This document shows, piece after piece, positions 1 through 64,000 of a DNA stretch of 64,000 nt. Where the stretch lies: NCBI RefSeq assembly GCF_006345805.1, contig NC_043010.1, forward strand, positions 30,566,001 to 30,630,000, given 5' to 3'. The DNA is from Octopus sinensis (taxonomy: Eukaryota). The position numbers and the translations under genes were made by a program. Position 1 is the first letter of the stretch; every line of letters starts with the position of its first letter. Below the pieces are notes generated by a model. The model had not been told where the DNA came from, did not search any database, and worked only from the letters and a program-made list of their open reading frames with translations.

Positions 1-720
1 CTTTCTACGCTGTTTCAACTCTTCCATGACTGTTCCAAATCATTTCTCTTTGGCTAAGTATCTTTTCTCAGAGAAGATTTGCATCTTGTGTTTCCTAACT
101 TGTTCAGTTTTCAGGCTTCTATTGTATTCAGGATCTTGTCTTAAAGTCAACACTTCATTGTGTAATCTCCTTTTCCACATTTGCTCTTTTTTTAATCTTT
201 CCTTGTGGATTATCTAATCTTCTATAACTACTATCCTTCCTGCATAGATCAATAAGTTAGTATCTCCTATGTTTTTAGTATCTGTCCTACTGATAACAGA
301 ATATACTTTCCTAGCCATTTCTTGTAGCTTTCTTCTGTTTGGTACATTTTAATGCTGGTAATCTTCTTACTTCTTTACTCATTAATTCCTGCAACTCATC
401 TAAAATCTTCTGATCTTCTTCACTGAAAGCACTTAAGTCGTTGGTGCCAGTTGTCCCTTCGTTATTGGTAGCGCTATTGTTATATTTTCTTTAGGTTTTT
501 CTTTGGTTTGAGCTGTATCTCTTACAATCTTGTTTGTCTTTCCTACTGCCTGGTCTTTCTTTTCCTGTCCTCTTGTGGTCTCTTCCACCTCCAATTCTGT
601 CATCCACTTTCCTCTGCAAATAGCATTAGCTCGATCTCTTAATCTGTTTTATCCTTACGTCGCCAATATCGTTGTACGGTTGATATTGTCGACGATAGAT
701 AAAGAATACTCTGTAACAGT
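1..720 (-). mobile_element. R4/Dong-clade (RLE) non-LTR retrotransposon, decayed N-terminal ORF fragment
   Basis: Minus-strand pieces RLRDRANAICRGKWMTELEVEE, GDTNLLIYAGRIVV and KEQMWKRRLHNEVLTLRQD resemble the pre-RT region of R4/Dong ORFs. Stops and frameshifts present; runs off the window start. Confidence 0.6.
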
Positions 721-1127
721 GTTATAACAATACAAAATAGAAACAGCGGCAGTAACAAACACGTAACGAGCCAACAATCTTTTACGAACCAACAATCAAT
801 ATTTCCAACACATTAACTCAAACTGTAAACTATACCAAAACTTCGAAGACCAAACTACGAATTGCCGACTACGTCAGACTGCTACTATCTATGTGTAGTG
901 GTCCCGTCTATTCTCGCCACAACATAATCTCTGCTCAGTCACTTTAAACATACCCTTCGCTACCCAAAGTGTTAACATCTATTTTCTATAGCCCCTTCTT
1001 TTTGCATGGGATGGACAAGAGAAAGTTATATACAAACCAGATGTAGGGTTAGGTTGTCGTATAACAAACATAACGAAAAGTTTTATATTTTAACAACACA
1101 CATACATACATGCATACATACATAAGC

Positions 1128-1598
1128 ACGGGTGTGGTTGTGCTGTGAGAAATTTGATGCCCGGCCACATGGTTCTCGGTTCAATTACACTGCGCAGCAT
1201 CTTGGGCAAGTGTCTTCTACTAAAAACCTGGGCCAACCAAAGCCTTGTGAGTGGATTTGATAGGTAAAAACTGAAAGAAACCTGTTGACTTTAATCTGCA
1301 TCAAAACTCTGGAATTCCCAAACCAGATATTCCATTTGAGCGTGGGGACACAGAAATACTCTTGGTTAGTATCAGGGCGCGCAGTAAACACCATCGTGTG
1401 TGAGAGGCCAGTTGTAACAGTATCTTTCAAGGAGAGGGACCTAACCATTTGGAAGCGTACAGTAAGATACAACTTTCGTCCGATCAGCAACCGGATTGAA
1501 AAGGCATGTGAATAGTCATGGGTGGAAAGTCAGAAATACCACTGGCAGCAAGGAAAGAGGAGACAGCAATTGTCCTTGAAGATGGAGCAATCACCATG

Positions 1599-1630
<32 letters not shown>

Positions 1631-2020
1631 TGTATGTATGTATGTATGTATGTATGTATGTATGTATGTAGGTAGGTAGGTAGGCAGGTAGGTATGTATG
1701 TAGGTAGGTAGGTAGATAGGTAGGTAGGTAGGTAGGTAGGTAGGTAGATAGGTAGGTAGGTAGGTAGGTAGGTAGGTAGGTAGGTAGGTAGGTAGGTAGG
1801 TAGGTAGGTTGGTGTGTCTTTGCGTTTGTTCTTCACCACCGTTTGACACCCGGTGTTGGCTTGTATACGTCCACGTAACTTAGCGGTTCGGCAAAAATTG
1901 CGATAGAATGAGTATGAGGTTATTTGAAAAATAAGTACTGGGATTGATTCGACGACTAAAAACCCTTCAAGGCGGTGCCCCATCATAACCGTTGTACAAT
2001 GACTGAAACAAGTAAAAGAT
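1128..2020 (+). mobile_element. tRNA-derived SINE type A, split by a ~300-bp insert and a (TATG)n(TAGG)n array
   Basis: 5' half 1128-1290 (degenerate A/B boxes, cttgggcaagtgtcttctac, ccaaagccttgtgagtggattt) and 3' half 1811-2020 (gtaacttagcggttcggcaaaa...gactgaaacaagtaaaaga) match the other type A copies. Confidence 0.8.
1597..1808. repeat. Compound (TATG)n-(TAGG)n microsatellite
   Basis: Read directly; explains the PTYL/HTYI ORFs. Confidence 0.95.
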
Positions 2021-2036
2021 AAAAAAAGATATATAG

Positions 2037-2084
<48 letters not shown>

Positions 2085-2127
2085 CACACACACACTCACG
2101 CACATGTATGCATGTATATATATATAT

Positions 2128-2186
2128 AACGGGAAGCTTTATGAAAATAAACAAAAGACGAAGGCAGGTGGAAAACAAACGAACAA
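2128..2186 (-). mobile_element. Family E 3' fragment (ribozyme part absent)
   Basis: Reverse complement ttgtt..ttccacctgccttcgtcttttgtttattttcataaagcttcccgtt matches the 3' parts of 5497-5630 and 23575-23708. Confidence 0.7.
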
Positions 2187-2884
2187 TATATATATATGTA
2201 TACACACGCACACACACACTCACATATATATATATATAAAATGCGAAGTGAAGTTTTAAATGTTTACGGTATTTGCTTCCATAACGGAAGTGGAGCAAAT
2301 TTTAGAACTGAAAATGTTTTACTTTTCGAAACAGGAGTTATACATATACGTACATTGCAATAGTAATTTAACTTGGTAGGGGATATATGAACTCATTCTC
2401 TAAATAGATTCCACGCCCCTTCAACAATTTCCGTTGTTCTTCCGATGTTTATATTTTTCCGGTGTATGATACACTCTCCCACACACTCTCGCGCGCACTT
2501 TATATCATTCAGTGTTAGATGTCACATTGACTTATGTGAGATGCGAGCAATAATAGGGCTATATAAAAATATGGCTCGGTTTTCGTGAAAAGTAAATAGA
2601 TGAATGCTTGAAACTGTGAATCTCGCATGTGGTTCGATTTTTACTTCGATTCTTTTTCTTTTGTTTTCTCTCAAGATGATCTCTCTATTTTTATATTTAG
2701 AACATCGGAGAGTCCGATTGAGCAAAAATAAAGAAAAAAATTTTTTTCACGAACATCCTTAGAAAACAAAGTATAATTTCTAATAATTTACACAAAATGT
2801 CGGCTTTTTATACAACACTGAATTGCTCTCGTCAACGTTATCTCTGGAAGCATGTTCAAAACATTGGCAGGATCAACATCACAC

Positions 2885-3215
2885 AAAATACTTTACTTAA
2901 GCCATTCGCTTCCAATGGATCATAGACCACCGACGACTTTTATCTGCTGCCCTCGATTTTGGGCATATGTTTCCCTGAAGGAAGGCCTTCCTCTCTCAGG
3001 TCTTGGTTTTGAATTGCCAACTGAGTTTCTGTAAGTTTGCTTCTTTTTTTTTACTAGGTAGGGGTGTTTGGGCCCTACACAAACCCATTTTTACCTCTAG
3101 GCAGTCCATATTAGCCTGGCCTCTGTCCTTTAACCTATCCTGGTGTGGGTCTCAGAGCCATTGCGACACATGGACCACCATACCACATCACAACAAGACC
3201 AGGACCTTGTGATGG
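2885..3215 (-). mobile_element. Short RTE-like non-autonomous element
   Basis: Minus strand ends gtcgtcggtggtctatgatccattggaagcgaatggcttaagtaa, resembling RTE LINE 3' termini (recalled VGGLCS..S..L-stop motif). No RT sequence. Confidence 0.4.
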
Positions 3216-3728
3216 TTCAGGCAAAATGCTTTGCAGTATTTCTTTCGACTCTCCGAGATGAACTTCGCCTTTCACCCTTGCGGATACGATAAAATATAAA
3301 ATACCAGTCAAGTATCAAGGTCGACGATATCAACTAAACTCTTAACTGAAAAACTGCTGGCTTTCTGCCTAAATTAAAAATTATTATCGAATATTTTCTT
3401 CCTTGAAATATTTCAGTTATTGAATGTCCACGTTTAATTAAAATATAATCAATAACGATACGAAGTTCAGTGGTAGCATCTTCGTTTATTGTTGTAATTT
3501 CACTGCTTCTACGAATAAATAAACGAATAGTAAACAGCATTTATTAAGCTAAAATTTGCATTTTTAAACAACTTATTCAGTGAAGCTTTCATAATTAACA
3601 ATTAACTATTTTATTTGTATAAAATTCGATTGTAGTAGATTTGATTAACTCCCCTGACAATTCTAGGGACCCTAATTGTAAACGATTACATTACACACAC
3701 AAACGCGCGCGCGCACACATATACATAT

Positions 3729-3777
<49 letters not shown>

Positions 3778-3991
3778 TCGGAGATTTTTATGGTAGTTGA
3801 AAAAACATTAGCGTCAATTTCTAATTCAGTACGCGGCGAGGTACTTAGCTGACCCATGATTATAATTATTATATAATCATAGAATATTATATATATATAT
3901 AAACAGGAGATTGGTAAAATCTTGGTATTATTTATTCACCGTTACACGTGTTTCATTTTCTAATATGTGTTACATAATGTATTATTTGATT

Positions 3992-4090
3992 CTCTGTCTG
4001 AAGATTTTCTAACAGGAAATATCTTACATGTATTCTACTACATGTAGAATTTTCTAGCTCCTATTAGAAAATGAAACACGTGTAATGGTG
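3992..4090 (+). ncRNA. Minimal type I hammerhead ribozyme-like motif
   Basis: CTGAAGA 3998-4004; stem II TTTTCTAACAGGA/TCCTATTAGAAAA; GAAA 4073-4076; palindromic stem III ACACGTGT; GTA cleavage triplet. Stem I weak and one nucleotide short between core and stem II. Confidence 0.65.
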
Positions 4091-4419
4091 AATAAACAGT
4101 ACCAAAATGTTTCTAGCCGCTTGTTTTGATATTATTATTCTGCAGAAAATATTTACCAGTATTTTCAACGCTTATGCATGCCTCACACAAATTTAACATC
4201 AACATACGAATGTGGAATACTAAAATAAGCGGATGTGCTTCAAGAGGACATGGGTTGGATTCTAATCCTATTTAAATAATGCACGCACGTACACAGACAC
4301 ACACACACATACACACAACACACATACACACACACGCACGCACACACACGCACACACACGCACACACACACTCACTGATACATACACATTCATACATGCG
4401 CACATACATCACTTTGTCG

Positions 4420-4545
4420 ACCGGACTACTGGATTTTTTATAGTGTTTTCCCCAAGAAAACAACACACCGCCTGGTCCGAAAATCGAAACCACGACTTTG
4501 TGATCGTAAGTGCAACATCCAAACCACCAGGCCACAGGCCTTCAT
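4420..4545 (-). mobile_element. CORE-like tRNA SINE (type D), 5' fragment
   Basis: Minus strand has a tRNA-like head with B-box ggtttcgatttt, followed by ggtgtgttgttttcttgggg; related to 6420-6546, 14920-15020, 23250-23533, 24882-25062 and 50270-50345. Confidence 0.6.
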
Positions 4546-5496
4546 ACATGCACACACACACACTCACACACGCACACACACGCACGCACACACGCACGCA
4601 CACACTTACGCACGCGCCCGTTCACACACACATACGCACACATTATTACTATTTTTATGCCCCGCATGAAATAAAAATTAGCTCAATCATTAGAGACTAA
4701 CATACACCCACTCTGACTCGTAATGTAATACGCATTGTTAATACACACTCATAATAACGCACACACACACATACTTTTCCTTCTGCTATGACTGAACGAA
4801 ATGGCAAAGTCATTATAAAACTGAACTCACAACACGCAGTGGTAATGGCGACATGTTTATTATATATTGAATTTTAATGACTACGGGAATTGTGGCTGTG
4901 TAATGTTGAAATTTTTATCGTTTACTGAATCAGACACGAAATTCCCTGCACAGAATTAGTATTTTATTATTTAGATAGAAATCATTTACTTCATACATTC
5001 AATAATTAACACTTGTACTTATATATATATATGTGTACTATTGAACAAAATTATAAAGTCCTCGGAAGGTAGAAAGATAGGGTATTTCCATTGAGAAATG
5101 CTATATGTATTATATGTACCCGCCGTGACCTGTTGGGTCACAACCACTCCAAGGGGAAAATGTCGATGCGCAGCGGGAAAGGAAAAAATACTATTTCGAA
5201 CTTCATGTAATCAAATTCTTAAATTAACACAGTTGTCCTGCCTTTTGTGTTTCTTCTTTGAAAACCTTCAAATGGCCTTCAACTTTTTCCTCGATCTCTT
5301 CTTTGCCATTCTTTATTACAACTGTTTCAACTGAAATATATGGGTACTTCAGCATAAAGTAAGGTTTTTTGCAAAGTCATCATTGATGTACAATGAAAAG
5401 AATTCTGTCAATGTTGTTCTCATATGTCGTTCATTGACATCCATATGTCACGCATTTTTTTCTCTCCTTGTTTCTCTCCTTGTTTTTTTCTGTGTA

Positions 5497-5630
5497 TCTT
5501 TCTGTCGAAGAGTGTAGGCTCGAAACGTAAAAGACTTTTTTCTATTCCTGAGCGCTATACTAATACATTTGTTTGTTTGTACTCCACCTGCCTTCGTCTT
5601 TTGCTTATTTTCGTAAACTTTCCCTTTATA
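5497..5630 (+). mobile_element. Family E short repeat with HHR-like fold and CTGT-N-GA core
   Basis: tcttt-CTGTCGA-A-GAGT-gtag-GCTC-GAAA-CG-TA-aaaga, then a ~100-bp tail shared with 23575-23708, 41648-41730 and 2128-2186. Confidence 0.7.
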
Positions 5631-6419
5631 TTCTCATTATTTCTTAGCAATATTCTTTGTTCGTCTGGTAGATGAACTTGCAGTTTCGTTAATACGAGTG
5701 CTCTTACATGAATTGAAAATCCTAAAATGGACACAACTCAATCGGAAGGCTTAATATACCTACTCATTAGATATTGACTAATGTCATTATCATTGTTTAT
5801 TTGAACAGCAGCTTAATCATTTCCTTTCAGCGTATACTAGACCTTGTACTTAATTTACTTTACTGAGGCAACGATTTCAACGTTGCAGTGGTATTTAAAT
5901 ACTCCTAAAAGAGTTGTATTATAAGGTACAACCCATTTGTTGTTTGTTTTTCCATTCTTATGAGATTCAATTCTTCCCATTGCATCTGATCTTCGTCTAT
6001 AAAGAGATAGTCTCTCTGTCTTTCTGCTTTTTGATTAAGATGATAAAGATTAATATTTTACTTTAAATAAAACAGTAATATTTCCCATTAATAAAAAAAA
6101 ATCAAGTACCCGTGATTCAAAAGATATCGCATGAAAATATAGGGAGAATTTCTATTTCAGTCCACGGCACTCGAAAGTTATAAAAATGATTAAGGGAAGA
6201 AGAAAGAAAGTAAGAAAAAAAGACGGACGACAGTAGCTCCGACGATTCTTTGAAGTGTCGACATTTTCAACTTGATTTTTTTTTTTCTTCTTAAAAGGGG
6301 AAATGGCTATTTTATTTGCAATATTTATCATCTCAATCAAATGGCTGGAAAATAGACAAAATTTGAGTTTTAATATTATATATATATATATAAGTGTGTG
6401 TGTGTGTGTATTACTCATT

Positions 6420-6546
6420 TACAGCTGAATTAACTGGACTGACGTGAAATGAAGCGTTTTGCTCAAGAACACAACGCACCGCCCAGTCGGGAATCGAGGC
6501 CACGATCTTGCGTTGCAATACCCCAACCACTGGGACACACGCCTTC
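6420..6546 (-). mobile_element. CORE-like tRNA SINE (type D), 5' fragment
   Basis: Minus strand B-box-like cctcgattccc followed by gttgtgttcttgagcaaaacgcttcatttcacgtcagtccagtt. Confidence 0.65.
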
Positions 6547-6597
6547 ATTTATATAACATAGATAAAAGAATCTTGTGACTTTGCCGGAATATAATAA

Positions 6598-6802
6598 TCA
6601 TTTCTACTATAGGCACAAAAGCTGAAATTTGCGGGGAAGGGGATAGTCGGTTACATCGACTCCAGTGTTTCACTGGTATTTATTCATTGATCCCGAAAAG
6701 ATGAAAAATAAAGTTGACCTCAATGGAATTTGAACTCAGAACATAAAGAATTGGTTTTAAGCATTTCGCCTGGCGTGCTAACGATTCTGCCACCACGCCG
6801 CC
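6598..6802 (-). mobile_element. tRNA-derived SINE type B
   Basis: Minus strand: ggcggcgtggtggcagaatcgttagcacgcc...gagttcaaattcc...tcatcttttcgggatcaat...gtcgatgtaaccgact...tgtgcctatagtagaaa. Confidence 0.8.
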
Positions 6803-7489
6803 GTACTCTTACGACATAAAAATACCAGACATTTATCAGTGATTGCAGTGCTTAAAAAATATTTGACATTTTTATCAGCTTGAAATCTTTTATTTCTGTT
6901 TTTAAAAAAGTAAATTGATAACATGCTTAGCGTTGATAAGACAATTTTCTGAAAAAGATTTTGAGAAATGGTATTATATTTATGGTTCGTACATAAACTA
7001 GCCTAACCTGTTTTGTTAACAAAGCATTTCTTGCCATGGAGGAGGATATTGCAAACGAAACAGATTTCAAGCTCGAAATGTAGAACTTGATTACATGACT
7101 ACAAGAACGGCTAGAACAACCTGTGAATTTGTACCCCAATTTCAGAGGCTTTGCTATGAAAGCTTGAAGAAAAACGATGAAAGTATTGAAAACGAGAAGG
7201 ATTTGAAAGGCTTTTATGAAAAATTTCCGGTTGCATCTGACAATTTCGGGAAGCCTGTACATACAAATATACAGACAGACAGATAGATATTTATTATTCT
7301 TATACTAGAATGTTGCTGCCAGTGACTTCGAAGTTTCAGCCAGTTAAGCTATCGTCGGACTGCAGTCTTGTATAAGAATAATTAATTTGCACTCTACAGG
7401 AGTATAGAGTAACCCGGGTCGATGTAATCGATTTACCCATCGACTCGAACTTGTTGGTCTTGTGCCAAAATTTGAAATCTTTATAACTG

Positions 7490-7885
7490 AACATGTGGCT
7501 GTGTGGTAAGTAGTTTGATTACCAACCACATGGTTCCGGGTTCATTTCCACTGCGTGGCACCTTGGGCAAGTATCTTCTACTATAGCCTTGGGCCGACCA
7601 AAGCCTTGTGAGTGGATTTGTAGACGGAAACTGAAAGAAGCCCGTCGTATATATGTATATATGTATGTGTGTGTATATATTTGCGTGTCTTTGTTTGTCC
7701 CCTGCCAACATTGCTTGACAACCGATGGTGGTGTGTTTACGTCCCCGTAACTTAGCGGTTCGGTAAAAAAGACCGATAGAATAAATACTAGGCTTACAAA
7801 GAATAAGTCCTGGGGTCGATTTGCTCGACTAAAGGCGGTGCTCCAGCATAGCCGCAGTCAAATGACTGAAACAATTAAAAGAGAG
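7490..7885 (+). mobile_element. Full-length tRNA-derived SINE type A with central microsatellite
   Basis: A-box-like gtggctgtgtggt, B-box-like gggttcatttcc, central (TA)/(TG) tract and tail gactgaaacaattaaaagag; near-identical to 34740-35150 and 59063-59468. Probably one of the published octopus OK/OR1/OR2 SINEs; exact family not verified. Confidence 0.9.
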
Positions 7886-7894
7886 AAAAGAGAA

Positions 7895-7959
<65 letters not shown>

Positions 7960-7960
7960 C

Positions 7961-8008
<48 letters not shown>

Positions 8009-8078
8009 TGATAGATAGATAGATGGGTGGATGGATGGATAGATGGATAGATAGACAGATAGTTAGATAGACAGATAG

Positions 8079-8115
<37 letters not shown>

Positions 8116-8130
8116 CACACACACACACAC
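7895..8130. repeat. (AGAT)n microsatellite grading into (GGAT), (AG) and (AC)
   Basis: Read directly. Confidence 0.95.
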
Positions 8131-8689
8131 ACCACACACACATATACACATGGTTTTAAAAACACACCCTGTTTATATTTCTATTTAAACGTTTGTTCTC
8201 TATTGTTATTCTGCTTAATAAAAAAACAACAGCCTAAGCAATCTATTAGAACACAGATATAACTCATCCCTACCAATCTGTATATTTAATACTGCTTCAT
8301 CTACCTCTAAAAACATGCCTACCTTGCCTGTACTCCACTAACCCTCTCCAATCCCTATATGTTTGCACTATCTACCCGCTTTGCTTAATTTAGTTTCTAT
8401 TCTTTTAACCACATAGCATCTGGCTTGGATTTGTTTACGAAGAATCTCTGAGATCCATCAAGCCCCGAGAGAAATAAATAAATAATTACTCTGCATGTGC
8501 ATTTAGGACTGTGTGTGTATGTGAGTGTGTGGGGGAGGATATTTGTGTGTGTGTGTGTGGTGTGTGTGTGTGTGTGTGTATGACAAGGGGTTCTGTGTTT
8601 GAGTGGGTATGTGGGGTGGCTGATTTTGTGTTTCTCTGTCTTTGTATTACTTAACTGTTTTCATATACAGAAATGTCTTGAAATAAGTT

Positions 8690-8970
8690 ATTGCTATTGC
8701 TGCTGTTATTGGTGGTGGTGGTGGTGGTGCCGGTGGTGGTGGCGGTGGTGGTGGTGCCGATTGTGGTGCTGCGGCTGCTACTGCTGCTGTTGCTGGTACA
8801 TGTGTGGTCTTGATAGTTGTATGGTGATATTGGTAGCTGTGGTGAGGTGGTAGGGATGTTGTTGGATGAGGGGTAGTGGTGGTGATGAGGTGGTGATGGT
8901 GGTGGTGGTGGTGGTGGTGGTGGTGGTGGTGGCAGTGACGGAGTGTTGTTGTTGCTGCAGCTGCTGTTGT
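8690..8970. repeat. Compound (GGT)n/(GCT)n/(GTT)n trinucleotide tract
   Basis: Read directly; source of the poly-W, poly-P and poly-V ORFs. Confidence 0.9.
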
Positions 8971-9094
8971 TATTTAATACCAAGCAGATCTGACCAAAGC
9001 AATTTCTTTGATCATAGATCTAATCGACAGACCTATGATTTAGCAATAGCCACTTCAACGGTTTTTGTTCTTGGTTTTCTCTGGCTTAATGTAC

Positions 9095-9200
9095 CTTGGA
9101 CAGCATTATCCAATGTGTCTATTTTTTAATGGTAGGGTGTGATTTGAGGATGATTTGGCTGTTGTTACGAGCAGGTCAAGCGATTACAGAGATGTCCCCA
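9095..9200 (-). repeat. Unclassified interspersed repeat (family G)
   Basis: Core cagccaaat..cctcaaatcacaccctac recurs in diverged form near 11255-11390 (+), 13280-13345 (-), 24800-24880 (+) and 63495-63575 (-). Confidence 0.5.
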
Positions 9201-9405
9201 CTCTAGTTTTTTGCATGCAGCTATGTAAAACGAAATATATGTTAGTATGACTATATCTGCGTATGGTATACATACATATATACATACATACATACATATA
9301 TGTTTGTGTGTGTGTGTATACATATATATAGAGAGAGAGACAAACAGACAGGCTCAGACACGCGCGCACACAAACTTACAGATATAGACACATAAGCGCA
9401 TATAT

Positions 9406-9436
<31 letters not shown>

Positions 9437-9470
9437 GGCGGACAGACAGACAGACAGACAGACAGATATA

Positions 9471-10784
9471 TAGGGGTTAAGCAAAATAGTCGAACCACAT
9501 TGTGAAATGTAAGTTTATTATTAATTCGAAGTCGTTTTTTTTTATTTTTTAGCGTCAGTCACAACTTTAATATGTCGAGGAATTGACTCGTACAGGTTCT
9601 GAGTGGTTGATAGGGGAATTTTAAGCCATTCTTCAAGTAAAAACTTGCTTTTGCTCTTTCAGTGTCGATGATGGAAGGAAGCGGTTCTTCACTTACTGCT
9701 CGAAAATGCAACTATAAATCTTCTATTATAATTAGATCCGGTAATTGGGGGGTGGGGGAACGGAGGGTAGGTTCAAGGGGTCTACTCACTTTTGTGTTTC
9801 TCGTACCAATTTTAAATAGCATGGGCCATGTGAATCGATGCATTATTGTCCTAGATCATTACGCTACCATCAGGGAACAATTTTTGTACTGTAGAATAGA
9901 CATGATCGACCAAAATACTCAGATAACCCTTGGCGTTAATTCTGCCATGTAGAACAACTAAAGGCTTCAAAAGAATTTCGTGAAATGACTACCAGAATTA
10001 TTACAGAACCACCTCCTTGCACCACAGTAGGGACCAAAGTGTCGTGGTTGAAGGCTTCTTCGGGCTCTCTCCAGACATAAACGCGTTCCGAAGTGGTAAA
10101 AGGGATGAATGATGATTCATCCGAGAAGATGGCATTGTTCCATTGACCACTTCTGGTTGTTCAGAGACCATTTTTTCCACTAATCAATGTTGATGGGAGA
10201 CAGGAGGTGGTTGTGGTTAGCAATTGCAGCCTTCCTATGGATTCCTACTTTATGGAGTTTACGACAAACAGTTTTGGTCGACACGGGGTTGGCAAGGTGG
10301 TAGTTTAGTTTTGTTTTCGCTTTTGCTGCCGTAGTTTGATGGTTTTTAGAAATAGTTTTATTATCCTGCGATCCCTTTCTGTGAGCTTTGCATTCCGTCT
10401 AGAACAATGCTTTTCAAAGCAAGTTTTACCTTGGTTTTGGAATGCCAACATGATTTTTCAGATACTATACTTCTCGAAACATTAAGCAATTCAACAGTTT
10501 TAGTGACTGCTGATCCAGCCCGCCACGCTACAACAATTTGTCCTCTTGGAAATCCGATATGTCACGCCTTTTAACATATTTAAATATATCTGGAAAAAAA
10601 GAAGAGTGAGTGAAAGAGAGGGCTATATCATTAAATAGAGGACATCCATAATGCATATGAACATACACACATACACACACACACACAGAGACTAGAATAG
10701 TTTTGAATTTTGTCATATTGCCAAATAGATAACAGAGTTAAATAAAAGAAAAGAAAATGGTGTTTCCATTTTGTCCAGCTCCTG
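9471..10784 (-). mobile_element. Old Tc1-like DNA transposon remnant
   Basis: Degenerate TIRs taggggttaagcaaaatag and ggtgtttccattttgtccagctcctg with flanking TA. Minus-strand remnants DNNASIHMAHAI*NWYEKHKSE and PQLPDLIIIEDL resemble the Tc1 catalytic region. Same TIR type as 26839-28082. Confidence 0.75.
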
Positions 10785-11403
10785 TACAACATACGTACAT
10801 GCATACATACATACATACATACATACATACATACATACATACATACATACATACATACATACATCATGGCATAACAACATAATTATACATATTTACACAT
10901 ACTTATATATATCATACTCTACCTTTCTGAAGATTTAAAACTCCCTGTCAAAATTATTTTTTCCAATATATATTAATTTCATTCTGGAATCAGTCGGTTA
11001 TTTTTGACTCAACTAATTCATTCGGTAATCAATTCCAAATTTTATCGATCTATAAAGATATGTTGCTCTTTTTAGCTTCATTCAAAGCTTCTTAAATAAT
11101 TCATGACCAGACTTTTGTTGTTGACTAACGGAATTTTTTGTTATCGACTTTGTTCAGGTTTAGTTTCTCTCTCCCTCTCCCCTCTCTCTCCATCTCTCTC
11201 CCCCTTTCTCTCCTTTTTGTAACCGTTTAAGGAAAGACAGTGTGAGGCTCTACGTTACCTTTGGACCTTCTAGAAACAACAGCCAAATTTCACCCAAATA
11301 AAGCCTTAGTGCCTTATACACGGAAGGACTCATTTGATAATGTAGTGTCTGGGAAAAGATGGTATGGTCAGGATTGAACTCTCCTTAATATTACACCTTG
11401 CTG

Positions 11404-12262
11404 GGGCGGCGAACTGGCACAATCGCTTGCACGCCGGCATTTTGTCTGCATTTACGTTCTGAGTTCAAATGCCGCTGAGGCCGACTTCGCCTTTCATCCT
11501 TTCGGTGTCGATAAAATAACGAGCAGTCAAGTACTAGGGTCGATGTAATCGACTAGCACCCTCCCCCGAACTTGCTGGCCTTGTGCAAAAATTTGAAACC
11601 TTGCTAAGGCGGTGAGCTGGCAGAATCGTTACTGCGCCGGACAAAATGCTTAGCGGCACTTCTTCCGTCTCTGAGTTCAAATTCCGGCGAAGTCGACTTG
11701 CCGTTCATCCTTCCCAGGGTCGATAAAATAAGTACTTGTTGAGCAGTGGGTCGATTACATCGACTTACCCCCACCCTCCATTGCTGGCCTTGTGCCAAAA
11801 TTTGAAATCAGTTTTAAACCCTTCTTAAGGCGGTGAGGTGACAGAGTCATTAGTACGCCCGACAAAATGCTTGGCGGCATTTTATCCGTCTTTACGTTCT
11901 GAGTTCAAATTCTACCGAAGTCAACTTTGTCTTTCATTCTTTCAAGATAGGAGAAATAAATTTCAGATGAGCACTGAAGCTAACCTAATAGAATCGGCTA
12001 GCCCCCCCCCCCTAACCTAATGTAATCGACTAGCCCCCTAACCTAATGTAATCGACAAGCTCCTTAACCTAAAGTAATCGACTAAACCCCTAACCTAATG
12101 TAATCGACTATCCTCCCAACCTAATATAATCAACTAGCCCCCCAACCTAATGTAATCGACTAGCCCCCTAACCTAATGTAATCGACTCTCCTCCCAACCT
12201 AATGTAATCAACTAGCCCCCTAACCTAAAATTCCAGACCTTGTGTCTATAGCAGAAAGGAAC
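11404..12262 (+). mobile_element. Three head-to-tail type B SINE copies
   Basis: Copies at 11404-11600, 11607-11810 and 11827-12262, each with ggcgg..gagytggcagaat head, gagttcaaat B-box and ccttgtg tail; the third holds an internal minisatellite. Confidence 0.85.
11981..12228 (+). repeat. 26-bp minisatellite inside a SINE
   Basis: Eight full units of consensus TAACCTAATGTAATCGACTAGCCCCC at 12013-12220, plus degenerate flanking units. Confidence 0.95.
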
Positions 12263-12549
12263 ATAACACCCTACTGGAACATCCTTAAACAAAGATCCAC
12301 GAGATCAGAGATGACATGAGGCTAAGCAACATCCAACGCCTTCTGCTCCCACTAAATATCTTCTTCTTTTTCTTCTTCTTCTTCTTCTATTACAACTATC
12401 GCCTCCACCACCACCACTACAACTACCACTACCACAACCACCTCCACTACTACTACTACTTTTTATTTTCCCTACATTATCATCACCATCATTTTCTTCT
12501 TTTTTTTCTATTTCTTACTCCTCCTCCTCCTTCTCCACTACTCCACTTT

Positions 12550-12590
<41 letters not shown>

Positions 12591-12939
12591 TTTCTTTTCC
12601 ACCTCAATGATTATCATCATCTCATCTTCTTTTTCTCTTCTCCCTCCTCTGCTGTCTGCCATCTGATGAACATTGATGTAAAATCAAGTTCCATGACTCT
12701 AACCTCCATTGACACTCTTTCGACGTTGTAATCAATTTGTATGTATTTTTATAAGGGTGCAAGCATGGCTGTCTGGTTAAGAAATTCACTTAGCAGCTAT
12801 ATGGTTGGGCGTTCAATCCTACCTCGCAGTACCTTAGGTAAATATTTTCAACCACAGTCTCGAATCGAACAAACCTTTGTCAGTCAAAGGTAGATAGATC
12901 GATTGCTAGATAGATGGATCGACAGACAGACAGACAGGC

Positions 12940-13208
<269 letters not shown>

Positions 13209-13827
13209 TATTGATATGTGTGTGTTTGTCTCTTAATCAGCGTAGTTCTGTATACGTCTCTGTGACTGAATGATTCGGCTAAAAAAGATAGTTGGGTGCG
13301 GTTTGAGAGGGATTTAGTAATTACTTCCGTCAGATCGAGCGAGAACTTTCATACTCCACCATTTCCTCGGCTTCTTTCGTAGTCTCCAGAAATCTGAGTG
13401 AGAAAGACAATGGCGGCAGAAGCATATTTTACGTAAGCTCAGTCTGTTTACGAGATAAAGTTGATATCGAGATTGTTTACCAAGATACAGAGATGGCTTA
13501 GTAAAAGAGGGTGGATGGTTTAGGGTTAGAGTTGGAAAATGATGCGAAGCATAAGTTCGTTATGACAGTGAATACTTTCCAGACTGGAACGGTCTCTACA
13601 GGTGTTTGTTTTGAGATATGGAGATGTCTGTAAGTGCATGCTACCAGGTGTATATACAAATTTAGCTGCATGTCCGTGTGAATATATATATATATATATA
13701 CTCACATAGATATGCTGTTAAATGTATGTATGTGTGCATGTATGTATGTATGTATGTATGTATATATATATATTACATATATATATGTGTGTATGTATGT
13801 ATGCATATATATATATATTAATATATA

Positions 13828-13902
<75 letters not shown>

Positions 13903-15079
13903 TATATATATGCCTAACAGGTTACTGCTTTGTTTATACTCTACTACTTGAAAATCTAAACTACACTGTGTACCCAGTTCTCTATCTTCTTACCTCTAAT
14001 TGATACCAGTAATTGATAGCAATTTAGAGGCTCCCTGGCTTCTTTCTTTGCTCTGGCTTTCTCCCCGACCGACGTCACATCCAACTTCACATCTCATGAG
14101 CAGTACTGACACCCACACCAACAACCGCTCACCACGCGCCACACACTTCACCAACCCCACCACTACGTCAGTAAGTAAAAGAGAAAGTAAAAACAAAGGC
14201 GAGCACGAAGTTTGTTAAAATTAACTGAGTAGATACGTCTAGAGGTAAATCGACACCAGTTACCCGAGAAGTGGAGTTGGGTAATAAGGGTGTAGGGAGA
14301 TACTCGTTCCTTATATTCTAGATTTCTCAGTTATATCATAACAAATACGCTTTATTCATTGCTTGTAATAAACATAATGTATATTGCATGCGTTTGCGCA
14401 TGTGTATGTGTGCAATATGTAGAACAGTTCAGTAATATGTATGTACGTATATAGGTATGTATATATAGAGTCTTTATGTATGTGTGTGCGTGCATGTGTG
14501 TGCGTGCGTGTGTATGTATGTATGTATGTATGTATGTATTTACTCAAGGAAGGAGCAGACAATGACAGGAGGATAAAGAGACAGACAGCAAGCATATATG
14601 TACAAATGTGCGTGTGTATGTATGTGCGTGCGTGCGTGCGTGCGTGCGTGTTTGCATGCCAATGTGTTTGTATATGTCTGTATCTGTGAATTTGTGATTC
14701 AAGATATATATATGCGAAAAAAAAAAGAAACTAGTCTTTGAGTATGAGTTAGTAGTATGCACCGTGTTTCCGTTAATTGTTTTGGGGTGCTTGTGTAATC
14801 GCGAGCAGATACTGAACCCGTCTCACTCCCTTTCCCCATTAGACCCAACGGAACATGCAAGGTATGACAGCTGAAAAGAAAGTAGGCTTTATAATCTTTC
14901 GGCTGCAATTCATTTTTGAGTGAGTATGAAATGAAGTACCTGGCTCATGGATACAACGCACCGCCTGCACCACGAATCGAACCCATGGCACCAGGATTGT
15001 GAGCTCAATGCTATAATCATGTGAGTTTGAGTGTATGGGTATGTTTCTTTCTGTACATCGATGTGCCTTCTATCTCTTT

Positions 15080-15123
<44 letters not shown>

Positions 15124-15249
15124 CCACGCATACACACATGGATGGATGGATGGATAGATGCGCGTGTGTGTTTGAGTTTCTCATAGAGTTACAAATACTT
15201 CCTTGCTACTCTCGCCGTCATAAATACGGTGTATACATATATGTGAGTG

Positions 15250-16110
15250 TATAAGATAAAAGATATACATGTGTGTGTGTGTGTATAAATGGACTTAAAC
15301 GCAGGTGTTATTCAAATTCTTTTACTTCCGACATATGTTTCGAAGGCAACATTGGTATTATTCCTAAGGAATAAAATGGTGTAAAACAATGTAACCTTCT
15401 CATCAGCGAAAGAAAGAAAGAAACCAAACCCATCAATAAGACATTTTAACAGAATGTGATGAATGTGTATAATGATGAACGGAACGCTATTAAGTTTTTT
15501 TTTAAAGACCGTTAGAAGATATAACGTCAAAGGTAGCCTATTGAAAGAGAAGGGGTAAAGGAAAGAAATAAGCAGAAAACTAATAAAGGAGAAATACAGA
15601 GCAATATGTGAATTAAAATAAAAGCTTAAAGGCTTGGAAATAGAAATATCTAGTGGAAGTGAAAGGTAAGAAGAAAATCAATGTTCAAATTATATATAAT
15701 GTTAGATATCACTTACATGAACTAAAGATATGTTTCTGCCAATGTTTACATCGATAAGCACGCTCTATAAAAGTGTTTACAAAGGGATTCTTAAAAAATA
15801 GAATAGAAAATAGTTCATTATTACAGAATTAGCAGCATTCTTTGCCTTTATCGTATGGGGATGAAATGGGGAGAATCAACCAATCTAAATTAAATAGTTT
15901 ATTATGGTCTTTTAGATACCAAATTAATTTACTAAGCACTATACTGTTGCGTTTATTACTGTCCCTAAATGTAGAGTAATAATTAGAAATTCTTTTAGAT
16001 AACCGAGAAGAACTACCTATATAAAAAAAAAAGACATCGGTACCTGAAGTAATTTTACATTGGTATATAGAGTTTTTAGTTTTAGAATTACTAGACATAA
16101 ACTTAATTCT
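15250..16110 (-). mobile_element. Penelope-like element 1: GIY-YIG endonuclease C-terminus plus 3' pseudo-LTR
   Basis: SIYQCKIT...FYIGSSSRLSKRISNYYSTFRDSNKRNSIVLSKLIWYLKDHNKLFNLDWLIL..SPYDKGKECC, continuing after a stop into NTFIERAYRCKHWQKH; a sense HHR follows. Confidence 0.85.
15325..15411 (-). ncRNA. Type I hammerhead ribozyme, core intact
   Basis: Minus strand: ttcg-CTGATGA-GAAGGTTACATTG...CAATGTTGCCTTC-GAAA-CATATG-TC-ggaa; perfect palindromic stem III ACATATGT; GUC triplet; internal TTATTCC/GGAATAA hairpin. Confidence 0.85.
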
Positions 16111-16139
16111 GTTGGAATTGACTTCAGAGAAATGCTTTG

Positions 16140-16920
16140 TTAACAAACAGAAATGTAGTCTATAGTACAAGATGTACAGAGGGATGATGCAATAACAAGA
16201 CAACAACGCACGTAGGGGAAACGGCACGGAGCATAGGAGAGCGGGTAAATGACATTGGAGGAGACTTAAGGAAGAGAAGAGCTCATCGTGTACCAGCAAG
16301 CCGAGCAGGAACACGGGGGGGTCACTCAACAACATAGAAGTTAAAATCTTGTCCACACATAGAACAGACGCAACACTTAGACAAATTACAAAAGCTACAC
16401 ACATACTAGATAAGATAAACTTAGCCTGAATAGGAAACTGGAATGGAACACTAGCACACAACCCCAACACACCACAACATATGACAAAATAAGATCCCCA
16501 TAAACTGGTAACAATATAAACAAAACATAATAAAAAACACAGATAAACAAATGGAATTAAATAACTATATACACTAACAAAATTTTAAATTGAAAAAAAA
16601 ATTAATTAGATTAAATACAAAAAAATAATAAGTAGGTATAAACAGATGAACAAAATAAATAAAAACAAATTACACGAACGTGTATAAACAGGAGATACAG
16701 ATAATACAGGTATACGCATGCGCAAATAAACACGCATACAAAATACAAAATGGCTGATCGTTTGTAAGGAGAGACACAAATAAGAAAGAAGAAAGCAAGG
16801 GACCACTGATGAGGTCACAGAAGTGTGACGAAAGAACTCTGGCCGAAATAAAATTAAGATTAATGTAAAAAATAAATAAAGCTGAAGCAAATTAACACCA
16901 AATATATAGTGCACGTGTTT
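16140..16920 (+). mobile_element. Penelope-like element 2: GIY-YIG fragment plus 3' region
   Basis: Frameshifted GETARSIGERVN...LIVYQQAEQEHGGSLNNIEVKILSTHRTDATLRQITKATHI; sense HHR at 16801-16844. Confidence 0.75.
16801..16844 (+). ncRNA. Minimal type I hammerhead ribozyme
   Basis: gacca-CTGATGA-G-GTCACA-gaag-TGTGAC-GAAA-G-aa-C-TC-tggcc; stem I 4 of 5 pairs, stem II 6 bp perfect. Confidence 0.75.
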
Positions 16921-17222
16921 TTATTGGCTAAACTGGCAACATGACCATCCCTAAATACAACAATATATATAATAATTTGAGGGAATATTATTCCTAACTT
17001 ATAGAGAAAAATTCAATTTAGAAATACTAAATCAAATTTCACAGAATATAATATATATATAAAAATTAGAAAAAAACACCTTTTATCAATTGCAAATGAA
17101 CAATAAAATTACCCTGTCTAGAAAATTACATATAATAGAAATATAAAAAATAAAATCACAATAATATACCGATGATTAAATAAATTGCAAAATAATAATA
17201 AAAACGTATATATTTGGTAGAA

Positions 17223-17305
17223 TAACGATGCGTGTTTCGTGGCTATATTTAAGAAATGATTATAGTAAAATCACTTCGATATAAATATAGCCACTCATCA
17301 GGTTA
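17223..17305 (-). ncRNA. Type I hammerhead ribozyme
   Basis: Minus strand: taac-CTGATGA-GTGGCTATATTTA...TAAATATAGCCAC-GAAA-CACGCA-TC-gtta; 13-bp perfect stem II; stem III two substitutions away from palindromic ACACGTGT. Confidence 0.8.
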
Positions 17306-17385
17306 AAAATAAACTACAATAATAAAATAATTCATTAATAAATATACGTAAATAATCTTTTAAAAAATAAATATATTCTTTAAAA

Positions 17386-17423
<38 letters not shown>

Positions 17424-17489
17424 ATTAAACATACATTAAGTGCAAACTAAAAACAATACTTAAATTATACAATACTTTAAAATTAATTA

Positions 17490-18330
17490 ATATACACAAT
17501 GCTAGTACAAGCCATTAATATTGTAATCAAAATAAGAAATGGTTCAAATATAGACAAACTCATTAAATAAGCTAACTATATAATTAATATATATTTGTAG
17601 TTTCTATAGATTTAATATACCACTCAATAATATTGTTGACTAAATATCAATTAATATAAAACCTAATTTACTAAATTTAATACTACTTGATAAATATACC
17701 ACCTAATTATTAAATAATATATCATCTAACAAATTAATTCTCAAATTAAATGTAATACGTTAGATCCCTTTATAAAAATAATAATAAATCATACTAAATA
17801 AATGGATATAATTAATAACTATTATAACTTATAACTATCAATATATATAAAAATGGCGAAAAATGGTGAAAATCATTAACTAATGGAAAGTAAGAAACAT
17901 TTAAGCCCCATAAATTAAAGAAAGGTGGAAAAAATATTAGAACAAAGGAACAATACATTATGAAGACGTTCAACTACAACCGAAAGTCCACTACAAAACC
18001 AGTCTATAACAATAATTATAATAACAACAACGATCAAGCTCAAAATAATACAAGGTTCAAATAATATTGATAAACAAACTATGCTACGAAGTACAACGAT
18101 TAAATTAATCTATCTGGATTTTAAATGTATAAAAATATGTTTTAGCGTCTTATTAATATACCCAATGCTATTACTAGTCATGAATAATACAATCAAAAAT
18201 AGGAAATGGCTCAAATATACACAAATTCATTATATAAAACTAACTACTTTATTAATATATATGTGTAATATCTATAGATGTGATATTTCACGGGATAATA
18301 AAGTTGAACATAATATCAATAAAATAAAAT
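17490..18330. repeat. Diverged AT-rich direct repeat, ~170-180 bp units ~660 bp apart
   Basis: 17490-17660 aligns by eye with 18150-18330 (caatgcta..aatcaaaa..gaaatgg.tcaaatata.acaaa.tcatta..ctatagat). Confidence 0.6.
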
Positions 18331-18370
18331 AATATATACATACATATATATATATATATATAATATATAT

Positions 18371-18405
<35 letters not shown>

Positions 18406-18546
18406 CAACAATTTTTTCCCACTAGGCCGCTGGTGGCAAAAAGAATTCTACAAAATTTTTTTTTTTGCCACCCTATATTGATTAATATATATATATATAT
18501 AATATATATATATATATATCATATATATATATATATATATATATAT

Positions 18547-18593
<47 letters not shown>

Positions 18594-18596
<3 letters not shown>

Positions 18597-18780
18597 CACG
18601 TTTATAGAGTGTGCTTATCGAAGTAAACATTGGCAGAAAAATACCTTCAGTTCATATAAGTAATATCTGCCATTATATATAATTTAAACATTGATTTTCT
18701 TCTTACATTTCACTTCCACTAGATATATCTATTTCCAAGCCTTTAAGCTTTTACTTTAAGTTTATCCAGTTTCACATTTT
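18594..18780 (+). mobile_element. Inverted copy of the PLE 1 ORF end and 3' UTR
   Basis: TTFIECAYRSKHWQKNTFSSYK*; reverse complement aligns with ~15620-15780. Confidence 0.8.
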
Positions 18781-18869
18781 TAGTTTCTATTCTTCCATCA
18801 ACCCAATAGTATTTAATAAGTCACTCTCACTAGCTCACAACAAAGCTGGTCTCACCAGGGAAGAGATTA

Positions 18870-18995
18870 ATATCGTGTTGGACGATATTACACTTAACTT
18901 ACACAATAATTCGTACTTCCCATACCACAAACCATTAACCAATCTTAAGTATATTAACCAATTCAGTTATCATTCTAGGGCAATTACTATGAAAT
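18870..18995 (+). mobile_element. PLE reverse-transcriptase thumb fragment
   Basis: LDDITLNLHNNSYFPYHKPLTNLKYINQFSYHSRAIT resembles the PLE FLDVTL..Y.PY.KP....YI...SNHP motif. Confidence 0.65.
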
Positions 18996-19014
18996 TAGTT
19001 TTCTGCTTATTTCT

Positions 19015-19203
19015 TTCTAGGATGATAATGCACCAATTCACACAGCTAATGTTGTTACTGTATGGCACGAGGAACATTCTAGTGAAGTTGAACATCTTAT
19101 CTGGCCACCACAGTTCCCAGATCTCAATATTATTGAACATTTATGGGGCATTGTAGAAAAACAACTAAGGAGTCGATATCCTCTACCATCATCACTATAA
19201 GAA
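19015..19203 (+). mobile_element. Tc1 transposase internal fragment
   Basis: DDNAPIHTANVVTVWHEEHSSEVEHLIWPPQFPDLNIIEHLWG; closely matches the reverse complement of ~27000-27180. Confidence 0.85.
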
Positions 19204-19372
19204 CGACGGGCTTCTTCCAGTTTCCGTCTACCAAATCCCAAATCCACTCACAAGGCTTTGGTTCAACTGTGGCTATAGTAGAAGATACTTGCCCAAGATG
19301 TCACGGAGTGGGACTGAACCTAAATCCTTATGGTTGGGAAGCAAGCTTCTTACCACACGGCCACACCTGCGC
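19204..19372 (-). mobile_element. Type A SINE 5' half
   Basis: Minus strand begins aggcgcaggtgtggccgtgtggtaagaagcttgc; a similar half copy lies at 20281-20430. Confidence 0.85.
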
Positions 19373-19379
19373 CTATATA

Positions 19380-19471
<92 letters not shown>

Positions 19472-19545
19472 ATGTGTGTGTGTGTTGTGTGTGTGTGTGC
19501 GTGTGTGTGTGTGCGTGTGTGTGTGTATGCATTTATCTATCTATC

Positions 19546-19581
<36 letters not shown>

Positions 19582-19588
<7 letters not shown>

Positions 19589-20170
19589 GAAGTTGAAAAT
19601 ATTTTAATTATATTTAAAAATTTACCCTTGTTTTCAAAAGTTGAGATTGTAAGACGCGGGTTATGCGCAACTATTTTGCTTCTGACTAGTGTTTGAAGCT
19701 TGTGCTATATTTATAGTGAGTTCATGGCTCAAGTCCTATCCAAAGCATATACATATAACACAGACACATAGCGGGAAACGTGCAAAGGGTTCTAAACTTA
19801 ATCACGTGATCATTCTCTACAACACTTGACAGAAAACTTTCAGATCATTGATTGTTTGGTACTGTCGCGAGATATGTTCATTCAACCGGTCCGGCCTTAA
19901 CTTACAATGCCAAATATTATCACTTGACACCAACACATTAACGTAGCGGGAAACATACAAAAAATTTTAAGACCAGTCATGTGATTATCCTCTATCAAAC
20001 AAGTCCAAACAAGCTTCAAACACTAGTCAGAACTTGCGGCATAACCCACGTCTTTTTATCTCAACTTTTGAAAATCAGTAAAAAAAACTGTGAAACCAGT
20101 TAATCTTTAAATATGTAAAAAAAATATTAACTATTCTCAGTGCATTTTCAACTTATATTATTCTATATTT
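19582..20170. mobile_element. MITE-like non-autonomous DNA element
   Basis: Inverted repeats 19631-19703 and 20009-20074 (ttttcaaaagttgagat..aagacg.gggttatgc.gcaa..ttctgactagtgtttgaagcttgt); outer weaker match aagttgaaaat/attttcaactt; (TA)n flanks. Confidence 0.7.
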
Positions 20171-20189
20171 CTACCCGTGTGGAATAAAA

Positions 20190-20273
<84 letters not shown>

Positions 20274-21000
20274 CATATACGATGCACTTCTTTCGGTTTC
20301 CGTCTGCCAAATACACTCACAAAACTTTGGTCAACCCGAGGCTTTAGTGGAAGACGCTCGCCCAAAGTGACACGCAGTGGGGCTGAACCCGGAACTAGGT
20401 GGTTGGCAAGGAAGCTTCTTACCATACCACCATGTACATATGTATGCATGCATATGTCTATGTGTGTATAGATATGTGTATTTGTATGTATGTATGTATG
20501 TATGTTATGTATGTATGTATGTATGTATGTATGTATGAATGTATGTATGTGTGTATGTATGTATGTACATATGTGTGTGTTTGTATGTATGTGTGCGCGC
20601 ATGTGTCTGCTAATGGTTAACTACGTATACCGAATTTTATTTGTCGTTTAGTTCCTGTGGACTGAATATTTATAAGGGATTAATGGTGGATAAAACGAGC
20701 GGAAAGATGACCAGAAATTTTTATATACAAAGTGCCAAGCCAAACAGCTACAATTAACAGTTTTTAACGCTGGTGCCTCCTCATCTATTTTGAAATTAAT
20801 ACTGTACTATCTTTGCATACCAGGTTGTTAAATGCATTCTAACTAATACATGTATTTATTTATTTTAAATGGCAATTGGTAAATGACCATAGTGTCTATG
20901 GTTACGGGTTTCCAAAGAACTGCTTATCACTGTTTCATCTGGTTTATGACGGAGAGAAGTGCAAAGGAGAGTTTGTAACATGCATACATACATACATACA

Positions 21001-21474
21001 AACAGTATGATGGAAGTGATAGCCAGTCATAATAAAGAGTACTGACGGAATGTCCCAGCGACATTCCATCAATGTAAACATAATAGACTTGACATAATGA
21101 TTTGGGATAGAGAAGAGAAACTGTATACAGTTGTGGAAATCAGCTGTTAAGATAAGGATAAAGATCAGCGAAAAAGAGAATACCTACACTGAGCTATTCA
21201 GAAATCTTCAGTTACTTCTACCCAGATTACAAGTTCAGGTTTATGCCTGTAATTATTGGGGCCGTGTGATATGTAACACTGCCTAAATACTAATCTTGAG
21301 AAATTAGGTTTCTCAAAACCAGAAAGGAAAAATCTAATTCGAAGATTACAGATCCAATCCATCACTGGAACTGTAAAAAAATCTGTAAAACTTTCCAGAA
21401 GTTTATCATTTAAGTATATATGAGCATACCCAGATATGCAAGTATATGCATGAGAATACATACATAAAAGAAAA
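21001..21474 (+). mobile_element. R4/Dong-clade LINE 3' end (restriction-like endonuclease)
   Basis: CKHNRLDIMIWDREEKLYTVVEISC...KISEKENTYTELFRNLQLL..DYKFRFMPVIIGA...LEKLGFSKPERKNLIRRLQIQSITGTVK..KTFQKFII*, stop at 21411-21413; (CATA)n on both sides. Confidence 0.8.
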
Positions 21475-21754
21475 CATACATACATACATACATACATACA
21501 TACATACATACATACATACATGCATGCATGCATGCATACATACATACATACATACATACATACATACATACTACATACATACATACATACATACATGCAT
21601 GCATGCATACATACTACATACATACATACATACATACATACATACATACATACATGCATGCATGCATACATACATACTACATACATACATACATACATAC
21701 ATACATACATACATACATACAATGTCGGTCCTTGTGCATAGAGTAGAAAAGAAT

Positions 21755-22145
21755 CGTTAGCAGGCCGGGTAAAATGCTTGACAGCATTTCGTCCGTCTTT
21801 CGCCGAGGTTCATTTGCCTTTCATCTTCTTGGGGTATATAAGTACCAGTTGTGCACCAGGGTCGATGTAATCGACTTACCCCACCCCAAACTTGCTAGCC
21901 TTGAGCCAAAATTTGAAACCATTATTTACACCGCTACATGCGGTGATGTCACAGAATCGTTGACATGTCTGAAAAAGTCTTGCTGCATCTATTCCAGATC
22001 TTTACATTTTGAATTCAAAACATCGAGGTCAACTTAACTTTGCTTCTCATCCTTTCGAGATCGAGAAAATAAAATAGCAGTCAAGTACTGGAGGAAATGA
22101 TATCGACTTACACCTTTCTCACAAAATTGCAGCCTTTCGCTAAAA
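21755..22145 (+). mobile_element. Two degenerate type B SINE copies
   Basis: 21755-21922 and 21940-22145 with aaaatgcttg, gggtcgatgtaatcgactt and ccttgagccaaaatttgaaacc. Confidence 0.75.
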
Positions 22146-22524
22146 CAGAAACGGTTAATGCTTCTCCGCGGAAATTTTCATACCTCACGTTCTTTATATT
22201 TTCTTTACAGTTTACATTATGAACTAATTTCATTTGCAGACTGATGTTGGTAAGCTATTCAACCCTGGAGTTTATTTAACGCTAAATTATTTAAAAGTGG
22301 TGTTGTACATTGTGCGTTTCCCTACGTCCTTGGAGGAAATAACTAACACTGTTTAACGGTTAATGTTTTGTGTTTAATTCATTTATAGAGATTATGTGTA
22401 AGAAGAGAAGGGAAGACTGGGAGTTACATTATTAAAAAATTTATGAGATGAAAATTGTTTCACAAAGGTGAAAATTTATTGGTAATTTGAGCTAATCACC
22501 TTCGTGAAGTGCTGTTGTTTTTAG

Positions 22525-22660
22525 TAGCGGTGGTGGTGGCGGCGGCGGCGGCGGCGGCAGTGGTGGTGGTGGAGGTGGTGGTGGTAGTGGCGGTGGTGGT
22601 GGCGGCGGCGGCGATGGTGGTGGTGGTGGTGGTGGTGGTGGTGGTGGTGGTGGTGGTGGT
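22525..22660. repeat. (GGT)n/(GGC)n tract
   Basis: Read directly; source of the poly-Pro ORF. Confidence 0.95.
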
Positions 22661-22924
22661 GAACCGTAAGTCATATTTTAGTGAGCAGACATTTTATAAA
22701 AACCATTCGGTCTGTTCTTGCTTTCTATACCGTGAATCCTTAACTACATACAGAATGTCTTTTCTCTTATATGACTTTAGTGATACACTATCTCTCTCTC
22801 TCTCTCTCTTGCACGTATGCGTGTGCGTGTGTATGCATATGCAAACGTGCAATTTGTGTATGTGTATGACTGTTATTTTTAGCAAGTAAGGACCACTGGT
22901 TTGAGACTCTCTCATTTGCTCTTT

Positions 22925-23177
22925 TATTCTTTTTACTTGCTTCAGTCATTTGACAGCAGCCATGCTGGAGCACCACCTTGAAGGGTTTTAGTCGAGTAAA
23001 TCGACCCCACAACTTATTTCTTAAGCCTGGTACTTATTCTATCGATCTCTTATGCCGAACCGCTATGTTACGGGAACGTAAACACACCACCACCGGTTAT
23101 CAAACTGTGATGGGGAACAAACACAGACACAAAGACACACACACACACATACATACATACATACATACATACATACA

Positions 23178-23213
<36 letters not shown>

Positions 23214-23880
23214 TAGACCCCCTTCGGTAATAAATTACTATTAGATTGGACCTAGAAAGGTACCCGCCGCGACACAAGTCTGGGCAAGTTTTTTTTTATG
23301 GAAGACCACCAGTTGCCCATGCATACCAGCCTCCCCTCTCCATGCCACTAATGTTATCTAAAGGAAAGGCAAAAATTGGCACCAGTGACGTCGCATATTA
23401 ATTTCTACAGTTGAGTGAACTGGGGCAATGTGAAATGAAGAGTTTTGCTCAAGACCACAACACATAGCCGGATCTGGGAATCGAATTCACTACCTTATGA
23501 TCGTGAGCACGACGTTCTAACAACTGATCCTTCACACACATACCACACTCACACACACATACGCACACACGTGTGTCCCTTTCTGTAGAAGAGCGTAGGC
23601 TCGAAACATAAAAGACTTTTTCTATTCCTGAGCGCTATACTAATGCATCTGTTTGTTTTGTACACCACCTGTCTTCGTCTTTTGTCTTTTTCGTAGACTC
23701 TCCCTATGTATGCGTGTATATATATATATATATATACGACGGGCTTCTTTCAGTTTTCGTCTACCAAATCCATTCACAAGGCTTTCTTTGGCTCTGGGCT
23801 ATATTAGAAGACACTTGCCGAAAGTGCCATGCAGTGGGACTGAACCGGAACCATGAAGTTGGGAAGCAAGCTTCTTACTG
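22925..23880 (-). mobile_element. Type A SINE with two nested insertions
   Basis: 3' half 22925-23130 and 5' half 23737-23880; between them lie a type D SINE (23250-23533, -) and a family E copy (23575-23708, +). Confidence 0.8.
23575..23708 (+). mobile_element. Family E repeat with HHR-like fold (CTGTAGA core)
   Basis: cttt-CTGTAGA-A-GAGC-gtag-GCTC-GAAA-CA-TA-aaag. Confidence 0.7.
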
Positions 23881-24002
23881 CATTCGGCTGTGTGGAATGC
23901 TTTAATTTAAGGTTCAATGTAAACTTGTATCCAAGTTTGACAGATTGGTTTTCCAATAGGATACTGATAATCCTTTTTCTATTTTTGTAATATTGGTTTC
24001 AA

Positions 24003-24165
24003 ATTTTGGCACAAGGCCAGCAATTTCGAGGATGATGCTTAGCCGATTACATAGACTCCGGCGTTCAACTGGAAATTGTTATAGCGACTCCGAACGATGA
24101 AAGGTAAAATCGACCTCAACGGAATTTGAACTCGGAACGTAAAGACGGGCGAAATGCCGCTAATT
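24003..24165 (-). mobile_element. Type B SINE
   Basis: Plus strand ggtttcaaattttggcacaaggccagc...ggaatttgaactcggaacgtaaagacgggcgaaatgccgct. Confidence 0.8.
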
Positions 24166-24881
24166 TAGTAATATCATCGATTTGATAATCTGCTCTATTT
24201 AAAGGGACAATTGTAAAAATCATGAGCAATTCCAAAGTAAAGTTAGCTTGTGTGAAACTTGCTGATATTCTGAGGGAATGACCAACTCTCTACACTCACT
24301 GAGGAAGCTTCTATGTGGCCGCTCAACATGTTAAATATGACAGCCATATTTTCCTCAAATCCTTTCCTCGAATTACAACGTACTGTCTTAAAAGTGGTAA
24401 AACACAGTAGATAATGTATTCTGTGGTAGACTATTCCTGAAAAATATATAAACAATAAGAGAGCAGTGATTGGGAAGCTTTTGGTTATAGTTCTACTGGA
24501 CAATCAAGCAATTACGATAAATTCTAATAATGATATGATTAATTGCTATTTATGAGAAACTAGTTTTGGTCATTGAAAACTAAAACTCTAAATCGTTGAA
24601 CATTAATATTTCTTGTCACGAGGTGGAAAAAAAATTACAAAGAGTGAAGAAATTGAATGTCGTGGCGTTTATTTCTTTAGACGAATTATTGACTTAAATG
24701 AACTAAACTGGCTTTGACCGAGTATCGAAGCCTGCTCACAGAATCAAATCTCCATGAAGTTTGAGTTTTATAACATAAAATTGCCGAACCAACAAGAAAA
24801 CTTTTACGTAGCCGCTCGACCTGGCAGAACTAGCAAAAACTTCTCCCCGCAGATTGTATCATACATTCTTTCAAAAATGGT

Positions 24882-25062
24882 AAGGTGTTGTGGTCTTGAG
24901 CAAGACACTTTATTTCACATTGCTCCAGTTCACTCAACTGTAGAAATGAGTTGTGACGTCACTGGTGCCAAGCTTTGCCTTTCCTTTAGATGACATTGGT
25001 GGCATGGAGAGGGGAGGCTGGTATGCATGGGCAACTGGTGGTCTTCCATAAAAAAACCTTAC
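24882..25062 (+). mobile_element. CORE-like SINE (type D), inverted relative to 23250-23533
   Basis: gttgtggtcttgagcaagacactttatttcacattgctccagttcactcaactgtagaaatgag resembles the CORE domain; the 3' part closely matches the reverse complement of 23290-23395. Confidence 0.75.
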
Positions 25063-25651
25063 GCTGAAATCTGAGACGAGCCCAAAAGAGAGTACTGTTA
25101 CTGTTGAAATAATTTACACGATCAGGATTGACCTAAGGCCAAAGAACAACAGCGGCAGTTCATGGTCAAGTTGTCAGCCACGGCATGGATGTAGTCCTAT
25201 AACATGAAACTGAGACAGGAGGGTCATAGGAGGATCACGACATCACTAATGTAAAACAATCGCAGCAGAACAATAATAAATTCACAACAGTCCACTTTGT
25301 TATTTAAATTCGATCCTTGATTGCAGTTGTTTGCTTGGATTAACTTTTGATACTGACTTCGATTTATGGCTCAAGAATATTGGAAGAGGTCATTCAGTAC
25401 GCTTTATAGTTCAATTTGAAATGTTGCTTCTTTCTAGATGAAAATTCCGGATCGATGTGTTTTATATTTTTTTAGCTACTTTCTACTTTTTTTTTATTTA
25501 TCTAGCCTCCTCTTCCCTCCTTTAATAGAAGACTAATTCAACTTGATACATTATCAGAGATATGCTTGGTTTATATCTCGGCCTACAATTCAGCGAATGA
25601 AAGCTTTAAGTCAATCGGCTACTGATCTTGCTATAAACATAATTCATCTTA

Positions 25652-26071
25652 GGAGGCAAGCTGGCAGAAACGTTAGCGTGCCGGGCGAAATGCTTAGCGG
25701 TATTTCGTCTGCCGTTACGTTCTGAGTTCAAATTCCGCCGAGGTCGACTTTGCCTTTCATCCTTTCGGGGTCGATAAATTAGGTACCAGTTACGCACTGG
25801 GGTCGATGTAATCAACTTAATACCTATGTCTGTCCTTGTTTGTCCCCTCTATGTTTAGCCCCTTGTGGGTAATAAAGAAATAAAAATAGGTATTTCGTCT
25901 CTCGTTACATTGTGAGTTCAAATTCCGCCGAGGTCGACTTTGCCTTTCATACTTTCGGGGTCGATAAATAAAGTACCAGTTCGCACTGGGGTCGATGTAA
26001 TCGACTTAATACCTATGTCTGTCCTTGTTTGTTCCCTCTATGTTTAGCTCCTTGTGGGCAATAAAGAAATA
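25652..26071 (+). mobile_element. Type B SINE dimer (full unit plus 5'-truncated unit)
   Basis: Unit 1 25652-25888; unit 2 25889-26071 starts at internal ggtatttcgtct. Confidence 0.9.
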
Positions 26072-26109
26072 TATATAACATAATTCATCTATATAAGTAT
26101 GTGTGTGTG

Positions 26110-26149
<40 letters not shown>

Positions 26150-26838
26150 CTGTGTATGAATGTATAGAGAAAAGTGCAAACAAGGTCAGTCGGTCACACA
26201 ACTCTATCTGCTTTTTCCCTAAAAAATATGAATGATACACACATACATACATACATACATACATAATACATATATTGGCAAATAACCAAAATCCCTTTGT
26301 TTCCTCTGCCATAGTTTTGCCTGCTAATGTTTCGTTTACTTTCTGCATCAAATAGTTTACACGATAACCCCATTCGGAAAGCAAATATCGATAATCGATT
26401 AAACTCCTTCTGAAATATCGATTGAACAAAATAGATTAAATGTCACGCCTTGGGAAAATTTGTTGATCTGGAACGTTTCATTCAGTTAGTCTATATCATT
26501 TAATCCGACAATTGGTAACAAACGCTATCTTTTTCGCTTTTTAATAAGTTCCTCGTATTCTCTCATAATTATATGTTCATTTCATAAATGTATATATGTA
26601 TGTATAAATATATACATACATACATATATATATGTGTGTGTGTGTGTGTGTATACATACATAATACATACAAGAGCGGAACACACACATGCACGCTTACG
26701 CACGCGCGCACTCACACACACACTATATATATATATTTATATGTATATACATATATGTATGTATGTATGTACGTATTATGTATGTATGTATGTATGTATG
26801 TATGTATGTATGTATGTATGTATGTATGTATGTATATA

Positions 26839-28082
26839 CAGGGGTTGGGCAAAATAATGGAAGCACCTTAAAATTTCAAACAAATTTATTTTAATAGGAA
26901 TTCTACGAGGTATGGACTCGTACAAAGTTTGAATTGTTTCTAAAGGAATGCTTGTCCATTCTTCAGCTAAAAGAGTCTCCAGTTCTTGTAGTGATGATAG
27001 TAGAATATATCGACTCCTTACTTGTGTTTCTAAAATGCACCATAAATGTTCAATAATATTGAGGTTTGGGGACTGTCGTAGCCAGATAAGATGTTTAATT
27101 TCACTAGAATGTTCCTCGTGCCATACAGTGACAACGTTAGCTGTGTGATTTGGTGCATTATCATCCTGAAAGATTGCATTTCCCTTCAGAAACAGTTCCG
27201 CAACCATAGGATGAGTTTTATCAGATAAAATGCTTAAATAGTCTTGACTATTAATTCTGCCATGAAGGGAAACCATTGGGCTAGCGGATTTCCAAGATAC
27301 AGTCCCACCCCAGATCATCACAGATCCTCCTCAATGTTTAATAGTTGGGAGAAGGCAGTCTGGGTCAAATGCTTTTTTTTTTGTTTTTGGCTGCCTCCAC
27401 ACGTATACTCGGCCGGTGGTCGGAAATAAGGTAAGGGATGACTCGTCCGAGAAAATAACATTCTTCCACTGCTCTAGTCTGTAGGTTTTTTACTCCACTC
27501 TAAACGCTTTGCAGCCTTTGTTTTTGAAAGTAGTGGTTTTCTGATTGCTGTCCTTCCGTGAAATCCGGCTCTGTGCAGCTACTGGCGAATAGTTTTTGTG
27601 GAGACTGAGTTCTCGAGATGGTCATTAGGCTCTGCATTAATTTGGGGAGCTGTACTTTTGTGATCCTTTCTAACAATTCGCGTAAGAGTCCGACGGTCCC
27701 TATCTGAAAGTTTTTGTTTTCTTCCGGAGTTTTGTTTTGACGAGAAGGCTTTTCTCTCTTTCTCAAAGGCTGTCATTACTTTCGAGACATTACTTCTTGT
27801 TACACCAAACATTTCGGCTGTTTTCGTTACGCTAGCGCCTGCCATATGAGCACCAACAATTTGACCTCTTTGAAAGTCCAATAGATCTGTCATTTTAATG
27901 AATTTTAATAACCTTTTTCTGATGACATCTGAAAAGAAACAGCAATTTTAGCAAAACATATTAAGCAACACTAATAATAAATCAAAAAGTATAAAAATAA
28001 GCAAGCTTTTGACGTTTTTATAGATACTTAAAAATTATGATGCTATAATGCTAGGTGTTTCCATTATTTTGTCCAACCCCTG
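26839..28082 (-). mobile_element. Near-complete Tc1 (DD34E-type) transposon, inactive
   Basis: 30-bp TIRs CAGGGGTTGG(G/A)CAAAATAATGGAA(G/A)CACCT; TA on both sides; broken transposase MTDLLDFQRGQIVGAHMAG...FQDDNAPNHTA...SPNLNIIEHLW at 27893-26890. Confidence 0.92.
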
Positions 28083-28259
28083 TATATATGTGTGTATATA
28101 TATGCATACATACACGACGGGTTTCTTTTAGTAGAAGACACTTGCCTAAGATGCCACGCAGTGGGACTGAACCTGGAACAATGCATTTGAGAAGTAAGCT
28201 TCTTACCACACAACCATACCTGTACCTCTGTGTATGTGTGTGGGGGGGTCTGTATTTGA

Positions 28260-29805
28260 TCATTTAAATTCTTCCTCTGAAGAAGTATCTGGTTTCTAAC
28301 AAAGATACAAAGCTCCATATTTGAAATGTAGATAACAAAAACAATGTCACATTTTAAACTTGAGAAAAGACTTGCATAGTTTTACTGTTCCGCTTACAGA
28401 TTGTATTCATAATGTACGAATCGGTTGATTTCTTTTTCTGAAAATCCAAGCTTATCCAGACCGACAGTTAGGCATTTACATACAAAACCAAGTGCTCCAA
28501 TTATTGTTGGTTATAAATGGAAATTTGTAATCCGGCTATAGAAGCTGTCCATTGTTATCTTCTTTCTCTTTGATTTTCAAAGCGATATTCACATCAGCAG
28601 GACAGCTGATTTCTATTGTGGTACATACTTTTACTTGTGTGTTCAAACAACAATAACTGGCCTGTTATGCTTACACTTGATAGATGTTTTGAAGGGAATG
28701 TTCCACCAGTATTCCTTGGGCTGGTATTTGTGTACCTATTCAATAACAAAGGGTTTCTCTATAATTACTCCAGGACAGTCTTTTTTTTTTCCCGAACGTG
28801 ACTGTATATTGCTTTTGCGTCATCGTCATGTCGCATAGAGAGGTAATACCTTAATGACATTTTTGGGCAGCTGCTAATCACACGTGTGATATATTTCACA
28901 GAAATATGTCTACTTTTACAGTTCCATCTTGGAACTCCAAGGGCTTCACTGTCTCTTGTGTTGCAATCTCCGCTCTTGGACTGCAAATGCATGGCCTTCG
29001 AAGTGTGATGTGGTGTAGCGATCACGAGTCCAATAGGCGGCGAGCTGGCAGAACCGTTAGCATGCAGGGCGAAATGCGTAGCCGTATTTCGTCTGTCGTT
29101 ACGTTCTGAGTTCAAATTCCGCCGAGGTCGACTTTGCCTTTCATCCTTTTGGGGTCGATAAATTAAGTACCAGTTACGCAATGGGGTCGATATAATCGAC
29201 TTAATCCGTTTGTCTGTCCTTGTTTGTCCCCTCTATGTTTAGCCCCTTGTGGGTAGTAAAGAAACAGATCACGAGTCCAAGAGAGGCTTCGCTTGGTGTC
29301 AATGTTTCTATCTTCTTCGGGTCTACGAGAAACATACTCATGCACGGTCTTTTTTTTTTTTTTGGCATGCTGAGCATTTCACCTCCATGTCTTCTTTGAG
29401 GTATGCTAGTCCAGTTGATTTGGAATTGTATAGGAGGTCATCAGGAAGAGAGTGTTTCCAAGGAGCTTGCTTCCAACACGTAGCATATTGTTCTCTTCGC
29501 TTTTCAGGATTAAGTTAATGTATGTATTTTTGCTGCTGTTGTTTAGCAAGTGCTGTCTGAGACAGATTATGCGACATTCAAAGGCTGTCTACACTGATGT
29601 GAAACCTATACCTCCTTTATCTCGGAGCCTGTCAATATCGTTATTTTTGTGAAGATTTCCAGTTGATATTAGAACCTAGCGGAGTCGATTTCTTCTACAG
29701 ACCAGTCAAGTACCCCAAATGTTGGAATAAGCACTGGCACTACAAATGCATTGTTGGATAGTCTTGTTGTTAGAGGAAAGTTCAGACTACCATATTTTTT
29801 AGTCT
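28260..29805 (-). mobile_element. 5'-truncated R4/Dong-clade LINE (post-RT domain, zinc knuckle, RLE), interrupted by a SINE
   Basis: NAFVVPVLIPTFGVLDWSVEEID; RSLSWTRD..HFEGHAFAVQE; VISSCPKMSLRYYLSMRHDDDAKAIY; VSGTVKLCKSFLKFKM*. The 5' junction abuts the array at 29806-29975. Confidence 0.8.
29034..29266 (+). mobile_element. Full-length type B SINE with 14-bp target-site duplication
   Basis: GATCACGAGTCCAA at 29020-29033 and 29267-29280. Confidence 0.95.
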
Positions 29806-30078
29806 ATGTATATACGTATGTATGTACGTACGTGTGTACGTATGTATGTATGTAGTATGTATGTATGTATGTATGTATGTATGTATGTATGTATGTATGT
29901 ATGTATGTGTGTATGTATTTACCTATGTATGTACGTATGTATGAATGCATGTATGTATGCATGTATGTATGTATATTAAAGAGATTTGTTGTGCAAGGCC
30001 AGAACAATGCGTGACAGTACAAAGTAAACAACAAAAGTAAAAGGAAAAGAAAAGAAAAGAAAGTAACAGTTTTACCTT

Positions 30079-30120
30079 GTCTTTCTCCATTTCGGAGTTA
30101 AGACCCCTTTCTTCAGGACA
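30079..30120 (-). ncRNA. Degraded hammerhead-like motif
   Basis: Minus strand tgtc-CTGAAGA-AA-GGGG-tcttaa-CTCC-GAAA-TG-GA-gaaagac; cleavage site lost. Confidence 0.4.
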
Positions 30121-30302
30121 TTTGGGGAAAATGAAAGATGGAACCCCGAAATATATAAATACAAAGTAGAACTAAAACTTTTGTTTTGTTTTCTTTTTCT
30201 TTTTGTAGTTCGTAGTTTACTATGTATCTTTAAAGTTATACTACACAATGCTTCACCAAAACTACTCCATATATATGTGCGTGTGTGTGCGTGTGTGTGT
30301 GT

Positions 30303-30341
<39 letters not shown>

Positions 30342-31149
30342 CAAGTAGACGAAAATATCCCTTTAATTTTCTTTACAACAAAAACAAAACTGTAACTTCT
30401 CAAAGAAAGAAAAGCAATAAATATATATATTACAATTTCTTTGGTGTAAGAACGTTAATATATATTCTGCCTTGTTTGACCGGAGCTATCGCTGTCGTTT
30501 GGTTTCACACAATGCAAATGTATTGGCCCTGCGCCTAAGACATTAAGTTATTCAAATGAATCTCGCCTCAAGTATGCAAATCGTTAAAGGATAATAGCTA
30601 AAATGTTGTGTCTGTAAACTGTAGCTCGGATACACTGGTCAATATAAATAACAATGACGTCTAATTTAACGATTGCCAGAGGAAAGATCGAAAAATGAAA
30701 AGCAAAATAGATTATTCATACTGCCGCCATTTTGAACGGTCATGTGAAGTTATTATATGAACATATTGAATTGTAATACTTTCTATTGACTTCTTTTGAA
30801 ATTTCCATTAGGACAGAATAAATACTTCCATTTTTTCAGCTAATGACAATAATAGTGACATACTTAACTGTAATACAGTCTATTGATATTCCTTTTGAAC
30901 TAATGACATCACGATGATGAGAGACTTGAGGCAATGATCGTGATGATAATAATTTCTTTACTTGTCGCAAGGGCAAAAGATCGACAAAACTGTAAAAACA
31001 TTGAAATAAACGAGTATATTATAAGATAATAAGTGTAGATTTGTTTTCTTTTGGCCTAAACGAACGAACGCACAACGAGAAACTCGAAATAGCTAAAAAG
31101 TGAAATGTCAACCTCAAACGAATAAATAAACTCTCCTAATATGTGTGTG

Positions 31150-31233
<84 letters not shown>

Positions 31234-31550
31234 ATGAATGTGTGTATGTATGAATGTGTGTATGTATGTGTTTATGTATATATATATACATATATATGCA
31301 CATACACATATATATACATACATACATATATATATATACACACACACAAATATATATATATATACATATATGTATACATATATACACGTATGTGTGTGTG
31401 AGAGAGAGAGGGGGTACTGGTATATAGAAGACCCAAGGAGTGGCAAGTAACGCTAAGTAAGCGCTATGGACAGACCGTAGTTAAACTCTTGGTTTGATAG
31501 TGATACGAGTGAGGAGTCTAATGTACGTTTTGTATATGCATATACATATA

Positions 31551-31580
<30 letters not shown>

Positions 31581-31588
<8 letters not shown>

Positions 31589-31797
31589 CAAAATGAGATA
31601 ACAAAGCCAAGGCTCTGAAGAGTTTCCAGGACATTTATAAGGAAAAAGATATAGATATAGTCTTACAGCTGTTTCTGAGATATTAGGGATATCCATAAAA
31701 TCCCAGAAATAGCTGTAAGTCTATATCTATATCTTTTTCCTTATAAATGTCCTGGAAACTCTTCACACCCTTGGCTTTATCTCATTTTGTCTAATAT
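31581..31797. mobile_element. Foldback (palindromic) MITE-like element
   Basis: ~100-bp arms 31581-31680 and 31701-31797; 45 bp perfect (31616-31660 vs 31721-31765); 20-nt spacer; (TA)n flanks. Confidence 0.85.
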
Positions 31798-34440
31798 ACA
31801 TATATATATTATATACCCAGGCCTATTCCCCATTTTTAGGAGTGGATAGCCATAACAGATTCTGAAAAGACGAAGTTGACTTTGCATATAAGGCTGAAAC
31901 AAATACGTTGAGCATTTAAACCGTCACTCTAATGATTCTGAGAAGATAAGTGTGTGTGTTTGTGTGTGTGTATATCTATCTATCTATCTATCTATACATA
32001 CATACATACAGTATATGTACGTATATAACGATACTTGCTTGAAACACCGATATACAAAACACTGACTATCTAATAAGTAGCAGAGATATTTTGTGTGAGA
32101 GAAACATTCCCAATGAGACTTTTGCGTCAAAATTACTGGCCTTCGCTTTGGTCACCTGTGGATCACAAGAAACGATGTTTCGATCTGATCTAGTCTCTTC
32201 AGTAACGAATGCCTTCGACTTTCTGAACGAAGCCAAAGATCATTTATTTCCAATATCGAAATCAGCAAACAAAACATTTATTGATTTATCCGAAAACAAG
32301 CGAGGCTAGAATTAAATTGATATACAGACCATGATTTTGAAACAAAAGTCTCTATGAGTTTTTTTTTTTTTTTTTTGTCTGAGAAACAATATCACTATCA
32401 CAGCTAGGTGATACACCATAGTCAGCTCGGAGAGCTCTGTACTGGACTGATGGATGCCTTTCCAACTCGCTAGTTTTCTCAGTGCCAGATACCAAGAGAG
32501 GCAATTATGACCTGACCAGAAAGCTTTGCTTCTTTTATCGTAAATCAGTCAATATTATTTACTGATGGCGCATATTTACCATCAGACTGGAACGAATTTG
32601 TGAGTAGATGCGTGAAGCAGTAACAGAAAGTATACATACTTGTGCAAAGAACACTGGAATCACTTGAGGTTTTGTGATGAAAAAAACTTTTATTCTTTCC
32701 GTACACAAAAATTACTGTCATTACTACGAACGACAAAATGTTGAAAGAATTTTGAACGTTATTGTTTTTGGTGTAATTGTAACAGTAGTCAAAAGTTAGC
32801 TGCTGGTTGTATTGATGTCTACAACAGTTCGCATATATTCGCCACCCGTCTGCAGTCTTATCTCTACTATTCCTCAGTGCTCTTTCTGCTGTCCCCTAAA
32901 GCTCGCTCTGTCTCTAGTAGTCACGGAATGTCGAATTTATACTGATTGATTGGCTTCGAAGGAAGCGCGAAAACGTGGCTGGAGCCTATTCCCCATAAAG
33001 TCGTGATTGGTCAGACTGTATGTTCACGTGAGCAATATTCTAGCGAATCGCGACATCGGGTGATTGGTGAATATTCCCGCTACATACTTAAGACCAGTTT
33101 AAATATGTTTAAGAGATATTTGAACTCGTAAAAGCTTTTCACTGCAGTTTCTCTTACTGTAAAACATTGATTTATCCAAATCTGGGAAAATATAAGTTTC
33201 TAAAAGTAAACAAATAATAACTCTAAAAATCTTATAGTCTGAAACAAACGAGAATTTTAACAGAGTGAAACTCAAATATCTGAATGTTTTTCTAGACTGT
33301 AGATTAACTTTTAGGAAATACTCAAATAATCTAAGGTCCACAATGAAGGTACGGGATAATATTCTACAAAAACTAATAACTTGCCAGTGAAGTGCGGGTT
33401 CTGAAACACTCAGAATAGCAGCTCCATCTGTTTGCTATTGAGCTTCCAAAGTTGAGTAACTAGTATGAACTAAATATTCATATATATGATCTCTAGACAC
33501 TGTTCTCGACGAGACAAGCCGATATATAATTGACTACGTCAGGCCCCCTAACAGTGGTAATATTTACATGCCGTTTAGCATTGTTTTACTTGATATCAGG
33601 ACGGATGTTGTCATAAAAGCTAGGAGACCAAAGTAGATGTTTGAGGAAAGGCATCCATTATATGGATATTTTGAAATACGAACAAAATTAAAATCATGAT
33701 AAAGTTTCATTTCATCCAAACATTACTGTAGATGTTTCTAAAGAATCTTACATACCACAAACTTTAATAGAAGGAATTATTTCACCAATATCAGCTATGA
33801 AGACGGATCTAGGCGAAAGTGTGTTTAAATGGAGAGAATGTAGAAATATTTTAATTGATTCCATATTGGATTTGGCCTAACAAGAGGCGCTAAAAGTGAA
33901 ATGAGGATAAAAGGTATAATCCCCTTTCTGCGATTGTGGAATAGTCCAAATCATGAGTCACGTGCTGATTTGTCGATTATTGGATTTCACATATTGTTTG
34001 GAGGACTTTGGAAATATTTCAAATAATGTACAAGATTGTGTGAAAAAATAGAAAGATTTCATACAAAGACACATAATTATGATGATGACGAGAAGAAGAA
34101 GAAGAAGAAGAAGAACAACAACAACAACAACAATCTTGTTTTAAGACTATTTGTATGAATTTGTTAACCATTTATTAGCATTTTATTATTTTCTACTTAT
34201 TTTTTCTCTCCCTTTTATTGATTATCCAAGTCCCCTCCCCTACATGCACTCACGTAGACACAGTTTCTGGCTCACTAGAACAATATTAGCTGGATAAAAA
34301 AAAGTAAAGCTATTTTTCCAATAATACTTACTAGTAGAAAGAGCATAAATCTGACTGCTGTTTAATAACTCTGGTTGTGTGTTTGGATATCTAATTACTT
34401 ATAAGTCTTGTGTCTCCTTGTCATTTGATCAAGTGAATAT

Positions 34441-34534
<94 letters not shown>

Positions 34535-34739
34535 CATATATATGTGCATGTACGTATAAATAAATGTATCAACTGTGTGATTGTGTGTCATATATATATA
34601 TATTTATATGGTCAATTCAACGAACAAGCAATTCAAAAAACGGAAAAAAAGGGAGGAAAAAAGCGAAAAAGAGAAAAGTCCAAAGAAGAAGGAAGAGGAA
34701 AAATTGCCAACTGGTGTATGCATATGTATATATATATAT

Positions 34740-35150
34740 GTGGCTGTGTGGTAAGTAGCTTGCTTACCAACCACATAGTTCCGGGTTCAGTCCCACTGCG
34801 TGGCAAGTATCTTCTGCTATAGCCCCGGGCCGACCAATGCCTTGTGAGTGGATTTGGTAGACGGAAACTGAAAGAAGCCTGTCGTATATATGTATATATA
34901 TATATATGTGTGTGTGTGTGTGGTGTGTGTGTGTGTGTGTTTGTGTGTCTGTGTTTGTCCCCCTAGCATTGCTTGACAACCGATGCTGGTGTGTTTACGT
35001 CCCCGTCACTTAGCGGTTCGGCAAAAGAGACCGATAGAATAAGTACTGGGCTTACAAAGAATAAGTCCCGGGGTCGATTTGCTCGACTAAAGGCGGTGCT
35101 CCAGCATGGCCGCAGTCAAATGACTGAAACAAGTAAAAGAGTAAAAGAGT
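34740..35150 (+). mobile_element. Near full-length type A SINE
   Basis: Matches 7490-7885 and 59063-59468 apart from a short deletion after gcgtggca. Confidence 0.9.
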
Positions 35151-35154
35151 ATAT

Positions 35155-35197
<43 letters not shown>

Positions 35198-35199
35198 AA

Positions 35200-37115
35200 G
35201 ATACGAGAATTTTTATTAACCAGCACAATTGTTTCGTCACATCTAGCATCGATTCCTCACGGGTTGGACACTTAACACTGGTTCAGGAGCATCCGCGGAA
35301 CAAATGTGTCTTATCGGGTAATAAATAGTTATATCTCGTTAAAATAACAGTTCTGCAATGTATCTTCTCATTCCGTAGAAAGAAAATCAGCAAAAAAAGG
35401 ATATATCTTCATTTCTATAGAAAAGCAAAAATAAAATCACAGATGCAAAAAAGAAACGAATATGCAATACAGCGAGAAAAGTATTTAAAATAACTGTAAA
35501 TAGATATGGATGTATAAATGACCTCGCGCAAGCTGCATTGTGCGTATACACCCGCTCATATAAGCATCCACGAAAATGTAAGCAACGCACACGTGTGTTT
35601 TGGTGTACACACGTTCACATAGCGAGTTAGATAGCTACTTGGTGTTTATAAGAATAGGGAGATTAAATGATCATACCTTAAAGTAAATTACGTTAACAGT
35701 TACTCAAATTCATTCCCACTGCATTGTGCGAAAGTACATTTATATGCATGTAGGCATCTTGAGAGTCTTTCAGAAATTCTATTAATGATCTTCCTCATCG
35801 GTCCACAGAATATACAGGGATTCCTCAGAGCAGAGTCGGCATCTCCTGAAAATGATAATCTATGGTATTGCATGCCTTACTAGGGACCAAGTTATATTAC
35901 ACTTAATTTTATCTTCCTTCAGTCGCCACACAAAATCGGTCAAAGCTGTTGAATGTCTCTTATTGAAGCTGGTGACATGGTTGCGATAACGATTCTTAAC
36001 TAAACCAGCCATCTACCCCATGTAAAAATACTCGTGTGCACGGTACATTTATGTACAAATTTTGTACTCATACAGAAGTACATCAATGGGCATTTCGATT
36101 TCTCTCTGCATGAGCATTTATCATATTTATTTGTATATATGGTAGTTCTGATTTCATTTTCCGATGTTGTTACCATGTTAGCTATATCAATATCATATTC
36201 ATTTCTACTATCACAATTTGGCCGTATTTGTTGTTTTCATTGTGCTTTACATCTTTGTTGGTACTCGTATTTAGACACGTACGTTTGCTAGATCCAGTAG
36301 GTGGGTTATTGAACTGTTGTCGCATTTTACTATTGTTTATGCAGTGCATATGCTGCTCTAAGTTAGCAGAGTTAGCGTAGGATACCTTCATGATGTGTCG
36401 ATTAAAAATGGCATAGTATCTATTAGATTTAGGAAAACATTTCTCCAAAACGGCAAAAAATTTTCTAGCGAACCAAAAATTAGGTTGAACAAGAGGACAT
36501 CATGATTCATATATCTGTTGTTTGGTTTATTTTATCTTGTGAGATGTACAGGATTGGGGAAATTTACTGTTAGGAATAGTTGGATTATTGTGTTGTGTGT
36601 GTCCATGAGTTTTCGCTGGTAGTTCATTGTTTTGACCAATTCTTCCTGGCCTGTATTCTCGATCTGAATGAGATCTCATATCGTAGCGTTGGGATGGTAT
36701 ACAGTGTGTATTATTATTGGAGGAACTGACAGTGATGTATATGCCTGCTTCTAGTATAAACTGAATTTTCTCACGGTACCCAGCCCTAGCTAAAGCAGCA
36801 TTATAATAAGTGGCGTGATTCGAAAATTTTATTATTAGCGAATAATCAAGAAATTCTTATTGAAATATGCTAAGCTAATCCCCGCATTATCGAGGGTGGA
36901 TGGCTGGATGCTACGTTAATGTAATTAATATAATCATTTGGCTTATGAAATGGTTCAAATAATCCAGTATCAAGACAGAAAGTAGCGTCAAGAAAATTTC
37001 CTCTACGATAATCCTTTCCCATAGTAATGTTTAGTCCTAAATTTAAAAAACAAAATCTAAAGAAATTTTTCCTATGCGTTTCTAACTGTACTTTACTACT
37101 TCTGTCCAGAAAGAA
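35200..37115 (-). mobile_element. Penelope-like element 3: RT thumb, linker, GIY-YIG and decayed HHR
   Basis: GNFLDATFCLDTGLFEPFHKPNDYINYINVASSHPPSI; CFPKSNRYYAIFNRHIMKVSYAN; SCREKSKCPL; KNRYRNHVTSFNKRHSTALTDFVWRLKEDKIKCNITWSLVRHAIP...RRCRLCSEESLYIL, in the collinear PLE order. Confidence 0.88.
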
Positions 37116-37125
37116 TATGTATATG

Positions 37126-37215
<90 letters not shown>

Positions 37216-37293
37216 TGTGAACATATTGCGAACACTTTAAATTATGTGTATATTGTAAACACTTCATTGAATTTTGAACACTTTGCCAGCTCA

Positions 37294-37483
37294 TTAACAG
37301 CCTATAAGTTCATTAACTTTCCATAGGGTCATCAACACTCCATCTAACCATTAACATCCCATCAGATAATTTTAACACTTCATCAGATAACTGTCAATCC
37401 ATAGGATCATTAACACTCCATAAATTCATTAACACCCTATCAGATAATTAAACACTTCATCCAATAGTAAACACTTCAACGTA
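37294..37483. repeat. Degenerate ~19-bp minisatellite, ~10 units
   Basis: Units such as ttaacactccataaattca, ttaacaccctatcagataa and ttaacacttcatcagataa. Confidence 0.75.
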
Positions 37484-37669
37484 TTAATTACTCCTTCATC
37501 TAATTTTGAAGTTTTCGTCGCGGAAAGTGCATTGTTGTTTACATCATTGTAGCTTCAGGGACAATGGCAGCGAACTCCAAGGTCATTCAAAATCGTTTTC
37601 TACTACTACTACTACTACTACTACTACTGTCACCACCACTACCACCATCACCACGGGCCCCTCCACCAC

Positions 37670-37700
<31 letters not shown>

Positions 37701-37721
37701 TAATAATAATAATAATAATAA

Positions 37722-37934
37722 TAATGGTATAAAATTTTGACACAAGGCCAGCAAGTTCAGGTTAGGGTGTAAGTCGATTACATCGACTCCAGTGCTCAAC
37801 CTATCTTACCGATCCCGAAGGGAGGAAATGCAAAGTCAACATCGGCGGAATTTGAACTATGAACGTAAAGACGGCCGAAATGCCGCTAAGCATTTTGTCC
37901 GGCGTGCAAACGATTCTGATAAATCACAATAATA

Positions 37935-37990
<56 letters not shown>

Positions 37991-38195
37991 GTTTCAAATT
38001 TTACCACAAAGGCAACAATTTTGGGTGAGGGGATGAGTCGATTACATTACTCCAGTGTTCAACTGGCACTTATTTTATCGACTCCGAAAGAATGAAAGGC
38101 AAAGTCGACTTCGGCAGAATTTGAACTATGAACGTTGTGACGGGCGAAATGCTGCTAAGAGTTTTACTCGGCGTGTTAACAATTCTGCCTTCTCG
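37722..38195 (-). mobile_element. Two type B SINE copies with (ATT)n tails
   Basis: 37722-37920 and 37987-38195, each followed on its own strand by (ATT)n. Confidence 0.8.
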
Positions 38196-38212
38196 ACAAC
38201 TTAATAATAATA

Positions 38213-38420
38213 AGATTCTGGTCAAACATATGGTCTCAGGAGAAACAACACGAAACTGAAACAGAGTGGTTAAAGGCACTCAAGAAGGAGAGTGGGGAGT
38301 ATGAGCAGGAGGATTTGAGAATAACCGAGGAGATGATTAGAGAAATTCCAAACTGGAAAGCGCCTGGCCCAGATGGGTTTCAGGGCTTTGGGTTTAAAAA
38401 CCTGACAGCTCTGCACAGGA
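38213..38420 (+). mobile_element. R4/Dong-clade LINE fragment, RT N-terminal region
   Basis: RFWSNIWSQEKQHETETEWLKALKKE..QEDLRITEEMIREIPNWKAPGPDGFQGF.FKNLTALH; preceded by a short (TAA)n. Confidence 0.75.
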
Positions 38421-38798
38421 GAAATGCTTTTTTGTCGAGTGAGACAAAGCCAAAAATGTCAGTGATTTTGACAAGAGCTATATCTTATGCCATGTCTTCA
38501 CTGACGCTATTATTGGTATCACCGTTGTCGCTACCATTAATTGCTTCTTATTGGGGCGGAGATTTTTTTTGTGCTTTTGCAGTTTGTTGCTATTGTGGAG
38601 ATGTCAGTGGCAATGCACGCTTCTCTACTGCTGGTAATTCTGCTGGATTCTTTGCATGGCATGTCATCATTCCTGCTGCTACTGTTGTTGTTGCTGTCGG
38701 TCGAAAGCTACAATAATATAAGGAAGCTCATTGTGACCAGTGGTGTAATTACAACATCCGATAGTCTGGTCGATACAGTGATATGTATACATATATGT

Positions 38799-38864
<66 letters not shown>

Positions 38865-39074
38865 CATCTGTATATATTTGTGTGCGTGTTGGTATGTGTG
38901 TGTGTGTGCGTCGGTGTGTGTGTATGAGTGTTTGTGTGCCGGTGTGTGCGTCGGTGTGTGTGTGTGTGTGTGACATACAAATAATAAATGATAGTTTTCC
39001 TGGTAAAGGAACATCTCTATCTAGAGTCAATCTAGAAACTCCACAAATCCAAGGTCACCTTGGACAATAAAAAC

Positions 39075-39430
39075 AAATGCTTCTCACACTGTCGGACACC
39101 TACCTGCACACGCATAATTAAAGCAGCTTCATTCCCTCTTGGCATTTTCGTAACCCTCACCCCACTCTTCAATACATTCACTTGAGGACATCATCTCTCT
39201 TTCTTCTCTAACCTTCCCTTTCAAGTAAAACTTTAAAAAGCCGATGCGGTCTCTACCAAAGTGGAAAATTTCTGTACTCAAACCTTTAAACCTCGTCCAC
39301 CAGATTTCACTATAGCCATCAGACAGAGGAAAACTGTCCTCCCTGTCCGAGTAAATTAGGTCGGCAAGGCAATTATTTCAATGCGTTCATATGGTAGCCA
39401 GATCCGTATGACATGCGACAGCAGTTACTG
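39075..39430 (-). mobile_element. L1/Tx1-like LINE 3' end remnant
   Basis: EIWWTRFKGL...FLKFYLKGKVREEREMMSSSECIEEW resembles recalled Tx1-type ORF2 C-termini. Confidence 0.45.
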
Positions 39431-39454
39431 GGCTAACTTCACAAATCAGCACTG

Positions 39455-40866
39455 TAATAGTAAAGAATCTTTAGCACGCTGAGTAAAATGCTTAGCGACA
39501 TTTCGTCAGTATTTACGTTCTGAGTTCAAATACCGTCGAGAACTTTGCTTTTCATTCTTTCGGGGTCAATAAAATAAGTATCAGTTGAGCATTCAGGTCG
39601 ATGTAATTGACGTATCCTCTTCCACGAAATTGCAGGTCTTGCGTCAAAATTTTGAAGCCAGTATCTCTGTCACTGCCTATGACGGCGAACTGACAGAATT
39701 GTAGCAGCTCTGAACAAAATGCGTAACGATGTTTCTTCTGGTACTTCTAAATTCAAACACCTCTAAGGTAAACTTTGCTTTTCGTTTCTCAGGGTTCATT
39801 AAAAATAAAGTGTCAGTCAATACTAGGGTCAATGTAATCTACTTCCTCCTCTCCTTTAAAATTTCAAGCCTTGCACAAAAAAATATTAGAAAGAACATTA
39901 TCAATGTTGCTTTGTTACGACTAGCAATACAAGTATTATTGCTACAACAATGCCATAACAACCAACATTTTGCTACAACCAGAAATCAAAACTCAGTATG
40001 GTTGTCTTTCCAAAACAATGAAATTGGATTGGGGATTATAGGACATGTCTGTTTCTTTCATCAATCCACAGTATTTATTTCAGTCTCATTCTAATTTTAT
40101 CGATCACATTTATTATATTTCTAATATACGTTTTTAACATAGCGGGCTGATATACTATCAGATCCAACTAAAAGATATTACACAACCCAAGGCTACAGTG
40201 AAATATAGTTGCTAAAACCCCATCTTGCAATATTTGTTCTGTACAGAGTAATAGACACCCCTTGTTACGTTCACCTTCAGAAATGCTGTGAAACAGCGAC
40301 TGGTCCATTGGAAACCTGTAGCCATAGGCACCATTGTTCACAAATTGCGGTATAATATAAATACATGAATAAATTTCTAAATAATCTAAATCGATTCATT
40401 AATGTTATTATTATCATAAAGGCAGTGAGCTGGCAGAATTGTTACCTCACCGGACAAAATGCTTAGCAATATTTCTTCCGGCTCATTACGTTCTGAGGTC
40501 AAATACCGCCGTGGTCATATTTGCTTTTCTTTCTTTCTTTCGGGGTGGATAAAACAAGTACCAGATGAACACTGGGATTGGTGTAATTGATTTCCACTTC
40601 CCCAAAAAACTTATGTCCTTGAGCCTAAATTAAAAAGAATTATTATGATGAACACAAGAAATAAGAAATGTTATCACGCCAGGCGAAATGCTTAGCAGCA
40701 TGTCATCCGTCGCTACGCCCTGAGTTCAAATTCCGCCGAGGTCGACTTTGCTTTTCATCTTTTCGGGGTCGATGAAAAAAGTACCAGTTGTACGCTGGGG
40801 TTGATGTGATCGACTTACACCCTTCTCTGTATTTTGCTGATCTTGTGCCAAAATTTGAAACCATTA
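39455..40866 (+). mobile_element. Cluster of four same-strand type B SINE copies
   Basis: ~39455-39660, 39680-39880, 40400-40650 and 40670-40866, each with aaaatgcttagc, gagttcaaat and gtcgatgtaat-like motifs. Confidence 0.8.
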
Positions 40867-41378
40867 TTAACACAAGAAATGCCAGGGAATGGTAAATCCT
40901 CGATGCTTATTAATCCAGACTAAATCACATGAGGTAAGATAGCTGAGACACTAAAAGATCTCTATTACTATTGATTATTTCGTGCAGCAATTTAGATTGT
41001 AATAAATTTTGGTTTAAAGACTTGACAGCTAGCAACCACCAGATTTCCAATCTATGCTGAATCAGCTTTAGATTTTATCTGGGAGGAGAGTTATTTTAAT
41101 TCTGCTGAGAGAAATATGAGATTACGAAAGGAAAATCAATATCCTCGGTCCGTATTGTACGTGTGTGTCTCTATATGTGCATGTGCATATATATGTGTGT
41201 ATATATATTACCAACATTTAGGTGGCGATTAACAGTACTTCTCAGTATAAATACGGCATTCTAATAGAGATTTTCTTAACGACTAATTTACTAGTTGCAG
41301 AACAAGCGGCTGTGTAATACTGGTTTCTATATATTACAAGCTGAGGGGAACTACTGCTTTGTCTACCAGACGGAAAGT

Positions 41379-41425
41379 CATTGCTGAGGATGACCAAGAT
41401 GAGGTCGAAATCACATGATTTGCTG
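41379..41425 (+). ncRNA. Hammerhead-like motif with weak stem I
   Basis: CTGAGGA (41384-41390)-T-GACC-aagatga-GGTC-GAAA-TC-acat-GA-TT. Confidence 0.45.
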
Positions 41426-41607
41426 TTCTCCTAGATTGAATGGTCGAGAGTTTCTATCTTCTTGCAATATATATTGAGTGCGAAGTGGGCTGAGTGACCA
41501 GCTGGGGGAGGCGTCCTCCTGCGTTGGAATAGCAGTGTCGTCTGTTCTTATAAAATACCCACGTTTAGCTGGCGATAAATATTATTTATATTACTTATAC
41601 ACACACT

Positions 41608-41647
<40 letters not shown>

Positions 41648-41648
<1 letters not shown>

Positions 41649-41730
41649 GAAATTTATAGAAAAACAAAACACAGAGACAGGTGTAGGAACAAACAAGTGT
41701 ATTAGTTTGACGCTCTTCAACAGAAAGGAA
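41648..41730 (-). mobile_element. Family E copy with internal deletion (CTGTTGA core retained)
   Basis: Minus strand ccttt-CTGTTGA-AGAGCG joined directly to tcaaactaatacac; the deletion lies between two gagcg repeats of the intact copies. Confidence 0.7.
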
Positions 41731-41779
41731 TAAGGGAAAATAAAGAGAGAATTAAAAAAGAGACATAAATACGACACAG

Positions 41780-42470
41780 TATGGATAAGTAGTCCCGGCT
41801 GCGTAGTTAAGAAGCTTGCTTTGCAACCACATTGCTTCGGATTCAGTTCCACCGCACAACTCCTTGAGCAAGTGTCCTCTAATATAGCCCCGGGCAATCT
41901 AATGCCCTTATAAGTCAATTTGGTGTATAGAAAGTATTTTCAAGTCCGTCATACGTGTGTATACTCTTTTACTCTTTTACTTGTTTCAGTCATTTGACTG
42001 CGTCCATGCTGGAGCACCGTCTTTATTCGAGCAAATCGACCCAAGGACTTATTTTTTGTAAGCCTAGTACTTATTCTATCGGTCTCTTTTGCCGAACCGC
42101 TAAGTTACGGGGACGTAAACACACCAGCATCAGTTGTCAAGCGATGTTGGGGGGACAACACAAACACACACACACACACACATATATACATATATACGAC
42201 GGGCTTCTTTCATTTTCAGTCTATCAAATCCACTCACAAGGCTTTGGTCGGCCCAAGGCTACAGTAGAAGACACTTGCCCGAAGTGCCACGCATCTTTCT
42301 GTCTGTATTTGTCCTCTATCACCGCTTAACAACCTCTGTTGGTTTGTTAACGCCTCCTCAAAAATATAGCAATTCGGCAAAAGGAACCGATACAATAAGT
42401 ACCAGATTTTAAAAAGCAACTACCGGTGTCGATTTGTTTGACTAAAACTTTTCAAGGCGATGTCCCAGCA
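41780..42470 (+). mobile_element. Type A SINE (+) interrupted by an antiparallel type A SINE
   Basis: Plus halves 41780-41950 and 42293-42470; minus copy 41960-42292 with truncated head. Confidence 0.75.
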
Positions 42471-42474
42471 GTAA

Positions 42475-42870
42475 AAAAAAATAAAAGACACCCTTAACCC
42501 CACTCTGAATTGCGACAACGCTCCTCTCTTCGAAGACAGTGATACTGAACAACGAAACAACAGGAATCTTGGGCGTAGAATTAATTGGCCATGGGTTTTT
42601 TGGTCTCAAACAAGGCTTAGATTGTAAATACATTTGTGTGGAATGGCGTGACGGGAACAGTCTGATCCCAATTATTGAAAGAGAATGTGAAAAGGTTCAC
42701 TAATTCATTCAGATGAGCGACCCGCTTATAATAATTTAAACGTTATAGGTTATCACCAGCTGCCAGTGTACCATTAACGACATTATGTGGATCCAGTGAC
42801 CGGAGCACACATTCAGGCCATTGAGTGCTCATGGTTGGATGCTAAAACTATGTTTCTGAAAGATAAGGTA
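42475..42870 (+). mobile_element. Merlin/IS1595-like transposase DDE-domain remnant
   Basis: Frameshifted RNLGRRINWPWVFGL..CVEWRDGNSLIPIIERECEKGSLIHSDERPAY.NLNVIGY...YH*RHYVDPVTGAHIQAIECSWLDAK. Confidence 0.8.
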
Positions 42871-42880
42871 GATAACCCAG

Positions 42881-44177
42881 TTTGACACCATTTGACAATT
42901 TTTCCCTCGTCGTACATGATAAACTATAGCTCCACACACCTCGCGGCACATATTGTACCAGTCAGTAATTGTATATTTAGATTTTCCTGTTAGAGTCACT
43001 GCTGTGGTCATGGGTATATCTATGACAAAGAAAAATATTAGTTCTAAAATCTCACTCAGGCTCAGCTTGCAGTTTAATTTGTTGTTTATGTCCGTATAAT
43101 GGGAAAATTGTTTTCCTTTATTAACTGAACATTTAAAATAGATAACTCTGACTATACTGTTAGACAACGTAGTAGACCGCATACTATGCTAGTACCGGGA
43201 CACACTCATTTAATTATTATGCATACATTTGTATAGTTAAGAAGCTTACTTTGCAATCACGTGGTCTCGGGTTCAGTTCTACTGCGCTGCATCATGGGCA
43301 AATAACTTCAACTATAACCTTACACGAACTAATGCTTTGTTAGTGAATATGGTAAACAGAAAGTCTGTGGAAGTCCGTACATGCGCGCGCACACACACAC
43401 GCACGCACACACACAAACACACACGCACATACATGTATGTATACATCCGTACATGCGCGCGCACACACACACGCACGCACACACACAAACACACACGCAC
43501 ATACATACACAAACACACACGCACATACATGTATGTATACATGTATACATACATGTATGTGCGTGTGTGTTTGTGTGTGTGCGTGCCTGTGTGTGTGCGC
43601 GCGCATGTACGGATGTATACATACATGTATGTGCGTGTGTTTGTGTGTGTGCGTGCGTGTTTGTGTGCGCGCGCATGTACGGACCTTCCACAGATTTTCT
43701 GTTTACCATATTCACTAACAAAGCATTAGTTCGTGTAAGGGTATTGTTGAAGTATTTGCCCATGATGCAGCCGACAGTAGAACTGAATCCGAGACCACGT
43801 GATTGCAAAGTAAGCTTAAACTATACAAAATGTATGCATAATAATTAAATGAGTGTGTCCCGGTACTAGCATAGTATGCGGTCTACTACGTTGGTCTAAC
43901 AGTATAGTCAGAGTTCTCTATTTTAAACGTTCAGTTAATAAAGGAAAACCATTTTCAATTATACGGACATAAACAACAAATTAAACTGCAAGCTGAGCCT
44001 GAGTGAGATTTTAGAACTAATATTTTTCTTTGTCATAGATATACCCATGACCACAGCAGTGACTCTAACAGGAAAATCTAAATATACAATTACTGACTGG
44101 TACAATATGTGCCGCGAGGTGTGTGGAGCTATAGTTTATCATGTACGACGAGGGAAAAATTGTCAAATGGTGTCAAA
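42881..44177. repeat. 1.3-kb spacerless palindrome (inverted duplication)
   Basis: Centre between 43541 and 43542; outer 220 bp identical (42881-43100 vs 43958-44177); each arm holds a Merlin N-terminal piece (LSLSEILELIFFFVIDIPMTTAVTLTGKSKYTITDWYNMCREVC), a type A SINE head and microsatellite. Confidence 0.92.
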
Positions 44178-45384
44178 TGGTGTGCCTTTGTGTTTATTGT
44201 CTCCACGGCTTGTCAACTGGTGTTGGTTTAATTCACCTCCCGTAAATTAGCAGTTTGGTGAAAGAGAACGATAGAAAAAGTACCCGACTTCAAAGAAATA
44301 AGTACTGGAGTCGATTTATTCGACTAATACCCTTCAGGACGGTGCCCCAGCATAGCCGCAGTCCACTGATTGAAACAAGTAAAACCAAGGATATTATGAC
44401 TCATACGTAACAGATACGACCGTAGTCACATGCATGTGTGCACCCATATAACGTGTGTCTACAAGTAGACACAGAGCACGGGGATGGCTGTGCGGTTAAG
44501 AAGTTTGCTTTAACTTCGTGGTTTCGAGTTCGATGTCATCGCACGGCACTTTGGTCAAGTGTCTTCCACCATAGCCTAGGACCAACCAAATTTTGTACGT
44601 GAAATTTGGGAGACAGAAGCTGTGTGGGAAGACTGTCGAAGGGACTATTTACAGTTTAGGTGGTAAAGTTAATGTGTCACTCAGTTTAATACCACTAAAT
44701 GGGTTCTCTTGGCAGAATACACATTGTTTCAAAAGCTTGGGTTATTTCTTTGATCCGAAGATAACTTAGTCCCTTTCTGCCACCAATTAAGAGAATCTTG
44801 AGAAAGATCATGGGCACGGCCATGATCGTCGCTTAACGTCCACTTCATCAACATCATTGTTTAATGGCCACTTTTCTATGTGCGTATGGATCTGACGAAA
44901 TTTGTTGAGACGGATTTTTCAACGACCAGACTATAGTGTTTACAAAGGGAACTTCATTCAGGATACAGCCATGCCTGTAAAGGCGTGATCAACTCAACTT
45001 CAGTTTTTCTAACATTGACAGATAGAAGTGTATCAAATAGCATACAACATGAATTCTTGACTTACAGGATGTGTCACAATTGCCAAATAGCAGTTAAGAC
45101 CAGGCACCAGTCGAGAAAGGGAAATAATCTCAAGGTTCAAGAATTTTTACAAAATTGACATGCGTATTGTCTGGTGGTAAGAGGCCATCTTGGACATTTC
45201 TTCCCGGCTCAATAACCGTCCTGAGCACGACAATTGACTGACTTTACCCCCAGCAGCTAAAGGACATAGACTTATACACAAAATGAGTAAAAAAACATTT
45301 ATGGTTCAAGTTTTTCTACTTTAGCTTCATCTGTTATCCCTTCACAATCATATATTTCACACATACACACCCACACACAAAGAA

Positions 45385-45418
45385 TATGACGAGGATGATA
45401 ATGATGATGATGATGATA

Positions 45419-45480
<62 letters not shown>
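45385..45480. repeat. (GAT)n microsatellite
   Basis: Read directly. Confidence 0.95.
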
Positions 45481-45682
45481 AGCGAATTGATCAATCAATT
45501 ATTTATGACAATTATTTCTCAAATTTCTGTCTTCTGTTCTCTTCTTTTTCTTAAACAGATCGTGTTTTGTTTTCCAACTTGTCATGTTTTCAACTTTCGT
45601 TTTTCATGTTCAGGCAATTCGTAACCTATGATCTTAACCTTTCATCTGAATACTTTTGATTTGTCTCGCAACGAGAATATGC

Positions 45683-45934
45683 GTACATACATACATACAT
45701 ACATACAACGTACGTACGTACATACATACATACATACATACATACATACATACATACATACGTACGTACATACATACATACGTACATACATACGTACATA
45801 TATACATACATACATACATACATACATACATACATACATACATACATACATACATACATACATACATACATACATACATACATACGTACGTACGTACCTA
45901 CCTACCTACATACATACATACATACATACATACA

Positions 45935-45965
<31 letters not shown>

Positions 45966-45980
45966 GTACGTACATACATA
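45683..45980. repeat. (CATA)n/(CGTA)n microsatellite
   Basis: Read directly; one of many such arrays (others at 10795-10865, 21475-21720, 53215-53370 and 54647-54770). Confidence 0.95.
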
Positions 45981-46286
45981 CTACCACTATATCTAGGTCA
46001 TTTTATCTATCGACCTCTATCTGTCTCATCGCCCTTTTCTCTCTCTCTCTCTCTCTCTCTCTTGTGCGTGTGTATGCGTGTGTGTGGACATATATATGTG
46101 CGTGTGTATGTGTGCGTGTATGTATGTATATATATATGTCCCAGGGGCGATATTGTCCGAACCCTCGTCGCCACTGATATGTCCCATGATGACGATGTAC
46201 CTTTGCCGACCGACTTTACTGACTGTGTCACTCCACTATTTATTAGTAGTGGACCAGCCCACTTCTCGCCTGGGGACGTCCGCTAC

Positions 46287-46320
<34 letters not shown>

Positions 46321-47228
46321 AATGAGTGTGTTATAAAACTATTCTGCACGTACAATAACAGGTATACCAACAATCCAACATACCTCCATCATCAGCTGCC
46401 CCACGGATATTATTATGGTTTCGACACTGGGCAGTACCATTCAATCTGGCACTAAAATATGTGTTGTTTGGGAATAAACATACCTTAGATATCACCACAT
46501 TCGTTCAATCTTAATTCTAGGAAGGATTAAACGCTAATATTATTAATTAAATTTCAACAAAGAAATAGATTTACCCTATGAAGAAAAACAGTATCATTAA
46601 ATAAATTCATTAAGTAAACCTATAACTAACTCCTAAATTTTCTAAATAGCGACCATATAATATATATATATATATATATGTGCGTGTGTGTGTGTGTATA
46701 GAGAGAGATCAAAAACTCCGGTCGAGAAATTCCTTATACTGATCGGTCAGTTTCAGTTAATTCCATCGCCTTATCAGTTCGATTCGACTGATTCCGGACT
46801 TAATTCTCTGTCAGTTCTTTAACTACAGGATTAGAGCTTTTTAGCTCTTATTTATGATAATGTTGGTGTTCTAATACCTTAATTATATTTAGTGACATTG
46901 ATACGTATATGTGTATGTTTATGTGTGTTTATGTGTGTGTGTGTATGTGTATGTATATATATGTGTGTGTATATGCATGTATATATATATATATTGTTTG
47001 TATGTATGTATGTATGTATGTATGTATGTATGTATGTATGTATGTATGTACGTATGTATGTATGCATGCGTATATGTACACGCCAGAAAGTGAGCGAAGC
47101 AGTGAAGGAAAATATACAAACTTTACACAACATACAAATTATACAAAATATACAAATTTTAATGTTCTGAGAGGTATTTGTACCTGTGAAGGCTTTTCAA
47201 TGCAGTCTGTCGTAGGGGGGAGGTATAG

Positions 47229-47293
<65 letters not shown>

Positions 47294-47702
47294 CGTATAC
47301 ATATGCATAACTAAAATAAATTTGATAAATTTGATGAGGTGAAGTATCAGATCTAACTCTTCAACTGTTCGCCATATTTTATTCTGTCGTTCTTGACGTA
47401 GCATTTCGTGATCTCTCCGATAAATCATACTCTAGTTTCGGAGATTTCCAACGGCAAGTATCCAAGGTGAAAGACAAATCAAAGTTTCGACCTGTGTATA
47501 AGATATTCCTCTCGAAGGTAACTGTGCTCTTCTAACTCGTAGCCCTTTTCTATAAAATGTAGCATTATTGTAAGCAGATTTTTGAAAGCTACGAATGTGA
47601 ATTCCTCAAAACCCCCCACTGTAAACGTGTGCTGTGTTACGCCTTCAAAGTATGTTGGGGCCTCTCTGCCTCTGTGTATGTATGTGTGTGTGTGTGTGTG
47701 TA

Positions 47703-47743
<41 letters not shown>

Positions 47744-49584
47744 GTGTGTGCGTGTGTGTGAAACTTGAAAGATAAAAATGATGAATGAGTAAATAATTAA
47801 TACTAAGGCCGTTATATTTTTAAAGTGTAATTTGACCACTAGGGATGACTACCCTAGTGAACAAAATGGACTCTTAAAAAACGGGGGACAAGTTAGTGAA
47901 AATGCATCGATTAATGATACATGAGATCAAATATCTAGCGACTTCATATACCAAATATGAATAGTTGAGGTGGGGGGAGAGTCGTGTAGGGAATTCTGGA
48001 TTCGTGATTGAGCTGTAGATAATTTTATTCAATTTATTTATTTAAATTGTTCTGTATAATATGCAACACAGCTATTAAAGGCAACGAAATTCGGTTGTGG
48101 ATAATCCTCCTCTCCAGGCAATAACAAAAACAACAACAGTAAATAAAAAAAACGAAAACGCTATAAATAGGGACAAAAAACAACTAATAATAATTTATCA
48201 TAAAGATACCACTCTCTCTCTGTTCCTCTCTTTCTCTCTTCTGAGTCACACTCATCTGTCTCTTTGACACAGACATATAACAATTATAAAAGTCACCAGT
48301 TCAGGATCAATATTGTAAAAAATTATGTAAGCAAATAGCAATTAATTTCACTGACGAACATATGAAAGCGTGTGCGTATGTATATGCGTATGCGTGTGTG
48401 TGTGTGTGTGTGTGTGTTGTGTGTGTGTGTGTGGTGTGTGTGTGTGTGAGTGAGTGAGTGTGTGAAGAAGTGCGTGTAATCATTATTATGTGAATGTATG
48501 TGTGCATGTACATGTGTGTATATTTTCAGAAAAAGAGATGCATGCATGTTTGCATGTATGTATGTATGTATGTATGTATGTATGTATATATGTATGCATG
48601 CATGCATGCATGGATGGATGGATGGATGGATGGATGTGTGAATGTGTACATGCTGAAAAGAAACTTGCCATGTCAGGCTGAAAGTTCGATAACATGGGAT
48701 TTGCATCAAGTGTTTTTAAATGGTATATTATGATTCATTGTACGCGCGTTTGTGTGTGTGTTGTGTGTGTTGTGTGTGTGTGTGTGTGTGTGTGAGTGTG
48801 TGTGTGCATTGTTTCACGTTTATTGACTTATATTTGCAGTGATTAGTCACACATTTTACAGTACATTCTCACATACACGGATACATAGATACACACACAC
48901 ACACATACACAAACATACATACACACGCACACATACACACACGCGCGCGCACAGGCACGCACGCACACATACACACACACATACATGCATATACATACGC
49001 ACACACCTCATCTTTCAAAGCTGATGAACTCGTCGACACAACTCGGAGTATCTTGCTACATAGGTTCTTTCTTGCATATACACACTTTTGTAGATAGACT
49101 TTTGAGAGCAGAAACATTTGCAAACACAGCACCTCAAGTATATATGTGAGCGCTTGCATGTGCATATTATGCATTCGTGCGGTCGCACAGCTACTAGGCA
49201 ACAGAGGGGAGGCGATGCGTCTCAGGCGGCACTTTTCTGGGAGCAGCACTTTTGGGTCAGCTATATAAGACCTGTATAGGCCTGAGGTGGCGGCCGAGGG
49301 CGACAAATTCAAAGGCTGCATCCGGCAGCACATACTCTAGTTACGCCATTGTTTGTGTATTCGTGTGTATATTTATATGTGTGTGTGAGTGTGTGTGTGT
49401 GTGAGCGTGTGTTTGTACGTTTAGGCCATCAGACTGAATGAACGCCTTCTAATCATTCAAGACTACATGATACTCTAAATACATTTGAGTCTAGATAGTG
49501 TCCCATCGAAAGTCGATATACATAAACATGTAATATACCGCACCCGATTCAAGTACATTCTCACATACACAGATACATACCGTT

Positions 49585-49619
<35 letters not shown>

Positions 49620-50721
49620 ACACACACACATAAACACACGCACACATGCACACTTACACACGCGCGCACAGGCACATACGCACACACACATCTCATCTTT
49701 CACGGCTTAGTCAGAGGAAGAAAGGTCACATCAATAATCTTATTGAACGGACTCTCACTCTAATAGAGGAAACAGAAGAAACTGCAAGTCGTTGCTGGCT
49801 GTAATAGGGAGTAATGTATGAAAACAAAATGTCGAATTAAAAACGAAGACCAGCGGAAACTACCGGAGACTTCTGGAGATCCCCTGAGACCAATAAAAAC
49901 TATAGGAGACCATATGAGAACACACGAGACTAACGAAACCACTGGAGGCTATTCAAAACCACAGTATGCTCAATCCGAATGATTGCAACAGAGCTGACTC
50001 CACTAAAGATCGCCAAGTGATGGTGGTAATAGTGGAGGTGATAATGGTGGTAATAAATGGGATGGTATATTAAGTTTATCACCCAACAACAGATGTAAGT
50101 CCATCTGGTAGACGGCTACATAGTTTCATCATCATCACCATCATTAGCAGCAGCAGTATTACTGCCTCAGGTCCAAGGCTGATTACGCGGTTTCCATGGA
50201 CATACGAGTGACCGAGATCACATCATTCTCCTTGAACAGAACGTCAGAACACAATTCAAGAACACAACACAACACACCGCCCGGTACGGGAATCGAAACA
50301 ATTACCTGACGATCTTGAATGTAACACTCTAACCACGTGCCTTCAATACATAGTTTCCATCTCCCCAAATTCTACGAAAAGTCTTTGGAGGTAATGGTAA
50401 AGAGACGTATGTCCAAGATATTGGTGGATACGACAGAGAGATGAGTCACAATGAAATAGACTCTTCTAAGTTTTGGCTGTATATGGTAGCCATTCGGTCA
50501 CGGTATGGGAGTCAATAGAAACAACTTGCCTAAGGCTTGGGTATCCTTTAGTAGAAATACACTTAGGTAAATTTTTGCTCGGTCAATTTTGGTAGAAATA
50601 GGACTACCTGAAGTATGAGTGGCTATGGAAGAGAGGAGACATTTGCTCAGGTCTTGAGAAGATGGCTATAGCAGAGTAGTTGTGTCAGAGAATTGCCCAA
50701 GTATTGAATAGATATCTCTTT

Positions 50722-51072
50722 CTCTTTTTCTCTTTTACTTGTTTCAGTCATTTGACTGCGGCCATGCTGGAGCACCGCCTTTAATCGAGCAACTCGACCC
50801 CGGGACTTATTCTTTCTAAGCCCAGTACTTATTCTATCGGTCTCTTTTGCCGAACCGCTAAGTTACGGGGACGTAAACACACCAGCATCGGTTGTCAAGC
50901 AATGCTAGGGGGATAAACACAGACACACAAACACACACACATACATATATACGACAGGCTTCTTTCAGTTTCCGTCTACCAAATCCACTCACAAGGCATT
51001 GGTCGGCCCGGGGCTATAGCAGAAGACACATGCCCAAGATGCCACGCAGTGGGACTGAACCCAGAACCATGG
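50722..51072 (-). mobile_element. Type A SINE, head truncated
   Basis: Reverse complement closely matches 34775-35150. Confidence 0.9.
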
Positions 51073-51714
51073 TAGAGAAATATTATCAAAGAGCTGGAAG
51101 ATTATGATAGAGAGAGAGAGAGATAGAGAGAGAGAGAGACTTTTCCAATATAGCTCGCCCAGAATCAGATAATTCGTAAGTGAATTTCTCAACCACATAG
51201 CCATACCTTCATTTTGACTTCACCCATTGATCAGATTGCTTGTCTGTCTAGCTGAAATAAATCGTTAGTACCGCCTTACCATATACTTAAGTACAACAAG
51301 ATCTGACCTGTATCCGAGGAACTGAACTGGTTTTAAATATAAACAATTAAATTGGGGAGAAGAGTTGGGGTGGTGAAGTGGGTTTTCCAAACGTTTTAAA
51401 GCATGAAAAGCATAAAACCAGTAAATATATTGTTTATATATGTTTGTATTTATGTGAATGTATGATTATATGTGTCGTTACTGTGTATGTGTATGTATTT
51501 GTATGTGAATATATGTGTGTGTGTGTGTGCATGTGTGTGTATGTAACTATGTGTATGTGTATGTTTGTAATAATATAATAATAACTGGTAAACATATCAA
51601 TAAACAAATTCAGCTGTTGGTTTTGAAATTTTGTCATACACACACACACACACACATACATACATACACATACATACATACATAACATACATACATACAT
51701 AATACATACATACA

Positions 51715-51746
<32 letters not shown>

Positions 51747-52042
51747 CATACATACATACATTCATGCATATATGTATACATATATATTCCAAATATATAT
51801 GTATTCCGAATATATATATATACTCCAATCAATACGAATCGTAAGCTAAGGGAAAGTAACTCAAGTGGGCCATTGGCACAAATTTAGATAAAGCAAGTAG
51901 GTGACGATGTACTGAATAGCATATTATAAAAATTACCAATCGATTGAAACAAGCCTCTTAGTTCGAGAAGGAAACAAAGAAACAATCAAGCGGCAATTAG
52001 TAGTCATTCTTAATAAGAAGGGGGAGATAATTTCAAGAATCT

Positions 52043-52458
52043 TATTTCTTTATTACCCACAAGGGGCTAAACATAGAGAGGACAAACAAGGACAGACAAA
52101 GGGATTAAGTCGATTACATCGACCTCAGTACGTAACTGGTACTTAATTTATCGACCCCGAAAGGATGAAAGGCAAAGTCGACCTCGGCGGAATTTGAACT
52201 CAGAACGTAGCGGCAGACGAAATACCTATTTCTTTACTACCCACAAGGGGCTAAACATAGAGGGGACAAACAAGGACAGACAAACGGATTAAGTCGATTA
52301 CATCGACCCCAGTGCGTAACTGCTACTTAATTTATTGACCCCGAAAGGATGAAAGGCAAAGTCGACCTCGGCGGAATTTGAACTCAGAACGTAACGGCAG
52401 ACGAAATACGGCTACGCATTTCGCCCGGCGTGCTAACGATTCTGCCAGCTCGCCACCT
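52043..52458 (-). mobile_element. Type B SINE dimer
   Basis: Unit 1 52458-52227; unit 2 52226-52043 starts at ggtatttcgtctg, the same internal position as at 25889. Confidence 0.9.
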
Positions 52459-52649
52459 TGCACCTTAAGATTAATCTCACAGGAAACTGATTTTGCAAGT
52501 TTGAGAGGAAATTTATATATATATGTTGTTTTTTTTTTCATTTTATAGTTTGTTTTCGTTAATATAGGTGTAGGCATGGTTGCATGGTTGCATGATTAAG
52601 AAGTTCGCTTTTCGAACAAGTTGTTTCAGATCTCTAGTGATAGCAACGG

Positions 52650-53155
52650 TATTCTTCCATGAAGACCTACATAAAGTGCCTGGAAGAGGTAGTGTTGCCC
52701 TGGGTTAAGAAGGTGGCTGCTGGAAGAACCTGTATCTGGCAACAGGACTCTGCATCATGCCACACAAGCAGGAGAACTCAATCATGGCTGTCAGACAATT
52801 TCTGCGACCATGCCACCCCTAACATCTGGCCACCTAACTCCCCAGACTGCAAACCCCTTGTTTATTATGTGTTGGGCACAGTTGAGCGAGGGACCAACAA
52901 AGCTACATGTAACATCAAAGATGAACTGAAGGCAAGGATTACAGCAGCAATCACCAACTTAAACAAGAGTTGCAGGAGATTCCAAAGTCGTCTGGAGGCG
53001 TGGTTGAAGCCAATGGCGATTTTATTGAATAAATTTACTCTTTAGTATTTCAAGATATTTTTGTGTAATTTTGGTAAATATATCTGTTAAAATGAGATGT
53101 CAGTGTTATTTTCATTTTTGCGTAATTTAGACGACAGTTTATTCGCCATACCCTG
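52650..53155 (+). mobile_element. 5'-truncated Tc1/mariner element (DD37D/maT-like)
   Basis: IWQQDSASCHTSRRTQSWL...IWPPNSPDCKPLVYYV; ends ...attcgccataccctg followed by TA. Confidence 0.8.
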
Positions 53156-53225
<70 letters not shown>

Positions 53226-53303
53226 CATGCATGTATGTATGTATGTATGTATGTATGTATGCATGTATGCATGTATGTATGTATGTATATACATACATAT
53301 ATA

Positions 53304-53334
<31 letters not shown>

Positions 53335-53677
53335 ATGTATGTATGTATGTATGTATGTATATATGTATGTATATAAAAGCACTCAACGCTTTAGCAGGAA
53401 TTACATATATTATTGTTTAAAACAGTTAATTCAGCTCCATGCGATGAACCGGAACGCATTAGGTTTCTGTAAGAAGCCTGTAAAACCTGAAGTCGCATGA
53501 AGCCTAATCAAACTGTTTGTCGGTTTGTCTGCTACTCTGTAAATCTATCTATCTATCTATACTTCTGTCTGACTGTTTGTCTATGTATCTGCCCACATCT
53601 GTGTATTTATATGCATGTATATCATTTGATCTATTTTCCATTGCATACATCCGTACACACACACACACACACACACA

Positions 53678-53726
<49 letters not shown>

Positions 53727-54246
53727 ACACACCATGATTGCATAATTGTATAATTGAACTGATTACATTCTGTTGCGTCTCTATTAATGACTCCATATCA
53801 CATTTTGTTTCGTTACGCCCTATCAAACATACGCATCAATATGACCATATTCTGTCGTACTGAGTTTTATTCTATTGTGGAACAATACGGAAATTTAGCT
53901 ATTCTGGCCCATCGCCGTCACACATCACTTCATTTCGATAAGGTACGGATAGATCATGACATTTATCTCCACTTCACAGCACAAGCTTTTCATGTTAGTT
54001 GCGTCACCCCACATCCCGCATCATTACATTGCATCAAGTTATGTTAGGATATGACACCGTTGCAACACTTTGTCGCTAATTTTCGGCCAGATCACTGGGT
54101 CTCGACCGCTTTTGGTGTTTGTTTGGAAGCGGAAATTTTCTGGCATTGTACTAAATGTTAGAAATCACGATCATGTGGTATTTAGGGACAGTTTTTTCAC
54201 ATTCTGAGATCAACTTTGCCTTTCATCCTCTCGCATGTATATAGAG

Positions 54247-54279
<33 letters not shown>

Positions 54280-54343
54280 CATACATACATACATACATAC
54301 ATACATACATACATACATACATACATACATACATACATACACA

Positions 54344-54646
54344 GTGGAGGTACATGGCCTAGTGGTTTGAGCAACGGACTCGCGGTCGAGGGATCGCAAG
54401 TTCGAATCTCAGACCAAGTGATGTGTGTGTTTTGAGCAAAACACCTAAGCTCCACGCGGCTCCGGCAGAAGGTAATGGCGAACTTCTGCTGACTCTTTCG
54501 CCACAACTTTCTTTCACTCTTTTCTCCTGCATCTTGCAGCTCACCTGCGGTGGACCTGCGTCTCGTTCAGGTGGGAAACCTATACGCCAAGGAAACGGGG
54601 AAACCGGCCCTATGAGCCAGGCGTGGCTCGAGAAGGAACAACAACA
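54344..54646 (+). mobile_element. tRNA-derived SINE with V-domain-like core, inside a (CATA)n array
   Basis: A-box TGGCCTAGTGG, B-box AGTTCGAATC; cctgcggtggacctgcgtctcgttcagg resembles the recalled V-SINE core; (CAA)n tail. Confidence 0.7.
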
Positions 54647-55193
54647 TACATACATACATACATACACACACATACATACATACATACATACATACATACA
54701 TACATACATACATACATACATACATACATACATACATACATACATACATACATACATACATTCATACATATACAGACAGGCAAGCAGGAAGGTAGGCAGA
54801 CAGATAGCCAGACAAGTATGTGTTTGTATGTTCTCTTAAAATGTCTTTACGGAAAACAAGCTGGTCATTAACGTGAAAGATGTCTTTCCTGTTTGAGTCA
54901 GTAAGAGTTTGAAATGTCTATGCGAGTGTGAGTGGACATGCGCGCGCGCATTTGAGTGTATGTACGTGCGTGTTTGACTATGTGTATTTGAGTGTGTGTG
55001 TGTGTAACATATGTGAATATAGATATAACTGCATGCTTGTCATGAGCGCATTCCTCCTGGATGTGTAAATGTAAATGTGGACGAACTCGTGCAATGTACA
55101 CTTGCGCGCGAGCGTGTATGTATGTGTATGTATGTGTGTCAGTGTATTGATTACAAAAGAGATACTTTAACATTTTTTCTTATATTTTTGCAG

Positions 55194-56607
55194 TGGCCGG
55201 GAGATATTGACTCGTTCCAAGAAATCCTTCCCGAACTGAATATTCAGTATCGCAGACAACACTCAAGGACAGACTATAGAACCAACCAACGAATCGGGCA
55301 GACTGCCAGCCAAACAACCAAGCAGCGCCTCCTACTGGCGACAAAAGCAGTATGAATTTATCTATTAACAAACTTTGTCTTCCGCTGTCACGTGAAACAA
55401 ATAAACAGTAAACCGATAAAGGGACATCGTCACTCAGTGGAAATCAACGAGTAACAATACACCAGGAGGGAACTTCCTAGAGGAAACTCACTAGGGAGAC
55501 TCACCAGCAGCCACTAAATTGTTACATCTAAACCTAAGTAAAACAACAAGCAGCATGTAACAAATAAACATGTATCAACCAATCATTGGCAACTAACTTG
55601 AAACAAACACTCTGTGGTGATCATCTGACAGCAGCTAACTTATGGCAATCAATAAATAGCAATCAGAGATAGCAGATCACCAAGCAATATTTGTCTGTGA
55701 ATGTCTATTGTCAGCCATTCTGTGACAGCTTCTGTTCTTGCTAAAATAAAGTCAAACATTTATCAGCAGTTCTAAAATTGTATAAAAATTATCTCAACGT
55801 CCCTCCACATTTCAGTAAATACCGAATCAGTTTCAACCATCCAACCAATATCAGTCATCAACCAGCGACAGCCATCCAATCAGTATCAACCATCCAAACA
55901 TTTTTAAGCTATCCAATCGACTAAAACTGTCCATAAAAGGAACTTTGGGAAACATCTAACCACTGACCAGTATTTGTCATCAAGTGGTATCAACCATCGA
56001 ATAATCATAAATTATCAACTGACCAGACGTTAGCATAACTGACTGTAACTCATACAATTGTGTTTCTTAACGGTCTGTCTCACTGATAACCAACCGTCCA
56101 TAAATCAGCAGTAACCAGTCAACCAACGAGCAGTAAAGAAATTCCGAAACAACAAATCATCCAGCATTGCCCATCCATTCATCCATCTACTGGTTACTGC
56201 TCATCTATCGATTCATTAATCATCCACGTTCCATCTACCAGCAACCTCTTCAAGGTTCATCATTCTTTCGACCAGAAGTACCAAACAGTGGTATTTTAAC
56301 CAATCAAATCACTTAACTATCTTTTGTATCTGTTAATCACCAGTTAGCAGCTGCGATTTTGAATATTCTGCTATAATCCAACCAGCAAATTTAAGCAATT
56401 GGCCAATAGCAAGTTATCATCCAACCATCAAGAAACCATAACTCCAGCAGCTCTTTTATCCATCCGAACCAGCAACCGCTACAATCTAACCAACGGCAAT
56501 ACCAATCGGTAGCATTGTCACCAACCGTCAGCAGTGCTACCACTAAACCATCAGTATACAACCAGCCACCCAATTAACTTGTTAATCGGCAACTACCCAC
56601 CGACATC
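55194..56607 (+). other. Putative long 5' UTR portion of the first coding exon of the K2P gene
   Basis: Strong acceptor ttttttcttatatttttgcag ending at 55193; no microsatellites or SINEs up to the ATG; no ATG in 55704-56607. Confidence 0.5.
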
Positions 56608-57016
56608 ATGGACCAATTGCAGCAAGGAATTCTTGAGAGTCCAAAGCGCTTACATAAAGCCGTCCGAACCTTAATCAATATCATAAAGTCGTGGTTCGGT
56701 CTTCTCATACTTCTGATGATTTATTCGCTGCTCGGTGCCTACGTGTTTATGGAGGTAGAAGGCCCAGCTGAAAGAAAGAGGCGCGCCGGCTTGCTTCGTG
56801 AGCGTCTCTATCTGGGTGATTTGCTCTGGAACCTCACCTTAAATTACGATGGTGACCCGCAGTCCTACAACAACTGGACGCAGTATGTCAAGGAACAATT
56901 GCCTCGCTACGAAGAACGTATATATCAGGCGTACAAGTACTCCATGTCTTCGGATGCTGAGGTTTGGGACTTCTACGGAGCGTTGCTGTACTGCGGTACG
57001 ATTTACACTACAATAG
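56608..57016 (+). CDS. Two-pore-domain K+ channel (K2P, TWiK/TWK-18-like), first coding exon: M1, cap and P1 start
   Basis: ATG in strong context (atcATGg) with in-frame TAA at 56575; M1 WFGLLILLMIYSLLGAYVFMEVEG; pore helix WDFYGALLYCGTIYTTIG; donor GTAGGA at 57017 (phase 1). Confidence 0.93.
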
Positions 57017-57659
57017 GTAGGAGAGTTCCACGTTTGACCTTCCGTACTGATTACATGCTCACCTATTTATCCCAGCACTTCTTTGTCCATGTTCCTTTCG
57101 GGTTCCCTTTCCAAAAAGTTGGGCCACCTACTCATTTAAATGTTTAAAAATAAAAATGTTCCATATCTTATAATAGGTTGTTGTATACCCAGTAGGATGT
57201 ATCGAGGAGACGGCTTTTTTTAAATAGAGGACAGAAAGTACTCATAACTCTTCAAGAGCCTCCGAGCCTGATGGCAAAAAACTTTCTTCAGACCAGGGAC
57301 CTGGCCCAAATTCTTACCACTAAAGTCAACCAAGGGCCATGAAGTGTCGTTTAACAGGGCTAGGTTTTCCATCCAGTATGGCGGCATCCATTTTGTTTTT
57401 ATCTTTTTGGTGTGGTCGAAAATTACGGGTTCGAAAATTAAGTGAAAGAATAACTCAACCAGAGATCAAAACTGTATAGCGAGCTTTGATCCATCCTATT
57501 ATTGTTTCGTGGTTACATAAGATAACATATATTGAAACACGAGAAATTAGTCATCCATTAAACACCCGATATCCATTAATTGTTTCTTTTACAACAGATC
57601 AAACAAAAACAATACGTAAGAGTGGTAGTTTCTTTTTTTTCAATCACTTATCACCTACA

Positions 57660-58230
57660 GCTACTATCATCATCATCATCATGTTCATCATCATTCCCTT
57701 CACCATTATCGCGACCACTATCCTCACCACCACCATCATCACTATCATCATCATCATCATCATCATCATCAACATTGAGATCACGACTATTGTTTATAAT
57801 CATCACCACTACGATCATCACGGTCACTATCAGCACCATGATCCCCTTCCATCACTAGCATCATCGACTACCGAACGACTATTATAACCACCACTACCAC
57901 TACTACCACTACCACCATTACTATTATTGCCAAGACAATCTGTTGTCACTAACACCATTACAATCAACCTCCGAACACCACCGCCATCACCACCACCACT
58001 GCCACCTTCACACCACATCACAAGGAAACATTGCCATCAACTACAATCTTGCACCATTAACGTCTTTATCACTAGTGTTATCTTCATCACCACCATCAAC
58101 AACATCATCAGCATCATCATCATCAACAATAACAACGTCCACATTGCTTACAGCGACATTGTCAACTTTATTGCCATTACCACCACCAATGCCACCAACA
58201 TTAAAACCAATACCAGTGCTATAATCTTTT
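57660..58230. repeat. Degenerate (CAT)n/(CAC)n trinucleotide region in intron
   Basis: Read directly. Confidence 0.85.
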
Positions 58231-58239
58231 AGCACACAT

Positions 58240-58318
<79 letters not shown>

Positions 58319-58516
58319 CATGCACATACACTCAGGCACAGCCATGCACACACACACACACATACACACATGCACGCTGACAAATACATACACACGCACA
58401 GACAACTTACACACATGTACACACACACACCCATACACACTCACACTCAAACACGTGCGTGCATAGGCACACACACACACTCACACACATACACATGCAC
58501 AGACACAGACACACAT

Positions 58517-58562
<46 letters not shown>

Positions 58563-59062
58563 ACACACACACACAAAACACTATGTTTTCAGAGCAATGG
58601 CGTCATCTGTTTCAGTCAATCAATAGAACAACGTGAAGCCAGCTGTACTGTTAGCTTTGAGCTGATAGGTTCGGCTGTAATAGAGGATAACTGAGATCTC
58701 GTAGTTGTTACGTTCTTAAGACGATATTGATCTGCTGTAATAACACAGAGGGAGCTTTTTTTGTTTTACAAGACAGAAATTCTGAACTGAAAGAGAAAGA
58801 GATTTATCAATCTCTAGAGAGCGTTTGTTCACCGTCAGATGACATCCAAAGATGGATTAATTGTCTACAAGTAATAGTAGTGGTGGTGGTGGTGGTGGTG
58901 GTGGTGGTGGTGATGGTGGTGGTAGTAGTAGTAGTAGTAGTATAGTAGTAGTAGTAGTATGAAGGGTTATAGAAAAGCAATTAATGGATGTCCAAATAAA
59001 AAAAAAGTAACAGTTCGGCCAACAGATTTAGAAACAAACAGAAAATAAATTAGGTAGATATA

Positions 59063-59468
59063 GGCGCAGGAGTGGCTGTGTGGTAAGTAGCTTGCTTACC
59101 AACCACATGATTCCGGGTTCAGTCGCATTGCGTGGTACCTTCGGCAAGTGTCTTCTACTGTAGCCTCGGGTCGACCAAAGCCTTGTGAGTGGATTTGGTA
59201 GACGGAAACTGAAAGAAGCCCGTCGTATATATGTATATGTGTGGTGTGTGTGTGTGTGTGTGTTTGTGTGACTGTGTTTGTCCCCCCCCCAACATCGCTT
59301 GTCAACCGATGCTGGTGTGTTTGCGCCCCCGTGACTTAGCGGTTCGGCAAAAGAGACCGATAGAATAAGTACTCGGCTTACAAAGAATAAGTCCTGGGGT
59401 CAATTTGCTCGACTAAAGGCAGTGCTCCAGCATGGCCGCAGTCAAATGACTGAAACAAGTAAAAGAGT
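59063..59468 (+). mobile_element. Full-length type A SINE in the K2P intron
   Basis: Starts ggcgcaggagtggctgtgtggt and ends gaaacaagtaaaagagta. Confidence 0.92.
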
Positions 59469-59985
59469 ATAGAAGAGCGATAACAGGAGAAAACAAACTA
59501 GAAAAGGTTTGACTGATGAACGAGGGGATATTTTAGACACATTGATAAAAGGGGAGTCGAAAAGATGGCAGGTTGTGTTTGTGTTTGTGTGTGTGTGTAT
59601 GTGTGTGCGATTTTGTCTCAAACAAGGCTTCGTGCCGCTGTAACGTACAGAAGGCTTACAAATTCAAAAGATGTCGATTGACAGAAGTTTGAAGGATTGA
59701 ATATCATAGGCCAGGGGAAAACAAGACGATGGTGATCAGTTCCACAGAGGAATGAAAGTATTAGAATAAAAGGACATATGAATAACAGGAACTTCAACTG
59801 AGAAACATCTATGAATATTGATTTTGGCATAGGGACAGCAATTTCATTGATCGAAAAGTGCTCAGTGTTAATAAAAATTATTTTCGAAGGGGACAATGGA
59901 GAAAACTCCCAGATTTCAGTTCACCAAAAATGGAAAGAACATATGTTGGGTAGAGTGAAGTTGATCTTGGTAGCTAAGATAGCAG

Positions 59986-60026
59986 CTTCAGATATGTTTC
60001 GGTCTCATTAGACCTCCTCAGTGCAG
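59986..60026 (-). ncRNA. Minimal type I hammerhead ribozyme, antisense to the K2P intron
   Basis: Minus strand: ctgca-CTGAGGA-GGTCT-aatg-AGACC-GAAA-CATA-TC-tgaag; stem I 4 of 5 pairs; stem III one change from palindromic ACATGT. Upstream on the same strand is a possible PLE C-terminus (ICLEYKFI...NEI). Confidence 0.78.
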
Positions 60027-60384
60027 TATAGTCAACATACAAATACCAGGACCTCAGAACGACCAAAAGATATATTTGTGTGTGTGTGTGTGTGTGTGTG
60101 AAAATAATTCACAGATAAAAGACACTATAGTCACGGCTAGAACTAGATATCTGAAGGCCGTTTGTATCGACACTCTAACACTATGTTTCTCAAAGTAGTT
60201 TCCGAGAAACCAGAGTTGATAAATTTCGTTCCATGAAATAAGGTGTCTTATAATAAATTCAATAAATTTATATTCTAAACATATAGTATTTATACTTTCG
60301 GAATAAGTCATTATATACATAACTTATCACTTAAAATAGATTTTTATTAAATTAAGTCAATGATAGTATATATATATATATATA

Positions 60385-61168
60385 CGATGTGTGATCAATA
60401 AGTATCCGGACTGTTGCTATAGTAACGAAGCTAAAGCACACAAAGTAAAGCCGCTTGGCACAGGTTGACCTTGAACTCTGTTGTACATGCGCACTAAGTT
60501 TTAACATTCTTGCTCACTTCCGCTGTTTACAGCAGTGCTTGGAAGGAAGGTGTGTAGCATGTCATCGTCCTATTGACCATGACAGAGTGTGTTGTCATGG
60601 CGATACCAGCTCAGAGGCTTACGCAAAGTTGCAGAAAGTGTATGGAGAGGAGTGTATGAGTCGGACATAAGTGTACGAGTGGTTGAGACGTTTCCAAGAT
60701 GGCCGAAAAAAAGGTCGATATCGTCGAACGTTCTGGGAGGCCTACAAGCAGCAGAACTGAAAAAAACATTGCAGATATGCGTGCAGCTGTGAGAGGAAAT
60801 TGTCGAATCACCATCCGTGAGTTATCAGCAGATGTGTTAATTAGTTACGGTTCGGTTCAGTTCAGTCCAGTCCATTATCACGGAAGATTTCGGTCTGCCA
60901 AGTTTGTGCCAAAACTGCTTTCAGCTAATCAAAAAGACACTCGGGTTTCAGTTGCACAAGATCTCCTTGATTGTGTCGATAGCGATAAAAGCTTTTTGAA
61001 AACTTGGCGTTGGCCCCTGATCAGGGATCGCCAAGCTTTTGACAAAATTTGATGCAGATTCTCTGCTCCACTTTCTCTGTGATAGTCAATGCGACGATCA
61101 CACGCTACACACCTACCTGCTTTAGGTTCTTTACTATGGCAACAGTCCAGATACTTATTGATCAGACC

Positions 61169-61171
<3 letters not shown>
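60385..61171 (+). mobile_element. Internally deleted mariner element
   Basis: ~40-bp imperfect TIRs (..tgatcaataagtatc.ggactgttgc.atagtaa); AYAKLQKVYGEECMSRT, ERSGRPTSSRTEKNI, RITIRELSADVLISYGSVQ and SAKFVPKLLS. Confidence 0.85.
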
Positions 61172-61215
<44 letters not shown>

Positions 61216-61232
61216 GTGTGTGTGCGTGCGTG

Positions 61233-61393
61233 TTTATTCTTTTACTTGTTTCAGTTATTTGACTGCAACCATGCTAGAACATCGCCTTGAAAGGTTTTAG
61301 TCGAACAAATCGGACTTATAGCCTAGTAAACACACCAATACCGGTTGTCAAACGGTGATGGAGGACAAACAATGACACACAAACACACACACA

Positions 61394-61434
<41 letters not shown>

Positions 61435-61770
61435 TCACACACACATGATTGAAGAAAATGGAGTCAACAATAAGGTTGGACAGTTATTTTTTTGTTCATT
61501 CCAATTTCTTCAATTTTATATTCAGACACGACGAATACACAAACATAAAACTGGAAGTATATAATAATGCTACCGGATAGTATTGGGTAATTCTACCCAC
61601 TTCCTAACGGAATCTACCATAGCTATATATATATACACCAATTCTACTTACAAGGCTTTGGTCGGCCCGGAGTTATAGTGGAAGACACTTGCCCAAGGTA
61701 CCACGCTGTGGGACTCAACCAGAAACCATTGGTTGGGAAATAAGCTTCTTACCACACAGTCACGCCTGCG
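61233..61770 (-). mobile_element. Fragmented type A SINE
   Basis: 3' part 61233-61385 (internally deleted) and 5' part 61647-61770. Confidence 0.75.
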
Positions 61771-61856
61771 ATATACAGTATATATATCCTTTTATTCTTT
61801 TACTTATTTCAGTAATTTGACTGCGGCCATGCTGGAGCACCACCTAAACGTATGAG

Positions 61857-61964
61857 ATGCTTACAGCACCTAGACTTCCCCAGCGGTCACCCATCTAAGT
61901 ACTCATTAGGCTCGATTTTGTTTATCTTCGGTGATCGGACGAGAACCGGCATTCAACGTGATAT
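61857..61964 (-). pseudogene. 5S rRNA pseudogene lacking about the first 10 nt
   Basis: Minus strand atatcacgttgaatgccggttctcgtccgatcaccgaagataaacaaaatcgagcctaatgagtacttagatgggtgaccgctggggaagtctaggtgctgtaagcat is collinear with invertebrate 5S rRNA; substitutions in box A and box C. Confidence 0.88.
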
Positions 61965-62105
61965 ATATATATATATATATAATCTATGCATATATACATA
62001 ACATATAGGTACATGCCTACATATATATATATATTATATAGGCATATATACATACATATATGTACATGCCTACATATATTATATATATATATATATATAT
62101 GCATA

Positions 62106-62360
62106 TATGGGTACAGGACATAAAAAAGTTGAACACAACATGAGAAACGAAAACATAAAAACAAAAACATAGAACGAACCTTTTTGGAACAACGAAAAAA
62201 ACAAACAGAGAAACGAGACATGCAACATAAAGAATATTCCCCTTCTTCAGTTGTCCTGTTCATCTACACCGCGCACGAAGGCAAGGACAATACGCGACTT
62301 CGTTGAAACAATCCTTCCTGCAAAGCAAATTAAATAAAATTTGGGATTTGGTGGGGGGGA
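62106..62360. repeat. Unclassified interspersed element between (TA)n tracts
   Basis: Non-microsatellite block bounded by (TA)n; contains an aggacaa/ttgtcct inverted pair. One copy in the window. Confidence 0.35.
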
Positions 62361-62458
62361 TTTTTTTATATATATATTTTTTATATATATGTATATATAT
62401 ATATATGTATATATATATGTATATATTATATACATACATACATACATACATACATACA

Positions 62459-62493
<35 letters not shown>

Positions 62494-62739
62494 GTATGTA
62501 TGTATGCATGTAAATATCTATATACATGTATAAAGATGTTTGTGTGTGTGTATTAATTTTTTGCAACAATGTATAGGCTGTTGAAGGCCGTCCCTAAAAT
62601 ATAGGACTGGATTTCTTCATATTTTAGCTCTAACTAAGGGTTCCGCGTTCTATGGAAAAAGGAATTTTGACAATATTGCTCTCTAATGATTGTCTAAATC
62701 CATCATTTTGATATTTGTTTCCATTTTTTATCTTTTTAG

Positions 62740-63210
62740 GTTACGGACATGTTTCTCCGTCTACCGACTGGGGTCGCATCGCCACAATGATTTATGGAGC
62801 AATTGGTGTTCCGTTGGCATTGATTGTTTTAGCTGATATGGGTCGTCACTTCACCGTCCTTTTAAAAGTACTCTGGGTCCTTGCCCGTAAATCCTGCGAC
62901 GTAGGAGCCTGTATTTGTCGCGTTTCAGCATCAGCGGCCGCCACTGCCGGAGGTGCAGTGGTGAGTGCAGGCCGTCGCAAGATTTCACGGGATAGGAAGC
63001 CGCCTTACAAAATAACGGACCGCTTCGAAAACGAAGATGGAAGTGCGCCTATAGCTCAATGGGAAGATTCACGCACGCCAGTATCGGAAAACACTGAGGA
63101 AGACGAGTTTGATGACCAAGACGGTGGAATGTTTGGGAGTGGTTTCCTGAGAATAAGTGGAAAGACACCGACTCTGGCAGACATAGATGACCAGTTCAAC
63201 CTTCCAATGG
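62740..63210 (+). CDS. K2P channel second coding exon: rest of P1, M2 and the long M2-M3 loop
   Basis: Acceptor tttttatctttttag ends at 62739; G|GT completes TTIGYGHVSP; M2 IATMIYGAIGVPLALIVLADMG; ends DDQFNLPM with donor GTGAGT at 63211 (phase 1). M3, P2 and M4 lie beyond the window. Confidence 0.93.
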
Positions 63211-64000
63211 GTGAGTATATTACGTATGTGTGCTTTTGTGTATGCGTGTATAAGTATTTGTGTGTGTGTGAGTGTAAGTGTTTGTGTATGCATGTTTGTG
63301 AAAAAGAGGGAGAGAAGAAAAGTGGTATTGGAGACTGTTGTAAACTATTTGCTAGCTTGATTGGCCCCCAAATCACCTCTGACCAAGTAACCTCTGATCA
63401 AAAAGCATTTTAGCCTCTCTCTTTTTTTTTTTTTTTTTGAGACATAGCATATGTAGGACCACATTATCCAATATATTCTTCCTCTTTTTTATTTATAAAA
63501 AAGGGTAGAGTGTAATTTGAGAGAGATTTAGTTGCTCCGTCTAGCACATCGAAAGACCACACAGAAGCTCCCTCTGTGACTAAAGTTGTAGACGAGTCTG
63601 TTATGTTATACTGTATGCAACAAAAAACCTTCACAGTTTCCAATTTCTTATAAACGTTTTGACAATAAACGCACGATATGCACCAATCTGATCCACGATG
63701 GCAACTAAAAACAAAAGCGATTAAGCATTAGCTACATAGAGACAATATTACCACCTGCCTAACTTTTCTCCACTCCAATAGCCGTGTAAAACATGAGAGA
63801 TTTTTCTGCCTTACCTTGAATCTAATTCATAATTCATAACATCGTCAAACATTTTCTCTGGATTTCTAGTAAGTACCCCAGTCACTGAAAATTAGAAACA
63901 CTTTTTTTTCTGACGAAACGTTTGTCCTCTTTCAGTGTTAGAGTCCACTTGTTTTTGTATTGATGTGACCAAAATGTTACACCAATCGACATTGGAGAGC

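Follow-up and report, generated by a model that had tools for sequence, protein, structure and literature searches.

A 1.3-kb spacerless palindrome interrupting a SINE in the Octopus sinensis genome, probably a recent inverted duplication

Introduction

Foldback inversions form via single-stranded DNA hairpins (PMC7467729), and large human inverted duplications form by fold-back as well (PMC3907307). In these yeast and human rearrangements the inverted copy adjoins the break, the turn-around is a short self-complementary sequence able to form a hairpin and little or no spacer is left between the arms; they are usually terminal, or range in size from tens of kb up to Mb, and their resolution passes through dicentrics. 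On a much smaller scale, templated inverted insertions arise at breaks through foldback (PMC11724301): local sequence is reverse-copied by folding back of a 3' end and rejoined across the break, between the original flanks, the inserts being mostly of ~5–34 bp. Palindromic junctions are also produced by fork template switching at short inverted repeats, as in ODIRA and in DUP-TRP/INV-DUP rearrangements (PMC10766183, PMC10766186, PMC4352052). A further comparison is technical in nature: palindromic or fold-back chimeric long reads and error-prone base calling at inverted duplications (PMC7229812, for nanopore data) can likewise leave a palindrome without spacer in a long-read assembly, one of its arms seeming less accurate than the other.

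Here we describe a palindrome of 1.3 kb in a 64-kb stretch of the Octopus sinensis genome (64,000 nucleotides, CM016872.1:30,566,001-30,630,000, hereafter the window, to which all positions refer). Like foldback inversions, it has an inverted copy adjoining the putative break, a hairpin-prone turn-around and no spacer. On the other hand, only ~640 nt were copied and, unlike in foldback inversions, the chromosome continues at the original position, which implies a second switch or a join back. With templated inverted insertions it shares the reverse copying of local sequence and the return to the original flanks, although it is ~20-fold longer and its far end lies at another breakpoint. The features of the fold-back and templated-insertion class that were tested are present at the locus, except a clear microhomology at the junction. 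Template switching at short inverted repeats and palindromic junctions recall ODIRA, but an ODIRA event, or an inverted triplication, was discarded because it needs three copies with the middle one inverted, and the arm sequence is present just twice in the window. Unlike a chimeric read, finally, the palindrome returns to the original template, and the assembly was built from PacBio and not from nanopore data.

Results

Geometry of the palindrome

An exact symmetry scan placed the centre at 43541/43542, with no spacer and 35 perfect pairs per side, in agreement with the preliminary description of this DNA; the next-best centres reached 7. The palindrome spans positions 42881–44177 (CM016872.1:30,608,881-30,610,177), pairing being lost at 42880 (g) versus 44178 (t), and it is internal to a contig, the window containing no N. 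Its two halves are a left arm of 661 nt (42881–43541, plus strand), considered below as the template copy, and a right arm of 636 nt (43542–44177, plus strand), considered as the inserted inverted copy. The core is a perfect 70-bp palindrome (43507–43576), predicted to fold as a hairpin, inside a self-complementary TACA/TGTA microsatellite. When folded as DNA, the central 300 nt gave -155.5 kcal/mol, compared with -80.7 +/- 4.2 for shuffled sequences (z = -17.7), and no second long spacerless palindrome was found in the 64-kb window; on these two grounds a chance origin was set aside. Matches to Rfam microRNA families at the centre (mir-5014, mir-3149, mir-1277, mir-297 and mir-466) were all below the gathering scores and reflect only the low-complexity TG/CA/TA hairpin. 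A search for tRNAs gave none.

The alignment of the two arms yielded 620 identities over 666 columns, corresponding to 96.6% once a single 24-nt indel adjoining the centre is left out. No difference was observed over the outer 220 bp (42881–43100 versus 43958–44177), which had already been recognised as identical, and all 19 difference events fall between 43101 and the centre. Each arm also contains two copies of a ~72-bp tandem unit, CCGTACATG-CGCGCG-(CA)n-TACATGTATGTATACAT, in line with the mirrored duplication noticed before and with the period of 70 and 2.0 copies returned by TRF at 43541–43683.

Content of the arms and the interrupted SINE

The arms carry, in mirror order, sequence of three unrelated classes, namely the 5' part of a transposase gene, the head of a SINE and a TA/CA microsatellite. 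In the left arm these correspond to the transposase 5' part in reverse complement (42881–43195, minus strand), a 32-bp linker (43196–43227), the head of a SINE here termed SINE-P (43228–43383, plus strand, delimited by alignment with the SINE copies of the window) and a microsatellite block (43373–43541, plus strand) made of two ~72-bp units, the inner one with 24 extra nt. In the right arm, the mirror of the microsatellite block (43542–43675, plus strand) is followed by the SINE head in reverse complement (43676–43831, mirroring 43228–43383) and by the linker with the transposase 5' part, this time in gene orientation (43832–44177, plus strand).

The 3' half of SINE-P, or tail, starts immediately after the right arm (44178–44392, plus strand), belongs to an old subfamily and carries a AATACCCTTCA insertion. 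Head and tail share markers of this same subfamily in the alignment of window SINE copies and, as previously proposed, the left-arm head joined to the sequence from 44178 corresponds to a whole SINE, as seen from its end-to-end alignment with seven other copies in the window. A possible target-site duplication of SINE-P is represented by ATTATTATGCATAC at 43213 and ATATTATGACTCATAC at 44391. The collinearity of the left-arm head with the tail at 44178 identifies the left arm as the resident template, and the right one as the insert. Moreover, the arms are 96.6–100% identical to each other, compared with 70–77% between SINE-P and the other SINE copies of the window and 79–84% for the closest transposon paralogs, so that the arms are copies of each other and not independent insertions. 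At the sequence level, the right arm is well supported as an inverted copy of the adjacent DNA, placed between the microsatellite and the tail of SINE-P.

The turn-around takes place at the self-complementary TACA/TGTA run, and after the insert the original contiguity of the SINE is restored. At the return junction (44164–44183, plus strand) the arm ends with ...GTCAAATGGTGTCAAA at 44177 and the tail starts with TGGTGTGCCTTTG at 44178. No clear microhomology is seen here, at most 0–3 bp (TGG after a 1-bp gap), and a 10-bp tandem of CAAATGGTGT was created (44164–44173 and 44174–44183). This small repeat, which had been seen at the junction before, has one further copy on the minus strand (42885–42894), giving 3 matches versus 0.27 expected by chance.

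The microsatellite itself does not have the orientation of a regular SINE of this kind. In both arms the head is followed by the order CG-(CA)n-TA-rich, while the canonical SINE order is TA-rich-(GT)n; this reversal indicates that the centre has a multi-step history, with more than one inversion step.

Another old SINE of the same subfamily, SINE-A, lies nearby (41795–42484, plus strand), as established by self-BLAST, which matched 43234–43378 to 41804–41949 at 70.5%, and by multiple alignment. Between its head (~41795–41963) and its tail (42292–42484), a younger SINE, truncated at its 5' end and lying on the minus strand (~41964–42291), is nested within the microsatellite and interrupts it. 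Within the same 3 kb, two members of one subfamily are thus disrupted at the microsatellite, SINE-A by a nested insertion.

The transposase fossil and the left outer breakpoint

The DNA to the left of the palindrome contains a remnant of a dead ISXO2/IS1595-type (Merlin-like) transposase gene, here called fragment b (42505–42861, plus strand), which covers the C-terminal part and has frameshifts and one stop. It matches the Pfam family PF12762 DDE_Tnp_IS1595 (E = 1.1e-8; 35.7 bits versus a cut-off of 27) and, as DNA, is 83.8% identical to an O. vulgaris paralog (L001, positions 3082–3439) and 79.2% identical to a second paralog (L002). At the protein level the fossil showed 61% identity over 96% of the query to a 290-aa protein (P0001), and the closest named matches came from O. 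bimaculoides and O. vulgaris. L001 was also considered as a possible orthologous locus, and was rejected as its flanks have only repeats in common with the window.

Fragment b is followed by an old inverted-repeat remnant of 18–19 bp, GATAAGGTAGATAACCCAG (42862–42880, plus strand), which is cut off at 42880 and matches L001 3486–3504 (AATAAGGTAGATAACTCTG). In L001, where the gene is truncated at the same point, this repeat follows as well, and there it extends into an inverted copy of the element's own 5' region.

The transposase 5' part of the left arm reads on the minus strand as an ORF of 117 aa, with matches to family members of O. bimaculoides. In the protein alignment, full-length relatives read ...RRGK-MVGTxDNPIQIDEARFAGRRKYNRGR-xLNGDNAPL..., the arm copy ends with ...RRGKNCQMVSN and fragment b begins with LNCDNAPLF; the ~80 bp expected between the two (L001 3002–3081) are missing from the locus. 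A search on either side of the structure for this ~80-bp middle part and for the rest of the 5' end gave no signal above that of shuffled sequences, and no remainder of the C-terminal part was visible in the translations. The arm copies are ~83% identical to L001, that is, as close to it as fragment b, which argues that they derive from this element's own 5' end, once located upstream of b. At present, the orientation is switched at the end of the left arm, with b on the plus strand and the adjoining 5' part on the minus strand. Since the DNA that separates the inverted head from the tail includes ~350 bp of transposase fossil, which is not SINE sequence, a LINE-mediated twin-priming inversion was rejected as well.

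The end of the left arm therefore coincides, to within 0–4 bp, with the rearrangement junction of the transposase fossil. The probability that a later fold-back stopped at the fossil breakpoint by chance is roughly 1%, and the coincidence points to an event more complex than a single fold-back. A common origin of the three novel junctions (42880/42881, 43541/43542 and 44177/44178) in one event with several switches or breaks is more likely; alternatively, position 42881 may have been a physical DNA end. The proposal made in the preliminary description, that is, a snap-back at the microsatellite followed by return to the template, can accordingly be retained only in part: the anatomy fits, but one snap-back and one return would not be sufficient to place the left junction at the fossil breakpoint.

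Asymmetry of the differences between the arms

Scattered indels had been reported in the inner arms. They are indeed present, but the divergence turned out to be asymmetric. The differences were polarised by using eight SINE copies as outgroups for the SINE head, the paralogs L001 and L002 together with O. bimaculoides family proteins for the transposon part, and the sister 72-bp units for the microsatellite. Thirteen of the 19 events resulted derived in the right arm, one in the left arm and five were ambiguous, so that 13/14 polarisable differences lie on the same side (13:1, binomial p ~0.002). The variants specific to the right arm are at positions 43958, 43950, 43916, 43894, 43819, 43774, 43772, 43754, 43745, 43685, 43661, 43641 and 43587. 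All polarisable indels are derived in the right arm, and the sole event derived in the left arm is a CpG-to-TpG change at 43131.

The right-arm changes consist of length shifts in homopolymers or tandem repeats and of substitutions copying the neighbouring base, and are thus of slippage type. They are limited to the inner ~430 bp, where the difference between the arms is ~3–4%. Indels are about as frequent as substitutions between the arms, compared with roughly 1:4 between O. sinensis and O. vulgaris in the same window. A second indel-rich patch emerged from the comparison of the window with O. vulgaris, in unique sequence beside a microsatellite (62,080–62,290).

The 13:1 excess of slippage-type changes indicates that the right arm is a low-fidelity copy, and not one of two arms that aged symmetrically; as discussed below, such a copy may be due either to unpolished PacBio consensus or to error-prone repair synthesis. 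This asymmetry and the coincidence of the left outer junction with the fossil breakpoint are what the present analysis adds to the preliminary description.

Genomic setting and comparison with other octopuses

The palindrome lies in non-coding DNA, 12.4 kb upstream of a two-pore potassium-channel gene, whose exons in the window (56608–57018 and from 62715, plus strand) have a translation 100% identical to O. vulgaris TWiK-18-like. The split between O. sinensis and O. vulgaris is dated at ~2.5 My ago (PMC10700109). The orthologous stretch of O. vulgaris (L054) is collinear with the window, with 2.4% substitutions and 0.58% short indels, the part that it covers beginning at position 46185 and lying 2 kb away from the palindrome. 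Two other comparison loci were discarded: one (L055, CM016872.1:30612608-30649143) proved to be the window itself (46608–64000, 100% identity over 17,393 bp with no gaps), and the O. bimaculoides locus L056 corresponds to a different exon and has only repeats in common.

Sixteen ORF translations, taken from unique DNA up to 9 kb away and concatenated into one query, gave no match to an orthologous locus, and P0040, looked up by way of the channel gene, had no entry on record. Exact-product look-ups of the ORFs across 42880/42881 and 44177/44178, and of ten more ORFs in the arms, junctions and flanks, returned no match on record and were uninformative. An 18-mer specific for the arms gave 51 chance matches in metagenomes, none of them homologous by BLAST.

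Discussion

We hold, with moderate confidence, that the palindrome is a real and recent inverted duplication, a structural scar without function, and that the differences between its arms are mostly technical. The sequence itself shows the anatomy, in which direction the copy was made, the asymmetric distribution of the differences and the match of the arm end with the fossil breakpoint, while mechanism, timing and existence of the structure in the animal are inferred from these. Before the event, the locus would have consisted of an old SINE (head, internal TA/CA-GT microsatellite and tail) adjoining the 5' part of a decayed ISXO2/IS1595-type transposon. A break or a stalled fork in the self-complementary, hairpin-prone microsatellite may then have allowed the 3' end to fold back, and ~640–660 nt to the left, comprising microsatellite, SINE head and transposon fossil, would have been copied in reverse, before synthesis or joining re-entered the starting molecule at the GT-run that opens the SINE tail. 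Rather than one clean snap-back, the rearrangement probably involved several switches or breaks, with the copy ending at the fossil breakpoint, the adjacent 376-bp transposase fragment being flipped or misplaced and ~80 bp being lost. Most of the inner-arm differences would then be residual PacBio consensus errors, in the arm beyond the reach of short-read polishing; low-fidelity repair synthesis is the alternative source.

Several paths of one or two steps from the pre-event state were considered, including an in-place inversion of the 376 bp, a circular inverted dimer, a deletion from an initially larger palindrome and the expansion of an inverted repeat by gene conversion; none was uniquely supported without an outgroup. 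A simple fold-back leaves two observations unexplained, i.e., the end of the arm at the fossil breakpoint and the inverted orientation of the microsatellite.

The caution expressed in the preliminary description, that an assembly artefact should be taken into account, is justified. According to two papers (PMC13282606, PMC10700109), assembly GCA_006345805.1 was obtained from PacBio and Hi-C data (Li et al. 2020), and is of the CLR era. The animal might therefore carry an ordinary SINE, the right arm having been generated from chimeric or hairpin reads, by gap filling or by mis-consensus, and then partly polished. This would account for an inner right arm holding 13/14 polarisable changes that resemble long-read consensus errors, and for outer 220 bp that are perfect where paired short reads anchor in the unique flank. 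The indel-rich patch at 62,080–62,290 is a further sign of local consensus problems next to a microsatellite, and inverted repeats are known, in the nanopore case, to degrade long-read base calling (PMC7229812). The architecture of the locus argues otherwise. A fold-back read, or a read with a missed adapter, would run on into the reverse complement of fragment b and SINE-A, instead of breaking off after 636 nt and picking up precisely where the interrupted SINE has its tail. Assemblers make no joins on a 10-bp repeat, and the structure is contig-internal, with no N, with arms of 636–661 nt and with no equal in 64 kb. Furthermore, one difference is derived in the left arm, and a real palindrome would be just as likely to have one arm of poor consensus. 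We thus regard an artefact of sequencing or assembly as a possibility to be kept in mind, but an unlikely one.

The way in which palindromes are polished may explain the asymmetry also when the structure is real. Short reads from both arms map to the arm that is initially less erroneous, and the other arm stays unpolished, with the exception of its outer ~200 bp, which are still correctable by read pairs anchored in the unique flank. The clean outer 220 bp and the error-rich inner right arm are exactly the pattern predicted by such asymmetric polishing. These observations show that at least part of the inner right arm is poorly resolved in the assembly.

The right-arm changes could instead be real traces of slippage-prone repair synthesis (MMBIR or theta-type) over the first ~430 nt, replaced by an accurate polymerase in the last 220 nt. 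In this respect, the polarity is towards the new arm (binomial p ~0.002), the changes look like products of slippage or dislocation, a fold-back would have synthesised the error-rich part first, and the complexity of the rearrangement, with at least three novel junctions, is that of multi-switch replicative repair. Nevertheless, ~3–4% of errors over 430 nt is, to our knowledge, too high for any known repair polymerase, by one to two orders of magnitude, and a technical explanation is at hand with a local precedent in the 62,080–62,290 patch. Because of the rate, we favour consensus errors as the cause of the low-fidelity right arm, and consider error-prone synthesis distinctly improbable.

The SINE might also have received a mobile element of foldback or MITE-like type whose terminal inverted repeats are ~650 bp long, or two independent insertions facing each other; both may be dismissed as very improbable. 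Long spacerless inverted arms do resemble Foldback elements, and in the ISXO2-type paralog L001 the 5' end is likewise repeated, in inverted orientation, downstream of the gene. But the arms are made of the locus's own flank and of the head of the interrupted SINE itself, the non-SINE part of the arms had no second copy either in the window or among the fetched paralogs, where similarity did not exceed the 83% of the family level, the flanks (GATAACCCAG and TGGTGTGCCT) form no target-site duplication, and separate SINE copies are at most 77% identical.

Returning to a real inverted duplication, the CpG-to-TpG change at 43131 in the left arm suggests that the two arms have been separate DNA for some time. 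With a calibration of 2.4% pairwise divergence per 2.5 My, the age of the structure would be ~0.3 My if only this change is real, and ~1.6 My if all of the ~10 substitutions are. As both values are below the 2.5-My split, the palindrome should be absent from O. vulgaris, where an uninterrupted SINE is predicted.

If real, the locus represents a clean germline fold-back insertion of middle size (~650 nt), in which donor, turn-around and return point are all readable owing to the fact that the event interrupted a recognisable SINE. Its length sits between the 5–34 bp of templated inversions at experimental breaks and the kb-to-Mb range of cytogenetic inverted duplications. Should the palindrome, or the differences between its arms, be artefactual, palindromes in CLR-era assemblies may pair a polished with an error-laden arm, mimicking divergence. 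Either way, no gene-level consequence is evident, and the main value of the locus is that of a well-delimited example, together with a caution on the asymmetric polishing of palindromes.

A broader idea, which we put forward as a speculation with little chance of being correct, is that the internal quasi-palindromic microsatellites of octopus SINEs are germline fold-back hotspots, making de novo loci with long perfect hairpins that would be potential dsRNA/ADAR substrates or seeds of new foldback-type elements; if so, the 13:1 excess would be the preserved footprint of very low-fidelity repair synthesis. SINEs make up ~11.6% of the O. vulgaris genome (PMC13282606). The palindrome described here, if real, would mean that microsatellites inside SINEs are able to give rise to palindromes in a cephalopod genome rich in repeats.

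Microsatellites of the palindrome and of the neighbouring SINE

The microsatellite block of the palindrome (nt 43373–43690) lies, in both arms, in the reverse of the canonical SINE order, its units running from CCGTACATG at the head end through CGCGCG and (CA)n to a TA-rich run. The arrangement CCGTACATG-CGCGCG-CATGTACGG would make a perfect small palindrome on its own. An extra 24-nt repeat (nt 43483–43506) was found in the inner left unit and is absent from the other three.

The SINE that the palindrome interrupts belongs to an old subfamily, another member of which was detected 400 bp to the left of the palindrome (SINE-A, nt 41795–42484). The internal microsatellite of SINE-A is likewise broken up, by a nested, 5'-truncated younger SINE inserted in the opposite orientation (nt ~41964–42291), thus making the microsatellites of two adjacent SINEs both sites of rearrangement.

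Other features of the window

Two inverted-repeat pairs, one of 163 nt (91% identity, 2.8 kb apart; nt 15613–15775 and 18597–18759) and one of 105 nt (95% identity, 1.6 kb apart; nt 23291–23395 and 24952–25056), look like the terminal inverted repeats of DNA transposons. Two ORFs were labelled from their translations alone. One (nt 26776–27321, reverse strand; 181 aa) resembles a Tc1/mariner transposase over the latter's C-terminal half; the other (nt 38180–38713, forward strand; 178 aa) contains a reverse-transcriptase-like stretch (…IPNWKAPGPDGF…).

A two-pore-domain (TWiK/K2P) potassium-channel gene is represented by two exons on the forward strand (nt 56608–57018 and 62715–63140), the first of them 12.4 kb from the palindrome, which lies on its upstream side. 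Through these exons the window could be assigned to O. sinensis CM016872.1:30,566,001-30,630,000. The encoded protein shows 100% identity with the O. vulgaris 'TWiK 18-like' protein and 87% identity with that of Argonauta hians.

Around ten single-base indels, mostly in homopolymers, are clustered at nt 62080–62290 when compared with O. vulgaris, in unique sequence adjoining a TA microsatellite. Short indels between the two species average 2.7 per 430 bp, with a maximum of 17, and the appearance of this patch is that of a long-read consensus left unpolished in either the O. sinensis or the O. vulgaris assembly.

Related ISXO2-type elements

An intact ISXO2-type transposase ORF of 290 aa, sharing 79% DNA identity with the fossil copy in the octopus, was found in a metagenome collection record (JGI sample 3300001463, contig JGI24021J15306_10020501), which suggests that cephalopod or other molluscan DNA is present in that sample.

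In a paralogous ISXO2-type element of O. vulgaris (L001, nt 2700–3530 of the locus; OX597826.1), the transposase C-terminus is cut at the identical point to the window copy, and downstream of this truncation lies an inverted copy of the element's own 5' region, ~75% identical (AATAAGGTAGATAACTCTG...GACCGCATACTATAG). The common truncation point, together with the inverted 5' copy, indicates that an old inverted terminal duplication was already present in this subfamily when its copies separated.
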